A stretch of 64,000 nucleotides of DNA, taken from NCBI GenBank assembly GCA_964548265.1, contig CAZJPR010000003.1:279-64278 (forward strand). Direction: 5' to 3'. Below the pieces are notes generated by a model that searched no databases, had not been told where the DNA came from, and worked only from the letters and a program-made list of their open reading frames with translations. Every line of letters begins with the position of its first letter. Within the stretch, counting starts at the first letter, position 1. A program made the translations under genes and the position numbers. This document shows positions 1 through 64,000 of this stretch, in pieces. The DNA is from an uncultured Candidatus Saccharibacteria bacterium (GTDB taxonomy: Bacteria > Patescibacteriota > Minisyncoccia > Phycocordibacterales > Phycocordibacteraceae).

Positions 1-1
1 C

Positions 2-1142
2 GACCCCCTTATACGTATACGACAGGGCAGTCATCGAAAAGCGCTGCCGCGACCTTCGCAGATACTTCCCCGATACGAAGATTTTCTACGCCGTCAAAGC
101 TAACAGCAACCCTGAACTCCTGAAGATTATCCAGAAGGAAGGTCTCGGCATTGAGTGCGTTTCACCGGGTGAAATCAGGGCAGGGCAGGCGGCAGGTTTC
201 CCCAAGACCGCAATCAGCTACACTTGTTCGAATCAGATGGAGAGCGACCTTCTCTTCGCTGCACAGAACGCAGGCTACGTGCATATAGATTCCCTCGTGC
301 AGCTTGAGACGTGGGGCCGTAAGAAGCTTGGTAAGGAAGTATCGCTTCGCATCAATGAAGGCATTGGCACTGGGCACCATCGCCACGTCGTGACCGGAGG
401 ACCTGACAGCAAGTTCGGGATCAGCGAGAAGGATATCCCTGCAGCGCGCCGGATTGCCAAGAAGTACGGACTTGTTATCGTCGCGGTCGAGCAGCACATT
501 GGTTCGAACATCCTCAACAAGGACGCAAATATTTTCTTGCGCTCCGTGCGCAAGCTCCTACGAACGGCACGCAGTTTCCCGGACGTAAGACATGTGGACT
601 TCGGCGGGGGCTTCGGCATCCCGTACAAACCAACAGATCGTGCGCTCAACTTAGCTACGCTCGGCAAGGAATTCACGAAACTCACCGCTGCCTTCCGCAA
701 TGAACGACCGGGAGCAACATTCGCCCTCGAACCAGGACGCTACGTGGTGGCTGAGTCGGGGACCCTCTACGCCTCTGTGGTGGACCTTAAATCAACGTCT
801 AAGCATGACTTCGTGGGAATAAACTCTGGCTTCAACCACCTCATCCGCCCGGCCATGTACGGCTCGTATCACCCCATACAGAACGTCAGCCGAAAAGGCC
901 CACAGAAGTCCATCACCGTTGCAGGCAACGTGTGTGAATCCGGAGACATCTTCGCCACGCATCGGAAGATCGCGAGTCCAAAGATTGGTGACCTCCTCGC
1001 CATAGGGAATGCTGGCGCCTACGGCATGAGCATGGTCTCTGTCTACAACCTACGCGAGCTCCCGAAGGAAGTGCTCATTGAGAAGGGGAGGACACGCGAT
1101 ATTTCTTTCTCTCCAGAAGCAAGGGTGCGAGCAAAGAAGTAG
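2..1142 (+). CDS. lysA: PLP-dependent fold-III decarboxylase, diaminopimelate decarboxylase-like (5' end lies outside the window)
   Basis: Frame 2 is open from the window edge; motifs YAVKANSNP (PLP lysine), EPGRYVVAESG and CESGD match LysA/ODC-family decarboxylases. Confidence 0.75.
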   Translation, partial: TPLYVYDRAVIEKRCRDLRRYFPDTKIFYAVKANSNPELLKIIQKEGLGIECVSPGEIRAGQAAGFPKTAISYTCSNQMESDLLFAAQNAGYVHIDSLVQLETWGRKKLGKEVSLRINEGIGTGHHRHVVTGGPDSKFGISEKDIPAARRIAKKYGLVIVAVEQHIGSNILNKDANIFLRSVRKLLRTARSFPDVRHVDFGGGFGIPYKPTDRALNLATLGKEFTKLTAAFRNERPGATFALEPGRYVVAESGTLYASVVDLKSTSKHDFVGINSGFNHLIRPAMYGSYHPIQNVSRKGPQKSITVAGNVCESGDIFATHRKIASPKIGDLLAIGNAGAYGMSMVSVYNLRELPKEVLIEKGRTRDISFSPEARVRAKK

Positions 1143-1185
1143 CCCTGGAAGCGAGCTGGTACGTCATGGTATAGTGCCAGCCACT

Positions 1186-1256
1186 GCGGCTATCGTTTAG
1201 TGGTAGGACGCGTCCTTGCCAAGGACGAGATGGGAGTTCGATTCTCCCTAGCCGCA
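1186..1256 (+). tRNA. tRNA-Gly (anticodon GCC)
   Basis: Cloverleaf by eye: acceptor GCGGCTA/TAGCCGC, anticodon loop TTGCCAA, T-loop GTTCGATTC, discriminator A. Confidence 0.85.
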
Positions 1257-1265
1257 CCAACATGA

Positions 1266-1294
1266 AGAAAACGGCCCCAAAAGGGCCGTTTTCA
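1266..1294. terminator. Rho-independent terminator hairpin
   Basis: ACGGCCC-caaaa-GGGCCGT followed by TTTTC; A-run upstream, so it could act in both directions. Confidence 0.6.
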
Positions 1295-1465
1295 ATACCT
1301 TGATAAGTCTGTGGATACTGGGGATAAAGGACAAAAAGACAACCTGAAGAAATTATTCTTTTTCTCTTAAATACCCTGTATATCAAGAGTATTTCTTTCG
1401 GTCGTCTTTTATGAAGCGTCCTTCATGTGTATTCAACAAGCGCGTTGTGCTAGGATGCGCGGACC

Positions 1466-1536
1466 GGGCCGTAGTATACCGGTAGTACATCTGCTTTGGG
1501 AGCAGACTGACCGGGTTCGATTCCCGGCGGCCCGAC
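1466..1536 (+). tRNA. tRNA-Pro (anticodon TGG)
   Basis: Acceptor CGGGCCG/CGGCCCG, anticodon stem TCTGC/GCAGA, loop TTTGGGA (G37), T-arm CCGGG-TTCGATT-CCCGG. Confidence 0.8.
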
Positions 1537-1539
1537 TAC

Positions 1540-2742
1540 CTAGTGAATCGCTTCTTTTATCACGTCGAGAAGCTCGGCGGCATCGTCCTCGTATCCTGAC
1601 ACGAGGGCATTCGTATTTCCCGAGAGATAGGTGTCGAGGTCCTTGCCTGTTTCTCGCTTAAACTCGCGGCGTATGTGGTCGATGGTAATTGCTTGAAGAT
1701 CGCGCAATGAAAGATCTGCCTTAACGGTGCGGGTGGTAATGGCCCCTATGAAACGGTCCTTGCTATCCAAGACACCTCCTCCGGAAGAACCTTCCTGAGC
1801 GGCTGCCCCGGCGTTAACAGAAAAGATATCAGGATTGCCTGTTACCTTCGAGAAGGTATACGCCTCCTTAACAGAGCCGAAGGCTATGGTGGGGTAGAGG
1901 GAAGAACGTATCTCAGAGCTTGTGAGAAACTCCGCACCATAGGAGCCACTCGATACCTTGTCTCCCGCAGCTATCCTCGCCCCCGTGGGAGCCAGTTTCA
2001 CCGCAGGGAAGGAAGAGGGCATGGAACCCGTGAGGCTTCGCGTGATCGCTAGGAAGGCGAAATCGTCCTTACCCGTGCCCTTTGGGCGACTGGTTACAAT
2101 GGTTTCAGGATTCTCCTCAATCCATGTGGAGGACAAATAGATGAGCTCGGCATCATAGGCGTTTTTGGCTGGGCTTCCGGTTCGGATCACACAGTTCCCC
2201 GCGTCCTTGGTAGGGAAGTCCTCAAGGAGGAAATTCTGTGCGACGTGTGCAACAGTAATGATGATGCCGCGAGGGTCGATAACCACGCCAGTGCCTGACA
2301 TGCCCTGAACGTTATAGCCTTTTGCTGGAAGACAGATGATGTTAACCAGGGCACCCTTGAGAAGTGCAGTGGTCGATGTGTGCGGTTGAGGATCTTCCGT
2401 TGTTGGGAGTGGAGTGGTGGTCTCCGTTGGCGGAATAACGACCGGAGGGGCGACAATCACCGGCGGGCGGACAGGCGAAGGCGCAGGAAACGTAAGCGTC
2501 GGGGTCGAGGGGGAAGAATCGGTTGCAATGGTGTCTTCAGCGCCCTGGAGTAGGTCGTAGATAACTTCCTCAAGCGTTGGTGGGTGCACGCCAGGGTTCC
2601 AGTTCTCAAGAGCTGGCATTGGTGGGGGAGCGACCGCCACCTTCTCCTCAAGGACATCCGAGCTTCCAACGCCGAGCACGGCGGACACGAGCCCTAGGAT
2701 AAGGGCGGCGCCATTGACGAGGAGTTCCTGAATGGCTGACAT
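1540..2742 (-). CDS. Membrane-anchored trypsin-like (S1) serine protease with proline-rich linker
   Basis: N-terminal TM helix, PT-rich spacer, His motif TVAHV, Ser motif GSSGGGV (GDSGG-like). Confidence 0.7.
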   Translation of the reverse strand: MSAIQELLVNGAALILGLVSAVLGVGSSDVLEEKVAVAPPPMPALENWNPGVHPPTLEEVIYDLLQGAEDTIATDSSPSTPTLTFPAPSPVRPPVIVAPPVVIPPTETTTPLPTTEDPQPHTSTTALLKGALVNIICLPAKGYNVQGMSGTGVVIDPRGIIITVAHVAQNFLLEDFPTKDAGNCVIRTGSPAKNAYDAELIYLSSTWIEENPETIVTSRPKGTGKDDFAFLAITRSLTGSMPSSFPAVKLAPTGARIAAGDKVSSGSYGAEFLTSSEIRSSLYPTIAFGSVKEAYTFSKVTGNPDIFSVNAGAAAQEGSSGGGVLDSKDRFIGAITTRTVKADLSLRDLQAITIDHIRREFKRETGKDLDTYLSGNTNALVSGYEDDAAELLDVIKEAIH

Positions 2743-2820
2743 TATGCGTACGCTACACCATTCATACGAAAAGGGAACGGGTGGGCGAATACATGTCCTT
2801 TATGGTATCCTCGCCCAGAA

Positions 2821-2891
2821 GCGGGATTAGTTTAATGGTAGAACATCAGTTTTCCAAACTGAGAGCAGGAGTTCGATTCTCCTATCCCGCA
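2821..2891 (+). tRNA. tRNA-Gly (anticodon TCC)
   Basis: Acceptor GCGGGAT/ATCCCGC, anticodon stem TCAGT/ACTGA, loop TTTCCAA, T-arm AGGAG-TTCGATT-CTCCT. Confidence 0.8.
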
Positions 2892-2927
2892 CCCTTTAGT
2901 GCTAATCCGAGAGACTGAGGTGCTTAG
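2888..2927 (+). repeat. Left copy of ~38-bp imperfect direct repeat (att-like), starts in the tRNA-Gly 3' end
   Basis: GCACCCtTTAGTGCTAaTcCgAGAGACTGAGgTgCTTAG aligns with 4148-4188 at about 31 of 38 positions. Confidence 0.55.
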
Positions 2928-2972
2928 TTGGTAAGTTTCTAATCCCCAAAGAATCAAGTTAAAGTCTCTGTA

Positions 2973-3530
2973 ATGGTCAAAATACCCAAAGTAACCAGAG
3001 GGAAGCTACTTAAGGCTCTGAGGTCTTTTGAACAGCGACGAGAAAGGTTCCCCAATATAATTCTTCTACAGGAAGCATCTACTTTTGAGATTGACGACCC
3101 ATCTCATCCAGACTCTGACGTAAGCGAGGTAAAAGTGACGGTGAGGATAGAGTATCCAAACTACCAGTACTTGGTAGGAGAAATTTACGGAAGTTCAGAG
3201 CTGCGCGATGGCCCTTTTGGATTCAAGGCACCTGTTGGAATTATTCGTGATGAAGTTCTGCGGATGGCCAACGATGGTTTGGTAACGTTAGAGATGCAAA
3301 GTCCGATTTTTACAAGAATAGATAAAAGGAATGGCGAAGAAGTTCGCTACGACCCGGGCAAATTTTTTAGCAGGGAAGAAATCAAAGACTACAAAACAAA
3401 AATAGTGCTTACTACAAAAGGAAGGAGTGTGCTCGAATACTGGAAGTCTAGCTTCCCAGAAAATGCTGTTGCGTGGCTCTCGCTCTTCGTTTCTCTCCTA
3501 GCATTACTTACCTCGATTTTTATTAAGTAG
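2973..3530 (+). CDS. Hypothetical tail-anchored membrane protein (soluble N-domain, single C-terminal TM helix)
   Basis: 185-aa ORF, AT-rich codon usage, C-terminal hydrophobic segment AVAWLSLFVSLLALLTSIFI; no recognisable family. Confidence 0.5.
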   Translation: MVKIPKVTRGKLLKALRSFEQRRERFPNIILLQEASTFEIDDPSHPDSDVSEVKVTVRIEYPNYQYLVGEIYGSSELRDGPFGFKAPVGIIRDEVLRMANDGLVTLEMQSPIFTRIDKRNGEEVRYDPGKFFSREEIKDYKTKIVLTTKGRSVLEYWKSSFPENAVAWLSLFVSLLALLTSIFIK

Positions 3531-3600
3531 CCCAAATCGAGATGCCTCATTAAGAGGCTTTAACCCTCGCGCCTAGTGCAAATAAACTTATAATAAAAGT

Positions 3601-4062
3601 ATGTCGTCTGCGGTTAATCGAGCAAAAAGGCGTTTAGTAGACAGCATCATTGCTGGGCGACGTAATGCAGAAAACGCAAAATACGGAGCATTCATTGTTC
3701 AGACAAATGAAGTTCAACTCAAACTCGCTTTGGCTGTTTTGCAGCGATCGGGCTTGCCTGATAAGGACTATGTAGAGAAATTGGAGAGATCAGAACTTGG
3801 CCCACTCCTGAATCTATATAAGGCCTGCGTAAAGAGAGTATCGCCAGCAGCCGTAACGCTAGTTCGAGATCTTGGAACATATAAGGGCTACAGGAATCGT
3901 CTTGCACACAAAATGTTCGGAGGAAAAAAGCTGACTCCTGTCGAGTGCGAAGAAGCGATAAAACTGGGAGAGTCTATATTACGGCGTCTGAATCAGTTAG
4001 TGGGTATATATAAAAATGCGAAGCCGAGAGTGCAAACCGAGTGGGAAAAGGTAAAGACCTAG
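3601..4062 (+). CDS. HEPN-like protein (Rx4H motif), candidate RNase/toxin component
   Basis: 153-aa helical ORF with YRNRLAHKMF (R-x4-H HEPN signature, as in DUF4145/HepT/Abi-type HEPN domains). Confidence 0.45.
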   Translation: MSSAVNRAKRRLVDSIIAGRRNAENAKYGAFIVQTNEVQLKLALAVLQRSGLPDKDYVEKLERSELGPLLNLYKACVKRVSPAAVTLVRDLGTYKGYRNRLAHKMFGGKKLTPVECEEAIKLGESILRRLNQLVGIYKNAKPRVQTEWEKVKT

Positions 4063-4147
4063 ACCGAGATGCCTCGACTTCAATCCTAAAACCCCGCCAA
4101 AGAACCCTTGAAGTGCCCCACTCTACCTAGTTCGAGACCGAGGTGGG

Positions 4148-4188
4148 GCACCCACTAGTGCTAGTTCAAGAGACTGAGATACCTTAAG
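4148..4188 (+). repeat. Right copy of att-like direct repeat
   Basis: GCACCCacTAGTGCTAgTtCaAGAGACTGAGaTaCCTTAAG; preceded by 9-bp stem hairpin GTGCCCCAC...GTGGGGCAC enclosing a T-loop-like TTCGAGA. Confidence 0.5.
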
Positions 4189-4222
4189 CATTTTATGCTG
4201 CCCCTTCGGGTATACTCAATAC

Positions 4223-4639
4223 ATGTTAAGCACGCTGCAGTACGGTTTACTATATCTTGTTTCAGTTCCGGTGTTCTTTATCATTGACCTGTTTTGGTTA
4301 GGGATAGTTGCTCCTGGTTTTTATAAATCGCAGATAGGGCACCTACTCAGCCCAACGGTTAACTGGCCAGTAGCAATCGTGTTTTACCTCCTATTTTTAG
4401 TTGGACTTATTATTTTTGCCGTTGCGCCGGCAATCGAGGCTCGTGCGTGGACGCACGCACTATTGTATGGAGCACTGTTTGGTTTTTTTACGTACCTTAC
4501 CTATGACCTAACCAACTGGGCAACAATGAAGGAGTGGCCCGCATTAGTATCAATCGTCGACATTGTGTGGGGGACGGTGCTTTCTGGAGCAGTAGCAACC
4601 ATAACGTACTTACTCGCTACTACCTTTATCATTAAATAG
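4223..4639 (+). CDS. Small integral membrane protein (DUF2177-like, 4 TM)
   Basis: 138 aa, four hydrophobic helices; 4-bp gap to next gene. Confidence 0.55.
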   Translation: MLSTLQYGLLYLVSVPVFFIIDLFWLGIVAPGFYKSQIGHLLSPTVNWPVAIVFYLLFLVGLIIFAVAPAIEARAWTHALLYGALFGFFTYLTYDLTNWATMKEWPALVSIVDIVWGTVLSGAVATITYLLATTFIIK

Positions 4640-4641
4640 TC

Positions 4642-5424
4642 ATGACACCATTGGCTCTTTCATTGGTAGCGCTTCTTGCCTACATGAGTGCGTTATTTGT
4701 CATTAGTCTTATCGTCAAAAACAATGGCGTTGCAGACATCGGGTACGGAATTGCATTTATGATTGTCATTGCGGCAACCTTCGCCCAGACAACAATCACC
4801 GAGCCATTCATTGTGGTCTTAGCGCTCTTACCATTTATATGGGGTGCTCGACTCGCAACTCGAATCTATCGTAAGAACAAAGGTAAGCCAGAAGATTTCC
4901 GGTACAAAGCCTGGCGTGACGCGTGGGGAAAGAGTTTCATCGTACGGAGTTTCTTTCAGGTGTATATGCTACAAGGTCTGGTTGTCTTCATTGTGTGTCT
5001 CCCCGTGACGCTTGCGCTCCTCTACCCATCCGTGCAACCGAACTATCCTCTTGCGTACCTTGGTCTTGCTGTGTGGGTGGTAGGGTTCTTCTTCGAAGTG
5101 GTTGCAGACCATCAGTTAGATCAGTTTATTAACGACCCACAAAACAAAGGATCCATACTGATGCGCGGGTTATGGAAGTACTCACGACACCCTAACTATT
5201 TCGGAGAAAGCACAATGTGGGTAGGTATTGCACTTATCTCCTTGGCGCTTTCCTCGGTACCGCTTGTCGCTCTCGTAAGTCCGCTACTAATTACCTTCCT
5301 TCTTTTGAAAGTGTCAGGGGTACCGCTGCTTGAGAAAAAGTGGGAAGGAAATCTTGCGTGGGAGGTATACAAAAAAAGAACATCGGTGTTTTTCCCACTC
5401 CCACCACGGCTCCCTCATGAATAA
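4642..5424 (+). CDS. DUF1295 / steroid-5-alpha-reductase-like membrane protein
   Basis: Multi-TM ORF with C-terminal RHPNYFGE motif typical of the DUF1295/ICMT/5-alpha-reductase superfamily. Confidence 0.65.
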   Translation: MTPLALSLVALLAYMSALFVISLIVKNNGVADIGYGIAFMIVIAATFAQTTITEPFIVVLALLPFIWGARLATRIYRKNKGKPEDFRYKAWRDAWGKSFIVRSFFQVYMLQGLVVFIVCLPVTLALLYPSVQPNYPLAYLGLAVWVVGFFFEVVADHQLDQFINDPQNKGSILMRGLWKYSRHPNYFGESTMWVGIALISLALSSVPLVALVSPLLITFLLLKVSGVPLLEKKWEGNLAWEVYKKRTSVFFPLPPRLPHE

Positions 5425-6046
5425 ATACATGTATACACTCCTAGCCATTGGAGCCTTACTCATTGCCTGGACGGCAATAAGTTACCTTGTTGAACATTCA
5501 GTTAAGACACCGGCTTATTCGGTTATTGAAAAACGGCACGGATACGAAGTGCGTGTATACCAACCATATATAACTGCTCAGGTGAAGGTCGGCGGGACCT
5601 ATGACGAGGCCTTGAATGAAGGTTTCAGGATTCTGGCTGATTACATTTTTGGAAACAACACAAAACAGACAAGCATCGCAATGACCGCTCCGGTTATCGA
5701 GGGCGAATCTGAGAAGATGGCAATGACTGCTCCAGTGATTGAAAGCTCAAAAGAAGGGAGCCGTACCGTCTCTTTCGTGATGCCGTTTGAATACACGCTT
5801 GAGACACTACCGCAGCCCAACAATCCTAGGATAGAGATTGTCCCGCAAGAAGCACGAAAAGTTGCCGTGCTGAGATTTTCTTGGTTCAGGGACAGTGAGC
5901 GGGTTGCTACGAAAAAGCAGGAGCTCCTCTCGCTGCTTGAGAAAGACTCAGTAGTGAGTAAGGGGGAGCCAGAATATGCGGGGTACAACGCGCCCTTCAC
6001 TGCACCGTGGCTTAACCGGAACGAGATATTGGTTGAAATTAACTAA
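5417..6046 (+). CDS. SOUL heme-binding-protein family protein (secreted/anchored)
   Basis: ATG at 5417 overlaps upstream stop (ATGAATAA); N-terminal hydrophobic signal; similarity by eye to SOUL/HBP fold proteins. Confidence 0.55.
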   Translation: MNKYMYTLLAIGALLIAWTAISYLVEHSVKTPAYSVIEKRHGYEVRVYQPYITAQVKVGGTYDEALNEGFRILADYIFGNNTKQTSIAMTAPVIEGESEKMAMTAPVIESSKEGSRTVSFVMPFEYTLETLPQPNNPRIEIVPQEARKVAVLRFSWFRDSERVATKKQELLSLLEKDSVVSKGEPEYAGYNAPFTAPWLNRNEILVEIN

Positions 6047-6156
6047 CGTCCCGTGGTTCTAACGCGCAGAGACAGTTCGATGTAAGAGGCCATGCCCCCA
6101 TTTTCTCCCCTCCCTGCAGGAAACCTTCATCATTTCTGCATGGTATCTTTGTTGTA

Positions 6157-7608
6157 GTGTTCACAGGGCGTGCTTTATCCGAACCGATTAATACGATTAT
6201 CGATATGCAAAGTAATGTAATGAGAAAGATAGGCGCGGTACTTACCGCCGTCGCGCTCGCGATTTCCGCGTACGCAGCGCTCGGACCGGCCTATACGGCG
6301 CACGCCGCTACGTGTACCTTCAGCCGCGACCTGTACGTCGGGACGACTGGTGAGGACGTGCGCTGCCTCCAGCAATATCTGAATGGTAGTGGCTACAAGA
6401 TTGCCTCCACTGGCCCTGGCGCCCCAGGCGCTGAGACCACTATCTACGGCTCCCTGACGGGAGTTGCCGTTGCTAAGTGGCAGGCTGCAAACGGCGTTAC
6501 CTCAAACGGAAACTTCGGCCCAATGTCCCGCGCCAAGTTCAGCGCGCTCATGGGTGGAGGCAGTACAACCATCCCTCCAATAACTGGCAGCGACCAGCTT
6601 CGTGCAAAGGTTGCCATTCTTGAGGCTGTTGCAGCCTACCAGGATGCCGTTGATGAGGACGGGGACGACGGCCCTCTTGAGGATGCCGCTCAGGACCTTC
6701 TCAATGCGTTTACTCAGTACCTCAACGGAAGTTACGTTCAGGCAATCGCTAGCGCGAACGCTTCAACGGACAGCTCCGATGAGGCAATGGGGAACAGTGA
6801 CGACGACAGCGACAGCAATGACGCTGACGAGAACGACGCAGAAGATGCGATTGCTGACGCAGAGGAAGCTATCGATGACGCTAATGACGCCATTGATGAT
6901 TCCGACGCCTCAGGTAGCGACATCGACGACGCAGAGGGACTCGTAGCTGACGCCGAGGACTTCCTCGACGACGCGAACGCAGCTCTTGATGACGAGGACT
7001 TCGATGAGGCAGTTGATGCTGCAAACGACGCGATTGACGCTGCCAACGAGGCAGAAGACATCGCTAACGGCGACAGCAGCAGCAATGACGGTGACGAAAG
7101 CGATGCTGAGGATGCAATTGCTGATGCGGAAAACGCTATCGATGACGCACAGACAGCTATTGATGATTCCGACGCTTCAGGTAGCGACATCAATGACGCC
7201 GAAGACCTCCTTGCTGATGCTGAGGACTTCCTCGATGAGGCAAATGATGCCTTTGACGATGAAGACTGGGATGCAGCGATGGATTCGGCAGATGACGCGA
7301 TTGACGCTGCTGACGAGGCTCGCGAAATCGCACTTGGAACCAGCGACAGCAATGACGCTGACGAGAACGATGCGGAGGATGCACTCGATGAGGCAGACGA
7401 TGCCATCAGCGAAGCACGCGAGGATCTTGCCGATTCTGACATCTCGTCATCTGACTACAGTGACGCAGATGAACTACTTGATGACGCGGATGACCTTCTC
7501 GAGGAGGCAGAAGACGCCTTCGATGACAATGACTGGGATGAAGTGATTGATCTCACCGACGAAATCATGGATCTCGTTGATGAGGCTCAGGACATCATTG
7601 ACGGATAG
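6157..7608 (+). CDS. Secreted peptidoglycan-binding-domain protein with long poly-acidic (Asp/Glu/Ala) tandem-repeat tail
   Basis: Probable true start ATG 6220 (MRKIGAVLTAVALA signal peptide); PG_binding_1-like segment (TGEDVRCLQQYLNGSGY); then three ~90-aa acidic repeats. Confidence 0.7.
   Translation: MFTGRALSEPINTIIDMQSNVMRKIGAVLTAVALAISAYAALGPAYTAHAATCTFSRDLYVGTTGEDVRCLQQYLNGSGYKIASTGPGAPGAETTIYGSLTGVAVAKWQAANGVTSNGNFGPMSRAKFSALMGGGSTTIPPITGSDQLRAKVAILEAVAAYQDAVDEDGDDGPLEDAAQDLLNAFTQYLNGSYVQAIASANASTDSSDEAMGNSDDDSDSNDADENDAEDAIADAEEAIDDANDAIDDSDASGSDIDDAEGLVADAEDFLDDANAALDDEDFDEAVDAANDAIDAANEAEDIANGDSSSNDGDESDAEDAIADAENAIDDAQTAIDDSDASGSDINDAEDLLADAEDFLDEANDAFDDEDWDAAMDSADDAIDAADEAREIALGTSDSNDADENDAEDALDEADDAISEAREDLADSDISSSDYSDADELLDDADDLLEEAEDAFDDNDWDEVIDLTDEIMDLVDEAQDIIDG
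6800..7605 (+). repeat. Three tandem ~270-bp coding repeats (about 75-80% identical)
   Basis: Repeating blocks gacagcaatgacgctgacgagaacgac...gattccgacgcctcaggtagcgacatc...gaggacttcctcgatga seen three times in phase. Confidence 0.7.
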
Positions 7609-7632
7609 TCGAACTGAGTGTGGCAGACAACA

Positions 7633-7661
7633 ACCGCCCCTGCGAGGGCGGTTTTTGTTTT
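7633..7661 (+). terminator. Rho-independent terminator
   Basis: ACCGCCC-ctgcga-GGGCGGT followed by TTTTTGTTTT. Confidence 0.7.
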
Positions 7662-7699
7662 CCGTTGCACTTCATGTGGAGAAGCGTAGTCTTGAAGAA

Positions 7700-8848
7700 A
7701 TGGAGCCCCTCGCCAACCGCATACGGCCGACCTCTCTCGACCAATTTGTCGGCCAGGAACATCTAGTGGGCAAGGACAAGCCGCTTCGAGTCGCTATTGA
7801 GAAGAAGCACCGCTTCTCCTTCATTCTCTGGGGGCCTCCTGGAACTGGAAAGACAACGATTGCCCGCATCTATGCAAAAGCACTTGATGCCGAGCTCTTT
7901 GAACTCTCCGCAGTCTCGGCAGGGAAAGACGATATACGTAAGATTGTTGGAGAAACGTCCCGCGCAGGAAAACTTGCACTTGAGAGACCTAAGGTATTGT
8001 TTCTCGACGAAATCCATCGCTTCAATAAAAGCCAGCAGGATTTCCTCTTGCCCTATGTTGAGAGTGGAGAACTCACCCTCATTGGTGCCACCACCGAGAA
8101 TCCTTCCTTCGAAGTGATTCCTGCGCTCCTTTCTCGCTCCCGAGTGTTTGTACTTGAGCCGCTCTCCGAAGAAGCGCTCAAGGCAATCGTGAAGCGCTCG
8201 AAGGTGAAGGTTCCCAAGGATGCCTTCGACTGGTTACTGGGTTATGCCAACGGGGATGCCCGTAAGGCACTCACCATGCTTGAAGGAGCAGAGACATTGT
8301 ATGGAGAAGTGTCTGTTGAGAACCTCAACAAAGCACTTGAGTCTCCGCACCTTCGCTACGACAAGAAGGGAGATGAGCACTACGACACTATCAGCGCTTT
8401 CATAAAGAGCATGCGAGCAAGCCAACCTGACGCCGCCATGTACTACCTCGCACGTATGGTTGAAGCGGGAGAGGACCCACTCTTCATCGCGCGAAGAATG
8501 GTTATCTTCGCTTCAGAAGATGTGGGACTCGCGCAGCCGACCGCACTTGTAGTTGCGAACTCTGTCTTCCGCGCCTGTGAGGTCATTGGGTATCCGGAGT
8601 GTGCCATCAATCTCGCACACGGAGTGGCGTATCTCGCGAACGCTGCAAAAGACCGCTCAGCCTACGATGCACTTAGGCTCGCTCAAGAAGACACAAAGAA
8701 GTTCGGCAACCTCCCGGTTCCCAAACATATCAAGAACGCCCACACAAAACTGATGAAAGAACTTGGGTACGGCAAGGGATACAGGAAGTACGACACGGAA
8801 AGCTACCTGCCTGAGAAACTGAAGGGGAAGAAATACTTCAATACCTAG
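7700..8848 (+). CDS. rarA: Replication-associated recombination protein A (AAA+ ATPase)
   Basis: [11 protein letters not shown] Walker A, MgsA/RarA C-terminal region; ATG at 7700 chosen ([19 protein letters not shown]). Confidence 0.85.
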
Positions 8849-8953
8849 AAAGATCTCGCACGAGCGGGACTTTTGGTAGTTTTACTTTACTTGACGAATT
8901 CTATAGATAAACCATGATGCGTCTGTACTACTTATCTCATCACGTACCATCTC

Positions 8954-9676
8954 ATGCCCGAAGGAACATTTGACGCAGGCCTCCCACCACAACAAGGATC
9001 AGTAGATCCGTTTTTAGGGGGCACCGTCCCCGAACACGAGCGATCAATCGTAAACGTTGAGGGCCCAGTGCAGACAGAGGTTGCCGCCCACGTGGAACAA
9101 GTGGTAGGCGCGGCCCGTAACGGTATCGCACTTGATCTTGCATCAGTTGATTTCTCAACGGCCTTTAGGGCTCCGGACGCAAGCCACGTCGAGAACGAGC
9201 CTACGGTCAGTGCCCGCCTTGAGGTCCGCGGACTCCCCGAGCGCTTTTCCCAAGCGTTCATTATCGCAAGCACAGTAGATGGTGAGCAGGCACGCATTAT
9301 CTCTCAGAGCTGCGCCGTTCTTAACGAACGCCTTACGCTTTGTGGCGAACCTGTCTTCCGTGTTGGTGCTGACAATAACGGTGAAGTGAGCGGCGCGGTG
9401 TATACCCTCGCACAACTCCTTGAAGCGAACGCGGTAGTGGGCATAAACTGGAACACCCAGGGTGAGCCTGCGGGCTTTGTAGAACTTGGCCGCACCTTCC
9501 AGATTGCAGGCACGGATGTCTCTGTTGAAATGGCTGCTGGCTCCTTTGACTCTGATGAGTACGGACGCTTGTCACTTAAGTGGGCGAGAGACAATGGTAT
9601 TGATGTCAGCATGCAGGTCTTCATCCCTGAGAACGGAGAGGCACAGCCCTCTATCACTGTTTCCCGACGCTTCTAG
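8954..9676 (+). CDS. Hypothetical protein
   Basis: 240-aa ORF; no recognised motifs; antisense ORFs look compositionally spurious. Confidence 0.4.
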   Translation: MPEGTFDAGLPPQQGSVDPFLGGTVPEHERSIVNVEGPVQTEVAAHVEQVVGAARNGIALDLASVDFSTAFRAPDASHVENEPTVSARLEVRGLPERFSQAFIIASTVDGEQARIISQSCAVLNERLTLCGEPVFRVGADNNGEVSGAVYTLAQLLEANAVVGINWNTQGEPAGFVELGRTFQIAGTDVSVEMAAGSFDSDEYGRLSLKWARDNGIDVSMQVFIPENGEAQPSITVSRRF

Positions 9677-9691
9677 GGTGTAGCGGGTGCG

Positions 9692-9722
9692 AAAAAAGCC
9701 CCGGGAGACCGGGGCTTTTTCT
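9692..9722. terminator. Bidirectional rho-independent terminator between convergent genes
   Basis: AAAAAA-GCCCCGG-gaga-CCGGGGC-TTTTT. Confidence 0.75.
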
Positions 9723-9734
9723 GTAAGAAGACTC

Positions 9735-10007
9735 TTACTTAACTGCGTCCTTAAGCGCCTTTGCGGGGCGGAACTTAGGGGTGCGAGTAGCTGCAATGCG
9801 GATGGTCTCGCCAGTGCGAGGGTTCCTTCCAGTGCGTGCTGGGCGTGCCTTCGCCACGAAGATGCCGAGTCCTGCAATAGATACCTCGTCCCCGCTCTTT
9901 ACGCCCTTAATGATGCAGTCGATGAGGGTCTCAACGGCGCGCTCCGCGTCAGCCTTGGTGCCGCCGAGAGTGTCCTGAACTTTTGAAACGATGTCTGCCT
10001 TGTTCAT
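9735..10007 (-). CDS. hup: HU/IHF-family DNA-binding protein
   Basis: MNKADIVSKV..., conserved GFGxF arm, RNPRTGE; 90 aa from ATG at 10007. Confidence 0.85.
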   Translation of the reverse strand: MNKADIVSKVQDTLGGTKADAERAVETLIDCIIKGVKSGDEVSIAGLGIFVAKARPARTGRNPRTGETIRIAATRTPKFRPAKALKDAVK

Positions 10008-10107
10008 GATGCTCTTGGTTATTCCTAATCCCGCGGCCACCGATTAGGCAGGGGGTATGTAGAAAGTATAAGAAATACGCCACGGTACGCAATAGGGCTA
10101 TCTAACA

Positions 10108-10138
10108 ACAAAAAATCCCTCACTAGAGGGATTTTTAT
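10108..10138 (-). terminator. Rho-independent terminator downstream of rny (minus strand)
   Basis: ATCCCTC-acta-GAGGGAT flanked by A-run/T-run. Confidence 0.65.
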
Positions 10139-10156
10139 AATCTGTGTCAAGAGTGC

Positions 10157-11686
10157 TTAGCGCGCAAACTCAACGACGCGGTTCTCGCGAATGATGTTTA
10201 CCTTGATTTCGCCCGGGTACTTGAGCTCACTCTGCACGCGCTCTGCAATATCACGCGCAAGGCGGTGCATGGCGAGGTCAGAGACCTTTCCGGGGTTCAC
10301 AAAGATGCGGATTTCACGCCCAGCCTGCACTGCATAGCTCTTCTCAACACCAGGGAAGGTGCTGGCGATGCGCTCGAGGTCGGTAAGACGCTCAAGATAG
10401 CGCTCTACCGTGTCGCGACGAGCTCCTGGGCGACCGCCTGAGACTGCGTCAGCTACCTGCACGATGATGGACTCTGGTGTCTCGTACGGATACTCTTCGT
10501 GATGCGACTGCATTGCCTGAATGACCTTCTTATCGACACCGAACTTCTCAAGCAAGCGGCGACCAATTTCCACATGCGTGCCCTGCACTTCGTGGTCCAC
10601 TGCCTTCCCGATGTCATGCAGAAGCGCGCCTGCGCGTGCCACATCAGCATCTGCGCCAAGCTCCGTCGCAAGCATGCCAGCCAAGTGCGCCATCTCAATT
10701 GAGTGCTGGAGTACATTCTGACCGTAGCTTGTGCGGAAGTTAAGACGCCCAAGAAGGGTAGTGAGTCGGGGGTCGAGACCAAGCACACCGACCTCGTACG
10801 CCGCCTGTTCGCCCTTCTGCTTCACAATCTCCGCCACTTCTTGCTTAGCCTTCTCTACCATTTCCTCAATCTTTGCAGGCTGTATGCGACCGTCTTCGAT
10901 AAGGCGCTCAAGTGCAATCTTTGCGATATGGCGGCGAAGTGGGTCAAAGGAGGAAAGCGTAATCTTGTCCGGTGCATCGTCGATAATGACGTCCACCCCC
11001 GTAGCGCGCTCAAACGCCTTGATGTTGCGGCCTTCCTTGCCGATGACCTTTCCTTTTATCTCCTCGGAGGCAATCGGTACCGAAAGCGTCATGACTTCAG
11101 CATTCACCGCGTTCCCCATACGGTGGATGGCGGTGAGAAGCATCGTACGTGCCTTCTCCTCAAGCTGCTCGCGCCCATGTGCCTCAAGCTTCTGCAGGCG
11201 GGAGAGGAAGGATTCCTGACTCGTCTCCTCAAGATCTTTCATGAGCATCTCGCGTGCCTGCTTCTCCGAGAGGTGAGAGAGCTGGAGCAACTCTGAGCGA
11301 CGCTCCTTAAGAAGCGCATCTGCTTCGCGCTTGGTATTTACTGCTTCGTTCTCGCGCGCTCGTACCTTGTCCTCGTCATCAGAGAGTCCGCGTTCTCGTT
11401 CGTCGAGGAATTCCTCGCGCTTTCCAAGACGCTCTTCCTTCTCTGCGAGCTTCTCGTCGCGCTCTTCAAGTGGGGCAAGGCGCTCCTCTTCGACTTCACG
11501 TGCTCGGTCCTCCGCCTCTTCAAGCACGCGTGCAGCGCGCTCACGCGCCTCGATCATCTTCTGCTTAATCTCCAACTCCAAAGACCCCCGCTGGGAGAGG
11601 GTGATGAGCCACCGAAGGACATAGCCAAGCGCAATGCCGGCAAGCCCTGAGAGGGCGAGAAGACCAAGAACAAGTTTGATGGACAT
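10157..11686 (-). CDS. rny: Ribonuclease Y (N-terminal TM, KH and HD domains)
   Basis: N-terminal TM helix, coiled-coil, KH (GKEGRNIK), HD motif (LLHDIGK). Confidence 0.9.
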   Translation of the reverse strand: MSIKLVLGLLALSGLAGIALGYVLRWLITLSQRGSLELEIKQKMIEARERAARVLEEAEDRAREVEEERLAPLEERDEKLAEKEERLGKREEFLDERERGLSDDEDKVRARENEAVNTKREADALLKERRSELLQLSHLSEKQAREMLMKDLEETSQESFLSRLQKLEAHGREQLEEKARTMLLTAIHRMGNAVNAEVMTLSVPIASEEIKGKVIGKEGRNIKAFERATGVDVIIDDAPDKITLSSFDPLRRHIAKIALERLIEDGRIQPAKIEEMVEKAKQEVAEIVKQKGEQAAYEVGVLGLDPRLTTLLGRLNFRTSYGQNVLQHSIEMAHLAGMLATELGADADVARAGALLHDIGKAVDHEVQGTHVEIGRRLLEKFGVDKKVIQAMQSHHEEYPYETPESIIVQVADAVSGGRPGARRDTVERYLERLTDLERIASTFPGVEKSYAVQAGREIRIFVNPGKVSDLAMHRLARDIAERVQSELKYPGEIKVNIIRENRVVEFAR

Positions 11687-11856
11687 AGGCGGGAGTTAGC
11701 CGCCTTCCGGTACCCTACCAACTACACAGAACTGCGCACGTTTCAGAGGTTTGAGTCATGTTCGGGATCGGAAGGCAGAGGATCAGCGTGGATAAGCGTT
11801 CAGTCGTTACTGGGTTCGTTATTGTGCCACAAATCAGCCCCAGGGGACAGGTTGGC

Positions 11857-12195
11857 CTAATCGACGTCGTCAGAGGTAAGAGAAGTGCGGGTGCCTATCT
11901 TCTCGGCCAGGCGTGGGTCAACGGACGCCTTGAAAATCTTCATGGCGTCCCGGTCATTGTAGAAAACGCCGCCAATGACAAAACCGAGCTGACTCTCAAA
12001 GACTGCACGCTTGAACGCGTCTCCACTGATATCGAGTTCTGACGCCATTGCCCGGTATGCCGCGTCGTGATACGGACCGATGTAGTGCTTCCCTTCGTGT
12101 AGTATTGCTGGCGTGTAATTCTTCTTGGTCGGCTCACGAGGTCCGAGAGGCAAGGGAGGAGTGCTCTCTGGGCTCGATCGTTCTCCCTCGGACAT
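11857..12195 (-). CDS. Hypothetical protein (immediately downstream of clpP, same strand)
   Basis: 112 aa; 4-bp spacing to clpP stop; competes with the + ORF 11758-12042; strand context favours the minus one. Confidence 0.35.
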   Translation of the reverse strand: MSEGERSSPESTPPLPLGPREPTKKNYTPAILHEGKHYIGPYHDAAYRAMASELDISGDAFKRAVFESQLGFVIGGVFYNDRDAMKIFKASVDPRLAEKIGTRTSLTSDDVD

Positions 12196-12199
12196 ATGA

Positions 12200-12802
12200 T
12201 TACTTGCTCTTGAACACCGTATCCACGAGCCCGTATTTCTTGGCTTCGTCTGCGGTCATGAAGTAGTCGCGTTCAACATCGCGCTCAATCTTTGCGAGTT
12301 CCTGTCCGGTCGACTTCGCAAGAATCTTGTTGAGACGGTCGCGAGTAGCGAGGATGTGCTTGGCCGTAATCTCAATGTCGGTGGCCTGACCCTGCGCGCC
12401 TCCCCATGGCTGGTGAATCATCACTTCAGAGTTTGGAAGCGCGTAGCGCTTGCCCTTCTCACCAGCAGCGAGGATGACGGCGGCGGCACTTGCTGCCATG
12501 CCCACACACACGGTGGAGACTGCTGGCTTCACATGGTTCATCGTGTCGAGAATAGCGAGACCTGCCGTTACCGAGCCACCTGGGGAGTTGATGTAGAAAG
12601 AGATGTCCTTCTTCGGGTCCTCAGACTCAAGGAAGAGCAACTGTGCGATGACGAGGTTTGCGGTGTCGTCATCAATACCACCACCGAGGAAGATGATGCG
12701 GTCCTTGAGAAGACGTGAATAGATATCGTACGCACGTTCACCAAACGATGACTTCTCGACGACCATCGGGATAAGCATTGAAGAGCGAGGTTTCATGTCC
12801 AT
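12200..12802 (-). CDS. clpP: ATP-dependent Clp protease proteolytic subunit
   Basis: GMAASAAA (Ser) and MIHQP (His) catalytic motifs; typical ~200 aa. Confidence 0.9.
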
Positions 12803-12822
12803 AGTCTGATGATAGTACCAAA

Positions 12823-12856
12823 GAAAAAGCCCCGGGCAAAACCCGGGGCTTTTTGC
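12823..12856. terminator. Bidirectional rho-independent terminator
   Basis: AAAAA-GCCCCGGG-caaaa-CCCGGGGC-TTTTT. Confidence 0.7.
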
Positions 12857-12865
12857 ACGAACGTG

Positions 12866-13156
12866 TTACTCCTCAAATGAAGCGTCGAGCTCGGTAAACG
12901 CCTTATCAAGCTCTGCATCAAACTCTTCAGAGGACTGCGCCTCGAGGTCTGCCTCAATTGCCGCAGGGTCCGTGGACTCGTCCTGAGTCTCAAGCGACTC
13001 AACAACCGCTTGCTCATTAAGTGGTGCATTCATGCGGTTCTGCCACGTGTAGAAAGCCCCAGCGACGATAAGCGCAACAATAAGCACGAGCACAACGATG
13101 GCTCCTGTAGAGGAAGCAGGGCGGATGGTCTGTTCGGTGGTCTGTGTTGGTTCCAT
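12866..13156 (-). CDS. Small single-TM membrane protein with acidic C-terminal tail
   Basis: TM helix AIVVLVLIVALIVAGAFYTWQNR; paralogous to 13977-14165 (GAFYTWGQR). Confidence 0.5.
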   Translation of the reverse strand: MEPTQTTEQTIRPASSTGAIVVLVLIVALIVAGAFYTWQNRMNAPLNEQAVVESLETQDESTDPAAIEADLEAQSSEEFDAELDKAFTELDASFEE

Positions 13157-13166
13157 GGTAGTTCTA

Positions 13167-13916
13167 TTATTCGCTTACTGCTTCTTCCTCTACGTCCCGG
13201 TTCGGGAGAGCCTGCGCGGCTTCTCGCAGCGCCTCGTGTGCTGCACGGAGCGCTTCCTTGGCAGCGTTACCTAGCTCCTTCGCTTCCCGCAGAGCTTCGC
13301 GAGGAGTCTCAGACGCAAGTGCCGCTTCAATGGCAGCCTTCACTGCATCCACTGCGTCAGCGGCGTTTTCGATAGCTGCTTCAGCTTCATCAAGTTCCGC
13401 CTGCGCCGCGCTCGCGTCGATACCTTCACCCTCGAGGAAGTCGATTCTTCCCTGGATGCGATCAGCAATGCCTGCAAGACGAGTGAGCATGGCATCAAGC
13501 AGGCGGGCGGCGTATCCTGCGCGCTCAATAACACGCTCCTTTATATGCTCAGCTATCTCAGTCTTCCGGAGCGCAGTCGAGGATGCAAACTCTGTGCGGC
13601 GTTCCATGATGCGGTCCTTGAGTGCTTCACGCCTCGCTTCAGTAGTTGATGCAAACTCGGCGCGTCGCTCTTTACCCGCCTCCTTCCAATCATCGACTGC
13701 CTCCTTCCGTCCCTCGCGCGCTTCAAGAAGATGCTCCTTTGCTTCTTCTCCTGCTGCCTTCCAGCGTTCGGTGTTCTCTGGACGCATGTCCTTCCCGTCA
13801 GGGAAGAAGAGGGTAGGCAAAGGACGCTCAGGACGAGGTGGCGGTGCGTTCTCCTCGGCCGAAACCGGAAGAGCGAAGGTCATGAGAAGCGCAATAAGAA
13901 CGGCGAGCTGTTTCAT
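13167..13916 (-). CDS. Secreted, highly charged alpha-helical protein (signal peptide)
   Basis: MKQLAVLIALLMTFALPVSA signal; the rest is E/K/R/A-rich; the antisense S/A/R-rich ORF was rejected. Confidence 0.5.
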   Translation of the reverse strand: MKQLAVLIALLMTFALPVSAEENAPPPRPERPLPTLFFPDGKDMRPENTERWKAAGEEAKEHLLEAREGRKEAVDDWKEAGKERRAEFASTTEARREALKDRIMERRTEFASSTALRKTEIAEHIKERVIERAGYAARLLDAMLTRLAGIADRIQGRIDFLEGEGIDASAAQAELDEAEAAIENAADAVDAVKAAIEAALASETPREALREAKELGNAAKEALRAAHEALREAAQALPNRDVEEEAVSE

Positions 13917-13976
13917 GCAGCGTATGCGTAAACTGGTATACCGAAAGTATACCCCACCCTCCTTGTCTTCCGTGTA

Positions 13977-14165
13977 CTACTCAGGGAGTTCGGTAGGAGG
14001 GAGTTCGCGGTCCTCAGCAACGCGCTGGCCCCAGGTGTAGAAAGCCCCAATGACGATAATGACCACAATAATAAGGAGTGTGATGAGGGTGCCCATCGAC
14101 GACTTTTCTTTAGACGTAGCTGGTGTGGCTACAGGGTTCGAGAGTTCGGTCGTCGGAGTATCCAT
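13977..14165 (-). CDS. Small single-TM membrane protein (paralog of 12866-13156)
   Basis: ATG at 14165 (MDTPTTELS...); TM LITLLIIVVIIVIGAFYTWGQR. Confidence 0.45.
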   Translation of the reverse strand: MDTPTTELSNPVATPATSKEKSSMGTLITLLIIVVIIVIGAFYTWGQRVAEDRELPPTELPE

Positions 14166-14214
14166 AGGGTATGAAACGATTATATAACCCCAGACGTTGA
14201 AGGAACAATGAAGA

Positions 14215-14715
14215 TTACCGGTTTTCAGGCAAGATAAAGCGTTCATTGCACTTTACAGGCACAAACCGGACCCCGAGATTTCCGGCAAACTCTCGATCAG
14301 AGTCCCGGTCTCCAAACATAAGCGATGAGGAGAGATCGATGTCAGCGGTAAGAAAAGGCGCGAGACCTCCAATTTTTGGCTTACGACACTCACATCCATC
14401 GTCGGGTCCATGCGGGCACGCCATCACAAAGGCAAAGCGTACGCCTTCCTTTTCTAGTTCTCCGATCATGCGTTCCATCACCGCATCAAAGATTCCTTGC
14501 GGGTGCCGCGACGTCCCAAGATACGTTTGGTTAGTGACGAGCACCAACTCATACCCTTCACCTGTAAGTGTCTTTAGTCCTTCAATTGCTCCTTCCATGA
14601 AACGAACCTCGTCCGCGCTTTTGAGCGGAAAAGTTTCGCGCGGGTCAATGCCTTCCGGACGCTCTGGTTCCAAAATGAGGGTTCCGTCTCTATCGACAAA
14701 GGCGACTTTACGCAT
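14215..14715 (-). CDS. gmhB: HAD-IIIA phosphatase (D,D-heptose-1,7-bisphosphate/histidinol-phosphate phosphatase-like)
   Basis: FVDRDGTL motif I and the second Asp-containing motif; ATG at 14715 overlaps upstream stop (ATGCGTAA). Confidence 0.65.
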   Translation of the reverse strand: MRKVAFVDRDGTLILEPERPEGIDPRETFPLKSADEVRFMEGAIEGLKTLTGEGYELVLVTNQTYLGTSRHPQGIFDAVMERMIGELEKEGVRFAFVMACPHGPDDGCECRKPKIGGLAPFLTADIDLSSSLMFGDRDSDREFAGNLGVRFVPVKCNERFILPENR

Positions 14716-15283
14716 TCTTAAAGTTTCCTGAGAGGAACCTAAGCAACACAAGTGCACTACGCTCTTCCTTAATAGAGCCATCAAGACACATACGTTTCAC
14801 TAGCTCCCGGTCCATAAACTCAACACTTATGTCTTCTGCTTCTTCAACGGTGCGCTCAGCGTCCACACTCGCGCGCTCAAGCGACGCTGCCTCTCGGGCT
14901 ACAAAATAGAAGAGGTCCCATTCCACGGTAGTGCCGCAGACTGATTTGTAGAGGAACGAAGCGTCCTTCACCTCAACATACGCTTCTTCGCGTGCTTCCT
15001 TTATCGCCGCTTTCTTAGCGGCCTCCACCATGTCGGATCCACTGGTGAGTGCATCCGTGTACTCAGTGAGCGTATCAAACACCTTTCCTCCTGGAAGGCG
15101 ATAGTCATAGCCGCCCTGCTCGTGGCGTTCTTCCTTCGTGATGAGGATAGAATCTCCACGGGCAACAATAAGACGTACACCCGGAGAGCGCCGCGCTTTC
15201 TCGAACACCAATTGCTTTCCTGCCTGCGTAACGTCGAACTCCACTACCTCAACAATCTTTCCTTTGTACTTGCTCGTCTCCAT
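14708..15283 (-). CDS. NUDIX hydrolase
   Basis: Nudix box-like GGKV...AAIKEAREEAYV. Confidence 0.65.
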   Translation of the reverse strand: METSKYKGKIVEVVEFDVTQAGKQLVFEKARRSPGVRLIVARGDSILITKEERHEQGGYDYRLPGGKVFDTLTEYTDALTSGSDMVEAAKKAAIKEAREEAYVEVKDASFLYKSVCGTTVEWDLFYFVAREAASLERASVDAERTVEEAEDISVEFMDRELVKRMCLDGSIKEERSALVLLRFLSGNFKNA

Positions 15284-15825
15284 TACTTAATCTCTGCTTT
15301 CTTCTCCTCGTAGAGTTTGCAGGCCTTCTCGAACGCAGCCTGTGCCTCAGCCTTCCCCTTAAAGCCGTTGATGACTACCTGGTGCTGCCCCTTCTCTCCC
15401 TTGAGTTCCTTGTACGTCTCGAAGAAGTGCTGAATCTCCTTAAGTGTGTGCTTGTTGATATCTTTGAGGTCCTGCACATCATCCCAACGCTTATCGTGGA
15501 CGGGCACGCCGATGACTTTGTAATCGTTCTCACCGCAATCCATCATCTCCATGAGTGCAACCGGGCGAACGTTCACGAGAATGCCTGAGGGGACTGGGAA
15601 GGTAGCGAGCACCACGACATCAAGAGCGTCTCCATCGTCCCAGTAGGTCTGGGGGACAAAGCCGTATTCACATGGGTAAGCGGCCGCAGAGTAGTTAGCG
15701 CGGTCGAGCTTAATCATGCCGGTTGCCTTATCAATCTCGTACTTGTTTGGGGAACCCTTTGGGACCTCGATGATAACGTTAATCTCATCCTTGGTGCCTG
15801 CGGGAATGTCGTGCCAGAGGTTCAT
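15283..15825 (-). CDS. ppa: Inorganic pyrophosphatase (family I)
   Basis: Family-I PPase fold and conserved acidic residues (EIPKGS..KYE.D, DGDP.D); 180 aa. Confidence 0.9.
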   Translation of the reverse strand: MNLWHDIPAGTKDEINVIIEVPKGSPNKYEIDKATGMIKLDRANYSAAAYPCEYGFVPQTYWDDGDALDVVVLATFPVPSGILVNVRPVALMEMMDCGENDYKVIGVPVHDKRWDDVQDLKDINKHTLKEIQHFFETYKELKGEKGQHQVVINGFKGKAEAQAAFEKACKLYEEKKAEIK

Positions 15826-15854
15826 TGGGCGAACTATACTACAACGCCCGCTAA

Positions 15855-15886
15855 CAAAAAAGCGCCCCGGTCGGGGCGCTTTTTCT
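15855..15886. terminator. Bidirectional rho-independent terminator downstream of nusA
   Basis: AAAAAA-GCGCCCCG-gtc-GGGGCGC-TTTTT. Confidence 0.75.
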
Positions 15887-15899
15887 CAACTGCGTTTCC

Positions 15900-17252
15900 T
15901 TACGCCTCGTCGCGAGATTCTTTCGTGTCGACAACCGACTCGTTCTCGCCGTTAACCGCAAGCTCTTCCTCGGCAGGGAGAACCGTGTCTGCTTCTTTCC
16001 CCTCAACGACAATTTCTGCCGGAGCTTCGGTTGGTGCAAGTCCAGCCTCAACTGCAGGCTCTTCAGTCTTCTCAGAGATTGAGACACCTTCGCCGTCGCT
16101 CTCTGCAACGTTCTCGCCGCCGACCGACTTGATGTCGATGTTCCAACCCGTGAGCTTTGCTGCGAGACGTACGTTTTGTCCGCCGCGACCAATAGCAAGA
16201 GACTGCTGATCCTCAGAGACCGTCACTGTTGCACGGTGATCGTCCTCAGAGAGCTCAACATCAAGCACAGAAGCGGGGGAAAGTGCTTCCTTGATGAAGG
16301 ACTTCTGGTCGTCGCTCCACTCAATGATGTCGATACGCTCGCCACCGAGCTCGCTCATAACAGTCGAGACACGCACACCACGCTGACCAACGAGAGAACC
16401 AACTGGGTCCACATGTGGATCAGTCGAAGCAATGGAAATCTTCGTGCGACTTCCAGGCTCACGTGCAATTGCCTTCACTTCAATCGCGCCACTTGCGAGC
16501 TCCGGTGCCTCAAGCTCAAAGAGCTTCACCAAGAACTTCGGGTGCGAGCGGGAAAGGCGGAGGTAGACGCCACGGAATCCTTCATCCACTGCGTGGAGGT
16601 ACGCACGGATGCGCTCTCCTGGGCGATAGCGCTCGCCAGGAATCTGCTCCTCGTACGGGATGAGTCCCGTTGCGCGACCGAGGTCGACGTAGAGTGCGCC
16701 GCGCTCGACCCTCTGCACGATACCGGAAACAATCTCGCCCTTCTTGTGACCAAACTCGTCGAGGATAGAGAGCTTCTCTGCCTCGCGAATCTTCTGAATC
16801 ACCACCTGCTTAGCCGTCTGGGCTGCAATGCGACCGAAGTCGTCCTGCGGCTCAAGAGGGAAGATGAGCTCTTCAGCAAGCTCAACACCCTTCTTCACGA
16901 GACGCGCAGTATCAAGGAGAATATGCTTCTCCTCGTCGTAGCGAGGGAGCTCGCCCTCGGCAAGTCCTTCGTTCTCGCTCTGCCAACCACCACGGTGCGG
17001 CTGCTCGACTTCCTCTTCGCCTTCCTCCGGGAAGCGGACCAAAGTGTCGTCGACAACCGTCTTTACCTGTTCAAAAGAAACTGTGCCCGTATTCATATCA
17101 AGCTTTGCACGGACAACCTGTCCGCGCTTGCCGTATTCCTTCTTGTACGCAGTTGCCATCGCGGCCTCGATAGCCTCGATCATGGTCTCCTTCGCTATGC
17201 CCCTATTCTCGAATTCAGTGAGAACGGTTTGTATTGTTTTTAGATCCAACAT
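15900..17252 (-). CDS. nusA: Transcription termination/antitermination factor NusA
   Basis: NusA N-domain, S1 and two KH domains; acidic C-terminal tail; ATG at 17252 (MLDLKTIQ...); track ORF starts at an upstream TTG. Confidence 0.85.
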   Translation of the reverse strand: MLDLKTIQTVLTEFENRGIAKETMIEAIEAAMATAYKKEYGKRGQVVRAKLDMNTGTVSFEQVKTVVDDTLVRFPEEGEEEVEQPHRGGWQSENEGLAEGELPRYDEEKHILLDTARLVKKGVELAEELIFPLEPQDDFGRIAAQTAKQVVIQKIREAEKLSILDEFGHKKGEIVSGIVQRVERGALYVDLGRATGLIPYEEQIPGERYRPGERIRAYLHAVDEGFRGVYLRLSRSHPKFLVKLFELEAPELASGAIEVKAIAREPGSRTKISIASTDPHVDPVGSLVGQRGVRVSTVMSELGGERIDIIEWSDDQKSFIKEALSPASVLDVELSEDDHRATVTVSEDQQSLAIGRGGQNVRLAAKLTGWNIDIKSVGGENVAESDGEGVSISEKTEEPAVEAGLAPTEAPAEIVVEGKEADTVLPAEEELAVNGENESVVDTKESRDEA

Positions 17253-17417
17253 ACCTTCTATATTTAGTTGTCGCCCTTTCTCTAAAAAGAAATGCCCGCA
17301 CAGCGGACATTCGATACCATATATATACCAGGATTCAGGGGAAAGGCAAGTCAAGCAGCTTCTTTTCCCCTCAGTAAGTAACTACGCCGTGTATTCACGC
17401 TATACTCTTCTATAGTT

Positions 17418-19169
17418 ATGAAGGTCTCTGAGAAGGAACTGAAGGAATTTATCCTCGATTCGGGACTCGTGTCTCGTAAGGACCTCGAGTCTGCTGAGGA
17501 AGAAGCTGCCGAACGCAAACAGTCGGTGGGCGATATTCTCGTGTCTCGTGGAGGACTCTCCGAAGATGCGCTTCGCCGCATCAAAGCATACGTGCTTGGT
17601 ATTCCGTTCGTGAACCTGAAGGACCGGAAGATTTCGGCAGATATCCTCTCCTTAATCCCGGAACCGATTGCTCGTACGCACAACCTCATTGCCTATGAAA
17701 AGAAGGGCGAGGAGCTTGAGGTGGCCATGCTTGATACCGAGGACTTGCCCGCTATCGACTCAGTCCGTAAGAAGACGGGGCTCAAGATTCTCCCGCGCCT
17801 CACTGACGAAGAATCTCTGAAGAATGCATTGCTGCAGTACCAGAAGTCTCTCAAGGAAGAGTTCGGTGACCTCATTGCCACCGAAGCAGGGAAGATAAAG
17901 ATTGTTAAGGAAGCAGAAGGACAGGAGCACTCCGGAGAAGACTTGAAGAAGATGGCAGAGGACCTGCCAATTGTGCGCATCGTCGACACACTGTTGAAGC
18001 ACGCCATCGTGCAGAAGGCCTCCGACATTCACATTGAGCAGCTCGAGCTCGAAGTACTCGTACGCTATCGCATCGACGGTATTCTCCACGACGCGATGAC
18101 GCTCCCTAAAGTTGCGGGCCCTGGCATCGTTGCTCGTATCAAAGTGCTCGCGAACCTCAAGCTTGATGAGAAGCGTCTTCCGCAGGACGGGCGTTTCAAG
18201 ATGGAAACGGAGAGCGACAAGGTCTCCTTCCGTGTATCGCTTCTTCCAACCTACTTCGGTGAGAAGATTGTGATGCGTCTTCTTCGAGAGACAGGAGAAG
18301 GATTCACGCTTGAGAAACTTGGCTTCCATGGCGAAGGCCTTGAGCACATCCACAAGGCGACCAAGGCGACCACCGGCATCATCCTCGTCTCAGGCCCTAC
18401 GGGGTCCGGTAAGACGACGACCTTGTATACGATCCTCGATATTTTGAATACGCCAGACGTAAACATTTCGACGATTGAAGATCCAATCGAGTACCAGATG
18501 CCACGCGTGAACCAAACGCAGGTGAACCCTGTAATTGGCTTCTCCTTCGCGAACGGACTGAGGGCCCTTCTTCGTCAGGACCCGAACATCATCATGGTGG
18601 GAGAGATCCGTGACGGCGAAACCGCCTCGCTTGCAATCAACGCGGCACTCACCGGCCACATCGTGCTTTCAACCATTCACACCAACTCAGCTACCGGCGC
18701 CATTCCACGTCTCATCGACATGGGGGTCGAGCCCTTCCTTCTCGTCTCGACTCTTCGTGTGGTGGTGGGCCAGCGCCTTGTACGCCAGCTGACCGACAGC
18801 AAGGAGCAGTACTCTCTCAGTAAAGAAGAGCGTGCCAAAGTTACCGATGAAGACCACTTCGAAGCTGCGCTTAAGGCACTCGCCGAAGAGAAGCTTGTTA
18901 AGAGCGGCGCCAAGCTCGACACGCTTCCGTTCTACCGTCCCAAGGCAAGCGACAATAAAGATGATGGTTACGAAGGCCGCATCGGCATCCACGAGACACT
19001 CGTCATAACTCCAACGATTCGCGATCTCATCATGCACAGTGCTACCGGCGACGCGATTGAAGCTCAAGCTCGCAAAGAAGGCATGATGACCATGCTTGAA
19101 GACGGTGTCTACAAGAGTGCGAAGGGAATTACCTCATTGGAGGAAGTATTGCGAGCGGTGTCGGAGTAA
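17418..19169 (+). CDS. pilB: Type IV pilus assembly ATPase PilB (GspE family)
   Basis: T2SSE_N-like N-domain; Walker A GPTGSGKTTT; Asp and His boxes. Confidence 0.85.
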   Translation: MKVSEKELKEFILDSGLVSRKDLESAEEEAAERKQSVGDILVSRGGLSEDALRRIKAYVLGIPFVNLKDRKISADILSLIPEPIARTHNLIAYEKKGEELEVAMLDTEDLPAIDSVRKKTGLKILPRLTDEESLKNALLQYQKSLKEEFGDLIATEAGKIKIVKEAEGQEHSGEDLKKMAEDLPIVRIVDTLLKHAIVQKASDIHIEQLELEVLVRYRIDGILHDAMTLPKVAGPGIVARIKVLANLKLDEKRLPQDGRFKMETESDKVSFRVSLLPTYFGEKIVMRLLRETGEGFTLEKLGFHGEGLEHIHKATKATTGIILVSGPTGSGKTTTLYTILDILNTPDVNISTIEDPIEYQMPRVNQTQVNPVIGFSFANGLRALLRQDPNIIMVGEIRDGETASLAINAALTGHIVLSTIHTNSATGAIPRLIDMGVEPFLLVSTLRVVVGQRLVRQLTDSKEQYSLSKEERAKVTDEDHFEAALKALAEEKLVKSGAKLDTLPFYRPKASDNKDDGYEGRIGIHETLVITPTIRDLIMHSATGDAIEAQARKEGMMTMLEDGVYKSAKGITSLEEVLRAVSE

Positions 19170-19172
19170 TAC

Positions 19173-19763
19173 ATGTTTGGTATCGCCTTCGTTCACTGGC
19201 TCGTCATCCTGAGCGCGTTCATCAGCCTTACCGGCTCGATTGCCTATATCCGCGACACGATAAAAGGGACGACAAAGCCAAACCGTGTCTCCTATTTTGT
19301 ATGGGCACTTGCTCCATTGCTTGGAGCAGCAGCTGCAGTTGCTGCTGGCGCCGACCTCTGGGCTACCGTTCGTGTATTCGTTTCTGGGTTAATCCCGCTT
19401 GTCGTACTCATCGTTTCGCTTTTCAATCCACAAAGTTACTGGAAGCTTACGCGGTTCGACCTGATGTGTGGTGCGGCAGCGCTCGTCGCACTTGGGTTCT
19501 GGCTCCTGGCTGATTCTCCGGTCATTGCCATTCTCTTCTTCGCTATTGCCGACGGGTTCGCGCTTATTCCGACGTTAATTAAAGCGTGGAGGTTCCCAGA
19601 AACGGAGACAGGCTATGCGTATATTGCTGGCCTTATTGCAGTACTCTTGGTCATCCCTTCAATTCCTGTGTGGAACATCGAGAACTCGGCGTTCCAAATC
19701 TACTTGCTCATCGCGAACATATTGCTTATTGCTTGCGTGTACCGCAAGAAGCTGTTTCGCTAG
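19173..19763 (+). CDS. Polytopic membrane protein, unknown function
   Basis: 196 aa, about 6 hydrophobic helices; sits between pilB and pilC. Confidence 0.45.
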   Translation: MFGIAFVHWLVILSAFISLTGSIAYIRDTIKGTTKPNRVSYFVWALAPLLGAAAAVAAGADLWATVRVFVSGLIPLVVLIVSLFNPQSYWKLTRFDLMCGAAALVALGFWLLADSPVIAILFFAIADGFALIPTLIKAWRFPETETGYAYIAGLIAVLLVIPSIPVWNIENSAFQIYLLIANILLIACVYRKKLFR

Positions 19764-19778
19764 CGGTATACTTACTGC

Positions 19779-20120
19779 ATGCTTGCCACCGCACTCCTCT
19801 TCTTTGTCTTAAGTATCATTACCTACACGCTCGTTGCGTGGTTCGGACAATTGACCGGGGGAAGTACCGGCACGTTCTGGCAGGATGTGCTCTCTATCTT
19901 CAAACCGTTACCGCTTCTCATTATCCTAGTCAGCAACGCCTTCTTCGCTGCGGCACTCTCGATGGGCTTCAAGCTCTCTCCCTATGCGGTGCCCATGTCC
20001 ATTGCCATCGGTGTCATCGCCTCCTTTATATACTCAACTCTGTTTCTCGGGGGAGTGGTGACGTGGGTGAAAGTCGTAGGCGTGGGTGCGATTCTCATCG
20101 GTATCTATCTTCTCAAGTAG
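19779..20120 (+). CDS. Small 4-TM membrane protein (SMR/DMT-like)
   Basis: 113 aa, four helices; C-terminal GAILIGIYLL typical of small DMT/SMR/ArnE-like proteins. Confidence 0.4.
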   Translation: MLATALLFFVLSIITYTLVAWFGQLTGGSTGTFWQDVLSIFKPLPLLIILVSNAFFAAALSMGFKLSPYAVPMSIAIGVIASFIYSTLFLGGVVTWVKVVGVGAILIGIYLLK

Positions 20121-20141
20121 TGAGTACGAGCTTTATGTAAC

Positions 20142-20172
20142 AAAACCGCGCCCTTGGGGGCGCGGTTTTTGT
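20142..20172. terminator. Bidirectional rho-independent terminator
   Basis: AAAA-CCGCGCCC-ttgg-GGGCGCGG-TTTTT. Confidence 0.75.
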
Positions 20173-20199
20173 AAGACGGTAGTTCGCTATGCAACGTGA

Positions 20200-20844
20200 T
20201 TAGTCGTCGTCTTCCTCGTCATCATCATCGTCGTCGTCGTCATTTCCGTGACCGCTGTTGTCATCATCTTCGTCTTCATCATCGTCGTCGTCCGAATCAT
20301 CATCTCCTTTGTCATCACAGTCTTCACCGTCAGAATCGTCGACCGTCTTATCGGAGGCACGACTAGCACGATCTTCCTCCTCAACTTCAAGTGCATCATC
20401 GACATCGGCCTCATCAAGTTCATCGTACTCTTCGAGGAGCGCGTCAATAATCTCTGCGCGGGAGTCAGCGTCGGTTATAAAGATCTCTGTGTCGCCATCG
20501 ATGGTAACTTCCACAACTGTCTCGTTCGTGAAGATATCTGCCTCAAGTTCGAGTTCGCCACTTGCATCACAACTGTCGCTATCGTCATCAGAGTCATCGG
20601 AGTCATCATCCGAAGTCGTCATTGGGACTCCACGCTCCTTCATGATTACTTCGAGCTGCTGGGTGAGGAGCTTGATGAGGTCCTCAAGAAGACGAATTAT
20701 GCTGTCATTCGAGGTCGTAGAAACGGCGGATCCGTTCGTCTCAGCCCGAACTGGCTGGATACCGACAGCCCCGAAGACGCTAAGCGTAAGGGCGGCGGCA
20801 ACCATGAAGGCTGCAAATTTCTTGTGTAGTGGTTCTTTCTGCAT
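20200..20844 (-). CDS. Secreted poly-acidic (Asp-rich) protein
   Basis: ATG at 20844 gives signal peptide MQKEPLHKKFAAFMVAAALTLSVFGAVGIQPVRA; C-terminal runs of D/E (DDDSDDDDDEDEDDD). Confidence 0.55.
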   Translation of the reverse strand: MQKEPLHKKFAAFMVAAALTLSVFGAVGIQPVRAETNGSAVSTTSNDSIIRLLEDLIKLLTQQLEVIMKERGVPMTTSDDDSDDSDDDSDSCDASGELELEADIFTNETVVEVTIDGDTEIFITDADSRAEIIDALLEEYDELDEADVDDALEVEEEDRASRASDKTVDDSDGEDCDDKGDDDSDDDDDEDEDDDNSGHGNDDDDDDDDEEDDD

Positions 20845-20984
20845 ACAATCAATGTTAGTAGGGTAATGCTTCCCAGTGTTGAGGACAAACACTCTGGGAG
20901 AAGCAGGGTAGCTTCTTGAATAAGTATACACGATGAAGATTCCTGCTGACCAGTCTGTAGTCTTCGCGTGCTACTATTTCGTAA

Positions 20985-22196
20985 GTGAAATTTCGCGTCA
21001 CCCTCACCAAAGAAGACGGTTCAACCGAAAAACGCGCCGTTGAGGCTCCATCTCGATTCGCTGTCTACGAACTCATCGAGAAAGAGGGCGCTCACGTCGT
21101 CTCTGTTGAAGAGGGTGGTTCTCTTGCGCTCCCATCGTGGGCCAACCTCAAGCTCTCAAGCGGCATCAAGTTCGAGGAACGCATCATCCTCACCAAGAAC
21201 CTCGCGGCCATGCTCGCGGCAGGTCTCACGCTTTCCCGCACGCTCTCGGTCATCGAGCGCCAATCAACCAACAAGTTCCTCAAGGAAGTGGTGAGCGATT
21301 TGGAGCAGGAAGTGAAGAAGGGAACCTCTTTCCACGAAGGCCTCGCAAAGCATCCCAAAGTATTCTCCAAGCTTTTCATCGCCATGACCAAAGCAGGCGA
21401 GGAGTCCGGAACGCTCGCTGAAGCGCTGAAAGTGGTTGCGCGCCAGATGGATAGGGCCTACACACTCGAGAAGAAAGTGAAGGGCGCCATGATTTACCCC
21501 GCCATCATTCTTATGGCGGTGATCATCATCGGTGTACTCATGATGATTTATGTGGTGCCGACACTCTCTGCGACCTTCGCGTCATTAGGGGTCGACCTCC
21601 CGGCTGCAACTAAGGCAATTATTGGCGCCTCAGATTTCATGGCCTCCCATGCCATGTTGACCTTGGGTGGCGTCGGGCTCTTCTTCCTTGCTCTCTATTT
21701 TTTCTTCAAGAGTAAGCCAGGAGCAGCGGCACTCCTTGCGGTTGCACTTCGCGTTCCCGTCATCGGGGACTTGGTTCGCGAAACCATGAGCGCACGCGCT
21801 TCTCGCGCACTTGCCTCGCTCCTTTCATCGGGTGTAGAAATGCTGACCGCCATCGGCATCGCGGAAGAGGTTGTGGGAGACAATCGTTTCGGAAAAGTGC
21901 TCGGAGAGGCAGGTGTGCGCGTGAAGAAAGGGGAATCACTCTCTGTTGCGTTCTCCGAACACCCGAAACTCTACCCAGTGTTTATTGTCGACATGATTGC
22001 CGTGGGGGAGGAGACCGGTAAGGTCGCCGACATGCTCGGCCAGGTAGCTGACTACTACGAGACGGATGTGGAGGAACGCACAAAGGACCTCTCAACCATT
22101 ATCGAGCCGATGCTCATGCTCTTCATTGGTGCGGTGGTGGGCGTCTTCGCTATCTCCATGATTTCTCCTATTTACTCACTTTCCGACAAGATCTAG
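20985..22196 (+). CDS. pilC: Type IV pilus inner-membrane platform protein PilC (GspF family)
   Basis: Duplicated GspF domains with 3 TM segments; GTG start at 20985 per track. Confidence 0.8.
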   Translation: MKFRVTLTKEDGSTEKRAVEAPSRFAVYELIEKEGAHVVSVEEGGSLALPSWANLKLSSGIKFEERIILTKNLAAMLAAGLTLSRTLSVIERQSTNKFLKEVVSDLEQEVKKGTSFHEGLAKHPKVFSKLFIAMTKAGEESGTLAEALKVVARQMDRAYTLEKKVKGAMIYPAIILMAVIIIGVLMMIYVVPTLSATFASLGVDLPAATKAIIGASDFMASHAMLTLGGVGLFFLALYFFFKSKPGAAALLAVALRVPVIGDLVRETMSARASRALASLLSSGVEMLTAIGIAEEVVGDNRFGKVLGEAGVRVKKGESLSVAFSEHPKLYPVFIVDMIAVGEETGKVADMLGQVADYYETDVEERTKDLSTIIEPMLMLFIGAVVGVFAISMISPIYSLSDKI

Positions 22197-22221
22197 ACCT
22201 TTAGTGCGTTATCATACGTGC

Positions 22222-23682
22222 ATGAGTCCTTTCCGGGGCATGACGTTCATCGACACCCTCGTCGGGAGCGCCCTTGTCCTCATCGTGTTCCTTGCCTTCT
22301 TTGGTTTGCTGCGCGCCTCGCTCTTAGTCTCCGGAGTCGCGAAAGCAAAGGCAGGCGCCACCGCCGTCGCCAACGCACAGGTTGAATACATTCGCTCACT
22401 CGACTACGGAAACGTAGGGACCGTAGGCGGTATCCCTGCAGGCGTTGTGCCGCAGTACGCGACGACGACTCTCAACAACATCGACTACGTTACCCGCACC
22501 TTCATTGAGTATGCCGACGACCCTGCCGACGGCAGTGGGGCGTCCGACAGCAACGGCATCATTACCGACTACAAACACATACGCGTTGCCGTGACCTACA
22601 CCGTGCGCGAACAGACCCGAGAAGTTTCGCTCGTTTCAAACCTCGTACCCCCTTCAATTGAGACCACGAGTGGCGGTGGAACGTTGCGCGCTAACGTAGT
22701 CGACGCCACAGGACTTCCTGTATCAGGCGCATCGGTTCGTGTTGTAAACGCAGCCACCAGCCCAACCATTGATGTCACCACCTTCAGCAGCGCCGCAGGT
22801 GTTGTTGACCTTCCAGGAGCACCTGCTTCTGACCAGTACGAAATATATGTATCTAAGATTGGTTATTCCTCGGCCCAGACCTATGAACGCGATGCAACTA
22901 ACGCAAACCCGACGCCTGGCTACCTCACTGTGGTTGCCGACTCCACTACCGCAAGCACCTTCGCGATTGATCTGCTCGCCACCCTAACCCTCAGAACCTT
23001 CTCACCAATTGCACCAAACGCGTTCACTGATTCCTTTGATGATCTGTCGGGCCTCGTCTCAAGTCCCAACACGCAAGTGACTAGTGGCGCACTCACGCTC
23101 TCGGGAACTACTGGGACCTACGCTGCTAGCGGAAGCGCACAGGCTTCGACCACCGAACCTCTGTATCTCGCTACCTGGGAGAGTGCGACAGCAACGCATG
23201 TCGAGCCAGCAGGAACAGACATTCACTTTAGCGTCGCGACAGAAGACGGCACACCACTTCCGGACGCGGTAGTGCCTGGAAATTCAACGGGCTTCACGGG
23301 AACCGTGTCCCTCTCAGGGGTCTCCACCACCACCTACCCAGCATTAACCCTCGTAGCTTCACTCTCTTCGGGCGACCCAAATGTCACGCCGCAGTTCCTC
23401 GATTGGACGATTAATTATACGGAGGGTCCACTTCCGCTCCCGAACGTTCCGCTCACCATCACCGGAGCGAAGACGATAGGATCGACAAGCGGGGGAGCCG
23501 CTATCTACAAGACCGAGATTGCAACCACGACCGACGCCTCTGGTGTGCGCACGATGATGCTTGAGTGGGATTCCTATGATGTGGTTCCGACGGGCTACAT
23601 CATCGACACCCTTGAGAGTTCCGAGGTCCCGATTGAGGTCCTGCCGGCCTCAACCGTCACGGGCACTCTGCTCCTTAACTAG
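22222..23682 (+). CDS. Large pseudopilin/minor pilin-like protein with prepilin-type N-terminus
   Basis: RG/MTFIDTLVGSALVLIVF resembles a class-III signal peptide plus hydrophobic helix; T/S/A-rich extracellular region. Confidence 0.55.
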   Translation: MSPFRGMTFIDTLVGSALVLIVFLAFFGLLRASLLVSGVAKAKAGATAVANAQVEYIRSLDYGNVGTVGGIPAGVVPQYATTTLNNIDYVTRTFIEYADDPADGSGASDSNGIITDYKHIRVAVTYTVREQTREVSLVSNLVPPSIETTSGGGTLRANVVDATGLPVSGASVRVVNAATSPTIDVTTFSSAAGVVDLPGAPASDQYEIYVSKIGYSSAQTYERDATNANPTPGYLTVVADSTTASTFAIDLLATLTLRTFSPIAPNAFTDSFDDLSGLVSSPNTQVTSGALTLSGTTGTYAASGSAQASTTEPLYLATWESATATHVEPAGTDIHFSVATEDGTPLPDAVVPGNSTGFTGTVSLSGVSTTTYPALTLVASLSSGDPNVTPQFLDWTINYTEGPLPLPNVPLTITGAKTIGSTSGGAAIYKTEIATTTDASGVRTMMLEWDSYDVVPTGYIIDTLESSEVPIEVLPASTVTGTLLLN

Positions 23683-23683
23683 T

Positions 23684-24265
23684 ATGAGAGGCTTCACACT
23701 CATGGAGACACTCGTGGTAATCGCAATCGTGGGCACTGCAGGTATCGCGCTCACGACCGCGCTGGTCGACTTCTACCGTCAGAACACCTATATCTTCGAG
23801 TCCTCGACCTCGCTTGAGAACTCACGCCGTGCGCTCCTTACCTCAGTCGGCAACTTGCGCGAGGCTACCTATGGTGAAGACGGCGGGTACCTTATCCTTT
23901 CCGCCGCCACCTCCACCGTTACGTTCCATGCCGACATCGATGCCGATGGTCCGGTGGAGAAGATACGGTTCTATCTCAATAACGGCACCTTCTATCGCGG
24001 CGTCACCAACTCGGCTGGAAATCCTCCGTCGTATTCCGGGCAGCCTGAAGTCACGGCCACTGTGATTGCGTATGTACGAAATGCAACCTCCACACCCATC
24101 TTCAGCTACTATGATTCAAGTGGGGCGCAGCTTACCGCTCCCGTTGATGTGAGCGCCATTTCCCAGGTCACAGTGCGCGTCGACACCGACCTGAACCCAC
24201 TGCGTGCTCCAGAAATTTTCACACTCACCGGCCGCGCCACGCTTCGTAACCTCCTCAACCAATGA
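23684..24265 (+). CDS. Type IV pilin / pseudopilin
   Basis: Canonical prepilin N-terminus MRGFTLMETLVVIAIVG (G-F-x-x-x-E). Confidence 0.75.
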   Translation: MRGFTLMETLVVIAIVGTAGIALTTALVDFYRQNTYIFESSTSLENSRRALLTSVGNLREATYGEDGGYLILSAATSTVTFHADIDADGPVEKIRFYLNNGTFYRGVTNSAGNPPSYSGQPEVTATVIAYVRNATSTPIFSYYDSSGAQLTAPVDVSAISQVTVRVDTDLNPLRAPEIFTLTGRATLRNLLNQ

Positions 24266-25683
24266 ACATGAAAGCCCCACGAGGTTATCTGATGTTGCTT
24301 GCGATTGTCTTCGGCGCAATCTTCTTCACGGTACTTGGTGCGCTCTCAAGCTATGTGCTCACTGAAAACAAACTGCAAAACGCCGGCCACGCGCAGGCTC
24401 GGGCGCTCTCCATTGCAGAAGCCGGGCTTGAGTACTACCGCTGGTTTCTGGCGCACTATCCTAATGACCTTCAAAACGGCACTGGCGTAGCTGGTCCGTA
24501 CATCATCCCGTACAACGACCCGGAAGGCGGCGTGACGGGGACCATCTCACTTGCTATCACCGGCAACACTTCCTGCGGACAGGTGACCTCAGTCGATATC
24601 ACTTCAACTGGCACGGCTAATGGTTCCCCGAGTGCCACGCGTGCGGTCTATGCTCGCTACGCGCAGCCTTCAGTCGCACGTTATTCCTATATCCTCAATG
24701 ATTCAGTGTGGGCAGGTGATGACCGCATCATCAATGGTCCCTACCACTCTAACGGCGGCATCCGCATGGACGGCACCGCCAACTCTTCGGTAACGAGCTC
24801 TCTTTCAAGCTGGAACTGCACCAGCAGCTACGGCTGCAGTCCTGCAAGCTCTTCGGCTTCCGGGGTAGTGGGAAGTGGCCCGAACCAAGATCTCTGGAGT
24901 TGGCCAGTGCCACAGGTGAACTTCGCCGGTATTGCGGCAGACTTCGGGACACTTAAAACACTTGCCCAGGCGCAGGGAATCTACTATCCACGCTGGAGCA
25001 CCACCAACAACCCAAACACAGCCGCCTACTGGCATGGCTACCACCTCATCTTCAACAGTAACGGCACCGTGACGGTGAGACGTACCACCTCGACTACTCG
25101 ACTCGACGTCACGCCAGTTAATAGTGCGGACGATGATGAAGACCGTGCGCTCATCAACAACGAGACTAACTACGAAACTCGCACTATCCCCGCCACCTGC
25201 GGTCTCATCTTTGTTGAGGACCACGTTTGGATTGAAGGAACGATTCCACAGAAGGTGACCGTGGTCGCGGCCAATGTGGTGAATGCCGGCATTGCACCGA
25301 ATGCGTATCTTAAGAACAACATCGTGTACGGAGCTACCGATGGCACTGACGGCCTCACGGTTATTGCCGAACACAACGTGCTGGTAACCCCAGACTCACC
25401 GAACAACATGACCTTAAACGGTATATTCATCGCCCAGGGTGGAGCCTTTGGTCGTAACTACTATGGAGGCTCTTATGACCCTCGAGGGACGCTTACTATT
25501 CTTGGCACTACGGTTTCTAATAAAAGAACGGGAACGAAGTGGTGCCTTAACGGAAGCTGTACGTCCTACGGAGGCTACGGCACCCGCATCGACTCCTATG
25601 ACCGACGTCTTGCGAACGATCCGCCGCCTTTCACGCCGCTGGTGTCGACCGATTACGAGTTCGTGGAGTGGAGGGAGAAGTAG
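24262..25683 (+). CDS. PilX-like minor pilin
   Basis: N-terminal TM followed by ARALSIAEAGLEYY (PilX_N signature); overlaps upstream stop by 4 nt. Confidence 0.6.
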   Translation: MNMKAPRGYLMLLAIVFGAIFFTVLGALSSYVLTENKLQNAGHAQARALSIAEAGLEYYRWFLAHYPNDLQNGTGVAGPYIIPYNDPEGGVTGTISLAITGNTSCGQVTSVDITSTGTANGSPSATRAVYARYAQPSVARYSYILNDSVWAGDDRIINGPYHSNGGIRMDGTANSSVTSSLSSWNCTSSYGCSPASSSASGVVGSGPNQDLWSWPVPQVNFAGIAADFGTLKTLAQAQGIYYPRWSTTNNPNTAAYWHGYHLIFNSNGTVTVRRTTSTTRLDVTPVNSADDDEDRALINNETNYETRTIPATCGLIFVEDHVWIEGTIPQKVTVVAANVVNAGIAPNAYLKNNIVYGATDGTDGLTVIAEHNVLVTPDSPNNMTLNGIFIAQGGAFGRNYYGGSYDPRGTLTILGTTVSNKRTGTKWCLNGSCTSYGGYGTRIDSYDRRLANDPPPFTPLVSTDYEFVEWREK

Positions 25684-25696
25684 TACAAGTTGTTGT

Positions 25697-25724
25697 TTGA
25701 CAGCCTTCGTGGGCGGTTCATAAT
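25697..25724 (+). promoter_or_regulatory. Sigma70-like promoter for the liv SBP gene
   Basis: TTGACA - 16 nt - CATAAT, about 47 nt upstream of ATG at 25771. Confidence 0.5.
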
Positions 25725-25770
25725 TTGCCTTGGAACTCAGGGGCATCTTATTACTTGAATAGTTACTTAC

Positions 25771-26916
25771 ATGGATAACTTTCCGAAGTGGGTGTGGATT
25801 GTAGTGCTTGTGGTTGTGGTTGGTGGAGGATGGTATCTAACAAAAGGAGGTCAGCCAGCGACAGTTGAAGGGCCTGTAAAGGTGGGCGTTATTCTCCCAC
25901 TCACTGGGGACGCAGCTGCGTACGGAGAACCTCTAGGAAAAGCACTGGAGCTTGCAGCTGAAGAAATCAATGCTGCCGGTGGAGTGAACGGATACCCGAT
26001 TGAATTCGTCATGGAAGATGGAAAGTGTGACGGGACTGCAGCCGCAAACGCTGCACAGAAACTCGTGAACGTTGACGGAGTAGAGGTCATTATTGGCGGC
26101 TTCTGTTCCAGCGAGTCTCTTTCGGCAGTTCCAATTGCTGAGGGAGGGAAGGTGGCTATGATTTCTGGCGGGTCCTCGAGCCCGAAATTGACGGATATAA
26201 GCAAGTACTACGTTCGTAACTACCCTAGCGATTCTGCACAGGGTTCAGTACTCGCAAATATCGCGTACACAGACAAGGACTGGAAGAAGGTAGCGTTTAT
26301 CCAGGAACAAACCGACTATGCAGTTGGCGTCTACACTGCATTCAGCGAGAAGTTCAGCGAGCTTGGAGGAACAACGTTAAACGAGTCGTTTGCAACTGAA
26401 ACGACCGATTTCCGTTCTATCCTTACGAAACTCAAGGACCAGAATCCTGATGCGCTCTTCATAAGCGTACAGACCCCCGCTGTGGCGTCTCGTATTCTTA
26501 CGCAGCTCGGCCAGCTCGGCTGGAAGCCAAATCTTATGGCGGCAGACGTGATTCCTGGCGACCCTACCCTCGTGTCTGAAAACGCAGCGGCGTTGGAGGG
26601 TACGCTCACGGCAGAATTCACTGCAGACCCAAATAATCCAAAGTTCTCTGCGATGGTCGCAGCGTACGAGGCAAAGAATGGTCAGCTCCCGTACCAGGGA
26701 TACGCAAGTACGGTGTACGACACCGTATACCTTGTACGTGATGCAGTAGTAGCGGTTGGTTATGACGGAACGAAAATCGCCAACTGGCTACGCACAGAAG
26801 TGAAAGATTGGGAGGGTGCCGCAGGCTCTATCACTATCGCTGCCAATGGTGATCCTCTCACCGGACACCGTGCAGAAGTGATTACGGGCGGAAAGGTGGT
26901 TCCTTACGTAAAATAA
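25771..26916 (+). CDS. livK: Branched-chain amino acid ABC transporter substrate-binding protein (LivJ/K family)
   Basis: Peripla_BP_6-like; N-terminal TM/signal; VKVGVILPLTGDAAAYG. Confidence 0.8.
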   Translation: MDNFPKWVWIVVLVVVVGGGWYLTKGGQPATVEGPVKVGVILPLTGDAAAYGEPLGKALELAAEEINAAGGVNGYPIEFVMEDGKCDGTAAANAAQKLVNVDGVEVIIGGFCSSESLSAVPIAEGGKVAMISGGSSSPKLTDISKYYVRNYPSDSAQGSVLANIAYTDKDWKKVAFIQEQTDYAVGVYTAFSEKFSELGGTTLNESFATETTDFRSILTKLKDQNPDALFISVQTPAVASRILTQLGQLGWKPNLMAADVIPGDPTLVSENAAALEGTLTAEFTADPNNPKFSAMVAAYEAKNGQLPYQGYASTVYDTVYLVRDAVVAVGYDGTKIANWLRTEVKDWEGAAGSITIAANGDPLTGHRAEVITGGKVVPYVK

Positions 26917-26928
26917 AGAACTCTTTTA

Positions 26929-26964
26929 GAAACCGGCCGCCACTATGGCGGCCGGTTTCGTTTA
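26929..26964 (+). terminator. Rho-independent terminator/attenuator between SBP and permease genes
   Basis: ACCGGCCGCC-actat-GGCGGCCGGT followed by TTCGTTT. Confidence 0.6.
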
Positions 26965-26976
26965 TACTAGTGGCAC

Positions 26977-27852
26977 ATGGACATTGTCCCCCAACTCGTC
27001 GTAAATAGCGTCATCGCCGGGTCGCTCTACGCGCTCATCGCAATGAGCTTCAACCTGGTATTCGGGGCTACCCGCTTCTTTAACCTTGCGCACGGTGTGC
27101 TTGGAGCGATCGCCGCTTATACCGTCTTCTTTATCGGCATGACGCTCAAGCTCCCACTGCTGGTAGCAGTCATCGGTGGTGTCGTGGTTGGTGCTGCGGT
27201 CGGCTACGGACTTGAGCGCCTTATTTATCGACCGCTCAGAAAGCGAGGCGGCTCCAGCCTCGTACTGCTTGTCGCTTCACTTGGCGCCTTTACGGCAATC
27301 GAAGCGTTCATCGCTATCTTGTTCACCAGCCAGTTCCGCACGCTTTCAGCACTCGTAGGACCCACCGGCTCCTTGAATCTAGGCGGCGGAATCATGACCT
27401 ATGTGCAGGTCGCAATGTTCTCTTCGGCTGTCGGGGTGTTGATTCTTCACTGGATTCTCCTCACGAAGACTTCCTTCGGTCGCGCCGTGCGTGCTGTCTC
27501 AGACGACGAAGAAGTAGCAAAGATTGTAGGAATCGATACGAACAAGATTATCGGCCTCATATTTATTGTAGGTTCTGCAGTCGCTGCTCTTGCGGGCATC
27601 TTCGCTGGGATGGATACCGGTATCGAGCCGCGCATGGGCTTTATTCTGCTTCTTAAGGGAGTCATCGCCGCCATCATCGGCGGAATGGGCAGTGTGTACG
27701 GAGGATTCCTTGGTGCCTTCATTCTTGGCTTCGCGGAGAACTTTGGCATCTGGCACATCTCCGGAGAATGGAAGGACGCAATAGCTTTCGTGATACTTCT
27801 TATCTTCCTCCTGGTTAGGCCTCAGGGGATACTAGGGAAGAAGAGAGCATAG
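26977..27852 (+). CDS. livH: Branched-chain amino acid ABC transporter permease LivH
   Basis: BPD_transp_2 family, 8+ TM helices. Confidence 0.8.
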   Translation: MDIVPQLVVNSVIAGSLYALIAMSFNLVFGATRFFNLAHGVLGAIAAYTVFFIGMTLKLPLLVAVIGGVVVGAAVGYGLERLIYRPLRKRGGSSLVLLVASLGAFTAIEAFIAILFTSQFRTLSALVGPTGSLNLGGGIMTYVQVAMFSSAVGVLILHWILLTKTSFGRAVRAVSDDEEVAKIVGIDTNKIIGLIFIVGSAVAALAGIFAGMDTGIEPRMGFILLLKGVIAAIIGGMGSVYGGFLGAFILGFAENFGIWHISGEWKDAIAFVILLIFLLVRPQGILGKKRA

Positions 27853-27855
27853 CTT

Positions 27856-28722
27856 ATGGAATACCTCGTCCACCTCGCAGTCGTCTTTGCCATCTACGCG
27901 ATACTCGCCGTATCCCTCCAGCTCATTGTCGGGTTCACGGGTCTCATATCACTCGCCCACGCCGCCTTCTACGGCGTGGGCGCGTATAGTGTCGCGCTCA
28001 TCCTCGAGAACACAGGCTTCGGATTCTTCCCGGCTCTAGTGCTCGGCATCCTCGTTAGCGCGGTGGCAGCTTTCCTTATAGGTATCGTGCTCTCCAAGTT
28101 CCGTGACGACTACTACGCGCTTGGTTCCTTGGGCTTCACAGTCATTGTGTTCTCTATTTTCCTTAACTGGCAGGAACTCACGCGTGGACCGCTTGGTATT
28201 CCGGGAATCAACCGTCCTGAACTCTTCGGTTTTGTATTCTCGGAGAATATTGTGTATCTCGGACTTGCCCTCGTGCTGCTGGGGCTGTGTTACGCCTTCT
28301 CCACGTTCGTGACGAAGTCTTCGTTTGGTCGCGCGCTCCAAGCCATACGCGAGGACGAGGTCGCACTCTCGGTCTTCGGCTACCATACGAGCTGGTTCAA
28401 GCTCGCAGTGTTCGTGATGGGAGCGGGTATGGCGGCAATTGCCGGAGGGCTCTTCGCTTCCTACATAACCTTCATCGATCCAAGCTCCTTCGGCGTGCCT
28501 GAATCGGTGTTCATGCTTTCGGTCATTATTCTTGGAGGACTTGGGTCTCTTCGCGGCGCAGTTATAGGAGCGCTCGTACTCGTACTACTTCCTGAAGCAT
28601 TGAGGTTTGTTGGCTTCACTCCTGACATCGCTGCGCAGATGCGCCAAGTCATCTACGGTCTTATGCTCGTCTTCCTTATGCTCTATCGGCCGCAGGGATT
28701 GGCAGGAACATACCGCCTATGA
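27856..28722 (+). CDS. livM: Branched-chain amino acid ABC transporter permease LivM
   Basis: BPD_transp_2 family. Confidence 0.8.
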   Translation: MEYLVHLAVVFAIYAILAVSLQLIVGFTGLISLAHAAFYGVGAYSVALILENTGFGFFPALVLGILVSAVAAFLIGIVLSKFRDDYYALGSLGFTVIVFSIFLNWQELTRGPLGIPGINRPELFGFVFSENIVYLGLALVLLGLCYAFSTFVTKSSFGRALQAIREDEVALSVFGYHTSWFKLAVFVMGAGMAAIAGGLFASYITFIDPSSFGVPESVFMLSVIILGGLGSLRGAVIGALVLVLLPEALRFVGFTPDIAAQMRQVIYGLMLVFLMLYRPQGLAGTYRL

Positions 28723-29453
28723 ACGCACTCCAGACAAAGGAGCTCGTAAAGAAGTTCGGCGGTGTGACGGCCGTTAACGGGCTGTCCATTACCGTACCTA
28801 CAGGAAAGATTACGAGCGTCATCGGTCCTAACGGCTCAGGAAAGACAACGCTCACCAACGTCCTCACCGGCATCTGCCAGATAGACGGAGGCGTGGTGGT
28901 GGTCGCAGGAGGGAAGGAGCGCGCACGCATTAAGCCGTACCAGGTATTCGGACTTGGCCTCACCCGCACCTTCCAGAACGTCCGCGTCTTCGAGCAGGTA
29001 AGTGTGCTCGATAACGTCCTTATCTCCCTCACCAAGCGCAGCGTGCTCGGTTCGTTGTTCGAGAAGAACAAGGAGGAGCATCTTAAGAAAGCAGAAGAGG
29101 TTCTCGTCCGCGTCGGGCTCTGGGAAAAGAAAGACGCGTACGCTTCAGAACTTTCTTACGGGCAACGCAAACTCCTCGAGATTGCGCGGGCACTTGCGAC
29201 CGGTGCCGATACCATTCTCTTTGATGAGCCGTACGCAGGGCTCTTCCCAGAGATGGTGAAGCTCGTGTCCGGCATCATGCGTGACCTTAGGGAACAAGGT
29301 AAGACCATCGTACTCATCGAGCACGACATGGCCCTCATACGTGAACTCTCAGACCATGTGATAGTGATGGACGCGGGGAAGTTGCTTGCAGAGGGTACGC
29401 CAACTGACGTACTTTCAAACAAGGCGGTAATCGAGGCGTATTTGGGAGTCTAG
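28719..29453 (+). CDS. livG: Branched-chain amino acid ABC transporter ATP-binding protein LivG
   Basis: Walker A GPNGSGKTT, ABC signature LSYGQRK, Walker B ILFDEP. Confidence 0.85.
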   Translation: MNALQTKELVKKFGGVTAVNGLSITVPTGKITSVIGPNGSGKTTLTNVLTGICQIDGGVVVVAGGKERARIKPYQVFGLGLTRTFQNVRVFEQVSVLDNVLISLTKRSVLGSLFEKNKEEHLKKAEEVLVRVGLWEKKDAYASELSYGQRKLLEIARALATGADTILFDEPYAGLFPEMVKLVSGIMRDLREQGKTIVLIEHDMALIRELSDHVIVMDAGKLLAEGTPTDVLSNKAVIEAYLGV

Positions 29454-30175
29454 GCTTCCGTCTTACTCCACAAGAACTCGAAGATCGCCCGTATCATCTG
29501 GGCAAGTTCGATGTTCTCGACCACAACAACGACCACCTCATCCTTGAAGCTCAGCATCGCTATCTTGTTCTTCCACATCCACATAAGCGAAGAGAAAGGG
29601 AGTGGTGGCTGCACGAGCCGGCTTTCCCGAAGATCCTGTGCGTCCTTCTGCTGACGTTCGCGTGCTTTCGGTGTATCACGGAAAATACTACGGAAAGGAA
29701 TACCTGCGTCCTTCCTGCGCTTCGTGAAAGAGGGGAAGAACTCTGGAAGTTCATTGAAGAGTTCCTCGGGAGATCCGATACCGATGAGTTCTGTCGCCTC
29801 ACCAAGAATTTCTTCGGCAACCACCTCGACACCGTCCCTACCTTTATACAAACGCACCTTGCTACCGGACGGCCCTTTCTCATAGAGGGCGCTCAGCTCT
29901 GGAAAGATGGTGTCGAGCGTTGCTTTCTGCTGCGCAAGCGTCTCCTTAAGTATCGTCGGATCGTTCACTGAGAAATGTTTGCGCCCTCGCGACTTGTACA
30001 TATTCACGAGGCCCTTCTCGGAGAGTTGTTTGAGTGCATCATAGACGGTGGACTTGGGTATACCAGCCTGCTCCGCAATCTGTATGGCAGTGCCTGACTT
30101 CAGGCGCAGGAGCGCGAGATAGATATCGGTATCGTTCTGGGAGAACCCTAGGGAATGGAGTGCGCTCTTCTGCAT
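29450..30175 (-). CDS. TrmB-family transcriptional regulator
   Basis: N-terminal wHTH (LGFSQNDTDIYLALLRLKSGTAIQIAEQAGIPKSTVYDALKQL) plus TrmB-like C-domain. Confidence 0.6.
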   Translation of the reverse strand: MQKSALHSLGFSQNDTDIYLALLRLKSGTAIQIAEQAGIPKSTVYDALKQLSEKGLVNMYKSRGRKHFSVNDPTILKETLAQQKATLDTIFPELSALYEKGPSGSKVRLYKGRDGVEVVAEEILGEATELIGIGSPEELFNELPEFFPSFTKRRKDAGIPFRSIFRDTPKARERQQKDAQDLRESRLVQPPLPFSSLMWMWKNKIAMLSFKDEVVVVVVENIELAQMIRAIFEFLWSKTEA

Positions 30176-30268
30176 AGATTTTGACGGCGAATCCGTCGTC
30201 TTTGTATGGGATAAATATACAGTATTTAAGCCATATAATCAATATATAGTTAGCTTTAGACGGATTTC

Positions 30269-30294
30269 CTGTACTTTCATGAAGAAAAGTACAG
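30269..30294. promoter_or_regulatory. Inverted repeat (candidate operator/5'-UTR hairpin) in the divergent regulator/SBP intergenic region
   Basis: CTGTACTTT-catgaaga-AAAGTACAG, 10 nt before ATG at 30305; perfect TATAAT at 30234-30239 upstream. Confidence 0.4.
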
Positions 30295-30304
30295 AATCGG
30301 CCCT

Positions 30305-31399
30305 ATGAAAAACCACATATTCTGGGCGGTAGGAATCCTAGTGCTCATTGGCGCATGGGTGCTGTGGGGCACGAGTTCCCAGGAGCGCGAGGTTATAAAG
30401 GTAGGAGTTATCGCTTCCCTCACGGGTGGAGGGGCTGCCCGCGGAGAAAGCGCGCTCCAGGGCATTGAGCTTGCGAAGAAAGAGATTGAAGAAGCAAGAA
30501 CCTTAGGAAACAAGAAGATTGAATTCGTGGTGCAGGATGTGCCGCTCGAGAAACCCAAGGACGCAATCGCGGCATACAACTATCTGGTCGACGTGGAGAA
30601 GGTTGTTGCGATAGTTGGTCCTATGGGTTCCGGGGCGGCGATGTCACTCGCTCCATTGGTTGATGCAAAGAAGGTGCCCATTATCGTGCACGCTGCTTCG
30701 GTGCAGGGAGCGACGGAGGGGAACGAGTACCTCCTGCGCCTCTGGCCGACTGCAGACCAGTATGCAGATGCGATGATGCAGACGCTTACCGAGGGCGGAT
30801 ATACGAAGGTCGCATTCCTTTCCGCAACACATGAGAATACTGTGGAGCTCTCTAGCATTCTCCGAGAACGCCTTGGCGCGAGTGTGATTATTGAAGAAAG
30901 CGTATCGGTAGATACAAAAGACTTCCGCACACAACTTACAAAGATAAAGCAGGCAGCGCCTGACGCAGTGTTCGTAAACGTCTTCGCGGGACAGATTGGC
31001 GTCGCGGCACACCAAGCACGCACGCTTGGTATTGATGCTCCACTTTTCACCAATGGAGTCATGTCCGTCACCGAACTCGCGAAAGCTGAGGGTGCACTTG
31101 AAAATACCTGGTTCCCTCGCTTCAGTGGGTACACGCAAGAAGCGCGCGAAGAGTTCGTTGCCTTTCTGGGGACGGAGCCCGCCGTGCCGGAAAATGCTGC
31201 TGCGGGACATGACGCAGCAATCGCTATAGCGGAAGCAATCGCACACCACGGCTCGAACTCCGAAGGCATCAAAGATTACCTCTACAGTCGCCAGTTTAAG
31301 GGAACTATCGGTGACTTCTCTTTCCTTGAAACTGGAAACGCGAAACTCCCAATTGGCATTTGGACAGTACGTGCCGACGACCTCGTCGAGGTAGAATAG
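30305..31399 (+). CDS. Second LivJ/K-family ABC substrate-binding protein
   Basis: Peripla_BP_6-like; N-terminal TM/signal. Confidence 0.75.
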   Translation: MKNHIFWAVGILVLIGAWVLWGTSSQEREVIKVGVIASLTGGGAARGESALQGIELAKKEIEEARTLGNKKIEFVVQDVPLEKPKDAIAAYNYLVDVEKVVAIVGPMGSGAAMSLAPLVDAKKVPIIVHAASVQGATEGNEYLLRLWPTADQYADAMMQTLTEGGYTKVAFLSATHENTVELSSILRERLGASVIIEESVSVDTKDFRTQLTKIKQAAPDAVFVNVFAGQIGVAAHQARTLGIDAPLFTNGVMSVTELAKAEGALENTWFPRFSGYTQEAREEFVAFLGTEPAVPENAAAGHDAAIAIAEAIAHHGSNSEGIKDYLYSRQFKGTIGDFSFLETGNAKLPIGIWTVRADDLVEVE

Positions 31400-31403
31400 T
31401 CGG

Positions 31404-32129
31404 GTGACTACAGAGACCCTCCTCAAACTCGACGACATCCACGTCCACTACGGTGGCGTGAAAGCACTTGATGGCGCATCAGTCTCGCTTGACGAAGGAG
31501 AGGTCGTTGCACTCATGGGCCCCAACGGCGCAGGGAAGTCCACCATCCTCAAGGCAATCTTTGGACTTGCTCCGGTAACTGGAGGCTCGGTCTCCTGGGA
31601 GGGAAGTGCAATACACCCTATCCCGCATGAAGTGGTAGCCCGAGGCATCGCCTTCGTTCCTCAGGGTCGCCGTGTCTTTGCGGACCTTACCGTAGAAGAG
31701 AACCTCGAGATAGGTGGATTCACCGTCAAAGACAAGGCAATCGTCCGTGAGCGCATCAAAGGGCTTATGGAAATGTTCCCTATATTAAAGGAGAAGCGAA
31801 ACGCCAAGTCCGGGACGCTCTCCGGAGGCCAGCAACAGATGCTCGCGATTGCCCGAGGTCTTATGACCGACCCTAAGGTCCTCTTGCTCGACGAGCCCTC
31901 CCTCGGACTCGCCCCTAAGGTGGTGAAAGAGGTCTTTGCGTTCGTGAAGGAGATTAACCAGAAGCGAAATACTGCCGTCATGGTGGTGGAACACAACATC
32001 AAGTCGCTCCTTGAGATAGCTACGAGAGGCTACATCCTCGACAAGGGAAAGGTGGTCGCCCATGGCTCCCCGCAGGAACTCGTATCCAAAGGGACGCTTG
32101 AAAAGGTGTTTACAGGTGCTGCGCTCTAG
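31404..32129 (+). CDS. livF: Branched-chain amino acid ABC transporter ATP-binding protein LivF
   Basis: Walker A GPNGAGKST, LSGGQQQML, LLLDEPS; GTG start. Confidence 0.85.
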   Translation: MTTETLLKLDDIHVHYGGVKALDGASVSLDEGEVVALMGPNGAGKSTILKAIFGLAPVTGGSVSWEGSAIHPIPHEVVARGIAFVPQGRRVFADLTVEENLEIGGFTVKDKAIVRERIKGLMEMFPILKEKRNAKSGTLSGGQQQMLAIARGLMTDPKVLLLDEPSLGLAPKVVKEVFAFVKEINQKRNTAVMVVEHNIKSLLEIATRGYILDKGKVVAHGSPQELVSKGTLEKVFTGAAL

Positions 32130-32147
32130 ACTGGTATACTGCTTCCA

Positions 32148-32888
32148 ATGTTGATCGTTGGTAACTGGAAGACGTACGTCCGTACGCGAGAGAAAGCTAA
32201 GAAGCTTCTCGCCGTTGCTAAGCGGCTCGCCGTCGGACGTAAGATTTCTATTGTCATAGCTCCTCCGGCTCCGTACCTCGGCCTCCTTGCCGGAAGCAGG
32301 GGAAACGTAGCGCTCGCGTCCCAAGATATTTCAGACACGCTCGATACGATTGAGACAGGAGAAATCGCCGCCCCTCTTTTGAAAGAACTCGGTGTGAAGT
32401 ACACCATCATCGGACACTCAGAACGCCGGGCTCGTGGAGAGAGCGATGAGCGCATCAACCAGAAGCTGAAGCGCGCACTCGTTCACGGAATGACACCGAT
32501 TCTCTGCGTAGGGGAGCGCGAGCGCGATAGCGAAGCAAAGTATCTTTCTTTTGTGCGCGGACAGCTCACGAGCGCTTTTAAAGGTCTCTCCGCAAAGGAG
32601 AGCCTCGAGGTCATCATCGCGTACGAGCCCGTGTGGGCAATCGGCAAAACTGATGAGGATGCAATCCAGTCACACGACCTCAACGAAATGGTGCTCTACA
32701 TTCGTAAGATTCTCGGCGACTTCATTCCAGGAAAGGGGGCATCGAAAGTGAAAGTTCTCTACGGAGGTTCAACGGAACCAGAAAACGTACGTGCACTTGC
32801 TGGTGGTGGTGGTGTCGACGGATTCCTTGTCGGGCACGCAAGCGTAGACCCGGTCATGTTTGCGGGCATCGTGAAGGCACTTAAATGA
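32148..32888 (+). CDS. tpiA: Triosephosphate isomerase
   Basis: GNWK, IIGHSERR, YEPVWAIGTG-like motifs. Confidence 0.9.
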   Translation: MLIVGNWKTYVRTREKAKKLLAVAKRLAVGRKISIVIAPPAPYLGLLAGSRGNVALASQDISDTLDTIETGEIAAPLLKELGVKYTIIGHSERRARGESDERINQKLKRALVHGMTPILCVGERERDSEAKYLSFVRGQLTSAFKGLSAKESLEVIIAYEPVWAIGKTDEDAIQSHDLNEMVLYIRKILGDFIPGKGASKVKVLYGGSTEPENVRALAGGGGVDGFLVGHASVDPVMFAGIVKALK

Positions 32889-34018
32889 AATCACTTTCCG
32901 ACATTCCGAAGCTCGATGGTGTACGAGTCTTGGTACGCTCCTCGCTCAACGTTCCGGTAGCAGACGGAAAAGTGGTGAACACGTTCCGCTTGCGCGGTGC
33001 ACTTCCAACAATTACCTACCTTCGTGAGAAAAGAGCGCGCGTCATTCTTATAAGCCACATCAGCGGAAAGGGGGCTGAATCCCTCGCTCCTATGTGGGAG
33101 GCCATGAAGGAATTTATTCCTGATATTCAGTTTTGTCCGGACATTATTGGAGACCAAGCGAGAAACGCAGTCTCTGCACTTCAAGCTGGCGAAGTGCTCA
33201 TCCTCGAGAACCTGCGTCAGAACCCAGGGGAGGAAGGGAACGATGAGGTGTTCGCGAAAGAACTCGCAAGCCTCGGAGAGGTGTTCGTACAAGACACCTT
33301 CGACGTCTGCCACCGCAAACACGCAGGGGTCGTTGGCATCCCGAAGTTTCTTCCTTCATACGCCGGCCTTCTTGTGGAAAAAGAGGTGCAGGAACTCGCA
33401 GGAGCGCTCCACCCGCAATTCCCCTCGCTTGCAATTATCAGCGGAGCCAAGTTCTCTACCAAGGAGCCCGTCATCAAGAAACTCCTTGCTAGCTACGACA
33501 AGGTATTTGTGGGTGGCGCACTCGCAAATGATTTCATCAAAGAAGCTGGAAATCCGGTGGGTGCCTCGCTTGTCTCTGGCACAAGCGGCGAGGAGATACG
33601 GGAGCTTTTACATAATAAGAAGGTAGTCATTCCGGTAGATGCAATCGTCGCCCCTAAAGGAGCCGAACGTAACGCGGGACGTGCGACGAAACTTTCTGAC
33701 GTAAAAGAGAATGAAGCAATTCTCGACATCGGTCCTGAGACCAGTACGCTCTTGGCGGATATTGTAAAGGACTCGAAGTCAGTGCTCTGGAACGGGCCTT
33801 TGGGTAACTACGAGAATGGGTTTACAGACGGCACAGAGAACCTTGCCAAGGCAATCGTTGCTAGTGGTGCGCACTCGGTCATGGGGGGAGGAGACTCAAT
33901 CGCTGTGGTCGAGAATCTTGGACTTGCCGATAAGTTCTCCTTTATTTCCACGGGGGGAGGCGCCATGCTCGACTTCCTCGCCGAAGGTACGCTCCCTGGA
34001 ATCGAAGCTCTAAAGTGA
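32885..34018 (+). CDS. pgk: Phosphoglycerate kinase
   Basis: PGK N- and C-domain motifs (SLNVPV, GGGDS, GGGA); overlaps tpiA stop (ATGA). Confidence 0.85.
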   Translation: MKSLSDIPKLDGVRVLVRSSLNVPVADGKVVNTFRLRGALPTITYLREKRARVILISHISGKGAESLAPMWEAMKEFIPDIQFCPDIIGDQARNAVSALQAGEVLILENLRQNPGEEGNDEVFAKELASLGEVFVQDTFDVCHRKHAGVVGIPKFLPSYAGLLVEKEVQELAGALHPQFPSLAIISGAKFSTKEPVIKKLLASYDKVFVGGALANDFIKEAGNPVGASLVSGTSGEEIRELLHNKKVVIPVDAIVAPKGAERNAGRATKLSDVKENEAILDIGPETSTLLADIVKDSKSVLWNGPLGNYENGFTDGTENLAKAIVASGAHSVMGGGDSIAVVENLGLADKFSFISTGGGAMLDFLAEGTLPGIEALK

Positions 34019-34039
34019 ATTTGGTACACTAGGGCTCAC

Positions 34040-35743
34040 ATGTTCTCTCTCCGTGAGCCTCTAGACGAACAAACCCGGGCTGCGCTGGTTGCCTACGACG
34101 ATCTTGCGGCCCTTTTGCTTGCCCATCGAGGTGTTGCCTCCAAAGAAGAAGCTGAGTTTTTCCTGAATCCTTCCTATGATTTGCATCTTCATGACCCCAT
34201 GAAGATTCTGAACATGCCGAAAGCTGCCGAGCGCCTTGCGAAAGCGATAAGCACCAAGGAGCAAATTGCTGTTTGGAGCGATTACGACTGCGACGGCATC
34301 CCCGGAGGTGTCATCTTGCATGACTTTCTCAAGAAAGCTGGGGCAAACTTCGTAAACTACATCCCGCACCGTCACGAGGAGGGGTATGGGGTGAACGAAG
34401 GAGGAATCGAAAAGCTTGCGAAGGACGGAGTAACGCTCGTCATCACGGTGGACTCCGGCATTGTCGACAATGTGCCTATCGCTCGTGCCAAAGAACTTGG
34501 TATGGATGTCATTGTCACTGATCACCACGAACCAGGAGAAGAACTTCCGGACGCTTTTGCGGTCATAGACCCCAAACAGAGAGGAGAGACTGCTCCATTC
34601 AAAGAACTCTGTGGTGCAGGACTTGCTTGGAAGCTTGTATGTGCCACGCTTCAACATGGCTTTGCGGGACGCGAGAAGATCCCTGTCGGTTGGGAGAAGT
34701 GGCTTCTTGATATGGCTGGGCTCGCAACGATTGCAGACATGGTGCCACTCACCGGAGAGAACCGTGTCATCGCAAAGTACGGACTCTTGGTGATGCGTAA
34801 GTCCCCGCGCATTGGTTTAGTAAAGCTCTGTAAGGCAGCCAACGTTAACCAGCGCATGATTACGGAGGACGACGTGGGATTCATGATTGCTCCCCGAGTG
34901 AACGCAGCTTCCCGCATGGGAGACCCTCGTGACGCGTTCACCCTCTTCACCACCGAAGACGAGAACGAGGCAGAAGCACTCGCAAAACTTCTTGAGAAAG
35001 CCAACCGCAGCCGCCGTTCGGTAGCAGCAGGCATCACACGCGCGGTGCACGACCGCCTTGCCGATCGCGAGATTCCAGACGTCATCGCAATGGGAGATCC
35101 AGACTGGCGGCCGGGACTTCTTGGACTTGTTGCTAACTCAATTGCTGATCAGTACCAACGTCCCGTGTTCCTCTGGGGCAGGGAGGCGAGCATGATTTGC
35201 AAAGGCTCCTGCCGTGCAGGAAGAAAGGACGTGCACGTACTCGACCTCATGGGCGCAGCAGAAGACACGTTCGTACAATTCGGGGGGCACGCACAGGCTG
35301 GCGGCTTCACCGTGAAGGAAGACGCTGTGTTTTTCCTTGAGGAGCGTCTCGCCAAGGCGCTCGCGACACTGCCAGGCAGCACTGAAGCAACACTCGCTAT
35401 TGCGGACGCAGAAATAACACCTGACGATGCAACAGGAAGCCTCCTCTCAAGCCTCGAGAAGTTTGCGCCGTTTGGCATGGGAAACGCAAAGCCCATCTTT
35501 GCGTTTCGGGACGCAGAGGTAAATGAAGTCCTGTGGTTTGGAAAATCAAACGAGCACCTGAAGCTCCGCATCAAACGAGAGTTCGAAGGGCCTATTGATG
35601 CCATTTGCTTCTATGCAAAAAGAGAGCTCGGCACAGGATGTGCCGAGCTTGCCGTCGGGAAGCGCACTGTATTAGGTTCTCTTGAGCGCGATCAGTTCTC
35701 CCGAGGCCGCCCAGTACGTATTAGGATTTCCGCGCTTGTGTAA
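34040..35743 (+). CDS. recJ: Single-stranded-DNA-specific exonuclease RecJ
   Basis: DHH motifs (DYDCDG, TDHH) and DHHA1 domain. Confidence 0.85.
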   Translation: MFSLREPLDEQTRAALVAYDDLAALLLAHRGVASKEEAEFFLNPSYDLHLHDPMKILNMPKAAERLAKAISTKEQIAVWSDYDCDGIPGGVILHDFLKKAGANFVNYIPHRHEEGYGVNEGGIEKLAKDGVTLVITVDSGIVDNVPIARAKELGMDVIVTDHHEPGEELPDAFAVIDPKQRGETAPFKELCGAGLAWKLVCATLQHGFAGREKIPVGWEKWLLDMAGLATIADMVPLTGENRVIAKYGLLVMRKSPRIGLVKLCKAANVNQRMITEDDVGFMIAPRVNAASRMGDPRDAFTLFTTEDENEAEALAKLLEKANRSRRSVAAGITRAVHDRLADREIPDVIAMGDPDWRPGLLGLVANSIADQYQRPVFLWGREASMICKGSCRAGRKDVHVLDLMGAAEDTFVQFGGHAQAGGFTVKEDAVFFLEERLAKALATLPGSTEATLAIADAEITPDDATGSLLSSLEKFAPFGMGNAKPIFAFRDAEVNEVLWFGKSNEHLKLRIKREFEGPIDAICFYAKRELGTGCAELAVGKRTVLGSLERDQFSRGRPVRIRISALV

Positions 35744-36266
35744 GCCAGTCGGGGAGCTTTTCGAGGTCAGAGTACTGGCGTACTTCGAACTTACCCTCGG
35801 GGCGATTTGGATCCTGCTCTATTTCACTTACCTTTGACTGTGCCCTCGCGAGCGCATTTAGTATTTCTAGCCTGCTGCTTGCCTCCTCTTGCGTGACGAT
35901 GGACTTAGTACCATCTGCAGTTTTGCGCCGAACAATAACCAGAATAGGGCGTTCGTTCTCGCGACTCTCTTGTTCGAATGAGAGGCCCGCCTCCTCTCCT
36001 TCCTCTAGGGGGCCGTAATCTACCAGCTCCAGCAGTTGGAGTCCTGGCATATTATTGCGCACTAGAAAGGCTCGGATATCAGAGACGGGCATGAGGTGCG
36101 CAGCGCGAGAATGTGCATCATCATACGTAACGACAATCTTCACTTCGTGGTTTGCTGGAATCTTCTCCACAAAGTCTGCAATTGAGGTGACATCTTTCAG
36201 TCCCTCAACCACCGGCACCTTCTTCGGCCACACTGGTTTCCCTGGTTCAAATGTTTCAGCTGTCAT
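35721..36266 (-). CDS. Hypothetical protein (convergent; overlaps the recJ 3' end by about 23 nt)
   Basis: 181 aa from ATG at 36266; no recognised motifs. Confidence 0.4.
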   Translation of the reverse strand: MTAETFEPGKPVWPKKVPVVEGLKDVTSIADFVEKIPANHEVKIVVTYDDAHSRAAHLMPVSDIRAFLVRNNMPGLQLLELVDYGPLEEGEEAGLSFEQESRENERPILVIVRRKTADGTKSIVTQEEASSRLEILNALARAQSKVSEIEQDPNRPEGKFEVRQYSDLEKLPDWLTQARKS

Positions 36267-36304
36267 GTGAGTAGCGTTGTGCTGGTAGTGTAGCATTACC
36301 AGAC

Positions 36305-36715
36305 ATGGAGTACACAATTCAGGCCGACGGCGGCTCGAGAGGCAACCCGGGGCCTGCAGGAGCGGGGGCCATTGTTCGGGACACCAAGGGAAAGACCGTT
36401 TTCACGGTCTCTGAGTTCTTGGGGTACACCACCAACAACGTGGCGGAATATACCGCCATCCTCAGAGCGCTCGAGGGCCTTGCAGAAGTAGCGGGAGCAA
36501 AGACCGCCACCGTAAAGATTGAGATGGATAGCGAGCTCGTCGTGAAGCAGATGCGTGGAGAGTACAAAATTAAGCACCCGAACCTGAAGCCACTTGCGAC
36601 CCAGGTCGCGCTCTTGCTTCACCGATTCAAATCAGTGACGTTCTCCCACATTCCGCGTGCAAAGAACAAAGACGCAGACGCGCTCGCCAACAAGGCGATG
36701 GACCGCGGTCACTAA
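36305..36715 (+). CDS. rnhA: Ribonuclease HI
   Basis: DGGSRGNPGPAG start, DEDD-type catalytic residues; 136 aa. Confidence 0.8.
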   Translation: MEYTIQADGGSRGNPGPAGAGAIVRDTKGKTVFTVSEFLGYTTNNVAEYTAILRALEGLAEVAGAKTATVKIEMDSELVVKQMRGEYKIKHPNLKPLATQVALLLHRFKSVTFSHIPRAKNKDADALANKAMDRGH

Positions 36716-36716
36716 C

Positions 36717-38180
36717 ATGCTCTTTGCGGGCAGCGTAGGATTTGCGCTTGGCATTCTCTTCTCAACGCTCGCTTCGCTTCCGCTTGCTGCTGCAGGATAC
36801 ATTGGCCTTCTTGGTCTTCTGTTCCTCTCCGCCGGAACAAAGCGTGTTGTCTATACCTTTATAGGTGTGGGTATGCTGTTCGCGGCTGTCGGGGTTGGCC
36901 GCACCGCACTCGTCCCAACATTCCCGGAAGCTCTGCTTCCGCTTCTCAACACAACGGTGACGCTCGAAGGAGAGGTGATTGCAGACCCCGATATCCGCGA
37001 GGAGAGCCAGAGAATCTCCCTACGCACGAATGACACCACCGTGCTTGCGATTGTTCCGCTGTATCCAGACGTGAACTACGGTGAGTGGGTGCGCGTTGAG
37101 GGGAAACTTGTACTCCCCAAACCGTTTGCTACTGATGGTGGCCGTGTCTTCCGCTACGATCATTTCCTCCAGAAAGATGGTGTCTTCGCTCTTGTAGAGC
37201 GGGCACATCTTGAAGTCACCGCACCTAGAGCCGGGACTCTCACACATGTTCGCGGATTCTTCTCGGATGTAAAAACAGGATTCCTCCACTCTCTTGCTGT
37301 TGCGCTTCCTGAGCCGGAGGCTGCGCTTGCTGGTGGGCTCGTGGCAGGAGGGAAGCAGGGGCTCGGTACCGGATTGCTTGATGCCTTTATTCGCTCGGGT
37401 CTTATACACATCGTAGTTTTGTCTGGGTACAACGTAATGATTGTTGCTGAGGCAGTGATGCGACTTCTCTCGGTGTTCCCACGAAGAGTTGCGGTAACAG
37501 CGGCGGCACTCACTATCGGCGCGTTTGTCCTTGCGGCTGGTGCAGGGGCGGCAAGCATTCGCGCAGGACTTATGGCAGGCATCGCCCTCTTTGCCCGAGC
37601 TACCTACAAAACCTACGACGCCGTACGCGCACTTCTCGTCGCGGGCGTACTCATGCTTCTCTGGAATCCGCTTCTCCTTGTGTACGATCCGGGATTCCAG
37701 CTCTCTTTTATCGCAACCTTGGGACTCATACTCGGCGCACCGTTGGTAGAGACAAAACTTACGTTTATTACAAACACGTTCCTGCGCGAAATTGCTGCTT
37801 CTACTGTCGCGGCCCAGATTGCGGTGCTGCCACTTCTGCTGTACCAAAACGGGCTCTTCTCCGTAGTCGCTCTTCCTGCAAACCTCCTGGTGCTGCCAGT
37901 AGTACCGCTTGCGATGGCTGCCTCAGCGCTTGCCGGGCTTGCTGGGTTCCTCATACCCGCAATCGCTCCCGTTATCGGGCTTCCGGCGTACGTGCTGCTT
38001 TCCTACATCGTGAAGGTGGTTGAGTTTTCTTCAGGCATTCCTCTCGCAGCTTTCTCGGTGCCCGCGTTCCCGTTTGCAGTCACCCTCCTCGCGTATGCGG
38101 GGCTTGGCTACTATCTATGGAAGAACCGGGGTCTTATCCGTGCGCCCTCTGGAGGCGTGAGTCTACTACGGTCCAGTTAA
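36717..38180 (+). CDS. comEC: ComEC/Rec2 DNA-uptake channel (membrane 'competence' domain only)
   Basis: DUF4131-like N-region and Competence domain (GLIHIVVLSGYNV); ATG at 36717 directly after rnhA stop. Confidence 0.75.
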   Translation: MLFAGSVGFALGILFSTLASLPLAAAGYIGLLGLLFLSAGTKRVVYTFIGVGMLFAAVGVGRTALVPTFPEALLPLLNTTVTLEGEVIADPDIREESQRISLRTNDTTVLAIVPLYPDVNYGEWVRVEGKLVLPKPFATDGGRVFRYDHFLQKDGVFALVERAHLEVTAPRAGTLTHVRGFFSDVKTGFLHSLAVALPEPEAALAGGLVAGGKQGLGTGLLDAFIRSGLIHIVVLSGYNVMIVAEAVMRLLSVFPRRVAVTAAALTIGAFVLAAGAGAASIRAGLMAGIALFARATYKTYDAVRALLVAGVLMLLWNPLLLVYDPGFQLSFIATLGLILGAPLVETKLTFITNTFLREIAASTVAAQIAVLPLLLYQNGLFSVVALPANLLVLPVVPLAMAASALAGLAGFLIPAIAPVIGLPAYVLLSYIVKVVEFSSGIPLAAFSVPAFPFAVTLLAYAGLGYYLWKNRGLIRAPSGGVSLLRSS

Positions 38181-38730
38181 CGTTCTCGAGAAATGCTTCA
38201 ACGTAGGTTTTCTTTTCTGCAGGAACGTAATCAACCATGAACGCATGTTCCCAGAGGTCGAGCGCAAGAAGAATAGGGAGGCCGGAGAACTGCCCGAGTT
38301 CATGATCATTCACGAACGCGGTGTGCAACATGCCAATAGTGGCGTCGTAGTAAACAACCACCCATCCAATCCCACGAGTACCGGCGACCTCCTGTATATG
38401 TGCGAGGAATTCATCCCAGCCACCATATTTCTCCGTGACTCGTTTGCGAAGATTGCCTTGTCCGTCTGACACCTGCGACCCACCTTCGAACTGTTCAAAG
38501 TAGTACTCGTGCATGCGCATGCCATCAAACTCAAAACCTAGGCGGCGGCGCAGCTCATTAATAGTAAACGCGTTTGCTGCTGCATCCTCGTCACGCAGTT
38601 TCTTAATCGTATCGAGGATGAGATTCGTGTGCTTCACGTAGCCTTGGTAGAGGGCGAGGTGTACCTCTAGCTGCTTCTTGGAAAGCCCCTTGAGTTCCGG
38701 AAGGTCAAACGTCCGTGCGGTGTAGGTCAT
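38134..38730 (-). CDS. sodA: Fe/Mn superoxide dismutase
   Basis: Metal-ligand His residues; DLWEHAF motif; overlaps the comEC 3' end. Confidence 0.85.
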   Translation of the reverse strand: MTYTARTFDLPELKGLSKKQLEVHLALYQGYVKHTNLILDTIKKLRDEDAAANAFTINELRRRLGFEFDGMRMHEYYFEQFEGGSQVSDGQGNLRKRVTEKYGGWDEFLAHIQEVAGTRGIGWVVVYYDATIGMLHTAFVNDHELGQFSGLPILLALDLWEHAFMVDYVPAEKKTYVEAFLENVNWTVVDSRLQRAHG

Positions 38731-38783
38731 AGGTGTTCAGTATAGCGCTTCTTGCCTGAGGGGTCTGTGAGTATCATGGGCGC

Positions 38784-39629
38784 ATGTCTCGCGCACAGAT
38801 TCTCTGGACGCTCGTTGGTGCACTTGTGTTTGTGAACCTCGTGTTCCTCCTTCTTCTTGTGCCGCGCCCACACGAGCTCCGGATCTCGTACCTCAATGTT
38901 GGGCAAGGGGATTCCATCCTCATACAGGGACCAACGGGAGTCGACCTGCTTGTGGACGGTGGACGAGACCGTTCGGTGCTTCGAGAGTTGCCGAAGGTTA
39001 TGGGCATTCTCGACCGCTCTATTGATGCAGTGGTTGCCACCCACCCGGACGCCGATCACATCTCAGGGCTCTCCGATGTGTTTGAACGCTACCGAGTGCG
39101 GTATTTCTTGGAGCCCGGAGTTGAAAACGACACCAGCGCAACACTCAGACTCAAGAACGCCGTCAGCCACGAGTCGGGGGTCGAAGCACTGCTTGCAAGA
39201 CGCGGACAACGACTCAATCTGGGGGACGGCGCCTACGCCGACATCCTCTACCCTGCAGGAGACGTATCGAAGCTCGAGACCAACACTGGTTCAGTCATCA
39301 TGCGGGTGGTCTACGGCGAAACTGAGTTCATGCTCACCGGGGATGCCCCTATTTCTATAGAGAATTGGCTGGTCTCACAGAAAGGAAATCTAAACAGCGA
39401 TGTGCTCAAGGCCGGGCATCACGGCTCAAGAACCTCGACCAGTGACCAGTTCCTTGCAGCGGTCGCCCCGTCACTCGTGATTATCTCAGCAGGGAAGGAC
39501 AACAGCTACGGACACCCACACCCAGAGGTGCTTGAGCGAGTGAGCGCGGTGAGTGCACGCACTCTCTCCACCATTGAGAGCGGCACTATTACGCTTATGA
39601 GTGACGGGGTGACCATCAAACAAAAGTAA
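38784..39629 (+). CDS. ComEC C-terminal metallo-beta-lactamase domain encoded as a separate gene
   Basis: N-terminal TM; MBL motif HPDADHISG; GHHGS. Confidence 0.7.
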   Translation: MSRAQILWTLVGALVFVNLVFLLLLVPRPHELRISYLNVGQGDSILIQGPTGVDLLVDGGRDRSVLRELPKVMGILDRSIDAVVATHPDADHISGLSDVFERYRVRYFLEPGVENDTSATLRLKNAVSHESGVEALLARRGQRLNLGDGAYADILYPAGDVSKLETNTGSVIMRVVYGETEFMLTGDAPISIENWLVSQKGNLNSDVLKAGHHGSRTSTSDQFLAAVAPSLVIISAGKDNSYGHPHPEVLERVSAVSARTLSTIESGTITLMSDGVTIKQK

Positions 39630-39652
39630 AAGCCCCTTGTGGGGGCTTGTGC
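39627..39652. terminator. Terminator-like hairpin between convergent genes
   Basis: AAAAGCCCC-ttgtg-GGGGCTT. Confidence 0.5.
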
Positions 39653-39897
39653 TACTTAACGACTTTTGCCTTCTTGAGAGTGGCGTAGGCTCCGTTCTTC
39701 TTGATGTGGCGGAGGCCTTTGGTCGAAATATCGACGAGAACCGATTTTCCGAGCTCAGGGACGTAGATACGCCTCTTCTGGAGGTTCGCGCGGCGGCGAG
39801 TCTTTCCAACCGGGTTGTACTGGGTTGCACGGGTACGGTTAGAGTACCTTCCGCCTACCTGCGTGCTCTTTCCAGTGATTTCACATTCGCGTGCCAT
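39652..39897 (-). CDS. rpmB: 50S ribosomal protein L28
   Basis: MARECEITGK... typical L28 N-terminus. Confidence 0.85.
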   Translation of the reverse strand: MARECEITGKSTQVGGRYSNRTRATQYNPVGKTRRRANLQKRRIYVPELGKSVLVDISTKGLRHIKKNGAYATLKKAKVVK

Positions 39898-39930
39898 AGT
39901 CGCCGCATGCTAGCATAGCGGAAGCGTTTT

Positions 39931-40560
39931 ATGCAAACCGACCTCGAAACGAGCATTTTCACCATCCTGGTGCTCATTTTCTCCATCATCATCCACGAGG
40001 TGGCACACGGCTACGCTGCCTATGCTCTTGGGGACCCCACCGCCAAGCTTTCGGGGAGGCTGACGATGAATCCGCTGCCGCACTTGGACCCCATTGGCTC
40101 GGTTTTTCTCCCTGCGCTCCTCGTACTCACCAACGCCGGCTTTCTCTTCGGCTGGGCAAAGCCTGTCCCCTACAATCCGTACAATCTGCGCAATCAGCGG
40201 TGGGGTGAGGCCTTCGTGGGCATCGCTGGAGTAGCAACCAACCTTCTGCTCGCAGTCCTCTTCGCGATTGTATTTCGCGTTGCCGACAGTGCAGGACTCG
40301 ACCTCTTCGCGGCGCTTGCCGCCATCGTCGTGTTCGTGAATCTTTTCCTTGGACTCTTCAACCTCATTCCATTTCCTCCACTCGACGGCTTCACTGTGCT
40401 CCGGAGCATCCTCCCGAGCCGCTATGCAGTGCCAGTGCGCAACTTCGAGAGCCGGATGGGCATCTTCTCCCTCCTTCTGTTCCTTATGTTTTTCTCCTAT
40501 TTCCTCTCTGCACCCTTCTTCCAGTTCGTTATGTGGGTATTCGGCCTGCTGGTGGGGTAG
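39931..40560 (+). CDS. Site-2-protease-family (M50) zinc metalloprotease
   Basis: HEVAHG HExxH motif in a TM helix; NLIPFPPLDG second motif. Confidence 0.8.
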   Translation: MQTDLETSIFTILVLIFSIIIHEVAHGYAAYALGDPTAKLSGRLTMNPLPHLDPIGSVFLPALLVLTNAGFLFGWAKPVPYNPYNLRNQRWGEAFVGIAGVATNLLLAVLFAIVFRVADSAGLDLFAALAAIVVFVNLFLGLFNLIPFPPLDGFTVLRSILPSRYAVPVRNFESRMGIFSLLLFLMFFSYFLSAPFFQFVMWVFGLLVG

Positions 40561-40596
40561 GGAGGTATACTTTTGAGGTACCCCTAACCTTCCTCT

Positions 40597-40986
40597 ATGG
40601 AACTTACAATTCTGCTTTCTAAGATTCTCGGCGCATATATGTTGATTGCCGGTATCGCCGTGCTGATGAACCGCCGCCACCTCATGGCGGGCATCGTTGC
40701 GATGGCCAAGGAACGTTTTGCGCAGATTATGGCCGGCGTTATCGCCCTCTTGTTCGGCCTTGTACTGGTGAACATCCACAACGACTGGTCAACTCTTCCG
40801 GCTTCGATTATCTCCCTCATAGGGTGGGCAGCACTTCTCAAGGGTCTCTTCTATCTCTTCATGCCAGAGAAGGGTCTTACCAAGCTGATGCACGCTCTCA
40901 CTGAGCGCTCTTGGTACCTTATCGACGGCATCGTTATCTTAGTTGCCGGTCTCTACCTCGCAGGCTTCGGCTACGGCTGGTTCTAG
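40597..40986 (+). CDS. Small membrane protein, unknown function
   Basis: 129 aa, about 4 TM helices. Confidence 0.45.
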   Translation: MELTILLSKILGAYMLIAGIAVLMNRRHLMAGIVAMAKERFAQIMAGVIALLFGLVLVNIHNDWSTLPASIISLIGWAALLKGLFYLFMPEKGLTKLMHALTERSWYLIDGIVILVAGLYLAGFGYGWF

Positions 40987-41037
40987 ATTCACAGGGTGCG
41001 CCAGAAATCAGGCGCAAAGACGCTATACTATAGGAAC

Positions 41038-42027
41038 ATGCAGCTCTTTCGCGTTTCGCTCATGCTCCTCGTGCTCGGCCTGTTCCCGCTCTCGGCGGGC
41101 GCTCAGGCCCTGCTCCCAAGCAGTGACGCCATTACATTCATCGTCACACCCACCTACCCTCGGCCGTACGACACCATCATCATTTCTCCGAGAAGTACGC
41201 TGCTCAACCTTTCTGAGTGCATTGTTACTATCTCGGTGAACGGGACAATCGTGCAGGAAGGAACGGGCACGAGGTCGGCTGAAGCGACCATGGCAGGTCC
41301 GGGCTCCGCCACCGTGATTACCGTCTCCGCACAAGACCCAACAGGGGCGGTGTACCAAAAGGAACTCACGCTTCGCGCGGCAGATGTGTCCCTCGTCATG
41401 GAACCTATCTCAAGTTCCCATCCTTTCTATGAAGGATCGCCGCTCGTTGCTCCAGAGGGCCGTGTTCGCATCGTTGCACTTCCAGATTTCAGAGGTGCCG
41501 ACGGCGCAGTCATCCCACCACAAACCTTAGTGTACTCCTGGAAGAACGGCGAGAAGCAACTGACTGACCAGTCAGGGATTGGTCGCTCTGTTCTCGACGG
41601 CATCGCCCCGCTGCGCTACCGAAACGCAAACATTTCTGTGACAGTGACGAGCCAGGACCGATTGTTTGCGGGATCCGCAAGCGTTCTCGTCGCACCTGTT
41701 GAGCCTTCCGTGTACGTCTATCGCACCTACCCGCTTCTCGGCACTTGGCTTGAGCGGGCAGTCGGCTCGACCGCAACGTTAACCAACACTGAGGACAGCT
41801 ACCGGGCAGTCGGCTACAACTTCCGCCGCGTTCCGTCTTTCGCGTGGACTGTGAATGGGGCAGCGAACGAGACGGACGATGACATCACTGTGCGCATTAC
41901 AACGCCCGGCAGTGGCACCGCACAGATCGGCGTCACGGCAGAGGCAGAAGGTCTCTTCCAGCTCGCTAAGAAGACCTTCGCGCTTAAGTTTTCCTCCGGC
42001 AATTCCGTCGGCATATTCGGCCTATGA
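41038..42027 (+). CDS. Secreted hypothetical protein
   Basis: ATG at 41038 gives signal peptide MQLFRVSLMLLVLGLFPLSAGAQA; translationally coupled to the next gene. Confidence 0.5.
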   Translation: MQLFRVSLMLLVLGLFPLSAGAQALLPSSDAITFIVTPTYPRPYDTIIISPRSTLLNLSECIVTISVNGTIVQEGTGTRSAEATMAGPGSATVITVSAQDPTGAVYQKELTLRAADVSLVMEPISSSHPFYEGSPLVAPEGRVRIVALPDFRGADGAVIPPQTLVYSWKNGEKQLTDQSGIGRSVLDGIAPLRYRNANISVTVTSQDRLFAGSASVLVAPVEPSVYVYRTYPLLGTWLERAVGSTATLTNTEDSYRAVGYNFRRVPSFAWTVNGAANETDDDITVRITTPGSGTAQIGVTAEAEGLFQLAKKTFALKFSSGNSVGIFGL

Positions 42028-43175
42028 CACACCAACTCTTCCATCGCGCTTCGGGAATACTAGTGGGCATCGTGCTTGCTGCACAGATTGTTGGGCTCTT
42101 TGCGTTCCCGGCAGTTGCCTTTGCCGTTCAGTGTGATGGTTCAGAAGGTCCCCAATGTCTTACCAAGTGTTGCCCAGATTCGAGCGGAACGCTCCAATGC
42201 TCAGGTCTTCCCGTAAACGGCGACTGTCCTGCGGTGGCAACGACCGCAGACGATACCCCTGCAGACGATACCCCGGCAGCAGATGCTGAAGCAGAGGCAG
42301 CAGATGCCTCCACACAGGAGAGTGCTGGGTTTATTCCTTTGACGGATCTCCCGGGGCTTCGCGATGTCGCTAACTCCTCCAGCATTCCTGTATTCCTCAA
42401 CAACATTTACAAGCTCTGCATCGGCGCGGCAGCAGTGCTTGCGGTACTTCAGATTATGCGCGGCGGCATCACCTACATGCTCGGCGATAGCATCACTGAG
42501 AAAAAGGAGGCTCGCACCCTGATTCTGATGTCCGTTGTGGGTCTGCTCCTCGTGCTCTCCCCGGTAATTGTTTTCGGATTGATTGATCCAAGAATTCTTA
42601 ATCTTCAGTTAAATTTTGGAAACCTTGCCCCTGCGGAGCGGCCTGGCGTGGTGTCGGGTAACACCATAGATGTCTGTTCCCGCTTTGCTGACGACCCTGA
42701 CACTATGGTAGCGGTAACTGAGTTTGAGGACGGAAGCCTCCCGGGAAATGCCTCGACGTGGAATTACGGTCCTTCGAGCGATGCGTGTGTTTCCACCTGC
42801 TCTACCAAGACGCGCAGTGGCTCAGATTCAAGGCACTGCAGCACGGAGCGAGATCCGGAAAACCGAAACAATCTTATGTACTGTGACTGCCGCCCGTATG
42901 AGGTTTCCCGAACACAACACACCCTCAGGTCGGTTACGATTACAACGGGTGGTGAGCAGTACACACTCTCCGCGGTGCGATCGGTTTTCTTTGCCAACTT
43001 GGGACAATGTGAGGCCCTGACGGCAGGAACTGTACGAAATTATGTGGGAGGCGGGACCTTAGAGTGTCCTTCAGGGGCTGCAAACTATGCGGCGTGCGAT
43101 GCCGCCGTTCTTGCAGCGGTGAGCGGCGGGACGCTCACGGTAGATGAGGTTGAGTGCGCGCCGGCCGAAGTATAA
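42024..43175 (+). CDS. T4SS-pilin-like (TrbC/VirB2-like, CPR 'type IV secretion system pilin' family) protein with Cys-rich N-linker and ~190-aa Cys-rich C-terminal extension
   Basis: Signal peptide; core IPLTDLPGL...IYKLCIGAAAVLAVLQIMRGGITYMLGDSITEKKEARTLILMSVVGLLLVLSPVIVFGLI (two-helix pilin hairpin with GG-I-YM and KK motif); at least 20 Cys outside the core. Confidence 0.55.
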   Translation: MTHQLFHRASGILVGIVLAAQIVGLFAFPAVAFAVQCDGSEGPQCLTKCCPDSSGTLQCSGLPVNGDCPAVATTADDTPADDTPAADAEAEAADASTQESAGFIPLTDLPGLRDVANSSSIPVFLNNIYKLCIGAAAVLAVLQIMRGGITYMLGDSITEKKEARTLILMSVVGLLLVLSPVIVFGLIDPRILNLQLNFGNLAPAERPGVVSGNTIDVCSRFADDPDTMVAVTEFEDGSLPGNASTWNYGPSSDACVSTCSTKTRSGSDSRHCSTERDPENRNNLMYCDCRPYEVSRTQHTLRSVTITTGGEQYTLSAVRSVFFANLGQCEALTAGTVRNYVGGGTLECPSGAANYAACDAAVLAAVSGGTLTVDEVECAPAEV

Positions 43176-43177
43176 GT

Positions 43178-44422
43178 ATGGATATCCTACGGAAAAGACT
43201 CCCCATCATCATCGGCAGTGTCGTTGCCGTGAGTATCATCTTGGTGGCTATCTACTTTGTTTTCTTCAACACAACGCCGCCAGACGGAGCCGTTGATGGC
43301 GACCCATTTGGAGGCGCTGGGTCCGGCGACACGTTTGGGAGTGGTACTCCGAGCGTGCTTGATGGCGGCATTGAGTTCTCTGGTGACGCTGGAGTTGAGG
43401 TTGCGCCCCGCCTCGTGCGCATCACAAACGCTCCGGTTGCCTATGGTGTTGCGGCACTCTACATCCCTGAAGTGCCCGCCATCACCAACACAGACGGCGT
43501 GATCGTCCCCGCCATCCCTCCGGACATCGAAGTGCGCTTTGTTGAGCGGCAGAGCGGCAATCTCTACGCCTACCGTGTGCACGCACGCACCCTTACGCGC
43601 ATTTCAAACCAAACTATTCCTGGTGTGCGCGAGGCGCTCTGGCTTTCTGATGGGTCCCAGGCATATCTTCGCTTCCTGTCGGAGGATGTTGGCACTCACA
43701 TGGAAACCTACGCACTCCCCGCAGAAGGCGATGGAGGATTCTTCCTCGAGCAGGACCTGATAGACGTGGCGGCAACAAGCACCAACGGGCTTCTTACCCT
43801 TCAATCTGATACGAATGGCGCTATCGCCACCCTTGCGAAGGCAGATGGCTCGGTCCCTAAAACCGCCTTTACCACGGAACTCTCTTCCATTGTGGCTTCC
43901 TTCTTCGGAAAGGGATACTTGGTTTCAACTAAGCCGTCAGCGGGTCTTGCCGGCTACTCATTCTCAGTCTCAAGTACCGGCACGTGGAACCGTGTCTTGG
44001 GGCCACTCTCAGGGCTCGCCGCTATCGGCAATTCAACTGGCGCAGAACTACTGTACTCCTACACAAGCAACGGGGGACTGCGCACCGCCCTTATGGATAT
44101 GGCAACACGTACGCCGGTGCCGTTGCCAATCACCACACTGGCTGAGAAATGTTCGTTCTCGGGCGATGGAGCGAGTGTCTACTGCGCGGTACCGAAAATA
44201 CTTGGCGGCACACTCCCTGATGACTGGTACCACGGTATCGCCTCGTTCAATGACCGCCTCTGGCAGGTGAGTGTTTCCGACCGTTCAGCTATCCTTATTC
44301 TTGACCCTAGTGAAATCGCGCGGGTAGACATCGACGCAGTTTCGCTCACTCCTGACCCCACCAACGATGTTCTTGTGTTTACCAACAAGAAAGACGGTTC
44401 CCTCTGGGTGTACGACCTTTAG
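43178..44422 (+). CDS. Membrane-anchored (N-terminal TM) extracytoplasmic protein, unknown function
   Basis: ATG at 43178 (MDILRKRLPIIIGSVVAVSIILVAIYFVFF); overlaps upstream stop. Confidence 0.5.
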   Translation: MDILRKRLPIIIGSVVAVSIILVAIYFVFFNTTPPDGAVDGDPFGGAGSGDTFGSGTPSVLDGGIEFSGDAGVEVAPRLVRITNAPVAYGVAALYIPEVPAITNTDGVIVPAIPPDIEVRFVERQSGNLYAYRVHARTLTRISNQTIPGVREALWLSDGSQAYLRFLSEDVGTHMETYALPAEGDGGFFLEQDLIDVAATSTNGLLTLQSDTNGAIATLAKADGSVPKTAFTTELSSIVASFFGKGYLVSTKPSAGLAGYSFSVSSTGTWNRVLGPLSGLAAIGNSTGAELLYSYTSNGGLRTALMDMATRTPVPLPITTLAEKCSFSGDGASVYCAVPKILGGTLPDDWYHGIASFNDRLWQVSVSDRSAILILDPSEIARVDIDAVSLTPDPTNDVLVFTNKKDGSLWVYDL

Positions 44423-45168
44423 TCTGCGGCTTCTTGTACAGCGAGCGGTGCGTTGCGTAACTTACGAGCGATAAATATCTCCTGGAGGAAGGTGAATGTG
44501 TTGCTGGTTATAAAGTAGAGGGCGATAGCGCCTGAAGAGAAGGCAACGAGGCCTATGATGAGCGGGAGTGCGAAGCGAGCCTGGAGCGCCATTGCGCGAC
44601 CGAATTCCTCCTGCATAGACGCAGGAGCTGACGAAGTGTTCTTGGGCGGCACGGGAATGGCGACCATCGCGTGCGCAAACTGAGTTGCGGCTGCAAGGAT
44701 GGCAAGTATGAGACTTGCGCCGACGATAGGGAAGATGCCAAGGAAGAGGACGGACACGGCCTCTGGTACGGGAACGTAGGAGTAGAGAAGGGCGACATCA
44801 ACCTGCGCAAGGGATTCCTTCTGGAACACGAGGTAGAGGGAGATGAGTACTGGAATCTGGATGAGCAGCGCGAGGAAGCTCGCAAACGGCTTCACGTTGT
44901 ATTTCTTGTAGAGCGCGAACATTTCTTTCGCCTGGCGCTCTTTGTCGTCCTCGTACTGCTCCTTGAGTTTCTTCAATTCCGGCTCCATGGCCTTCATGGC
45001 CTTCTGCGTCTTGATGGCCGCAACCGTGAAGGGGAGCGTGATGATTTTCACGATGAGCGTGACCACCACCACGGCAAGGCCTCCATCGCCGTTCGGCAGC
45101 ACCCCCGTCAACCAAATGAGGAGGTTGTAGATGGGGATATAGAGCCACTCGTGGAAGAACTCAATCAT
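44419..45168 (-). CDS. yidC: Membrane protein insertase YidC (short form)
   Basis: 60-kDa inner-membrane-protein fold, 5 TM helices; rnpA-yidC synteny. Confidence 0.85.
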   Translation of the reverse strand: MIEFFHEWLYIPIYNLLIWLTGVLPNGDGGLAVVVVTLIVKIITLPFTVAAIKTQKAMKAMEPELKKLKEQYEDDKERQAKEMFALYKKYNVKPFASFLALLIQIPVLISLYLVFQKESLAQVDVALLYSYVPVPEAVSVLFLGIFPIVGASLILAILAAATQFAHAMVAIPVPPKNTSSAPASMQEEFGRAMALQARFALPLIIGLVAFSSGAIALYFITSNTFTFLQEIFIARKLRNAPLAVQEAAD

Positions 45169-45177
45169 AGAGGCATA

Positions 45178-45498
45178 CTACGCGCGAAGTGTCTTGGTGA
45201 GAAGGGCTGACAGCTCAGAGGCAAGCTCCTTATAAGGAAGGAGTGGGGCGCCAGAGCGGGCATAGGCGACCAGGGAGTGGTCGGCACTACACCACGGGCG
45301 CATGACGGCGAGCATCCGGCGCTTAAGTAGGTGGCGGGCAACCGAGAGGCGGGCGACCTTTTTGGAGACCACGACCGCGCAGCCTCCGTGTCCAGGGGCT
45401 GCTGGCCCTGCAGTAAGGGAGAAATGGGTGCTTGCGGCCCTAGAGCCCGAGGCTACAGGGAACGTCCGCCGGGTAAGACGCAGGCGGCGCGGCAGCAT
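45178..45498 (-). CDS. rnpA: Ribonuclease P protein component
   Basis: LPRRLRL..F N-terminus, basic RNR-like motif; rpmH-rnpA synteny. Confidence 0.75.
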   Translation of the reverse strand: MLPRRLRLTRRTFPVASGSRAASTHFSLTAGPAAPGHGGCAVVVSKKVARLSVARHLLKRRMLAVMRPWCSADHSLVAYARSGAPLLPYKELASELSALLTKTLRA

Positions 45499-45499
45499 G

Positions 45500-45643
45500 C
45501 TACTTAGAGGTCGAGAGGGAAGCGCGGCCCTTGCGGCGGCGGCGGGCTACGACGCGCTTTCCGCCTGGTGTTGCGGCCCTGGCGCGGAATCCGTGGGTCT
45601 TTGCGCGCTTCCTTTTCTTCGGCTGGTACGTTCGTTTAGGCAT
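45500..45643 (-). CDS. rpmH: 50S ribosomal protein L34
   Basis: [43 protein letters not shown] (47 aa). Confidence 0.9.
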
Positions 45644-45750
45644 GTTCGTGTGTTGTAGTGATGTCCACAGGATACTAACAGTTTCCCCAGCCGCCTGCAA
45701 CAAAAGGGGAGGCTTCACGAGACGACGTTCACGCGTATACTGTGCCAACG

Positions 45751-47097
45751 ATGAATAAGTCAGATCCTCGCGAACTTTGGGAACACGTGTTGTCGCAGGT
45801 CGAACTTTCAATTTCTCCAGCAAACTTTAATACTTGGTTCCGCGAGAGCTCAATTGTGAAGATTGAGGACGGGATTGTCTATATTGGTGTGCCTTCGCAG
45901 TTCTTCCGTGACTGGTACCTGAAGAAATTCCACCCCCTGCTACTTAAAATCATCCGCGGCGTCTCCTATGAGTTTAGAAATATCGAATACATGATTGTGA
46001 AGGACGCTTCTCGTAAGCCCCGGGAACAGAAAAGGAGGGAGCCCTCCATTGAAATGCCGCTTGATGAGTTCTACATCAACAAAAGTGACAACTTAAACCC
46101 GAAATACACCTTCGACACCTTCGTTATCGGTTCGTTCAACGAGCTTGCGTACTCTGCAGCGCAGGCAGTGCTCAATCGTCCGGGCATTACGTACAACCCA
46201 CTCTTTATTTACGGCGACACCGGGCGCGGAAAGACACACCTCATCCAGGCAATAGGGAACCACTACAAGAAACTGTACCCTACAAGGAAAGTGTTCTACC
46301 TAACGTCAGAGCGTTTTGCCGTTGATTACACCGATTCCATCCAGGCGGGGAACGCAAACCGCTTCAAAGAGAAGTATCGCCAGTACGACTTGCTCATCAT
46401 GGACGACGTGCAGTTCCTTTCAAAGAAAGAGAAGACCCAGGAGGAGCTTTTCCATCTCTTCAATGCGCTCCATGACAACAACCGGCAGATTATCTTCTCC
46501 TCAGACCGCTCTCCCCAGGCTATTCCTGATATTGCCGACCGCGTACGTGGCCGCCTCTCAAGTGGTATGACGGTGGATATCGGAGAACCTGACACAGAGA
46601 GCCGTATGGCCATTGTGCGCCGCAAGGCGGCCTCTCACGGCGTCACCCTCGGGGAAGATGTCATTGAGTACGTGGCCACCTCGGTCTCGGGCTCTATCCG
46701 TGAGCTTGAGGGGGTTATAAACAGTGTCGTCTGCCACACCCAGGTGAAGGGTGTTCCCCCAGACCTCGCAGAGGTTAGGCAGTCGCTGAGGGCCTTTTCA
46801 CGGCCTACTAAGACGGTTTCTGTGAAGCATGTGGTCTCTAAGGTGGCTGAGTTCTACGGTATTGATGAAGAGTCTATATATGAGAAGACTCGCCGCAGGG
46901 AGGTGGTGAGGCCGCGCCAGGTCATCATGTACCTACTGCGTGAGGACTTCTCAGTGTCCTACCCAACCATCGGCTCTAAGCTTGGTGGCCGCGACCACAC
47001 CACCGTCATCCACTCGTGTGAGAAGGTGAAGAGGGAGATTGTGGACGACACTGAACTTGCAAAAGAGATTCAGGCTATTCGTGGGCTGTTGGTATAG
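45751..47097 (+). CDS. dnaA: Chromosomal replication initiator protein DnaA
   Basis: AAA+ Walker [11 protein letters not shown]; C-terminal DnaA-box binding domain; ATG at 45751 (track ORF starts GTG 45742). Confidence 0.9.
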
Positions 47098-47307
47098 TTG
47101 TAGATAAGATATGGATAACTCTCAGATAGTCATGTGGGTAAGAGGAGGAAGGACACGTGTTCGTGTCGTTCGTCGAAAAAACTCCCGCGTCGTATCCCAG
47201 TGTGGTTCGACGTTCTCCACACCTTCTCAGTCTATCGATTGCAGTAACGCGTCGTACTTACTCACTGACTATAGTTTCCCCCGTATCAACAGGACTAATA
47301 AGAGGGT
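47098..47307. promoter_or_regulatory. Candidate oriC: dnaA-dnaN intergenic region with DnaA-box-like 9-mers
   Basis: TTATCCATA (revcomp of tatggataa), TTCTCCACA, TATCCCAGT; also TGTCCACA upstream of dnaA at about 45660; strong SD AAGAGGG before dnaN. Confidence 0.5.
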
Positions 47308-48408
47308 ATGGTAATTATTTTACAAAAAAAAGAATTCGCAGAAGTGGTGGGGATGGTATCTCGGTTTGCTGATCGACGTTCAGCAACGGTTCCTGCGCTT
47401 TCTGGAATCGCTATTGTTGCGGGGGATGATGGAATTAAAGTTCGTGCCACCAATCTTGAGACGGGAGTTGATATTCACATTGAAGGAACGATCAAGAACC
47501 AAGGTGCGATTGTTCTTCCGTCGACCATCCTTCGTGAGATTTCTTCCTCTTTCTCTGGAGAAGGTCAGGTGACCATTGAACACAGTGGGGATACTGCGGT
47601 CATAAGCTTTGGTTCCGCTAAGAGCACCATGAAGACACTTCCGTTTGAGGACTTCCCAACTCTTCCGCTTCCGGAGAATCCTAAGACAACGTTTACTATT
47701 GCTGGAGCAGCACTGAAGGCGCTTATTGGTACCGTCGCTCCTTGCGCATCCACCTCAACCATTCGTCCTGAGCTTGCATCTGTTCTTCTTTCTTCTGAAG
47801 GAGGAGTAGTGAAGGCGGTTGCAACTGATTCTTTCCGTCTTGCAGAGAAGAAGATGTCAGTGAAAGGGAAGATTGGGAACTTCTCCATACTTATTCCTGC
47901 AAAGAACGCGCTCGACCTTGCACAGACGATTCCTGATGATGAGGTTGAGGTCCGTGTGGGCGAGCACCAGTGTGCAGTCCTGTGGGCAAAGAGCACGATT
48001 ACAACGCGCCTCGTGTCGGCTGCGTATCCTGACTACACACAGATTATTCCTAAGTCCTTCTCGGTAGAGGCAACACTTCTCCGTAAGGACTTTGAGGGGG
48101 CACTTCGCCGCACCGCAGTCTTCTCTGACTCCTTCCAGAAGGTTCGTCTCAGCTTTGATGTCTCAGGCAAGAAACTGGCCCTTTCGGCACACAATGCGGA
48201 CGTAGGCGAGTCTGTAGAGCCTCTGACCGCGGCAATGTCTGGCGAGTCTCTTGAGCTTTCCTTCAACCACCGCTACCTACACACCCCACTACCTCTTATT
48301 ACCGCTGAGAGCATTACCCTGTCCGCGGGGGGCATAGGTAGGCCGCTAATCATCAAGGGGGTGGGGGATACGGGCTTCTTGTATTTGGTGATGCCGATGA
48401 ATCAGTAA
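47308..48408 (+). CDS. dnaN: DNA polymerase III beta sliding clamp
   Basis: Three-domain beta-clamp, 366 aa; position downstream of dnaA. Confidence 0.85.
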   Translation: MVIILQKKEFAEVVGMVSRFADRRSATVPALSGIAIVAGDDGIKVRATNLETGVDIHIEGTIKNQGAIVLPSTILREISSSFSGEGQVTIEHSGDTAVISFGSAKSTMKTLPFEDFPTLPLPENPKTTFTIAGAALKALIGTVAPCASTSTIRPELASVLLSSEGGVVKAVATDSFRLAEKKMSVKGKIGNFSILIPAKNALDLAQTIPDDEVEVRVGEHQCAVLWAKSTITTRLVSAAYPDYTQIIPKSFSVEATLLRKDFEGALRRTAVFSDSFQKVRLSFDVSGKKLALSAHNADVGESVEPLTAAMSGESLELSFNHRYLHTPLPLITAESITLSAGGIGRPLIIKGVGDTGFLYLVMPMNQ

Positions 48409-48415
48409 GAACCGC

Positions 48416-49429
48416 ATGAGCCTTTCCGAACAATTTAAGATTTTTTCGGAAAGGTACCCGAAAGAAAGCACGGAGCCGTTTCGCGCTACAGACACTTCGC
48501 AAATAATTACACGCACACTCCCTGGAATCTTACGAGAACGGCTGCAACTCGGGGAAAAGTACAGAATCTACGGGTCAACGGGTCGCGGTCGGTGGGCAGA
48601 AATTCCTTGGGTCGCTATTCTTGACAAGGAAATTACTAAAAGCACAGAGGATGGGTATTACGTCGTAATTCTTTTTGATAAAGAAATAAAGAATATCTAC
48701 CTGAGCCTTGCCGTCGGATGGCATCAGTTTGAGTGGGAGTATGGAATTAGGGACTCGCGAGCGAAAATTCAAGACGCTTGTAAATATTACGCTCACGTAC
48801 TCACTACAAAACTCGAAGGATTTAAGGAGGGAACAATTACACTTGGCGCAGAAAATATTCTCGGAAAAGGATACGAAATGGGGTGTGTGTTCTCTAAGGA
48901 ATATTCCATTTCTGATATTGAGGAGCCCGTCCTCTTAAATGACATCCAACACGTCCTGTCCTCCTATCAAGAGCTGAAAGATATTGTCGGCAACAGTATT
49001 CTTAATCTTGAAATTGATTCAGTGTCAAGTTCGGATGAGCGAGTGCGTACGTTCAAAAAGAGAATTGCAGAAAAGACGCTTACCGACGACAAGCTCGCCG
49101 CACTCGCACAACTGGTGCAAGAAGCAAATGCCGCCCCGCCGCCAATACGCACAGTCTTAAAGAAGGAAATTGTAAGAAATAAAACATTTGCTGCTGTTGT
49201 TAAGCAGCGCGAGGATTTTATATGTGAAGTCTGCAAAAGACTCCCTTTCATGCAAAGAAACGGAGCCCCGTATGCCGAGGCGGACCACATCATTCCACTT
49301 GGCGGAACGGAAAGAGGGAAAGACAGCCCAGACAATATGCGCTGTTTATGCGCCCAGTGCCACGCCATTCTTACGCACGGTTCCCCCAAAGAAATTGAGC
49401 AACTGTTAAATCGGACTACTGCCCCGTAA
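48416..49429 (+). CDS. MrcB_N (DUF3578)-HNH fusion: putative modification-dependent (Type IV) restriction endonuclease
   Basis: N-domain YRIYGSTGRGRWAEIPWVAILDK...YYVVILFDKEIKNIYLSLAVGW (DUF3578/MrcB-N signature); C-terminal HNH CEVCKRL...EADHIIPLGGTERGKDSPDNMRCLCAQCHAILTHG; low GC by eye. Confidence 0.6.
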   Translation: MSLSEQFKIFSERYPKESTEPFRATDTSQIITRTLPGILRERLQLGEKYRIYGSTGRGRWAEIPWVAILDKEITKSTEDGYYVVILFDKEIKNIYLSLAVGWHQFEWEYGIRDSRAKIQDACKYYAHVLTTKLEGFKEGTITLGAENILGKGYEMGCVFSKEYSISDIEEPVLLNDIQHVLSSYQELKDIVGNSILNLEIDSVSSSDERVRTFKKRIAEKTLTDDKLAALAQLVQEANAAPPPIRTVLKKEIVRNKTFAAVVKQREDFICEVCKRLPFMQRNGAPYAEADHIIPLGGTERGKDSPDNMRCLCAQCHAILTHGSPKEIEQLLNRTTAP

Positions 49430-51491
49430 ACCCACTCGCATTCAACGCCTGAATCGGATACTCCCAGTGCGCGTTCTGTGCATCGCGTCGTGAAGTTCCT
49501 CCACCCAACGGATTATCCTTATCTACCCAGTAGAGAATGTCGTGCACGCCGTCTTCTCCGGTGTATACACCACGCAGCGCAGGAGGGGCGTTCTCTGGAA
49601 TACCGCGCGGCTCACCAAAGAATTCTTTCGGACGCTTAGGAAGAGCGACATCCATGAACGCCCTCCACATAGGTGCGACCACGTAGCCTGCGGTCTCATG
49701 CACCATCGGGGTGTTGTCGTTGTTACCGGCCCAGACACCAACGGCAATTGAAGGTGTGTAGCCGACAGTCCATGTATCACGGTATTCGTTCGTGGTTCCG
49801 GTTTTCGCTGCAACCTCGTAGTCCGGGATGTTGAACGGGTTGTCCGGACGGTACGAAGGAATACGCGCCTGGTTGTTGGAAAGCATTGAGGAGATGTCAC
49901 GAGCGACCCCCGGATCAAGCACCGGTTCTGGATGCGCTTCGTATTCTTCAAGCACGGTGCCCTTCATGTCAGTGACCTTAAGGACGGCCACAGGAGGCAC
50001 GCGTACTCCATCGTTGGCGAAGACGCCGAAGGCGCTTGTAAGCTCGAGGAGCTTCACTTCTCCGGCTCCAAGGGCGAGCGAGAGGCCGTACTGATCGGCG
50101 TTGGTAAGGGTGCTGATACCCATCTGGCTTGCCAGCGCGATGACATTGTTGATTCCAGCCAGGTACATCGTCTTCACGGCCGGGATGTTAATGGACTGCG
50201 CGAGCGCTGTCGTGAACGTCATAGGGCCCCGGAACTTGTCATCGAAGTTTCCTGGAGCGTAGCAGGGGTACGCGGCATTGTAATTGTCTGCAGGACTGCA
50301 GGAGGTAGAGAACTGGGTAGGAAGGTCGAAGACAATGGTCTGCGGCGTGAAGCCCTTCAACAGCGCGGCTGCGTACACGAATGGTTTAAAGGAAGAGCCC
50401 GGCTGACGATTTGCGGTCACCGAGTTGTAGCTACCATCGATTTCCTCGTTGAAGTAATCGCGTGAGCCCACCATGGAAAGAATCTCCCCGGTCTTAGGGT
50501 CAATGGCCACAAGGGCGGCGTTGTTGGCATTGAATTTCTCGACGTTTGCCGCTCCGTATTCAGAGACGATGGTCTCCGCCTCGTGCTGAAGCTCAGCATC
50601 AATAGACGTGATGACCGTAAGTCCTTCCTCAACAACCTCTGGCCCATACTTCTCCTCGAGGTATTCGCGCACATAGAAGACAAAGTGTGGCGCAATAATA
50701 GAGGAGTTCGGCTGTGCGCTGAAGGTGACGACCTCGGCCTTTGCTGCTTCGTACTGCTCCTGATTAAGGAATCCAACCTTCTTCATGCGCTCGAGCACCA
50801 AATTCTTGCGTGCATCAAGCTCCTCACGATTGTTGCCGTACGGAGAATAGCGAGTGGGGGACTGCGGGAGAGCGGCCAAGTAGGCGGCCTCTCCAATGGT
50901 TACGTCCTTGGCAGACTTCCCAAAGAAGGCGCGCGAAGCGGCCTCAGCACCATATAAGGTGCCGCCGTACGGGGTGTTATTCAAATACAACTCGAGAATC
51001 TCATCCTTAGTGAAGCGCTGTTCGAGCTTCAGTGCGAGCACCCACTCGTGCACTTTGCGGATGATTGTTTTGTCTCCGGTCAAAAGCGTCATCTTCACCA
51101 CCTGCTGGGTGATGGTCGAGCCTCCTTGGCTAAAGGATCCGGTCGTAAGGTTTACCAACACTGCGCGCAGGAAAGAAATAGGGCGCACCCCCATGTGCTG
51201 GTAGAACGTGTCGTCTTCAATCGCAATAGATGCATTGCGGATGTTCTCGGAGATTGCTGAGAGCGGCACGATGTTGCGACGCACGTCAGTGTTGAGGTCG
51301 TAGAGAATGGTGTCGCCGGTGCGGTCGTAAATCTTGGTCGACTGCGTCACTTTGCGGTAGGAAAGGGAATCGAGGTCAGGCACCGGAGTAAGGGCCATGA
51401 GGATGAGGCCTGCCCCTGCAATACAGAAAAGGATGCCGGCGAAGACGAAAAGCCTGCGAGTGATGGGATGGGCGCGCTTCTTACGAGGCAT
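49416..51491 (-). CDS. mrcA: Class A penicillin-binding protein (transglycosylase + transpeptidase)
   Basis: N-terminal TM, GT51 motifs (EDDTFYQHMG), transpeptidase motifs SSFK, KTG. Confidence 0.85.
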   Translation of the reverse strand: MPRKKRAHPITRRLFVFAGILFCIAGAGLILMALTPVPDLDSLSYRKVTQSTKIYDRTGDTILYDLNTDVRRNIVPLSAISENIRNASIAIEDDTFYQHMGVRPISFLRAVLVNLTTGSFSQGGSTITQQVVKMTLLTGDKTIIRKVHEWVLALKLEQRFTKDEILELYLNNTPYGGTLYGAEAASRAFFGKSAKDVTIGEAAYLAALPQSPTRYSPYGNNREELDARKNLVLERMKKVGFLNQEQYEAAKAEVVTFSAQPNSSIIAPHFVFYVREYLEEKYGPEVVEEGLTVITSIDAELQHEAETIVSEYGAANVEKFNANNAALVAIDPKTGEILSMVGSRDYFNEEIDGSYNSVTANRQPGSSFKPFVYAAALLKGFTPQTIVFDLPTQFSTSCSPADNYNAAYPCYAPGNFDDKFRGPMTFTTALAQSINIPAVKTMYLAGINNVIALASQMGISTLTNADQYGLSLALGAGEVKLLELTSAFGVFANDGVRVPPVAVLKVTDMKGTVLEEYEAHPEPVLDPGVARDISSMLSNNQARIPSYRPDNPFNIPDYEVAAKTGTTNEYRDTWTVGYTPSIAVGVWAGNNDNTPMVHETAGYVVAPMWRAFMDVALPKRPKEFFGEPRGIPENAPPALRGVYTGEDGVHDILYWVDKDNPLGGGTSRRDAQNAHWEYPIQALNASGFTGQ

Positions 51492-51550
51492 TGGGAGAAT
51501 GCTATCACAAAAAGCAAAAGGCCCGCGCGGGGCGGGCCTTTGTGAGAGCC

Positions 51551-51670
51551 TTAGTAGGCGTCCTTTTCTTCTTCGAGTTCGTCGTCTGCCGTTTCCTCGG
51601 AGTCCTCGTCTTCATCCATGTCGTCATCGAGGTCGAGAACGTCATCATCTTTCATTGCATCGTCGTCCAT
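51551..51670 (-). CDS. Small poly-acidic ORF (39 aa), speculative
   Basis: ATG 51670..TAA 51551 encodes MDDDAMKDDDVLDLDDDMDEDEDSEETADDELEEEKDAY; below the track size cutoff; followed on the minus strand by hairpin GGCCCGCCCC/GCGGGCC. Confidence 0.25.
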   Translation of the reverse strand: MDDDAMKDDDVLDLDDDMDEDEDSEETADDELEEEKDAY

Positions 51671-51757
51671 GTGCAAAAGTTACTGTTTCAAGCCTCCGCG
51701 AGCCGGGAGTGCCTCTATTTGACCAGACTTCCGCTCCTTTGCAACGGGGGACAACCT

Positions 51758-52231
51758 CTACTGGGGAAAACCGGTCGAAAGGGCCGTTATGCCTATGGCG
51801 ATGGCATCGAGCTCATCGTCCAGTCGCTTCTTGGGAGGGAGGGCTATAAGGAGGGGCAGCATCTTAGCGATGGCCGTCTTATCCGCCGCGCCGTTTCCGG
51901 TAACGGCCAGCTTTATGGTCCCAGGAGCGAACTCCTGCACCGGGACCCCGGTTCTACCAATGGCCGCAAGCACCGCTCCGCGTGCTTCAGCTACCCCCAT
52001 GGCGCTCGATTTGTTCACGCTGAAGAAAAGCTTCTCAATCGCGAGCATGTCTGGCTGATATTTGGCGAGCGCGTCTTCCACCGCCATGCGAACCTCAGAG
52101 AGACGGTCCTGGTGCGCTCCCTTGGCAGGAATCAAACAATCACTCCACACAAGCACCGGCTTGTTGCCCGTTCCTTCGACGACAGCGATGCCAAGGCGAT
52201 CGTAGCCCGGGTCAATCGCCAGTATTCTCAT
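51758..52231 (-). CDS. ruvC: Holliday junction resolvase RuvC
   Basis: MRILAIDPGYDRLGIAV..., catalytic Asp/Glu; ATG at 52231. Confidence 0.85.
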   Translation of the reverse strand: MRILAIDPGYDRLGIAVVEGTGNKPVLVWSDCLIPAKGAHQDRLSEVRMAVEDALAKYQPDMLAIEKLFFSVNKSSAMGVAEARGAVLAAIGRTGVPVQEFAPGTIKLAVTGNGAADKTAIAKMLPLLIALPPKKRLDDELDAIAIGITALSTGFPQ

Positions 52232-52769
52232 AGCCCTCGGCGTTAGTGAATACTTCTTGCACGTCCTCCTGCTCATCAAGAATAGTGAGAATCTCCTCGA
52301 GCTTACTTTCGTCTTCTGCGGCGACAGGCATCTTTGGTTCGTTCGCTGAATAACGACCATCAGGACTCTTGGTAAATGCCCACGACGCACTTCCCGGAGC
52401 ACCAAGCTCGTAGCCGTTCTTGGAGAGCAGGTGCTTTATCTCCTGCGTCGTGCGGTTCTTGCTGTCGGTAACCGCGCTCGCAATGATGGCGATACCGCCA
52501 GGGCCATAGAACTCGTACGCGACCTGTTCAAGGTCTCCAGAATCTTTTGATGCTCCCTTGGTAACTGCGCGGTCGATGTTGTCCTTAGGCATGTTGGCCG
52601 CCTTAGCTCGCGTGATGACTGCCGCGAGGCCCGGAGAGGAAACGTTCCCCCCTGCTTTCTTCGACTCAAGTGCGAGCTCGCGCGCAAAGCGAGAAAAGAC
52701 GCGGGAACGAGCAGCGTCCGTTACCCCCTTCTGGCGCTTTATCTGGGACCATTTGGAGTGTCCTGACAT
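52212..52769 (-). CDS. yebC: YebC/PmpR-family transcriptional regulator (short)
   Basis: MSGHSKWSQIKRQKG N-terminus; yebC-ruvC synteny; shorter than the typical ~240 aa. Confidence 0.75.
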   Translation of the reverse strand: MSGHSKWSQIKRQKGVTDAARSRVFSRFARELALESKKAGGNVSSPGLAAVITRAKAANMPKDNIDRAVTKGASKDSGDLEQVAYEFYGPGGIAIIASAVTDSKNRTTQEIKHLLSKNGYELGAPGSASWAFTKSPDGRYSANEPKMPVAAEDESKLEEILTILDEQEDVQEVFTNAEGYENTGD

Positions 52770-52770
52770 A

Positions 52771-53766
52771 TTAGTTTGTCTCTAGGTATGCTCGCCCCTT
52801 CTCAGTAAGTACGCGCCCGCGCGAAGACCGCTCAACAAACCCAAGGCGCAATAGAAACGGCTCATACACATTCTCAAGCGTATCGGGATCTTCGTGGAGC
52901 GCAGAGGCGAGCGCACGTATGCCGGCAGGACCTCCCTTGAATCCTTTCTCAAGCGTTTCTAGGTAGCGGCGATCATCCTTGGTAAGACCCAGCGTATCAA
53001 TGCCGAACATCTGGCAGGCGAGGTCGCAGACTTCGGTGGTGATGTCTTTCTCCGCTACTTCTGCATAATCACGCACGCGCTTGAGGAGTGCGTTGGCAAC
53101 ACGCGGTGTGGCACGGCTGCGTCCCGCAATCTGCTCAATCACATTGTCAGGTGCCTTGAGACCGAGCATGCGAATAGAGCGCTTCACAATGGAACGAAGG
53201 TCTTCGTCAGAATAGAAGTCGAGCTGGTACACGCCACCACCGAAACGGGAACGCAGCGGACCTGAAATGTGTGAGACCTTGGTCGTCGCACCAACGAGCG
53301 TGAAGCGGGGAAGAGACAACTCAACCGTGCGAGCTGAAGGCCCCTTTCCAAGTACGATATCGAGCGTGCCAGACTCAAGCGCAGGATATAAAAGCTCCTC
53401 AACCTTGCTTCCGAGTTGGTGAATCTCATCTATAAAGAGGATGGAGTTCGGCTCGAGGTTCGTAAGAATTGCGGCGAGATCTCCTGCGCGCTCAATGGCG
53501 ACACCAGAGGTGCTTCGAATCGGGCGTTCAAGCGTCGCTGCCACAAGGTGAGCGAGTGTCGTCTTACCAACTCCGGGCGGGCCGTAGAACAGAAGGTGCT
53601 CGGGCATGTCGCCGCGCTTCTTTGCTGCTTCAAGCACCACTTTTACGTTGGCTTTGACGTGCCCCTGGCCCACATATTCGTCCCAAATGGTGGGCCGTAG
53701 CGCCGCATCAAGTGCTTGGTCGCGTGGGACCGCCTCTTTCTGCGGTTCTAGGGGGGTACTTGACAT
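52771..53766 (-). CDS. ruvB: Holliday junction branch-migration helicase RuvB
   Basis: Walker A GPPGVGKTTLA, sensor motifs; ATG at 53766 (MSSTPLEPQ). Confidence 0.9.
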   Translation of the reverse strand: MSSTPLEPQKEAVPRDQALDAALRPTIWDEYVGQGHVKANVKVVLEAAKKRGDMPEHLLFYGPPGVGKTTLAHLVAATLERPIRSTSGVAIERAGDLAAILTNLEPNSILFIDEIHQLGSKVEELLYPALESGTLDIVLGKGPSARTVELSLPRFTLVGATTKVSHISGPLRSRFGGGVYQLDFYSDEDLRSIVKRSIRMLGLKAPDNVIEQIAGRSRATPRVANALLKRVRDYAEVAEKDITTEVCDLACQMFGIDTLGLTKDDRRYLETLEKGFKGGPAGIRALASALHEDPDTLENVYEPFLLRLGFVERSSRGRVLTEKGRAYLETN

Positions 53767-53790
53767 AAAAACAGGGTATGCTAGTATCCC

Positions 53791-53796
53791 ATTATA
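53791..53796 (-). promoter_or_regulatory. Perfect -10 hexamer (TATAAT on minus strand) about 25 nt upstream of ruvB start
   Basis: Read on the minus strand: ...ctgaggTATAATgggatactagcataccctgtttttATG. Confidence 0.35.
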
Positions 53797-54021
53797 CCTC
53801 AGTTCGGAGAGGTAGCGGAACCTTCGGGTTCTTTTTCTTTGCAAAAATCGTGCGCATCACCCTCTAGGCAAAGGTCTGACGGCTTAGGGCGACTCCCCAA
53901 GGATCATTTGGTTCCGCGTTCGCGCGGCTCGACTGAATGTCTCCTCAGGCGTTTCGTTCAGCCTGGAGGGTAATGCGTGTGATTTCCGTACAACGCGCCT
54001 TTCTAGAGGGCGCGTTTTTGT

Positions 54022-55698
54022 TTACCCAAGTGGAAGGTCGACGACGCGCGCGAGCTCTTCAATTGAGGTCTTGCCTTGGAGCACTTTAATGATGCCGTCT
54101 TGTGCAAGTGTGGGGTAGCCCTGGCGAAGTACGTGCTTGGCGATATCGCTTTCAGATGGGTTATCGCGCAGGAACTCACCAAGCTCATCATCCATGAAAA
54201 TAGCTTCGTGGATACCCATACGGCCTTTGTAGCCAGTGGAACCGTCTTCACCGGGGACGGCAACCCACACCGTATCCATAGAAGGAGGGATGAGGGACTT
54301 ATCAGTGAGCGTTGAGAGTACTGTTTCCATCATACGTTTCTCCTCAGCAGTCGCCGGACGCGATTTCTTGGTGGCCTCATCAAGAGTACGCACGAGGCGC
54401 TGGGCCATAGAGACAGTAACGGCAGACGCAAAGAGCTTTGGATCCACCTCAAGGTCAACGAGGCGAGGGAAGGTACCGGCAGCGTTGTTGGTGTGGAGCG
54501 TTGAGAACACAAAGTGACCGGTAAGCGCCGCCTGAATGGCGGTTTCGGCGACCTCTGCATCGCGGATTTCTCCCACCATGATGACGTCAGGATCCTGACG
54601 CAGCACGGAACGAAGGCCTGAGGCAAAGGTGTAGTCGGGGCCCACCTGCGTCTGCACGATGCCTTGCACGTGGTATTCCACCGGGTCTTCAATCGTCACA
54701 ATCTTAATCTCAGGGGAATGAATATCCCGCATGAAGGTATAGAGACTGGTCGTCTTACCGGAGCCGGTAGGACCAGTGTTGAGGAGCATGCCGGTAGGGC
54801 GGCGGATTTCTTTCTGCAAACGTGTGAGCAGCTTGTCGTTAATGCCGATATCAGTCAGCGTGCGTTGAATAGCGCGCGGATCCAGAATACGCAGCACCAC
54901 TGACTCGCCGTAGTTTCCTGGAATCACCGAACAGCGAATTTCAATCTCCATGCCGTTAACCACCACCGTGAAGCGTCCATCCTGCGCTCGGTCCGTAACG
55001 TTCAGCTTCAGGCCAGAGAGAAGTTTGATGCGAGAGTTAAGCGACCGATAGACATGGTGGTCGAAGGAGAAGATGTCGGTCAACATACCATCGAGACGCA
55101 GGCGAATGCGTGCGTCTTCTTCTTCCGGTTCGATATGGATGTCAGATGCCTTCATGACGAACGCAGCAGCAAGAATCTCCTCGAAGATTTTGGAAACCTG
55201 CGCGCCCTTCTTTTCTGCAATTGTTGCGGCAAGCCGTTCCTTAAGTGCAGCGAGGGTCGTGAGCTCTGCCGAAAGCTTTTCAAGTTCGTCACCTGAAATA
55301 TCAAAGGTGCCAGCGGTGCTTACGGTCGCAAGGGAGAGGTCCGCATAACGGGAGTAGGCCTTCTGCAGACTCTTCGGAGAAACCAAGAACTTAGAGAGAA
55401 TGAAGCCGCGCGTTTCAAGTTCGGCAAGTTCAGCTGCAAGCGCAGGATTCTTTGGGTTGTGGAGCGCCACCGATACTTGGTGGGCAATCTTTGCAAAGGC
55501 CACCACCTCTGCCGCACGAGCACGCTCTTCAGGAATAAGACGCAGTGCGTCCACATCAATGGGCACTACACCGAGATCAGTGTAGGAGAGGCCGTAACGG
55601 CCAGAGAGAACCTGCGCGAGGTCCTCTTCTTCTTTCTCTCGGATGCCAGAAAGCTTGGCGTCCTGTCCGGCATCATCAAACGTCGTGTGGCTGGCCAT
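54022..55698 (-). CDS. Second GspE/PilB-family secretion ATPase (orphan)
   Basis: T2SSE_N-like N-domain; Walker A GPTGSGKTTS; His/Asp boxes. Confidence 0.8.
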   Translation of the reverse strand: MASHTTFDDAGQDAKLSGIREKEEEDLAQVLSGRYGLSYTDLGVVPIDVDALRLIPEERARAAEVVAFAKIAHQVSVALHNPKNPALAAELAELETRGFILSKFLVSPKSLQKAYSRYADLSLATVSTAGTFDISGDELEKLSAELTTLAALKERLAATIAEKKGAQVSKIFEEILAAAFVMKASDIHIEPEEEDARIRLRLDGMLTDIFSFDHHVYRSLNSRIKLLSGLKLNVTDRAQDGRFTVVVNGMEIEIRCSVIPGNYGESVVLRILDPRAIQRTLTDIGINDKLLTRLQKEIRRPTGMLLNTGPTGSGKTTSLYTFMRDIHSPEIKIVTIEDPVEYHVQGIVQTQVGPDYTFASGLRSVLRQDPDVIMVGEIRDAEVAETAIQAALTGHFVFSTLHTNNAAGTFPRLVDLEVDPKLFASAVTVSMAQRLVRTLDEATKKSRPATAEEKRMMETVLSTLTDKSLIPPSMDTVWVAVPGEDGSTGYKGRMGIHEAIFMDDELGEFLRDNPSESDIAKHVLRQGYPTLAQDGIIKVLQGKTSIEELARVVDLPLG

Positions 55699-55744
55699 AG
55701 TTCCTCATAGTATCGCGCGAGGGCCCTCTTGGTACAATGGGCAT

Positions 55745-56182
55745 ATGGAGAAAGTCCTCGTATCCCTTGCTGACCTTGAAATGGAAGCACGCGCCCTCGT
55801 TGGGCGTCTTTCTCCTACCCCCGGGGCCGCAACCTTGGTTACGCTCTCTGGTGAGCTTGGGGCGGGTAAGACCGCATTCACGCAAGCGGTCGCAAAGGCC
55901 TACGGCGTAGCGGAGAGCGTGACGAGCCCCACCTTCGTACTTGAGAAGGTGTACACACTTCCGCCCGAGAGTGGGTTTGCACACCTCATCCATATTGATG
56001 CGTATCGTCTTGAGAGTGCTGACGAGCTCAGGGTGCTCGGCTGGGACTCTTTGATGAGAGAAGAGGGGAATCTGGTTCTCCTTGAATGGCCGGAGAACGT
56101 AGCGGGCGCCCTTCCAACAGCAGCCACTGCGATACGCCTCACACCACGAGCAGACGGGTCTCGCCTCATGTCCTATGCCTAA
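55745..56182 (+). CDS. tsaE: tRNA threonylcarbamoyladenosine biosynthesis protein TsaE
   Basis: GELGAGKT P-loop, SPTF motif; ATG at 55745. Confidence 0.75.
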   Translation: MEKVLVSLADLEMEARALVGRLSPTPGAATLVTLSGELGAGKTAFTQAVAKAYGVAESVTSPTFVLEKVYTLPPESGFAHLIHIDAYRLESADELRVLGWDSLMREEGNLVLLEWPENVAGALPTAATAIRLTPRADGSRLMSYA

Positions 56183-58562
56183 GAAGACGGATACAAGGAG
56201 ATTGGTACTGCTTGATGCACACGCGATTATTCACCGCGCCTATCATGCGCTTCCAGACTTTACGACCCCAAAGGGCGAGCCGAGCGGCGCACTCTACGGA
56301 CTCTCGTCAATGCTGCTTCGCATTCTTGCGGACCTGAAGCCCGATTACGTTGCTGCCTGTTACGACCTCCCGAAACCAACCGTGCGGCATGAGGCGTATG
56401 CCGACTACAAAGGGACACGCGCGAAGACTGATGATGCACTCATCGCGCAGCTCAAGACCTCTCGCGAGGTTTTTAAGGCATTTTGCATACCTATATATGA
56501 GCGCGAGGGCTTTGAGGCTGATGACGTTCTGGGCACCATCGCCCACATGCTTCGCGACGAGAGGGAGGTGGAGGTCATTATCGCGTCTGGTGACATGGAC
56601 TGCCTGCAGTTAGTCGAAGGCAAGCGCGTAAAGGTGTACACGCTTAAGAAGGGGCTGAACGACACCATCCTCTACGACGAGAAGGCCGTACAAGACCGCT
56701 TCGGGTTTCCTCCCGCGCTCATTCCTGACTACAAGGGGCTCCGTGGTGACCCGTCCGATAACATCAAAGGCATACCAGGCATTGGGGAGAAGACCGCAAC
56801 TGACCTCATCACGAACTTCGGTAGTGTTGAAGACATCTACAAGAAACTTAAGAAAAGTGAGAAGCCGTTTCTTGAGAAGGGCATCAAGGCACGCATCGTC
56901 GCGCTTCTTAAGGAACATGAGGAGGATGCGATGTTCTCAAAGATGCTCGCGACCATTCGCACCGATGCGCCGATTGCGTTTGCGCTTGGGGACGCCGAGC
57001 GTCACGCGGATCGCGGCAAGAAAGTACTCGGGCTCTTTGACGAACTTGGATTCCGTTCGCTTCGGGGGCGTGCTCGCGCCGTACTCTTTGGTGGGGACGA
57101 AGAAGATGAAGACGAGGAGGGAGAGATGGGGGAGGAACCAAGCGAGGACGATATCCCTCCGCAACGCCTCGCCGAAGCAAAGGTGATGCTCTGGCTCGTG
57201 CACTCAGAGTTCTCCAATCCTTCGCTTGATGACGTGCTTGCGTTTACCAAGAGCAACTCGTTTGACGAAGCGTATGCGGAACTCGAGAAGCAACTGAAGG
57301 CCACCGGCAGACTCTGGGACGTATACGAGAACATTGAGAAGCCCTTGGTACCAGTGCTCGCCAAGATGAAGGAGGTAGGCGTTTACGTTGACAAAAAGGT
57401 GCTGGCGAAGCTCGAGAAAACCTATCGGGCGGAACTTGAAGGAATCGAGAAGCGCATCCACAAGGCAGCTGGTCACGAATTCAACATCAGCTCGCCTAAG
57501 CAGCTTGGAGTCGTGCTCTTTGATGAGCTTGAGCTTTCCGCCAAGGGACAGAAGAAGACTGCGGGCGGCCAACGCTCCACGAGAGAGTCTGAGCTTGAGA
57601 AAATCCGCGACCTCCACCCAATCGTTGCGGACATTCTTGAGTATCGTGAGATTCAAAAGATTCTGTCCACCTATATAGAAGCGATTACTCCTTTGCTCGA
57701 CAAGGAAGGAAGGCTGCATGCAGACTTCATACAGACGGGAGCTTCCACTGGTCGCATGGCGAGCGCCAACCCGAACCTCCAGAATATTCCGATTAGGAGC
57801 GAGCGTGGGCGAGCAATCCGCAACGCATTTGCGGCACCCGAAGGCTGCGTGCTGGTTGCGCTCGACTACTCGCAGATAGAATTGCGTATCGCAGCAATTG
57901 TGTCAGGCGACGAGAAACTTGGAGATATTTTCCGTAGCGGCCGCGATGTACATACGGAAGTGGCCGCAGCGGTCTTCAAGGTTGCGCCAGACAAAGTCGA
58001 CGCTGAGATGCGCAGACGTGCAAAGGCGATTAACTTCGGCATTCTCTATGGCATGGGCGTGAATTCGCTTCGCACCGCACTCGGCACCACAACCGCTGAG
58101 GCGCACCAGTTCTATGACGATTATTTCAACACTTTCAGCACCCTTGCGGAGTATCTTGAGAAGACCAAGGGCTTTGCACGCAAGAACGGGTACACCGAAA
58201 CACTATTTGGCCGCCGCCGCCAGTTCCCTGAGATGAAGTCTCCGCTTCCATACGTGCGTGCACAGGCAGAGCGCATGGCCATCAATGCTCCTATTCAAGG
58301 AACGCAGTCCGACATCATCAAACTTGCGATGGTGCGCATCGATACCTTTCTTCAACAAGAAGGAAACGATAAGAATGCGCATCTGTTGCTTCAAGTGCAT
58401 GACGAGCTCGTGTACGAAATGAGCGAAGAACGCGCGAAGGACCTCACCCCTCGTATTAAGGCGCTCATGGAGGATGTGCTACCTCCCGAGGAGGCACATA
58501 ACGTACCTATCGTTGCGGAGGCTAAGCTAGGCCCTGATTGGGGTACCATGGAGCGTATATGA
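56175..58562 (+). CDS. polA: DNA polymerase I (5'-nuclease + polymerase; no recognisable 3'-5' exonuclease domain)
   Basis: 5'-3' exo N-domain; pol motifs A (DYSQIELR), B (RRRAKAINFGILYG), C (VHDE); 795 aa. Confidence 0.9.
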   Translation: MPKKTDTRRLVLLDAHAIIHRAYHALPDFTTPKGEPSGALYGLSSMLLRILADLKPDYVAACYDLPKPTVRHEAYADYKGTRAKTDDALIAQLKTSREVFKAFCIPIYEREGFEADDVLGTIAHMLRDEREVEVIIASGDMDCLQLVEGKRVKVYTLKKGLNDTILYDEKAVQDRFGFPPALIPDYKGLRGDPSDNIKGIPGIGEKTATDLITNFGSVEDIYKKLKKSEKPFLEKGIKARIVALLKEHEEDAMFSKMLATIRTDAPIAFALGDAERHADRGKKVLGLFDELGFRSLRGRARAVLFGGDEEDEDEEGEMGEEPSEDDIPPQRLAEAKVMLWLVHSEFSNPSLDDVLAFTKSNSFDEAYAELEKQLKATGRLWDVYENIEKPLVPVLAKMKEVGVYVDKKVLAKLEKTYRAELEGIEKRIHKAAGHEFNISSPKQLGVVLFDELELSAKGQKKTAGGQRSTRESELEKIRDLHPIVADILEYREIQKILSTYIEAITPLLDKEGRLHADFIQTGASTGRMASANPNLQNIPIRSERGRAIRNAFAAPEGCVLVALDYSQIELRIAAIVSGDEKLGDIFRSGRDVHTEVAAAVFKVAPDKVDAEMRRRAKAINFGILYGMGVNSLRTALGTTTAEAHQFYDDYFNTFSTLAEYLEKTKGFARKNGYTETLFGRRRQFPEMKSPLPYVRAQAERMAINAPIQGTQSDIIKLAMVRIDTFLQQEGNDKNAHLLLQVHDELVYEMSEERAKDLTPRIKALMEDVLPPEEAHNVPIVAEAKLGPDWGTMERI

Positions 58563-59212
58563 TTTACCTCTTCCACGGCTCGGACGCAGGGAAGGCCAGA
58601 GCCAAGGCATTTCAGTGGGTGAGCGCCTCTCGAAGTAAACAGCCGGATGCCCCGTATATACGTCTTGATGCGCAATCTCTTACCGAGGCCACACTCTCAG
58701 AAGCCATTGCTACGCAAGGACTCTTTTTCAAGAAAGCACTCGTTCTGATTGATGATCCGTTCTCGCTCACAACATCCGGCGAAGTGCTCCTTGAGCACCT
58801 CCATGCACTTGCCGAATCCGCAAACCCCATTGCGATACTGGCACCGAAGCTACTTGCCGCGCGCGTAAAGAAACTCGAAGCGAAAGCAGAGAAGGTATTC
58901 GTCTCAGATCGGAAGGAGAAGAAGGTTGTGCGCGGGTTTAACTCAGGACTGGTAAACGCACTTGCGTCAAAGGACCGCGAAGCGCTCTGGAAGGAAATCA
59001 CGAAAGCGCTTCGCCAAGGGGATGCCCCTGAGATGGTGCACGGCCTCTTGCATTGGAAGGCTCGAGACATGATGCAGAAGGGAAGCCCAAAGTGGGGGAA
59101 GGATGGCGCGCGCAGATTGTCACGAGATTTGATTGAACTTCTTTCGGATTCCCGAAGCGGAGACCTTGAACTCTCGCTTGCGCTTGAGCGGTTTGCGCTC
59201 TCGGTGAAATAG
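58559..59212 (+). CDS. holA: DNA polymerase III delta subunit-like (HolA-like)
   Basis: MIYLFHGSD N-terminus and helical C-region resemble short HolA; overlaps polA stop (ATATGA). Confidence 0.4.
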   Translation: MIYLFHGSDAGKARAKAFQWVSASRSKQPDAPYIRLDAQSLTEATLSEAIATQGLFFKKALVLIDDPFSLTTSGEVLLEHLHALAESANPIAILAPKLLAARVKKLEAKAEKVFVSDRKEKKVVRGFNSGLVNALASKDREALWKEITKALRQGDAPEMVHGLLHWKARDMMQKGSPKWGKDGARRLSRDLIELLSDSRSGDLELSLALERFALSVK

Positions 59213-59285
59213 TCCGCCCGCCAGGGCTCGAACCTGGGACCGTCTCCTTAAAAGGGAGCTGCTCTACCGACTGAGCTACGGGCGG
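59213..59285 (-). tRNA. tRNA-Lys (anticodon TTT)
   Basis: On minus strand: acceptor CCGCCCG/CGGGCGG, anticodon loop CTTTTAA, T-arm CCAGG-TTCGAGC-CCTGG. Confidence 0.8.
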
Positions 59286-59302
59286 CTTTGGGTACGCTAC
59301 CA

Positions 59303-60208
59303 CTAGTACGCGAGCACGTCGACAGTCTTGCCCTCAGCATCCAAGAGACGGATGGTCTCATGGTTCTCTCTCCAGAGTTCCTGGCTGTTACCAAGGAAGA
59401 CGCGCCAGGTGCCTCCAATGAATGAAGGCTCGTCTACGTGACGCGCAGCGCAGGAGTTGTAGTTGAGGTCACCAAGGAGATTCTCGCAGGAGTTTGAGAG
59501 GCTTGATGGCGCTCTCGACACGACCGAACAGCGCGGAACAGTGTAGCTAAAGTCGATGCACTCCTCATCTCCTCCTGCTGCCCGTATCTCTGACTGGGCG
59601 CTCGGGCAGTCTTGATCGAGGTCTGGAGAGAAGTCCTGGAACTCGGAAAGGTATCCCGTACAGAGATTCTCACGGAAGGACACCCCAATGGGAGAGCGCC
59701 CACTCGTTATGATGGCCGTATCGCCAGGGTTAAGCGTAATGTTTGAAAGGGAATTCACCTTTCCTGAGTGCGGTACTTCGACGCCTTGTGGGATGGTGAC
59801 CGCCACCTCAGTTGCGGCACTCTCGAGCTTCCACCCAGAGAAGGTAATGGGGTCGCTCGCCCTGCGGGAAACAGAGAGAGAAAGATATTCCTGCTTTGCA
59901 TCAGTGTTGCGCGGGCCGCTGGGGTTGCGACTAATCGACACCAGCCCACGGTAGGTGGACGCTTCTCCAAATGAGGAGAGGTCATCTATTTGAGCTTCGA
60001 GATCAAAGAAGCTCCCAGACGCCCCACTTCCTGTTGAAGAACCCGAACCACGTTTCAGGTCGTACGGCTCAGCAACCTGACCTGGTCCGCTAATGGGCTT
60101 TAGGTACGGTCCCGCAAAGGAGAAGGGCTTGGAGGGTCCGCCTGTAATGGCCCAGAGTACGAATATAAAGACGAGAACACCAAAGAAGAAAACCGCGTTG
60201 CTGCTCAT
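59303..60208 (-). CDS. Membrane-anchored extracytoplasmic protein, unknown function
   Basis: N-terminal TM AVFFFGVLVFIFVLWAI; Cys-containing C-region. Confidence 0.45.
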   Translation of the reverse strand: MSSNAVFFFGVLVFIFVLWAITGGPSKPFSFAGPYLKPISGPGQVAEPYDLKRGSGSSTGSGASGSFFDLEAQIDDLSSFGEASTYRGLVSISRNPSGPRNTDAKQEYLSLSVSRRASDPITFSGWKLESAATEVAVTIPQGVEVPHSGKVNSLSNITLNPGDTAIITSGRSPIGVSFRENLCTGYLSEFQDFSPDLDQDCPSAQSEIRAAGGDEECIDFSYTVPRCSVVSRAPSSLSNSCENLLGDLNYNSCAARHVDEPSFIGGTWRVFLGNSQELWRENHETIRLLDAEGKTVDVLAY

Positions 60209-60212
60209 GCGT

Positions 60213-61472
60213 CTATGATACCAGCTTCTCGAGTTCGTCCTTTACGACGCGTGCATCACTCCAGGGAGTGCGTGTCCCACGAGCGCCCATGATGTAGGGG
60301 TCGGTGCCCTTACCAGTAATAAGGACTGCGTCGCCTGCCTGTGCGAGCGAGAGCGCGGACTTGATTGCTTCACGTCGGTCCATAACGATTCGCGGCTTCT
60401 TCTGCATTCCAGAGGCCATTGCCGCAACGATGGCATTAGGGTCCTCATCGTACGGGTCTTCGTTTGTGAGGATGACCTCATCACAGTATTCCTCTGCAAT
60501 GGCGCCCATCTCCGGACGCTTCCAGGTATCACGGCCACCGCCAGTGTTTCCGAGGACGCAGATTTTCCGGCGTGACGGGTACGCACTGTAGAGCGCACGA
60601 AGGGAATCTGGCGTGTGCGCGTAGTCGACGACTGCGAGGAAGGCCTGTCCGCCGTCTATTTTCTCCGCTCGTCCCGGGATGCGAATGAGCTTGGTAAGCG
60701 CACGAGCGCTCACTTCAAACGGGACACCAAGGAAGCGAGCTGCCTTCGCGGCTGCAAGCGCGTTCAGTATGGAAAAGGTTCCTGGGTGAGGGAGGGAGAA
60801 ACGCACGCCATCGAGTGTGAAGGCAACACCGTCATTTTCCATAACGATGTCCGTAACATCGGTAAGCGAGAAGCCAATCTTTTCTTCGAGCGGGAGTTCA
60901 AGGAATCGCTTCCCGTATTCGTCTTGTGCATTGGCGATGATGGCGCGCGGTCGCTTCGGGGAGCGGACCACCGCCTTCCCAAGGCGAAACTTAGCCTGGA
61001 AGTAGTTTTCCATACTCCCGTGTGACTCAATGTGCTCCTTTGCGAGGTTTGTGAACACCAGTCCATTGAGATAGGTAAATGAGTGGCGATACTGCACGGC
61101 GCTCTCGCTCGTAAGCTCCACGACTGCGTGCGTGCAGCGAGCCGTACGCGCATTGTGTAAAAACGATTGCAAAAATCCTCGACCAGGCAAGGTCATCTTG
61201 TAGAGGTTGCCGTCTGAGGTCGCGCCTAGTTTGAAGCGAATGGTGCTTGAGAGAGCAACCTGCTTTCCGTCTTCCTCCAAACACGCTGCAAGCATCTCGC
61301 AGACGGAAGACTTTCCCTTAGTGCCGGTAACGCCGATAACCACCAGCTTCTTTGCGGGGAACCCATACCAGACCGCACTTCCAAGTGCCCAGAGATAGTG
61401 GTAGCCAGTGAGCAGTCCGCGGTAGAACGAACGCGGAAGCAGTGTCTGGAGTACCGTTCGAAGGACTCCCAT
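60213..61472 (-). CDS. murE: Mur ligase family protein (MurE-like UDP-N-acetylmuramoyl-tripeptide synthetase)
   Basis: P-loop VIGVTGTKGKSS; Mur ligase middle and C domains. Confidence 0.65.
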   Translation of the reverse strand: MGVLRTVLQTLLPRSFYRGLLTGYHYLWALGSAVWYGFPAKKLVVIGVTGTKGKSSVCEMLAACLEEDGKQVALSSTIRFKLGATSDGNLYKMTLPGRGFLQSFLHNARTARCTHAVVELTSESAVQYRHSFTYLNGLVFTNLAKEHIESHGSMENYFQAKFRLGKAVVRSPKRPRAIIANAQDEYGKRFLELPLEEKIGFSLTDVTDIVMENDGVAFTLDGVRFSLPHPGTFSILNALAAAKAARFLGVPFEVSARALTKLIRIPGRAEKIDGGQAFLAVVDYAHTPDSLRALYSAYPSRRKICVLGNTGGGRDTWKRPEMGAIAEEYCDEVILTNEDPYDEDPNAIVAAMASGMQKKPRIVMDRREAIKSALSLAQAGDAVLITGKGTDPYIMGARGTRTPWSDARVVKDELEKLVS

Positions 61473-61474
61473 GA

Positions 61475-62029
61475 TTAGTGAGCAGCAGAAGAGAGTGCTG
61501 CCTTAAGTCGCGCATCTTTCCCAACCACCTCAGAAGGAATGCCAGAGACTGCACGACGTGCTTCGCGGTCAGTATAGCCAAGCGCCACCAGCGTATCGAA
61601 GACGTCAGCATCCTCGCTATCGTGCGGAGCGCCGTCAGTGCCAATTTTTTCAGAGAGTTCGAGGGCAAGTTTCTCAGCTGCCTTTTTGCCGAGACCAACG
61701 ACGCGTGTGAGGTAGGAAATGTCGCGCTTAGCGATTGCGCCTTCAAGCGCCTCTCGTGGCGCGCGACGTAGCAGCGAGAGTGCGGTCTTCGGACCAACTC
61801 CCGGAACGAGCAAGGTCATTTGGAAGAAGCGAAGGTCCGCTGGGTCCGAAAAAGCATAGAGCTCGACTCCGTCCTGCTTCATGGCGAGGTGTGTATCCAG
61901 TGTTACTTCAGCTCCTACAACGAGCGTTGCGGTTGAAGGCATAGACACCGAGACACCCCAACCGGACACATCAATAACGGCTCCTTCGGGGCTTACCGAT
62001 ACCACCGCACCGCGTATCTGCCGTATCAT
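61475..62029 (-). CDS. ruvA: Holliday junction DNA helicase RuvA
   Basis: OB-fold N-domain and two HhH motifs (VPGVGPKTA, VGLGKKAAEKL). Confidence 0.85.
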   Translation of the reverse strand: MIRQIRGAVVSVSPEGAVIDVSGWGVSVSMPSTATLVVGAEVTLDTHLAMKQDGVELYAFSDPADLRFFQMTLLVPGVGPKTALSLLRRAPREALEGAIAKRDISYLTRVVGLGKKAAEKLALELSEKIGTDGAPHDSEDADVFDTLVALGYTDREARRAVSGIPSEVVGKDARLKAALSSAAH

Positions 62030-62083
62030 CCGCTTAATCCTACCATTTGCAGGAAAAGGACGGATAGCGTACTATGCCGCGAC

Positions 62084-62350
62084 ATGGCAATTACGAAATC
62101 AGCAAAGAAGGCCCACCGCGCGTCCCTTAACAAGCGCGTGTTCAACCTCCGCCGCAAGCGCGCACTCGCTGACTCCACCAAGGACGTCCGCACCCTCCTT
62201 TCTTCCGGAAAGGCAAAGGACGCTGCGGCATCTCTCTCAGTTGCCTACAAGGCAATTGATAAGGCAGCAAAGCGCGGTGTCATCAAGAAGAACACCGCAT
62301 CGAGAAAGAAGGCTCGTCTCGCTGCCGCTCTCAAGCGCGCAACAGCCTAA
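62084..62350 (+). CDS. rpsT: 30S ribosomal protein S20
   Basis: MAITKSAKKAHRASLNKRVFN... Confidence 0.85.
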   Translation: MAITKSAKKAHRASLNKRVFNLRRKRALADSTKDVRTLLSSGKAKDAAASLSVAYKAIDKAAKRGVIKKNTASRKKARLAAALKRATA

Positions 62351-62354
62351 CGAA

Positions 62355-62380
62355 CAATCGCCCGAAAGGGCGATTTTCAG
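62355..62380 (+). terminator. Rho-independent terminator after rpsT
   Basis: ATCGCCC-gaaa-GGGCGAT followed by TTTC. Confidence 0.6.
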
Positions 62381-62682
62381 TTCTTGAGCCTTCCGTTGGC
62401 TCCCAGTACCTGTCGGGCCGTCCGGAGGGTATTGTTCACGTGGTCGCGATGTCCGCGCATTGCCTCTGCGTACTCCCAATCCTTGGTCCATATCGCATCG
62501 AGATCACCGTAGGCTTCTGCAAGCGCATCAAGCGCTTCTTTGGATGGTGACTCTCCTTTCTGGCATTCGACAATCGCATCGAGTACGCGCCTGGTGTCGA
62601 CAAGCTCAGCGGCTCGTTTATTCCCCTCAGACCGGCGAGTGAATTTCGCGCCCAATTGTTCAATAATCCATTTGGGACCCAT
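62377..62682 (-). CDS. Hypothetical small helical protein
   Basis: 101 aa; weak R-x4-H-like stretch MRGHRDHV, otherwise no family recognised. Confidence 0.35.
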   Translation of the reverse strand: MGPKWIIEQLGAKFTRRSEGNKRAAELVDTRRVLDAIVECQKGESPSKEALDALAEAYGDLDAIWTKDWEYAEAMRGHRDHVNNTLRTARQVLGANGRLKN

Positions 62683-62703
62683 AGATACAGAGTACCATCG
62701 CGG

Positions 62704-62775
62704 TGCTCTCGGTAGGAATCGAACCTACATTTCCTCCTTCGGAGGGAGATGTCCTATCCATTGAACGACGAGAGC
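62704..62775 (-). tRNA. tRNA-Arg (anticodon CCG)
   Basis: On minus strand: acceptor GCTCTCG/CGAGAGC, anticodon loop CTCCGAA, T-arm GTAGG-TTCGATT-CCTAC. Confidence 0.8.
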
Positions 62776-62802
62776 GTTCGAGGACTATAGCACTTTCTAT
62801 TG

Positions 62803-62874
62803 TGCTCCCGGTAGGAATCGAACCTACATTACAAGCTCCGCAAGCTTGCGTCCTATCCATTGAACGACGGGAGC
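62803..62874 (-). tRNA. tRNA-Arg (anticodon GCG as read; unusual)
   Basis: Acceptor GCTCCCG/CGGGAGC, anticodon stem CAAGC/GCTTG, loop TTGCGGA; same D- and T-arms as the neighbouring tRNA. Confidence 0.65.
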
Positions 62875-62916
62875 AATAGGGCTGACTCTATCGCCCTTCG
62901 CGAGCTTCCGCAAGGA

Positions 62917-63390
62917 TTAGAGTCGTAGCGATTCGATGAACCTATCAACGATGGAATGCTCGTGATTGCCTTCCGGTACATGCTGGCTGATGTAGGTGTA
63001 CACCTTGAGTGGGTCATGCCCAACAATTGGGACGAGAAGGTGAGGGGAGAGCACGTGGCGGGTCTTTATGGAAAGCGCAGGTGGCAGATCCTTCTCTATA
63101 TACTCGAGCACCGAGAAGTGGAGCATGTCCGCATAGAGGTAGAGCGTGTCATCAATGGCGACGCCCTCTTCACGCACTGAGAAGCGATGTATGCGCGGAT
63201 GGCGAGCAGTGCGTACCGCAACGGCTCCTGCGCCCGCAGCAATCACGAGGGCCAGCAGAATGTTGTTGAAGAGAATGCAGGCGATCACCGCTGCTGTAGC
63301 GATGATACCGAGAGCCCAATACCAGTCAGCGCCTTTCTCGCCGAACTCGTACTCGCGGCCCTCCCATTCATAAATGATGGCGCGTGCCAT
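62917..63390 (-). CDS. Membrane protein, unknown function (2 TM + cytoplasmic domain)
   Basis: 157 aa; hydrophobic segment WALGIIATAAVIACILFNNILLALVIAAGAGAV. Confidence 0.45.
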   Translation of the reverse strand: MARAIIYEWEGREYEFGEKGADWYWALGIIATAAVIACILFNNILLALVIAAGAGAVAVRTARHPRIHRFSVREEGVAIDDTLYLYADMLHFSVLEYIEKDLPPALSIKTRHVLSPHLLVPIVGHDPLKVYTYISQHVPEGNHEHSIVDRFIESLRL

Positions 63391-63422
63391 AACTCACCTC
63401 ATGATACCACCTCTACAGTGGC

Positions 63423-64000
63423 CTATTCGTATTCAATGGTTGCAGGCGGCTTCTGGGTAACGTCGTAGAGGATGCGGTTGACACCACGTACCTTCCCAAC
63501 AATGGCGCTCGAGATGCGCTCCATGAGTTCTGGCGGCATCTTGTGCCAGTCGGCGCTCATGCCATCGACGGAATCAACCGCACGAAGGGCGAGGATGTAT
63601 TCGTAGGTGCGGGCATCCCCCATAACCCCCACTACCTTAAGGGGGAGTAGTGCTGCAAAAGCCTGCCAAATCTTCTCGTATTCACCGGCTTTCTTGAGTT
63701 CCTCTATATAGACGGCGTCTGCCTCTCGAAGGATGGCAAGACGTTCAGGAGTGACTTCGCCGACGATGCGGATGGCGAGCCCTGGGCCTGGGAATGGGTG
63801 GCGCCAGATAAGTTCCTTAGGGAGGCCGAGGGATAGGCCGACGCGGCGTACCTCGTCTTTGTACAAATCCTTAATAGGTTCGAGCACCTTGAGACCGAAG
63901 CGCTCAGGAAGCGTGAGGTTGTGGTGGCTCTTAATCTTTGAAGCTTGCTTGCCCGTTGCTGCCGATTCAATTCGGTCCGGATAAATGGTGCCCTGTGCCA
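63423..64000 (-). CDS. guaA: GMP synthase, C-terminal ATP-pyrophosphatase/dimerisation region (5' part outside window)
   Basis: [27 protein letters not shown]; frame stays open upstream to the window edge (..[17 protein letters not shown]..). Confidence 0.85.

Follow-up and report, generated by a model that had tools for sequence, protein, structure and literature searches.

The locus raises a simple question: is the AT-rich DNA behind a tRNA gene the scar of one integrative element, or was it assembled in another way? The host is an uncultured, Kaiserbacteria-like CPR bacterium with a tiny genome. The window (the whole stretch of DNA that was analysed, 64 kb) contains two ORFs lying between two imperfect copies of a direct repeat, immediately 3' of tRNA-Gly(TCC). 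In a preliminary description, the two copies were taken for degenerate attL and attR sites of an old, decayed element, which carries no integrase and had retained a small two-gene cargo module. Contigs, genomes and loci set against the window are given as L-labels (L001, L042 etc.).

Insertion at the 3' end of tRNA-Gly(TCC)

The insert starts at 2893, directly 3' of the GCAC of tRNA-Gly(TCC) (2889-2892), and every junction is located directly 3' of GCAC. A trypsin-like protease gene is found upstream of the tRNA gene, and all cargo genes are co-oriented with it. Both ORFs of the islet are present as described and no housekeeping family was found for either. The GC content of ORF1 and ORF2 is 0.43 and 0.45 and their GC3 0.43 and 0.42, compared to window means of 0.547 and 0.604; these are the two lowest GC3 values among 64 ORFs (z about -3.1 and -3.2). 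The genes had been described as more AT-rich than their flanks, which holds for the left flank, whereas on the right side low GC (0.44-0.50) continues to about 6100, i.e., the GC-rich flank is the left one only. The islet contains no integrase, as stated before: a recombinase domain is absent from ORF1, ORF2 and the DUF2177, DUF1295 and SOUL proteins (the last three checked by Pfam only), and a tblastn search for recombinases of the relevant family, large serine recombinases (LSR), gave no hit within the 64-kb window.

Empty sites had been proposed as a check and were found in both expected forms. In the closest genomes, L042 and L041 (flanks 78-84% identical), all of 2894-6100 is absent and tRNA-Gly is directly followed by the homologue of window position 6101 onward with the acidic-repeat gene; L042 858-2259 matches window 6101-7490 at 80%. 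In L019, tRNA-Gly is directly followed by DUF2177-DUF1295-SOUL, ORF1 and ORF2 being absent (2894-4150 missing), and L018 is the empty site for L019. With these empty sites in syntenic relatives, the AT-rich two-gene islet is genuinely inserted, horizontally acquired DNA at the 3' end of tRNA-Gly(TCC). The exact 3' half of this tRNA is common to 34 GTDB species (Patescibacteria/Kaiserbacteria-like), at least 20 of which have an insert or scar 3' of it. The islet had no BLASTN match among phages and plasmids, exact-pattern scans of viral contigs detected neither the tRNA 3' end nor the degenerate left-end motif, and LSR relatives were absent from the viral contigs scanned. Therefore, there is no sign of phage- or plasmid-borne cassettes.

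Two neighbouring insertions, islet B and island A

The direct repeat comprises 2889-2919 and 4148-4178 (26 of 31 positions identical, ungapped) and reaches about 2927/4188 when one indel is allowed, near the 31 of 38 positions reported earlier. The degenerate 23-mer TAGTGCTARTYCRAGAGACTGAG was found at these two places only (expected number 0, 100 shuffles), hence the repeat is unique within 64 kb and not a common intergenic motif. The sequence before the right copy indeed resembles a tRNA 3' half: AGTTCGA (4129-4135) precedes GCAC (4148-4151) at the same 19-nt spacing as AGTTCGA (2870-2876) precedes GCAC in the true tRNA. In register, AGTTCGA and GCAC(CC) are all that is shared, and the 12 nt between them are wholly different. 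A 9-bp inverted repeat (GTGCCCCAC, 4113-4121; GTGGGGCAC, 4143-4151) surrounds the pseudo T-loop. Neither ARAGORN nor Rfam gave a score for a tRNA or tRNA-like RNA and the stems do not have T-arm pairing; an identity as tRNA or tRNA-like RNA was rejected. Apart from the T-loop box and GCAC, the right-end module containing this arm shows no similarity to tRNA-Gly (z 0.2), and direct repeats copying the tRNA 3' end, i.e., an att core of at least about 15 nt, are not present at the islet. An interpretation of the arm as a fragment displaced from the host tRNA does not hold: it comes from the element and is conserved among cassettes of other species.

The two repeat copies are the left ends of two neighbouring elements, islet B and island A, instead of attL and attR of one element. 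The right copy is part of the neighbour because it is still joined to island A where islet B is replaced. L002 and L004 are 99% identical to the window from 4148 on, with similarity starting exactly there; upstream, they carry a 4-kb DUF1905/HTH/thioredoxin/DsbD-MsrAB cassette, delimited by the tRNA end on one side and a further pseudo-T arm on the other. In L001, identity is 100% from 2890 rightward, and the pseudo-tRNA arm on the left is a different one. The breakpoints in independent contigs match the repeat to the base. Some of the supporting contigs are short Logan assemblies, and the L002-type cassette is independently present in the GTDB MAG L021. Since contigs of 99-100% identity carry different cassettes at the same breakpoints, the site was rearranged recently, and an 'old, decayed' element fits poorly. 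Based on the low GC to about 6100, a third pseudo-tRNA junction at 6074-6100, the empty sites and the other cassettes at the same breakpoints, the window contains two insertions in tandem, islet B at 2893-4151 and island A at 4152-6100. Coordinates are listed in Table 1.

Table 1. Coordinates of the tRNA target, the two insertions and the adjoining host sequence in the 64-kb window.
Feature	Position	Strand	Basis or remark
tRNA-Gly(TCC), integration target	2821-2893 (ARAGORN)	+	Rfam tRNA: 2821-2891, 73 bits
Left end of islet B (CCTTTAGTGCTAATCCGAGAGACTGAGGTGCTTAGTTGGTAAG...), left repeat copy	2893-2940	+	Repeat comparison, L001 breakpoint
ORF1, 185 aa, no known family, C-terminal hydrophobic helix, cargo of cassette 1	2973-3530	+	
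Truncated start of a right-end module (CGAGATGCCTC and small hairpin GCCTC/GAGGC)	3531-3558	+	After ORF1 stop, fused to ORF2 leader
ORF2, 153 aa, HEPN-fold protein, R98-x4-H103 motif, cargo of cassette 2	3601-4062	+	
Right-end module of islet B	4060-4151	+	Starts at cargo stop codon TAGACCGAGATGCCTC, ends GGTGGGGCAC
Left end of island A (CCACTAGTGCTAGTTCAAGAGACTGAGATACCTTAAG), right repeat copy	4152-4190	+	Unchanged in L002, L004 behind different upstream cassette
DUF2177 membrane protein, island A cargo	4223-4639	+	Pfam E 4e-45; GC3 0.47
DUF1295/steroid-reductase-like membrane protein, island A cargo	4642-5424	+	Pfam E 1e-64
SOUL haem-binding-family protein, island A cargo	5429-6046	+	Pfam E 5e-47; gene call in L002
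Right end of island A, second type (GGTTCTAACGCGCAGAGACAGTTCGATGTAAGAGGCCATGCCCCCA)	6050-6100	+	Pseudo T-loop AGTTCGA 6074-6080
Original host sequence 3' of tRNA-Gly (TTTTCTCCCCTCC...)	6101-6160	+	L042 and L041 with same trailer directly after tRNA-Gly
Peptidoglycan-binding acidic-repeat gene	6157-7608		Downstream of host trailer

Left ends of the islet-B kind follow tRNA-Gly in L012, L020, L033, L037, L048 and others. For ORF1, three homologues were found besides ORF1 itself: such a gene stands alone behind tRNA-Gly in L048 (78% identity), and one is found behind tRNA-Arg(GCG) in L044-L047 (60% identity), where it is flanked by an exact 18-nt tRNA 3' repeat. The structure model of ORF1 was unusable (pLDDT 46). 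PADLOC, NCBIfam and PHROGs gave no useful match for ORF1 or ORF2, PADLOC having no match at all for the latter.

ORF2 has the four-helix up-down arrangement of the HEPN fold and, in the helix-3/4 region, the Rx4-6H motif as R98-N-R-L-A-H103, with R98 invariant among 55 members and H103 conserved in at least 90% of them. The curated HEPN model matched ORF2 with E 0.12 and 12.7 bits, which is below its cutoff of 28.4, and 7 of the 55 relatives matched HEPN_RiboL-PSP (best E 5.4e-5). A RuvA-like identity was rejected, as the E of 1e-3 obtained with a 7-sequence profile fell to 0.25 with a 55-sequence profile. A conserved TATAAT is found just upstream of ORF2 (3588-3593), and ORF2 alone is the cargo of the cassettes in L008/L009.

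Between the two ORFs, an 18-mer (3531-3548) repeats the sequence at 4058-4075. CGAGATGCCTC is likewise found after the cargo stop codon in L009 and L049 and, with one mismatch (CGAGATGCTTC), in L012; in ORF2-only cassettes, similarity to the window begins at 3549-3559. The truncated module at 3531-3558 probably marks a deletion joining two cassettes. Because ORF1 and ORF2 are each found alone behind a tRNA elsewhere, islet B appears to be a fusion, through a small deletion, of two cassettes that each carry a single gene and are independent of one another, and the two-gene cargo module proposed earlier was given up.

Right-end modules start right at the cargo stop codons. The module of islet B, with its hairpin (4113-4121/4143-4151) and the enclosed pseudo T-loop, has homologues closing the cassettes in L009, L012, L020 and L049 (72-86% identity over 58 nt). 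Island A ends in a module of a second type; similar arms (GGGCGACCGAGACGGTTCGATTATGAGAGACCGCAC) close the L002/L004 and L037 cassettes, and L032 has a more degenerate arm of this type without GTTCGA. The DUF2177 protein of island A occurs identically in other contexts (L002-L004). The start of the SOUL gene is uncertain, the mechanical ORF start being 5330.

LSR islands and the mode of insertion

LSR islands adjoin the same tRNA-Gly(TCC) in L022, L049/L050 and L052. In L022, a 441-aa Resolvase+Recombinase+Zn_ribbon protein is encoded about 100 nt from the tRNA gene. The order in L049 is tRNA-Gly, a 4.96-kb LSR island, a 1.9-kb cassette that has no integrase but a canonical left end and a right-end module, and host sequence. 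This LSR family has more than 8000 homologues. In 38 of 82 LSR loci examined, a tRNA gene lies at most 3 kb downstream; it is convergent with the LSR gene in 38 of 38 cases and 92-380 nt away in 14 of these. LSR genes at least 68% identical to that of L022 adjoin nine different tRNA species, and the junction (G/T)CAC together with the conserved left end A-x-x-R-GTCAG was present in eight of the nine (9 loci), the exception being the Arg(CCG) locus L063. The LSR gene is located at one end of the island, beside the att site.

Window 4094-4151 is matched at 67-69% identity (z 5.5-6.6) by the right ends of the LSR islands in L049, L052 and L053; the island in L053 sits at tRNA-Arg. The right end of island A has no significant similarity to this LSR-island module (z 0.1). 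Left ends of cassettes and LSR islands resemble each other weakly (about 41% overall, one shared block GAGACTG(C)GAGG), and left-end homology was dropped as evidence; the cognate enzyme could be of another LSR subfamily or another recombinase. Long or exact tRNA 3' repeats were not found at the far ends of the LSR islands, which fits serine recombination but leaves these ends without an independent boundary marker. Long direct repeats are missing from attL and attR, and the invariant CAC is the sole constant at the junctions.

We consider it likely that 2893-6100 is a stack of small non-autonomous elements, which were inserted site-specifically at the 3' boundary of tRNA-Gly(TCC), probably by an LSR acting in trans. 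Island A with DUF2177, DUF1295 and SOUL would have arrived first; the ORF2 and ORF1 cassettes would then have entered between tRNA-Gly and island A, each newcomer shifting the older elements away from the tRNA, and a deletion of about 100 nt would have fused both cassettes into islet B. Each element has a left end of the type CTAGTGCTA-N7-AGAGACTGAGG and a right end in which the imitation of a tRNA 3' half is limited to the T-loop box and the final GCAC. In a circular element, the joined ends would make attP; no circular or excised cassette form was observed, and the halves of the reconstructed attP have no convincing dyad symmetry by inspection. The LSR, encoded in none of the cassettes, would most likely come from an island that is autonomous and belongs to the same family; islands of this kind are found in related genomes at the same tRNA site and have a homologous right-end module. 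Strand exchange may take place in or beside the invariant CAC, which would account for the absence of a long direct repeat. As a far-reaching generalization, offered tentatively and with considerable doubt, CPR/Patescibacteria might possess an integron-like capture system, in which LSRs use tRNA 3' boundaries as fixed landing sites and mobilise single-gene cassettes with a tRNA-mimic module of about 90 nt in trans, giving strain-specific stacks of defence and stress genes in genomes that are minimal in other respects.

The 3' ends of tRNA genes are the classical targets of tyrosine integrases, and such an enzyme, either the integrase of a master element or a host Xer-like recombinase, could move the same cassettes. 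Its core would consist of inverted GCAC...GTGC half-sites with a 6-nt spacer, and the dyad GCAC-N6-GTGC present at most junctions (window 2889-2904 and 4148-4163; L012, L020, L033, L032, L049) suits this. Further, other inserts at this and related tRNAs have exact 16-24-nt tRNA 3' repeats, as is typical of tyrosine integrases (L007, L044, L011 etc.), and an Xer-like gene exists in relatives (L049). However, the N6 'overlap' differs by junction (CCTTTA, CCACTA, ACTCTA, CATCTA), the GTGC arm is missing at naive sites (L042) and at LSR-island junctions, no tyrosine integrase was found in more than 10 cassettes or alongside in the sampled regions, and an LSR is the only recombinase found within a junction-bounded element at this site. 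Thus, we regard a tyrosine recombinase as unlikely.

A flexible islet whose content is exchanged by homologous recombination instead of site-specifically, with the tRNA as the conserved left flank and conserved junction modules or DUF2177 as the right one, is improbable, since at naive sites (L042 compared to the window) the insertion begins precisely where the tRNA ends and there is no common right flank, the same module closes LSR islands at another tRNA (tRNA-Arg in L053), and the stretches in common have just 30-90 nt. The modules would then be RNA elements, e.g., terminators or tRNA-like processing signals in transcripts reading through from the tRNA. This agrees with cargo being co-oriented with the tRNA, with modules starting at stop codons and with a hairpin whose pairing persists in 7 sequences despite C/U changes opposite G, but compensatory covariation was found in 0 of 14 pairs, with one-sided changes only, and there is no Rfam family.

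That 2821-4190 is a single ancient element after all, with its integrase lost, the repeats as degenerate attL/attR and the pseudo-tRNA as displaced tRNA 3' end, is very improbable and largely refuted by L002, L004, L001 and L042. A repeat which follows the tRNA and again a tRNA-like 3' half, the lack of an integrase inside and the AT-rich composition would all be expected. However, the right repeat remains with island A where other cassettes replace islet B, the pseudo-tRNA arm is conserved in cassettes of other species and in LSR islands and is unrelated to the acceptor and T stems of tRNA-Gly, low GC and a third junction reach as far as 6100, and contigs of 100% and 99% identity differ in their cassettes, contrary to an old fixed relic. 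Chance resemblance, i.e., native genes with accidental repeats, has a negligible probability, as nothing except the short repeat length speaks for it and it is already refuted by two matches occurring in 0 of 100 shuffles, the empty sites in relatives, the extreme GC3 and the base-exact breakpoints.

The genomes of CPR bacteria are tiny, and few mobile elements are usually ascribed to them. In the present case, a single tRNA-Gly gene of such bacteria is a busy insertion site, at which near-identical strains differ only by which small cassette they carry; the cargo ranges from a HEPN protein to methionine-sulfoxide-reductase and thioredoxin genes and membrane proteins. If LSRs move the cassettes, as in the reading favoured above, this would explain a flexible gene pool in reduced genomes, and it would point to a serine integrase family with natural, predictable tRNA-end targets of varied specificity, possibly useful as genome-engineering tools. 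The locus also calls for caution, as a repeat looking like attL/attR can represent the similar ends of two adjacent elements.

Comparison with known systems

Integrative elements are known to accrete in tandem at tRNA genes, and CIMEs are integrase-less, cis-mobilizable derivatives of such elements (Streptococcus ICEs). The stack resembles them as att-bounded DNA without recombination genes beside a tRNA 3' end, which can share its site with an autonomous element arranged in tandem (L049), and where newcomers use the regenerated target and push older elements outward. In contrast to CIMEs, the units have a very small size of 0.5-2 kb with one to three genes, an LSR instead of a tyrosine integrase is associated with them, the flanks share just the T-loop box and GCAC instead of an exact tRNA repeat of 15-50 nt, and the host is a CPR bacterium with a genome of about 1 Mb.

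Tycheposons are cargo elements integrated at tRNA genes in Prochlorococcus, whose genome is streamlined; as further elements integrate, those already present are moved into the island, and degenerate remnants and strain variability occur (bioRxiv 10.1101/2020.12.28.424599). They have partial tRNA copies at their flanks, mostly tyrosine recombinases and, in many cases, replication genes, those with a large serine recombinase being a minority of 27 in 937 (bioRxiv 10.1101/2020.12.28.424599). Cargo at a tRNA, outward pushing of older elements and strain-level variability are common to both; unlike tycheposons, the cassettes described here have no exact partial tRNA, replication genes or integrase.

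Classical serine integrases mostly target protein-coding genes, whereas the CPR LSR family occupies the 3' boundary of a variety of tRNA genes. The comparison class of LSR elements comprises phiC31, Bxb1 and SCCmec/Ccr (PMC12884075). As in phage-type serine integrases, relatives at the site encode Resolvase+Recombinase+Zn-ribbon proteins, attL and attR of the LSR islands share almost nothing, which is expected for a 2-bp crossover, and the recombinase gene is at one island end next to the att site. The window's own elements differ from LSR elements in having no enzyme.

Integrons differ in several respects. An IntI gene and attI are absent here, the protease gene taking the place upstream of the tRNA; the junctions read ...GGTGGGGCAC directly followed by CC..., without R''/L''-L'/R' organisation or a GTTRRRY core; GTTCGAG, instead of the GTTRRRY of attC, sits in a loop away from the crossover; the insertion point is a tRNA end; and ORF2 has its own TATAAT box. 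Nevertheless, like integron cassettes, the units form arrays of small, co-oriented, mostly single-gene units without a recombinase of their own, each with a structured module of about 60-90 nt from the stop codon, and newcomers enter at one fixed end of the array.

Junctions and base composition behind tRNA-Gly(TCC)

Three junctions of one design, rather than two, were found at the locus; in each, a T-loop-like GTTCGA is followed after 12-13 nt by (G)C(A/C)C. A similar left end of about 35 nt, CC(T/A)(T/C)TAGTGCTA-N7-AGAGACTGAG, comes after junction 1 and J2. J3 is followed by TTTTCTCCCCTCC..., which runs into the acidic-repeat peptidoglycan-binding gene. The position of this gene beside tRNA-Gly and RarA is kept in the relatives L018, L020, L023, L024 and L042 (L001-L130 denote contigs or loci of related genomes or metagenomes).

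Features of the window and of compared loci (window positions unless a handle is given)
Feature	Position	Description
tRNA-Gly(TCC)	2821-2893	Rfam 73 bits
Junction 1	2870-2892	true tRNA end
Islet B	2893-4151	ORF1 and ORF2
ORF1	2973-3530	185 aa
ORF2	3601-4062	153 aa, HEPN fold
Junction J2	4129-4151	
Island A	4152-6100	cargo: DUF2177, DUF1295 and SOUL-family proteins
Junction J3	6074-6100	CAGTTCGATGTAAGAGGCCATGCCCCCA
Acidic-repeat gene	6157-7608	483-aa secreted protein, PG_binding_1, then long, highly acidic D/E/A-rich tandem repeats
Mini-elements	first ~200 nt after tRNA-Gly	L011, L015, L027, L028, L034, L038, L040, L043
Mini-element	L007 469-654	
Mini-elements, short forms		L010, L036
ORF1-homologue insert	L044 3563-4340	single gene; also L045-L047
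Region with distant ORF2 homologue	L005 2985-16109	mobile or defence-type
Y1 transposase gene	L049 4689-5120 (L050 115-546)	IS200/IS605 type

The preliminary description had taken the locus for one old, decayed element at the tRNA gene, bounded by degenerate att-like repeats and deprived of its integrase. Its observations are real and not due to chance. Positions 2889 (GCAC) to 2919 recur as a direct repeat at 4148-4178 (26/31 identical), and a degenerate 23-mer spanning both copies has no further occurrence in the 64 kb (0 expected from shuffles). AGTTCGA at 4129-4135 lies 19 nt from the GCAC of the right copy, a spacing identical in the true tRNA (2870-2876 to 2889), and is flanked by a perfect 9-bp inverted repeat (4113-4121 / 4143-4151). 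GC3 of ORF1 and ORF2 is 0.43 and 0.42 compared to a window mean of 0.60 (z about -3), the lowest among 64 ORFs. The GC-rich flanks described for both sides do not hold on the right, where low GC extends to about 6100.

Within the ORF2 coding sequence, the 12-mer GCTAGTTCGAGA (3858-3869) resembles both the pseudo-T-loop box (4126-4137) and the left end of island A (4160-4171) with at most one mismatch, which is probably a chance match. Two neighbouring genes at 47308-49429 have GC3 values of 0.50 and 0.46 (local GC about 0.51 vs. 0.55) and may form a further acquired segment.

Empty sites, strain variation and cargo

The exact 3' half of tRNA-Gly(TCC) is common to MAGs of 34 GTDB species, all Patescibacteria (Kaiserbacteria/Paceibacterota-like). 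In the closest empty sites, L042 (78-80% identity, both flanks) and L041 (84%), the tRNA directly abuts the homologue of window position 6101 onwards; therefore, all of 2894-6100 is an insertion. In L019, DUF2177-DUF1295-SOUL (81% identity to 4202-6045) starts 77 nt past the tRNA, without ORF1 and ORF2, and L018 is the empty-site counterpart of L019. The proposed search of relatives for the tRNA next to the acidic-repeat side or to DUF2177 was thus positive for both arrangements.

For strain-level comparison, contigs of other samples encoding identical proteins were used. From exactly 4148 rightwards, L002 and L004 share 99% identity with the window. Left of this point, L002 has a 4-kb cassette (DUF1905, HTH, thioredoxin, DsbD-MsrA-MsrB) reaching from the tRNA-Gly end to another pseudo-T arm, of which L004 has just the last ~430 nt (end of the MsrB gene and the same arm); the MAG L021 has an L002-type cassette behind the tRNA as an independent instance. 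L001 is 100% identical from 2890 rightwards, and upstream of this point it has a third kind of pseudo-T arm, not a tRNA. All breakpoints match the GCAC box to the base; pseudo-T arms move with the DNA to their left and left ends with the DNA to their right. Therefore, one repeat copy is the left end of islet B and the other the similar left end of the adjoining island A; they are not the att repeats of one element. Insertion is site-specific at the tRNA 3' boundary, elements are stacked in tandem and the cassettes carry no recombinase. Instead of one decayed element, the window locus very likely represents tandem cassettes, non-autonomous and variable between strains.

Islet B itself comprises two cassettes. 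Homologues of ORF2 with 83-86% nucleotide identity stand by themselves in L008 and L009, with tRNA-Gly on one side and the same right-end module on the other; one is also found in L007, behind a tRNA-Gly(TCC) of differing sequence. An ORF1 homologue (78%) is found solo behind tRNA-Gly in L048, and another (60%) behind tRNA-Arg(GCG) in L044-L047. There, the insert is flanked by a direct repeat that reproduces 18 nt of the tRNA-Arg 3' end exactly (CGATTCCTACCGAGGGCA), a classical att duplication unlike the window junctions. In the window, L009 and L049, (TAG)ACCGAGATGCCTC at the stop codon of the cargo gene opens the right-end module; L012 has one mismatch (CGAGATGCTTC). After the ORF1 stop, CGAGATGCCTC and a small hairpin (3538-3558) continue without a break into the ORF2 leader; in L009, this leader comes after the cassette's left end. 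A deletion of ~100 nt across the ORF1|ORF2 junction, fusing two cassettes, would explain this partial module and a second window repeat (3531-3548 / 4058-4075).

When module starts were compared (window 4060-4075 and 3528-3548; L009, L012, L049), unrelated cargo ORFs (ORF2, a TrmB-family gene, a 107-aa membrane protein) were found to terminate at or a few bases from the conserved TAGACCGAGATGCCTC. The cargo stop codon would seem to come with the module; attC sites often provide one for integron cassettes.

The ORF2 family is small (82 representatives among 1.84 billion proteins), with R98 invariant and H103 nearly invariant (Rx4H motif). Pfam matched HEPN_RiboL-PSP in 7/55 relatives and AbiU2 in one; ORF2 probably encodes a defence protein or toxin of the RNase type. 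ORF1, an orphan, has a membrane helix at its C-terminus. The sole distant ORF2 homologue on a long contig (46%, L005) lies alongside genes for a ParB-N6-methylase, a small-terminase-like (terS-like) HTH protein, a 611-aa orphan, RNase_T, PD-(D/E)XK, a mutator-type transposase, an MmeI-type restriction enzyme and a large serine recombinase (LSR) 56% identical to that of L022.

A second kind of insert at tRNA-Gly consists of gene-less mini-elements of 150-200 nt, in each of which the last 16-24 nt repeat the tRNA 3' end exactly. They also contain this end in inverted orientation, about 20 nt past the tRNA, with a GC-rich hairpin splitting the inverted copy (TGCGGGAT-hairpin-GGAGAATCGAA); in L007, the inverted copy matches the differing local tRNA sequence. 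Tandem pairs occur in L011 and L028. Rfam gave no family match for the mini-elements.

Serine recombinase islands at tRNA genes

LSR islands occupy the same site. In L022, the same tRNA-Gly and the gene of a 441-aa LSR (Resolvase, Recombinase, Zn_ribbon_recom) are convergent, with about 100 nt between the tRNA and the end of the LSR gene. In L049/L050 (LSR 85% identical), tRNA-Gly is followed by a 4.96-kb island that holds the genes of a DUF6886 protein and the LSR as well as three unknown ORFs and that ends in ...CAGTTCAGTACAGTGAGGGGGCAC. The next unit is a cassette of two genes between the canonical left end ACTCTAGTGCTAGTTCAAGTGACCGAGG and a right-end module with 73% identity to window 4059-4151. 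LSR island and cassette hence co-reside. Beyond the last cassette lie host DNA, an IS200-like gene and RarA; the Y1 transposase gene is directly outside the last array junction, so the hotspot also gathers unrelated mobile DNA.

The LSR family is very large (more than 8000 homologues at E ≤ 1e-60). Among 82 loci surveyed (80 metagenomic loci plus L049/L050; handles L049 and L051-L130 among them), 38 have a tRNA ≤ 3 kb downstream of the LSR gene, convergent in 38/38 and at 92-380 nt in 14; distances of about 100-200 nt are frequent. Among the targeted tRNAs are those for Gly, Glu, Arg, Ile, Leu, Asp, Met and Ser. LSR genes ≥ 68% identical to that of L022 lie beside nine tRNA species, and at eight of these the junction (G/T)CAC is followed by a conserved A-x-x-R-GTCAG left end, the exception being Arg(CCG) in L063. 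In the closest clade, the tRNAs used are those for Gly, Glu, Arg, Ile and Leu; a more distant one (57-63% identity) targets mostly tRNA-Ser and has a differing left end, CCGCCA|AGACATTTTATTATCGG.

Far ends could be located for three LSR islands, L049, L052 (10 kb, metabolic cargo) and L053 (at tRNA-Arg TCT), and all three share the module CGCCAAA..CCCTT..stem..GTTCA..GAGGGGGCAC. Window 4094-4151 is homologous to these ends (67-69% identity, z 5.5-6.6 against shuffles), whereas its similarity to tRNA-Gly itself is at chance level (z 0.2). Long tRNA repeats were not found at the far ends, as expected for serine recombinases.

Proposed mobilization and known systems

The cassettes would be relatives of the LSR islands that are not autonomous. 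Once joined, their ends would make up an attP, its P arm mimicking those features of the tRNA end that the enzyme reads (T-loop box and GCAC), and an LSR acting in trans would recombine this attP with the tRNA end, the crossover falling in or beside the invariant CAC. We consider this LSR step somewhat more likely than not. Its weak points are that cassette and LSR-island left ends are only about 41% identical, that the right end of island A is of a different type and that the 64-kb window encodes no LSR. The GCAC-N6-GTGC dyad seen at many junctions would fit a tyrosine recombinase as well. Overall, the locus is very likely a strain-variable stack of non-autonomous cassettes, which probably depend on a tRNA-end-specific LSR family.

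A full-text literature search of incomplete coverage returned no description of tRNA-end-targeting serine recombinases or of such cassettes in CPR bacteria. The likeness to integrons, with stacked single-gene units and a structured module at the end of each, is functional only; IntI/attI were not found and attC features are absent at the junctions. The closest known situations are of two kinds. One is that of tRNA genes with accretion arrays and CIME-type derivatives that lack an integrase; the other is that of the tRNA-linked islands and tycheposons of Prochlorococcus. In the latter, successive integrations shove older elements inward, and 27/937 elements carry an LSR (bioRxiv 10.1101/2020.12.28.424599). 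The present locus differs in that the associated recombinase is a serine and not a tyrosine enzyme, in that partial-tRNA repeats are absent, in the miniature size of the cassettes and in the CPR host.

Follow-up and report, generated by a model that had tools for sequence, protein, structure and literature searches.

Genes and repeats downstream of tRNA-Gly(tcc)

The window, the whole 64,000-nucleotide stretch of DNA analyzed here, contains a tRNA-Gly(tcc) gene (2821..2893, + strand; ARAGORN, and Rfam tRNA at 73.1 bits), followed on the same strand by two open reading frames, ORF1 (2973..3530, 185 aa) and ORF2 (3601..4062, 153 aa), that are 70 nt apart. Both are real genes under purifying selection, with dN/dS values of 0.07 for ORF1 (against its homolog on contig L002) and 0.14–0.25 for ORF2.

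ORF1 encodes a membrane protein with a sole TM helix at its extreme C-terminus (residues 166–184, nt 3468–3524; Kyte-Doolittle mean over 19 residues, 2.39) and with no N-terminal signal or TM segment. The hydropathy scan detected no second hydrophobic segment in ORF1, and none at all in ORF2. We infer that ORF1 is tail-anchored, with a cytoplasmic N-terminal domain. Both the ORF calls and the hydropathy agree with the earlier note on this DNA, which had described a 185-aa protein with a C-terminal TM anchor 70 nt upstream of ORF2. Only about six ORF1 homologs are known, and a C-terminal block consisting of FPENAxAW plus the TM segment is kept across four homologs. No match to ORF1 was obtained in Pfam, NCBIfam or PADLOC, the ORF1 profile gave only a chance match against the PDB, and the AlphaFold model, built from four sequences, is unusable (pLDDT 46). 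One segment of the protein, DGLVTL...KIVLTTKG, leaves a winged-helix-like impression, of which we make no claim.

The two genes are bracketed by an imperfect direct repeat (2889–2919 and 4148–4178; 84% over 31 nt). The left copy lies in an attL-like segment (2868..2919, + strand) that comprises the T-arm and 3' end of tRNA-Gly and a trailer of ~25 nt, with the core GCACCCTTTAGTGCTAATCCGAGAGACTGAG at 2889–2919. The right copy lies in an attR-like segment (4128..4178, + strand) composed of a degenerate copy of the tRNA 3' end, AGTTCGAGACCGAGGTGGGGCACCC, and a copy of the trailer, and this segment delimits the cargo site on the right. A manual alignment register carries the att-like match into the T-loop. 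The tRNA-Gly trailer is kept in L002, L009 and L010. In alignments, sequence related to the attR-like segment follows ORF2 in L008 and L010 and comes immediately behind ORF1 in L002. Neither ARAGORN nor Rfam called a tRNA at the attR-like segment, and its apparent hairpin is not significant (z = −0.8). A tRNA-like minihelix or small RNA at 4115–4153 was considered and rejected: the fold scores z = −0.8, L010 does not retain the 5' arm, and Rfam returned nothing. Since fold, conservation and Rfam are all negative, this sequence is regarded as a degenerate tRNA 3'-end copy only.

Pattern searching identified an 11-mer repeat family, CGAGATGCCTC, just past the ORF1 stop codon (3538..3548, + strand) and again after the ORF2 stop codon (4065–4075). 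The 11-mer also follows the ORF2 stop codon in L009 and L010, and may be a recombination scar.

Between the repeats there is no integrase or recombinase, and ORF1 and ORF2 are the only ORFs of coding quality. Direct repeats of tRNA 3' ends around an insert, as expected of a mobile islet, occur in the window and in three further loci: in L003, where the ORF1 homolog is a single-gene cassette between exact 18-nt repeats of the tRNA-Arg 3' end; in L013, with exact 20-nt repeats of tRNA ends; and in L008, with three tandem tRNA-end copies. The GC content is 0.42–0.48 over ~2800–6000, compared with 0.53–0.59 in the flanks. The att-bounded islet proposed earlier is real, though it constitutes a hotspot with variable cargo and not a single element. 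The low-GC stretch runs ~1.9 kb past the att-like repeat.

The R-x4-H motif and HEPN likeness of ORF2

The sequence YRNRLAHKMF is present in ORF2 as the earlier note had stated, and the codons for R98-N-R-L-A-H103 occupy 3892..3909 (+ strand). Based on conservation and on the position in the structural model, this R-x4-H motif is the predicted catalytic site. The bare motif is within chance expectation: of the 151 ORFs in the window with 100 aa or more, 37 contain it, as do 9% of shuffled ORF2 sequences. The fuller signature R-[ND]-x-[LIVM]-[AVSTC]-H, however, is carried by ORF2 alone among the 151, the protein has no histidine other than H103, and the motif is retained in all 64 aligned family proteins; for these reasons we consider it meaningful. 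In a set of 110 relatives, R98 never varies and H103 is kept in at least 90%; the residue following the arginine is in most cases Asn or Asp. Gln34, Asn36, Tyr94 and Gly123 are likewise conserved in at least 90% of the 110 sequences, the most distant tail included. Family members are ~130–155 aa long, share an N-terminal block of their own, KYGxFI(I/V)QTNEVQ, and are nearly confined to CPR bacteria. They form ~82 clusters among 1.84 billion representatives, and are labeled "hypothetical protein" in every source.

AlphaFold models ORF2 confidently as a purely helical protein (pLDDT 87.3, pTM 0.77). Helix 82–103 carries the motif at its C-terminal end, and a loop then leads to helix 113–139. In HEPN domains the Rx4-6H motif is located where helix 3 passes into the loop that connects to helix 4, with a polar Asn, Asp or His after the arginine (PMC3710099), and ORF2 agrees with this description in both respects.

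Profile searches point in the same direction at scores below curated thresholds. Pfam HEPN_RiboL-PSP (PF18735) is weakly matched by 30 of 64 family members, the best being P0021 at 23.8 bits (E 4.9e-05; gathering cut-off 28.4 bits), while ORF2 itself scores 12.7 bits. All 30 matches are collinear with the motif-bearing C-terminal part of the profile, covering the last 45–95 of its 191 positions. Distant members also match HepT-like, AbiU2, Cthe2314 and pEK499_p136 weakly, all of which are HEPN families; no curated HEPN model was matched above its gathering score by a family member. The Foldseek search that had been suggested for ORF2 returned nothing significant from the PDB or BFVD, only generic four-helix bundles at E > 0.1, and HMM profiles of 64 and 110 family sequences identified no solved structure in the PDB. 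A PADLOC search was equally negative, with neither protein matching any defense-system model of PADLOC-DB v2 even at E ≤ 10. Taken together, PADLOC, NCBIfam and PHROGs gave nothing usable for ORF1 or ORF2; the only matches, a chance hit to SctJ (E 0.13) and a PHROG of unknown function (E 0.021), were discarded. A precomputed PF09659 label of P0017 was not reproduced at E ≤ 0.05.

The claim that R-x4-H marks ORF2 as a HEPN protein consequently holds through family conservation, model position and sub-threshold HEPN-clan matches, and not through the motif by itself. The predicted structure shows a fold similar to HEPN domains, and the HEPN reading is largely supported by sequence and model: ORF2 is very probably a small HEPN-type RNA-cutting protein of a rare, unnamed family from ultra-small (CPR) bacteria.

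Among characterized HEPN groups, RiboL-PSP-HEPN is the closest candidate. PF18735 is the only curated model matched repeatedly (the 30 of 64 members noted above), and the intact R-x4-H and the polar residue after the arginine are common to both. Anantharaman et al. 2013 (PMC3710099) noted an "operon with ParB" for RiboL-PSP-HEPN, a family described as a distant relative of AbiF/AbiD. ParB-MTase genes lie within a few kb of ORF2-family members in two of 19 loci (L001 and L014), but are not adjacent. The ORF2 family differs in that every match falls below the gathering score and involves only the C-terminal part of the profile, in that its members lack a fused L-PSP endoribonuclease domain, and in being shorter, nearly CPR-restricted and equipped with its own N-terminal block. 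With neither a score above the gathering threshold nor an L-PSP fusion or ParB operon, the family falls outside PF18735. It also differs from the HepT/MntA (HEPN-MNT) type II/VII toxin–antitoxin systems (SO_3166/SO_3165, PDB 5yep; 7ae2; 8xdj). No adjacent MNT nucleotidyltransferase was found among the immediate neighbors and commonest neighbor families scanned, and the HepT signature R-x4-H-x-Y contrasts with the continuation H-K-M-F/Y in the ORF2 family. HepS of the Gifsy-1 prophage is a single-protein HEPN abortive-infection system that combines sensor and effector (PMC13043305). It has no detectable sequence similarity to ORF2, and is a prophage-encoded protein of 218 aa, whereas ORF2 has 153 aa, is carried by a mini-cassette that lacks an integrase, and had no relatives among the viral contigs scanned.

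Separate occurrence and histories of ORF1 and ORF2

The tRNA-Gly(tcc) gene precedes ORF2 in L008, L009 and L010 as well. In L009 and L010 the tRNA gene is joined directly to ORF2, without ORF1, and the window block missing from these two loci (2926–3558) spans ORF1. Conversely, contig L002 begins with the 3' end of tRNA-Gly(tcc), directly followed by an ORF1 homolog, without ORF2. ORF1 homologs in L003–L006, L024 and L025 have no ORF2-family neighbor, and a search of 18 other ORF2-family loci for ORF1 homologs was negative even with the HMM thresholds relaxed, so that co-occurrence is absent from these 18 loci and from five other ORF1 contexts. The two genes are found together only in the window, L026 and L027, apparently one organism in different samples.

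The genes also differ in their histories. ORF2 forms part of a module (3559..4127, + strand) in which the gene travels together with conserved sequence on either side, a leader of ~45 nt and a tail of ~65 nt. Module DNA is 83–86% identical to L007, L008, L009 and L010 from window position 3549/3559 to 4071–4180, and in L007 it resides elsewhere on the chromosome. When the window is compared with L009, ORF2 is 89% identical (dS ~0.5), and the flanking trypsin-like peptidase is 45% identical at the protein level (dS ~2.5). Judging from sequence comparison, ORF2 was recently transferred horizontally, whereas ORF1 looks vertically inherited together with its flanks. We found no integrase or other mobilizing gene for the ORF2 module, and scanned viral contigs contained no relatives of either family. 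The leader includes a −10-like hexamer, TATAAT (3589..3594, + strand), read from the sequence 6 nt upstream of the ORF2 ATG and conserved in L007–L010; there is no Shine-Dalgarno sequence. A consensus promoter scan did not call the hexamer, and promoter and terminator scanning was uninformative. TATAAT may nevertheless be a promoter of ORF2's own, giving a leaderless mRNA.

No conserved neighbor emerged from a comparison of 19 ORF2-family loci. Members lie between Type III mod and res in L011, beside mod/res in L016, and next to DUF4238 and DUF559 in L023; the L001 neighborhood also includes MmeI, a transposase and a serine recombinase. The family is often near restriction-modification and recombinase genes. 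Because about two thirds of the loci have housekeeping neighbors, such as DnaK, ClpP and FtsZ, this defense context is suggestive rather than statistical. The trypsin-like peptidase was dismissed as a recurrent functional neighbor, since its recurrence is explained by synteny of a tRNA-Pro / peptidase / tRNA-Gly block. Small ORFs abutting family genes upstream in L012, L017 and L019 were evaluated as antitoxins and rejected, being mutually unrelated and devoid of antitoxin-type domains. A combination of ORF1 with a variable RNase was also considered: a 161-aa ORF upstream of the L024 ORF1 homolog was suspected to be HEPN-like, which Pfam and PDB searches did not support.

The proposed two-cargo hotspot and the alternatives

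We propose, with a probability of roughly 60%, that two independent single-gene cargoes sit at this tRNA hotspot, and that ORF2 is a solo HEPN-type RNase. The 1.26-kb stretch from tRNA-Gly(tcc) to the degenerate tRNA 3'-end copy would then hold two unrelated cassettes. ORF2 would be the cargo of a ~0.6-kb module in which the gene is accompanied by a short promoter-like leader of its own and by the conserved tail, and which has moved horizontally among diverged CPR/Patescibacteria genomes. ORF1, encoding the tail-anchored membrane protein, would be a separate cargo gene, resident at tRNA-Gly(tcc) before the window and L002 lineages split.

HEPN RNases are metal-independent, depend on the Arg and His residues, and usually form a composite site in a dimer. 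We infer for ORF2 an RNase activity, oligomerization, a defense or toxin role, and some form of restraint. The protein, with a minimal HEPN fold most similar to the RiboL-PSP/Abi-type branch and belonging to a small unannotated family, would act as a metal-independent endoribonuclease, as do those HEPN proteins whose R-x4-H is intact. Its active site would comprise Arg98 and His103, and probably also Asn99, and would probably be completed in a homodimer or higher oligomer. ORF2 would act alone, with no dedicated neighboring antitoxin, and most likely becomes active only when phage infection or stress sets it off, as do single-protein HEPN Abi factors such as HepS. It might alternatively serve as a selfish stabilizer of its own cassette.

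The arrangement in the window had earlier been read as a minimal toxin/abortive-infection pair in a recurring layout of membrane protein plus HEPN RNase, in which the membrane protein would sense or restrain the nuclease as part of a dedicated module. The adjacency of the two genes on one strand, 70 nt apart within one att-like bracket, favors such a pair, as does its recurrence in L026 and L027, two further samples of apparently the same organism. Small membrane proteins also occur near a few other ORF2-family loci, and ORF1 homologs sometimes adjoin genes for other toxins of the nuclease type, DUF4411 in L025 being an example, although that gene has its own overlapping upstream partner. The layout recurs nowhere outside this organism, and neither co-occurrence nor co-evolution was observed. 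As the genes occur singly after the same tRNA (ORF2 in L009/L010, ORF1 in L002), share no conserved partner in the 18 other ORF2-family loci or at other ORF1 loci, and differ in evolutionary history, the pair is contradicted; the separate conserved leader of ORF2 also argues against it. We regard a dedicated module as very improbable and already largely refuted by the distribution of the genes.

The remaining alternatives concern ORF2 itself. It could be an unrelated helical bundle in which R-x4-H has a structural or ligand-binding role, or an inactive HEPN-like binding domain, certain true HEPN domains being non-catalytic (PMC3710099). The lack of any match above a curated threshold or to a PDB sequence profile, the generic Foldseek bundles and the high chance frequency of the bare motif are compatible with this reading, which we find unlikely. 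Alternatively, ORF2 could be a toxin in an addiction cassette whose antidote is encoded in trans, or by an RNA or tiny ORF within the 0.6-kb module, as in type I/III-like systems. Classical HEPN toxins normally require an antitoxin, the module is maintained at recombination hotspots, and its non-coding leader and tail are about as conserved (83–86%) as the coding region; this similar conservation is, however, explained equally well by recent transfer. The module contains no tandem repeats, no conserved small ORF was found in it, Rfam yields no family but the tRNA, and RNA structure in leader and tail is not significant (z about −0.8 to −0.9). We consider a toxin with an antidote encoded elsewhere decidedly improbable.

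Integrase-less, tRNA-linked islets of stacked att-flanked cargo are represented by streptococcal CIMEs and by tycheposon-derived cargo arrays at Prochlorococcus tRNA genes. The locus described here resembles them in the tRNA 3'-end direct repeats around short cargo, in the tandem att copies (L008), and in the different cargo at the same tRNA in related genomes. It differs in that the cassettes measure only 0.6–0.7 kb with one gene each, that no cognate integrase was identified, and that the hosts are CPR bacteria. Movement could be either by site-specific integration or by homologous recombination between conserved borders. A more general and rather doubtful possibility is that integrase-less, single-gene mini-cassettes (~0.6–0.7 kb) of CPR bacteria home to or exchange at tRNA 3' ends and stack into arrays, with a minimal 130–155-aa HEPN RNase, serving as an immune sensor-effector without antitoxin, as one recurrent cargo.

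These results leave current understanding intact. HEPN proteins are already known as a very large superfamily with solo defense proteins among them, and ORF2 would join this superfamily. A false lead is removed, in that the apparent pairing of membrane protein and HEPN protein comes from the coincidental stacking of cargo. On a small scale, these one-gene cassettes at a tRNA illustrate gene flux driven by a hotspot. In the poorly understood CPR/Patescibacteria, genomes are tiny and few defense systems have been recognized, and an unannotated, mobile, solo HEPN family is a candidate one-gene immune or toxin function for these bacteria. If the mini-cassette reading is true, these bacteria with their reduced genomes would hold exchangeable one-gene defense modules in reserve, anchored at tRNAs.

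Cargo at the tRNA-Gly(tcc) site

Downstream of tRNA-Gly(tcc) (window 2821–2893), the forward strand encodes ORF1 (2973–3530, 185 aa) and, 70 nt past it, ORF2 (3601–4062, 153 aa). Both are bracketed by an imperfect direct repeat of the tRNA-Gly 3' end and trailer (2889–2919 and 4148–4178; 31 nt, 84%), and the GC content over about 2800–6000 is 0.42–0.48, compared with 0.53–0.59 on either side. As judged by dN/dS values of 0.14–0.25 for ORF2 (four relatives) and 0.07 for ORF1 (against L002, a contig of a relative), both are genuine genes. The only strongly hydrophobic stretch of ORF1 sits at the very C-terminal end (residues 166–184, mean hydropathy 2.39), and the same analysis finds none in ORF2. 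Family searches returned zero matches for ORF1, and its structure model was unusable; it is a tail-anchored membrane protein unrelated to ORF2. The sequence TAAAGT lies 7 nt ahead of its ATG and is kept in L002. In its descriptive claims (two ORFs 70 nt apart, a C-terminal TM-like segment, an R-x4-H motif and a repeat-bracketed low-GC islet) the earlier note was correct.

We compared window 2821–4178 with the corresponding sites in contigs of relatives (L002:1–720, L008:380–1500, L009:1460–2150 and L010:1–765). The borders are similar across genomes, with the tRNA 3' end and trailer on the left and a degenerate tRNA-end copy on the right. In the window (4128–4178) and in L010, the cargo is bounded on its right by the attR-like sequence AGTTCGAGAC(C/T)GAGGTGGGGCACC and, after it, a tRNA-Gly trailer copy; L008 has a related sequence after ORF2, and L002 has one immediately after the ORF1 stop codon, the right border of this ORF1-only genome being only loosely similar to that of the window and L010. 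Since such borders enclose different cargo in different genomes, tRNA-Gly(tcc) is a variable-cargo hotspot with three cargo states: ORF1 only, ORF2 only, and both. There is no integrase within the islet; the cargo may be mobilised by a trans-acting integrase or through homologous recombination between conserved borders.

Further repeats are found in the relatives. In L008, the tRNA-Gly 3' end is present three times in tandem ahead of the ORF2 module (~0.6 kb, with leader and tail), with ORF-free spacers of about 160–180 nt between the copies. Within L013:5581–6510, the tRNA-Pro(tgg) 3' end is repeated exactly over 20 nt (5639–5658 and 5829–5848) ahead of a 209-aa ORF2-family gene, in the same block of tRNA-Gly(gcc), tRNA-Pro, trypsin-like peptidase and tRNA-Gly(tcc) as window 1186–2893; the ORF2 family has therefore come into this cluster at two separate tRNAs. 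In L003, an exact 18-nt repeat of the tRNA-Arg(gcg) 3' end (3617–3634 and 4314–4331) flanks an ORF1 homolog (60% identity) on both sides, which makes it a ~0.7-kb single-gene, att-bounded cassette without an integrase.

An 11-mer, CGAGATGCCTC (3538–3548 and 4065–4075), lies a few bases past each of the two stop codons, that of ORF1 and that of ORF2; L009 and L010 also have it after ORF2, and L002 lacks it after ORF1. Stacking of the two cassettes may have left it as a recombination scar; by itself, a 12-nt identity over 3.6 kb is not significant. Outside the att-like bracket, a low-GC trio (4223–6046) encodes DUF2177 (membrane), DUF1295 (a steroid-reductase/methyltransferase-like membrane protein) and a SOUL haem-binding-like protein. 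The trio is absent from the syntenic L002, and thus forms a second variable segment beside the hotspot.

Separate occurrence and histories of ORF1 and ORF2

We analyzed the relatives of each gene to evaluate the proposal of the earlier note that ORF1 and ORF2 constitute a minimal toxin/abortive-infection pair. In L009 and L010, which carry ORF2 at 89% identity, window 2801–2925 (tRNA-Gly and trailer) aligns and the alignment then jumps to 3559 onward, so that the ORF1 block (2926–3558) is absent. In L002, syntenic with the window through the MgsA gene, the same tRNA end leads into ORF1 (78% identity), and ORF2 is missing. The ORF1 homologs of L003–L006 lie downstream of tRNA-Arg(gcg), and that of L024 is preceded by an unclassifiable 161-aa ORF; no ORF2-family neighbour was found for the ORF1 homologs in L003–L006, L024 and L025. 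ORF calling, all-against-all BLAST and relaxed HMM searches revealed no conserved neighbour of any kind across 19 ORF2-family loci. Co-occurrence of the two genes is limited to the window and two further samples of apparently the same organism. ORF1 and ORF2 form no pair, and on these grounds the proposal is wrong.

ORF1-family genes also adjoin toxin-antitoxin-like modules of other kinds: in L025:2–1331, an ORF1 homolog (48% identity) lies 17 nt 3' of a DUF4411 gene, which we take to be PIN-like and which overlaps its upstream partner by 4 nt.

The histories of the two genes are also separate. Comparison of the window genome with that of L009 gives 45% identity (dS about 2.5, saturated) for the trypsin-like peptidase encoded beyond the tRNA, whereas ORF2 is 89% identical (dS about 0.5), and its non-coding leader and tail are conserved like the gene (83–86%); the ~0.6-kb ORF2 module was therefore recently transferred between diverged genomes. 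In L007 the module occupies a different chromosomal position, beside the M50 peptidase and L28 genes whose place in the window is near 40 kb, and homology to the window starts only some 45 nt ahead of the ORF2 ATG. TATAAT is conserved 6 nt before this ATG, with no Shine-Dalgarno sequence (window 3589–3603, L007:113–126, L008:918–934, and L009/L010), which suggests that ORF2 is expressed as a leaderless transcript from the module's own promoter. For ORF1, dS relative to L002 is about 1.8 and that of the flanking MgsA gene is saturated, a history that, judged from sequence divergence, fits vertical descent.

Probable assignment of ORF2 to the HEPN superfamily

The R-x4-H motif of ORF2 (R98-N-R-L-A-H103, nt 3892–3909, within Y-R98-N-R-L-A-H103-K-M-F) is, taken alone, no more than chance, because R.{4}H occurs in 37 of the 151 window ORFs of at least 100 aa and in 9% of ORF2 shuffles. 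It becomes meaningful because H103 is the sole histidine of ORF2, because the fuller signature R-[ND]-x-[LIVM]-[AVSTC]-H is found in ORF2 only among these 151 ORFs, and because the motif is conserved across the family: R-x4-H is present in 64/64 proteins of one alignment, and in a 110-sequence alignment that takes in the most distant detectable relatives (17–30% identity) R98 is invariant and H103 at least 90% conserved, as are Q34, N36, Y94 and G123.

The Pfam family HEPN_RiboL-PSP is weakly matched by 30 of 64 members (best E 4.9e-05, 23.8 bits), in all cases with the motif-bearing C-terminal half collinear with the profile end, and distant members weakly match four other HEPN families (HepT-like, AbiU2, Cthe2314 and pEK499_p136); no HEPN match of the family passes curated thresholds. 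HMM profile searches of PDB sequences with the family were empty, as were PADLOC, NCBIfam and PHROGs for ORF2. The AlphaFold2 model (64-sequence alignment) is confident and all-helical (pLDDT 87.3, pTM 0.77), with helices at residues 2–48, 55–63, 66–76, 82–103, 113–139 and 142–152; R-x4-H forms the last turn of helix 82–103, after which come a loop and a long helix. In HEPN proteins the motif sits where helix 3 ends and the loop to helix 4 begins, R is mostly followed by N, D or H, and helices 2 and 3 typically have an insert between them (PMC3710099); ORF2 agrees with that description in all three features, namely motif position, residue after R and helix 2–3 insert. Foldseek against PDB and BFVD, a check named in the earlier note, returned insignificant generic bundles only.

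Based on motif conservation, the weak HEPN matches and the HEPN-like model, the initial HEPN reading is probably right, and we put the probability that ORF2 belongs to the superfamily at roughly 0.8. Within HEPN, it is a new family nearest the RiboL-PSP/Abi-type branch. We rejected membership of PF18735 itself because the threshold test failed. Elsewhere in the window, a 483-aa protein (6157–7608) has an N-terminal signal/TM segment and PG_binding_1, then three D/E/A-rich repeats of ~100 aa; its borderline score against Pfam 'HEPN' (PF05168; 22.6 bits, no stretch passing alone) looks like low-complexity noise rather than a second HEPN.

Family range, neighbourhood and proposed role

The ORF2 family is small, lineage-restricted and unannotated. 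A single-sequence search yielded six relatives only, and a profile search 63 proteins, of which the few with named sources come from Paceibacterota, Nealsonbacteria and Moranbacteria MAGs, all under the label 'hypothetical protein'. When 1.84 billion cluster representatives were scanned exhaustively with HMMER, no more than 82 clusters matched at E <= 0.001. Thirteen reference-genome loci were recovered, nearly all from CPR/Patescibacteria MAGs; zero relatives were found in the viral contigs searched.

The 126 neighbours within 5 kb at 14 long ORF2-family loci include four DNA methyltransferases, three Type III Res subunits, an MmeI-type enzyme, two DUF4238, two serine recombinases, two ParB_N and one Mutator transposase, together with ordinary housekeeping genes such as DnaK, ClpP and FtsZ. 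In L011:4340–8714, a 138-aa ORF2-family gene is nested in a Type III R-M system, 3 and 15 nt away from the mod (549 aa) and res (763 aa) genes that enclose it; in L016 another member has homologous mod and res genes upstream, and in L023 a member lies between DUF4238 and a DUF559/Vsr-like gene. This context is suggestive of a role in defence or as a selfish element but is not statistically established. Homologous small proteins with three TM segments (100–103 aa, zero Pfam matches) adjoin ORF2-family genes in L013:6540–6851 and L020:3858–4160, on the downstream side at one locus and the upstream side at the other; if R-M and ParB-MTase genes are set aside, no other neighbour is common to two non-syntenic loci.

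ORF2 has a conserved HEPN-type motif in a HEPN-like fold and is a solo gene in a mobile module. By analogy with other HEPN enzymes, it would be a metal-independent endoribonuclease that oligomerises to complete its active site. It may stay latent until triggered, as in HepS, a single-HEPN-domain protein that senses infection and cleaves tRNA anticodon loops (PMC13043305). Alternatively, ORF2 may be a selfish toxin that stabilises its cassette, with a putative antidote. ORF2 represents a new small family in a very large, well-known superfamily and is solo cargo at a tRNA hotspot. It is plausible but unproven that CPR genomes in general have one-gene defence cassettes that are anchored at tRNAs and lack an integrase.

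Follow-up and report, generated by a model that had tools for sequence, protein, structure and literature searches.

Among uncultured bacteria, a large part of the diversity belongs to Patescibacteria, which live attached to host cells. To our knowledge, no T4SS other than theirs, with its VirB2-like pilins, has been shown to be indispensable for the survival of the bacterium that carries it, and we know of no account of its cargo or contacts. This system has been described near dnaA, dnaN, rnpA and rpmH (Quinonero-Coronel et al. 2025, PMC12102498), and a pilin array and the T4SS were found to be essential in Southlakia epibionticum (S. epibionticum; Wang et al. 2023, PMC10633639), the published view being that epibiotic growth requires the system and that no relaxase belongs to it (PMC12102498, PMC10633639). 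In Paceibacterales co-cultures, the unknown genes with the highest expression include those for T4SS pilins (PMC10936435).

Analysis of a 64-kb stretch of DNA (the window) revealed a system of this known kind in a variant that is undescribed, which is centered on three tightly packed genes, g1, g2 and g3 (Table 1). These ORFs are real, as ORF analysis and the gene calls of relatives, which give the same lengths and starts, agree with the coordinates of the initial annotation. Two overlaps had also been claimed, of which the ATGA shared by g1 and g2 (42024-42027) was retained, whereas 'TAAGTATG' at the g2/g3 junction had to be replaced by a 2-nt spacer between the TAA stop of g2 (43173-43175) and the ATG of g3 (43178). 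The description of the neighbours as a secreted protein (g1, with a signal peptide) and a membrane-anchored one (g3, with one N-terminal TM helix) was supported as well. Downstream, g3 abuts yidC, which is followed by rnpA, rpmH, dnaA and dnaN, and the lowest point of the cumulative GC skew lies at ~42-44 kb; the yidC junction marks a conserved origin-proximal position, and the chromosomal setting is that of the Patescibacteria T4SS. The small upstream gene g0 was present only in the window, L001, L004, L007 and L009, and additionally in L093, and was missing from L094; it is confined to the clade of the window and probably does not belong to the conserved module. An NCBIfam scan of g0-g3 returned nothing useful, and promoter and terminator sites in 39500-45800 were no more numerous than in shuffled sequences.

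Table 1. Features of the pilin locus, in window coordinates
Feature	Coordinates	Strand	Description
g0	40597..40986	+	129 aa, four hydrophobic segments; just upstream of g1
g1	41038..42027	+	329 aa; ORF and hydropathy
g2	42024..43175	+	383 aa; VirB2/TrbC-like T4SS pilin with added ectodomains
g2 signal peptide	42024..42125	+	aa 1-34, ...PAVAFA/VQ (putative cleavage); sequence and hydropathy; model helix 3-27
g2 N-terminal insertion	42126..42323	+	aa 35-100; 6-Cys stretch and acidic low-complexity linker
g2 pilin core	42324..42608	+	aa 101-195; FIPLTDLPG motif, then two TM helices
g2 C-terminal ectodomain	42609..43172	+	aa 196-383; 188 aa, 10 Cys; hypervariable, disulfide-rich
g3	43178..44422	+	414 aa; bitopic protein, 7-bladed beta-propeller
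yidC (60KD_IMP)	44419..45168	-	convergent with g3; stop codons overlap by 4 nt
Strain-variable block	41601..43192	.	3' third of g1 and all of g2; window versus strain L007

The g2 protein possesses the signal peptide, two hydrophobic helices and short charged loop that characterize the pilin superfamily. Hydropathy analysis placed its hydrophobic segments at aa 5-37, 123-150 and 162-194, and the AF2 model contained core helices at approximately aa 121-153 and 157-187 (pLDDT ~73-84), joined by the loop GDSITEKKEAR, with pLDDT below 50 at aa 72-103. Against Pfam T4SS_pilin (PF18895), g2 itself scored E=1.9e-4 and 21.9 bits over model positions 3-69 of 71 (cut-off 26.6 bits), and against TrbC E=0.08, whereas 56 of 61 homologues matched PF18895 at E<=0.01 (best 1.2e-8) and 35 of 61 matched TrbC/VirB2 (PF04956; best 1.4e-5). 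The initial identification of g2 as a 'T4SS pilin' resembling VirB2/TrbC, of the kind known from CPR/Patescibacteria, was supported at the family level, with the window protein itself remaining below threshold. Proteins named pilin by NCBI and JGI occur among the homologues, many of which carry a precomputed Pfam label, and N_methyl, the class III signal peptide of type IV pilins, gave no match for g2. The core was 53-98% identical across all 60 homologues, with 17 invariant columns, and its dN/dS was 0.07 between the window and L007. Judged by its core and its homologues, g2 is very probably a member of the VirB2/TrbC-type pilin family PF18895 of Patescibacteria. That g2 might be an ordinary secreted or membrane protein whose helices match the HMM by chance, as the sub-threshold score and the low information content of two-helix hairpins could suggest, has next to no probability given the family-level matches to two independent pilin models, the full-length model coverage, and the synteny with VirB4, PrgI and VirB6-like genes described below.

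What distinguishes g2 from the small hairpin-only pilins is its size, as canonical VirB2 pilins have a mature length of ~70-130 aa and mature g2 has ~349 aa, with 66 aa before the core and 188 aa after it. The C-terminal domain had been put at ~190 aa, close to the measured length, and at ~14 Cys, a figure that recounting reduced to 10; the whole protein has 17 Cys (6 N-terminal, 1 in the first helix and 10 C-terminal). A C-terminal extension was observed in all 60 homologues (93-331 aa). By contrast, the N-terminal insertion is lineage-specific and absent from most homologues, and showed 34% amino-acid identity and a dN/dS of 0.41 between the window and L007. With the Gram-negative VirB2/TrbC/TraA proteins (PF04956), g2 shares the signal peptide, the two hydrophobic helices, the short charged loop and the predicted location of both termini outside, together with a weak but repeated HMM similarity (the 35 of 61 members above) and, in orthologous loci, genetically linked VirB4, VirB3 and VirB6; however, its host is monoderm, its ectodomains are large and disulfide-rich, VirB5, VirB7-11 and VirD4 are not found nearby, and signs of cyclisation or of a pilus were not seen. 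The VirB2-like pilins of Patescibacteria (PF18895) are closer, having the same hairpin core family, phylum and origin-proximal site, but they form arrays of 2-11 paralogues whereas a single pilin gene is present here, and g2 adds the hypervariable Cys-rich C-terminal domain and the Cys/acidic N-terminal insertion.

The two partner proteins are conserved along with the pilin, which g1 adjoins in 74 of the 75 loci whose upstream DNA reaches that far (the exception being L038). The g1 protein has a cleavable-type signal peptide (aa 1-24, AQA/L; sequence and hydropathy), and its 100 homologues, of ~325 aa, are all annotated as hypothetical; 29 of 99 family members weakly matched PF12733 (Cadherin-like; best E 2.4e-5), and on these weak Pfam matches g1 is probably a secreted protein with Ig/cadherin-like beta-sandwich domains. 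At least 374 homologues of g3, of ~410 aa, were identified. The g3 model (AF2, pLDDT 90.9, pTM 0.84) consists of a TM helix at aa 2-30, a disordered linker at 31-70 and a 7-bladed beta-propeller at 73-414, and its best Foldseek matches were 7-bladed propellers (3c5m, E 6e-10); no Pfam, NCBIfam or PDB sequence match was obtained for g3, and PDB sequence searches with family profiles of g1, g2 and g3 gave nothing significant. Its ectodomain resembles the envelope 7-bladed propellers (oligogalacturonate lyase 3c5m, PD40/TolB-like and WD40) at the fold level only, sequence identity being 9-13% and TM-score ~0.5. We know of no propeller that serves as a T4SS component. Neither g1 nor g3 was found in published component lists of the Patescibacteria T4SS, and both are uncharacterised. 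Based on synteny and fold, they are presumably conserved extracytoplasmic partners, acting as assembly or base components rather than specificity factors, which makes g1 (probably a beta-sandwich) and the g3 propeller two leads for further study.

The conserved context of the trio was examined in 80 species-level Paceibacteria loci, 65 of which were informative (at least ~2.4 kb of upstream DNA); they were gathered by the g3 pattern WYQG, which leaves out the window's own clade (WYHG). In all 65, genes for VirB6-like, PrgI/VirB3, TraC-like/TrsD and VirB4 proteins lie directly upstream of g1-pilin-g3, followed by yidC and dnaA, in a cluster without relaxase or coupling protein. PrgI (PF12666), a TraC-like protein (PF26593) and a VirB4-like ATPase (P-loop_TraG/DUF87) directly precede the orthologous trio in L005 and L006, and a 1026-aa polytopic protein of L005 matched TrbL/VirB6 at E=6e-5. 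The trio itself stays together in more than 80 genomes, far more than chance would allow.

The window differs from the published systems not only in that the pilin is flanked by g1 and the g3 propeller but also in that the VirB4 half is non-adjacent. No VirB4, PrgI or TraC-like homologue was detected by tblastn in the window, which extends 41 kb upstream and 20 kb downstream of the trio, and likewise no VirB3 or VirB6 within these 64 kb; Pfam scans of 20 larger window ORFs found neither VirB4 nor VirD4, in line with the initial annotation. The arrangement typical of Patescibacteria T4SS loci (VirB4 with TrsD, PrgI/VirB3 and VirB6 nearby) does not occur in the window, where the sole secretion ATPases found were two T2SSE proteins of the PilB type, which belong to type IV pilus loci; the window also holds PilC and pseudopilin genes, its true pseudopilin lying at 23561-24265. 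Similarly, VirB4, PrgI and TraC-like genes were not found within 10 kb on either side of the trio in L001, L004, L093 and L094. The ATPase half is missing at this site only in the window's clade, and the split arrangement has been kept in at least seven independent assemblies, down to 50% g3 identity. Its persistence, together with dN/dS values of 0.06-0.08 for g1, the pilin core and g3 (0.08 for g3 alone) between the window and L007, argues that the trio is still functional in the split clade. From the absence of ATPase genes nearby, a module other than a conjugation system had been thought possible, but a separation from the T4SS was not supported as stated: because the trio elsewhere forms the 3' end of a VirB6-like/PrgI/TraC-like(TrsD)/VirB4 operon, the window shows a lineage-specific split, and g1-g2-g3 is not a stand-alone island but the pilin end of a known T4SS-like system, apart from its ATPase genes here.

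It is conceivable that the window's clade has lost the ATPase half and that the trio works independently of VirB4, either alone or with the type IV pilus machinery of the window. Such a loss would agree with the lack of VirB4, PrgI and TraC-like genes near the trio in the window and the four loci above, with an old and stable split in which the trio is under purifying selection, and with the presence of PilB, PilC and pseudopilin genes. However, in a survey that recovered 2,474 virB4 genes from 3,035 Patescibacteria genomes, about 40% of assemblies with both pilin and VirB4 encoded them apart (PMC12102498); since such separation is common, it does not imply loss, and the 77-86% identity of VirB4 across Paceibacteria species points to strong retention, so that loss appears decidedly unlikely. 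A clade in which pilin module and ATPase genes have come apart provides a natural experiment on whether the pilin needs VirB4, which is another lead.

The C-terminal domain of g2 is hypervariable. Its mean pairwise identity was 17%, against values of 54% (core), 49% (g3) and 45% (g1), and two loci (L012 and L013) that share 97% identity in g3, 98% in g1 and 99% in the core have only 21% in this domain. Blastp grouped 136 C-terminal domains into 38 clusters, hhalign detected no homology among the six largest of them, and a phmmer search of 1.84e9 representatives with the window's domain returned one match, from its own allele cluster. No PDB fold match was found for the domain; in the AF2 model, its last ~85 aa form a confidently folded alpha/beta structure (pLDDT 92-96 at aa 301-380). 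The Cys count of the domain is even and non-zero in 70 of 73 loci. The family alignment of g2 contains three near-invariant Cys columns, which, together with the AF2 confidence, hint at a scaffold shared across the sequence classes. For the single close pair, the dN/dS of the variable domain was 0.33, an elevated value that nevertheless stays below 1. The outer domain of the pilin, predicted to be exposed, evolves faster than any other part of this origin-proximal region, which is otherwise highly conserved, and it is therefore a candidate host-specificity determinant and a further lead.

Comparison of the window with L007 suggested how this diversity may spread. Within the strain-variable block, the two differ by 12-56% per 100-nt bin, with flanks that are 95-100% identical per bin and downstream DNA that is 99.8% identical. 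The dS values were ~0.77 in the block, 0.09 upstream, 0.03 in g3 and 0-0.013 in yidC/dnaA, and the value in the block was uniform even where the protein is conserved (core and 3' end of g1; dN/dS 0.06-0.07). The mosaic identity profile and this uniform dS indicate that the block is an imported allele, the outer Cys-rich domain of the pilin having been swapped by recombination between otherwise near-identical strains. Strain-level swapping of alleles also accounts for the tendency of assemblies to break at the pilin gene. A dedicated mutagenic mechanism, such as a diversity-generating retroelement (DGR) or a cassette or inversion system, might come to mind, as DGRs are common in CPR bacteria and the variability is concentrated in the C-terminal ectodomain; but neither a template/variable repeat pair nor flanking inverted repeats were found in 39500-45500, no reverse transcriptase was found near the locus, and the differences from L007 span 1.6 kb including the core and the 3' end of g1, where they are mostly synonymous, all of which makes such a mechanism very improbable. 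The pattern recalls other variable surface filaments, including the D2/D3 domains of flagellin, the type IV pilin of Neisseria, and the VirB2 paralogues that vary in Anaplasma and Bartonella (cited in PMC12102498), in which the polymerising or membrane part is likewise under strong purifying selection, the exposed part turns over rapidly, and alleles recombine between close strains; this is shared logic and analogy only, with no homology, and variation here proceeds by replacing the whole 3' part of the locus between genomes instead of by silent-cassette gene conversion or tandem paralogues.

Taken as a whole, the locus is best explained as the distal pilin module of a T4SS-like system of Patescibacteria (class Paceibacteria) with a variable outer domain, a reading to which we give a probability of roughly 0.6. 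The Sec signal peptide would put the N-terminus of g2 outside, the two-helix hairpin would sit in the membrane with its short charged loop in the cytoplasm, and the C-terminal domain and the N-terminal Cys/acidic insertion would be exposed at the cell surface. VirB2 systems suggest, as an analogy, that the VirB4 machine may extract and assemble this membrane pool of pilin, such that the conserved hairpin would become the core of a fibre or channel and the variable domain its outer, host-facing surface. Homologous recombination would exchange the outer domain between strains, a behaviour to be expected if this domain determines which host or target is recognised or is itself a target of phage or host defence, and the VirB6/VirB3/TrsD/VirB4 half is assumed to act in trans from elsewhere in the genome in the window's clade. 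Several observations weigh against this explanation, including the score of the window protein below the Pfam gathering cut-off, the absence of VirB4, VirB3, VirB6 and VirD4 within 64 kb, a variable-domain dN/dS that does not exceed 1, and a globular domain of ~20 kDa per subunit, which may misfit the helical packing of VirB2-type pilins. Moreover, we know of no T4SS pilus ever observed in Patescibacteria.

The latter point would equally suit a non-polymerising g2, whose hairpin would be a membrane anchor or a T4SS channel subunit holding a variable disulfide-rich adhesin that g1 and g3 fold, present or retain. An ectodomain with a median of 176 aa is unlike canonical VirB2, no solved-structure match was found for g2, and pili are normally missing from Gram-positive T4SSs (PMC12857230, PMC12102498). 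On the other hand, the hairpin is stricter than an anchor needs, as its invariant columns, identity range and dN/dS demonstrate, and in other species the pilin gene never occurs without VirB4 alongside it (65 of 65 informative loci). Besides, F-pilin extended at its C-terminus can show the added sequence on pili. We regard a non-polymerising g2 as a real possibility, if an unlikely one. Returning to the pilin module, a more far-reaching combination can be proposed, though it is doubtful: a T4SS-derived surface fibre of modular pilin in which the near-invariant VirB2-like hairpin polymerises and the host recognised depends on an exchangeable outer domain that disulfides stabilise (at least 38 sequence classes) and that co-existing strains swap through natural transformation and recombination, with the trio of the window's clade genetically, and possibly functionally, independent of VirB4. 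If true, it would be the first case of a VirB2-type pilin used without VirB4.

A possible role in host interaction rather than conjugation, as the initial annotation had suggested, fits what has been published on the Patescibacteria T4SS (PMC12102498, PMC10633639).

The core of the pilin gene product (g2) belongs, judging from profile matches across its relatives, to the VirB2-like pilin family of Patescibacteria. Among 61 g2 family sequences, 56 matched the Pfam T4SS_pilin profile PF18895 (best 1.2e-8) and 35 matched TrbC/VirB2 (best 1.4e-5), so that the T4SS-pilin-like protein proposed in the initial annotation is borne out at the family level; g2 of the window itself spanned model positions 3-69 of 71 in PF18895 and just missed the cut-off (E=1.9e-4; 21.9 bits against 26.6 bits), with E=0.08 for TrbC. 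A database search returned 60 homologues, six or seven of which are full-length (54-77% identity), and the others have only the core in common, which covers 25-39% of the query at 53-98% identity. Many are labelled PF18895 or 'pilin' and come from Patescibacteria, Minisyncoccia or Parcubacteria. This pilin family and its T4SS have already been published (PMC12102498). The system includes a VirB4 akin to the MPF-FATA class of monoderms, TrsD, PrgI/VirB3, VirB6 and VirB2-like pilins, is usually without a relaxase, and often adjoins dnaA, dnaN, rnpA and rpmH (PMC12102498; review PMC12857230). In Southlakia epibionticum the T4SS is essential for epibiotic growth (PMC10633639), and in co-cultures of Paceibacterales T4SS pilins ranked with the most strongly expressed genes of unknown function (PMC10936435). 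A system of this kind is already known; in the literature searched, no description was found of the present variant, which combines a single modular pilin carrying an apparently recombining, hypervariable, disulfide-rich domain with fixed partners (a probable beta-sandwich protein, g1, and a predicted propeller, g3), in an operon that is split in one clade.

Features of the pilin locus and of other genes in the window (aa, residues of g2; L007, a strain near-identical to the window downstream of g2)
Feature	Position	Strand	Description
g0	40597-40986	+	129 aa, four hydrophobic segments
g1	41038-42027	+	ORF, 329 aa
g2	42024-43175	+	ORF, 383 aa
g2 signal peptide	aa 1-34		AFA-VQ; sequence reading
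g2 N-terminal insertion	aa 35-100		6-Cys stretch and acidic linker
g2 core	aa 101-195		two-helix, hydrophobic
g2 C-terminal domain	aa 196-383		188 aa, 10 Cys
g3	43178-44422	+	ORF, 414 aa
Upstream segment	40861-41600		~3% differences from L007
Divergent block	41601-43192		3' third of g1 and all g2; 12-56% differences from L007 per 100-nt bin
Downstream segment	43200-49445		13 differences from L007 in 6.2 kb
PilB-type ATPase	17418-19169		MshEN domain; type IV pilus
PilC/T2SSF	20985-22196		type IV pilus
Pseudopilin	23561-24265		N_methyl motif; type IV pilus
Amino-acid ABC importer	25771-32129		full, branched-chain type; two periplasmic binding proteins, two permeases, two ATPases
ComEC, first part	36657-38180		DUF4131 and Competence domains
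Fe-superoxide dismutase	38134-38730	opposite	between ComEC parts, overlapping the first
ComEC, second part	38784-39629		metallo-beta-lactamase domain
Second PilB-type ATPase	54022-55698		type IV pilus

The three ORFs initially described exist, and counterparts with matching lengths and starts are present in relatives. The ATGA overlap between g1 and g2 was confirmed at 42024-42027; the second overlap claimed, between g2 and g3, turned out to be a 2-nt spacer (TAA-GT-ATG). In 63 of the 74 loci with a complete trio, the gap between g1 and the pilin gene is -4 to +8 nt, including 39 with the exact ATGA overlap. A typical signal peptide can be read from the g1 sequence, and g3 has one N-terminal TM helix. 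The whole of g2 contains 17 Cys, and its C-terminal extension is indeed Cys-rich, although the earlier count of about 14 was too high. Some trios are atypical, with the pilin ORF after g3 (L038), a pilin-g3 gap of ~0.4-1 kb (L083, L044 and L026) or two pilin-core ORFs (L072), which may represent rearrangements, extra genes or pseudogenes. The convergent genes g3 (+) and yidC (-) share 4 nt at their stop codons (44419-44422), leaving no space for a terminator between them, and this tight junction is kept in nearly all of 80 related loci.

In two related loci (L005 and L006), the trio also adjoins yidC, rnpA and dnaA. Immediately ahead of it lie the genes for a secreted protein of 500 aa, a VirB6-like polytopic protein (TrbL/VirB6, E=6e-5), a 258-aa protein, PrgI (PF12666), a TraC-like protein (PF26593), a VirB4-like ATPase of 606 aa (P-loop_TraG/DUF87) and a small membrane protein. 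A g3-profile scan with one genome per species yielded 80 loci, whose titles refer to Paceibacterota, Kaiserbacteria, Nomurabacteria and Parcubacteria, many bearing the pipeline label 'Saccharibacteria'. By tblastn, all 65 loci whose upstream DNA extends over ~2.4 kb or more had the order VirB4, g1, one pilin, g3, yidC(-), dnaA, dnaN, in most cases with PrgI and the TraC-like gene upstream too, and the 15 loci without a VirB4 match each had less than 2.9 kb of upstream DNA. Gene order places the trio at the tail end of a T4SS operon. VirB4 is by far the best conserved protein of this operon, being 77-86% identical across Paceibacteria species (L010-L089, e.g., L011:5786-7606), whereas g3 and g1 are only ~45-50% identical.

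The initial annotation had placed no VirB4 or VirD4 nearby, which agrees with the present searches: tblastn detected homologues of none of the upstream T4SS proteins in the 64 kb, and Pfam scans of 20 of the larger ORFs revealed only type IV pilus (PilB, PilC and pseudopilin), housekeeping and amino-acid ABC transporter genes. The suggestion that the missing ATPase sets the module apart from a conjugation system holds only locally, in the window; the trio lies behind VirB4 in all 65 informative loci. A further alternative is that the clade of the window is without VirB4 by loss and uses the trio independently; in a published survey, ~40% of assemblies with VirB4 and pilin encode the two apart (PMC12102498). 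The order TIM-PGK-(RecJ)-RNaseH-ComEC-SOD-MBL-L28-M50 protease-(g0)-g1-pilin-g3-yidC was seen again in independent assemblies (L001-L003, L004, L007, L008/L009, L093 and L094), whose g3 proteins are between 50 and 100% identical, so that the split is old and stable and no assembly artefact. The split-clade trio is under purifying selection (dN/dS 0.06-0.08). The upstream gene g0 is missing from L094 and every locus in which the trio directly follows the VirB4 half, and thus probably lies outside the module. As for other genes of the window, the type IV pilus genes occupy 17418-25683 and 54022-55698 and are distinct from a T4SS, their two PilB-type ATPases are the sole secretion ATPases among the ORFs scanned, and the layout of an apparently split ComEC with superoxide dismutase is also found in L004, L008, L093 and L094.

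A C-terminal extension is present in every g2 homologue, ranging from 93 to 331 aa among the protein matches and from 48 to 331 aa (median 176) in 73 loci. In 70 of these 73 it has an even, non-zero number of Cys (two loci have none and one has 11), indicating an extracytoplasmic domain with paired disulfides. This domain averages 17% pairwise identity, versus 54% for the core. Even between closely related species, as in the locus pairs L012/L013, L031/L033 and L001/L009, it is 21, 24 and 32% identical, respectively, compared with 99, 92 and 98% for the core, 98, 91 and 94% for g1, and 97, 91 and 90% for g3. By blastp, 136 C-terminal domains fell into 38 clusters, the six largest of which had no profile-profile similarity to each other. 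At least three classes occur in the clade of the window, whose own domain had one match in 1.84 billion cluster representatives, namely its own allele group.

Comparison of window positions 40861-49445 with L007, a Logan contig from SRR21677132, points to allele replacement between strains. In the divergent block dS is ~0.77 even where the protein is conserved (92% identity for both the C-terminal part of g1 and the pilin core; dN/dS 0.06-0.07), and it is low outside (upstream 0.09, g3 0.03, yidC and dnaA 0-0.013), which is the signature of a long-diverged allele imported by homologous recombination. Local hypermutation was ruled out by the high dS in the conserved parts, and neither DGR-like nor inverted repeats were found flanking the block. 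The dN/dS values of the C-terminal domain and the N-terminal insertion are 0.33 and 0.41, respectively. The L008 contig (JAHZTE010005838.1 of GCA_020050275.1) stops within the pilin gene (locus end at 11394), as expected if assembly breaks at a population-variable site.

At least 374 proteins belong to the g3 family, all ~410 aa, 'hypothetical' and without Pfam domains. In an AlphaFold2 model of g3 (118-sequence alignment; pLDDT 90.9, pTM 0.84), a TM helix (aa 2-30) is followed by a disordered linker (31-70) and then by an all-beta domain of ~28 strands. The best PDB matches are 7-bladed propellers at 9-13% identity, namely oligogalacturonate lyase (3c5m; E 6e-10, TM 0.53), acylaminoacyl-peptidase and WD40 proteins. 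For g1 (at least 100 family matches, nearly all ~325 aa), no significant PDB or Pfam match was obtained with the window protein; weak Cadherin-like beta-sandwich matches in 29 of 99 members lead us to infer a secreted multi-beta-sandwich protein. With mean pairwise identities of 49% (g3) and 45% (g1), both are conserved about like the pilin core and hence resemble components of the machine more than determinants of specificity. Members of the g1 family also share a conserved hydrophobic motif at their C-terminus (consensus ...GFGxFGL; F318, F327 and G328 nearly invariant), which might serve in docking or sorting.

From sequence and family, g2 would be exported by Sec and its signal peptide cleaved, leaving the N-terminus outside; the hairpin would cross the membrane, its KK-containing loop on the inner side, and the Cys-rich domains would lie on the outer side. 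If VirB2 systems are a guide, VirB4 might then draw out the pilin and pass it to a fibre or channel, where the variable domain would form the outer face and g1 and the tethered g3 propeller would act at the foot of the fibre or along its length. This scheme is largely conjectural, and its main rival is that the hairpin serves only as an anchor or channel subunit for a surface adhesin.

The cumulative GC skew is lowest (-0.32) at 42-44 kb and increases from there, consistent with a replication origin close to rpmH/dnaA (45.5-45.7 kb), which puts the pilin module right at the origin. Just downstream of dnaN, a restriction-like MrcB_N and HNH endonuclease gene (48416-49429) is shared with L007 and has a methyltransferase at its position in L001, a related split locus, representing a small variable island beside the origin.
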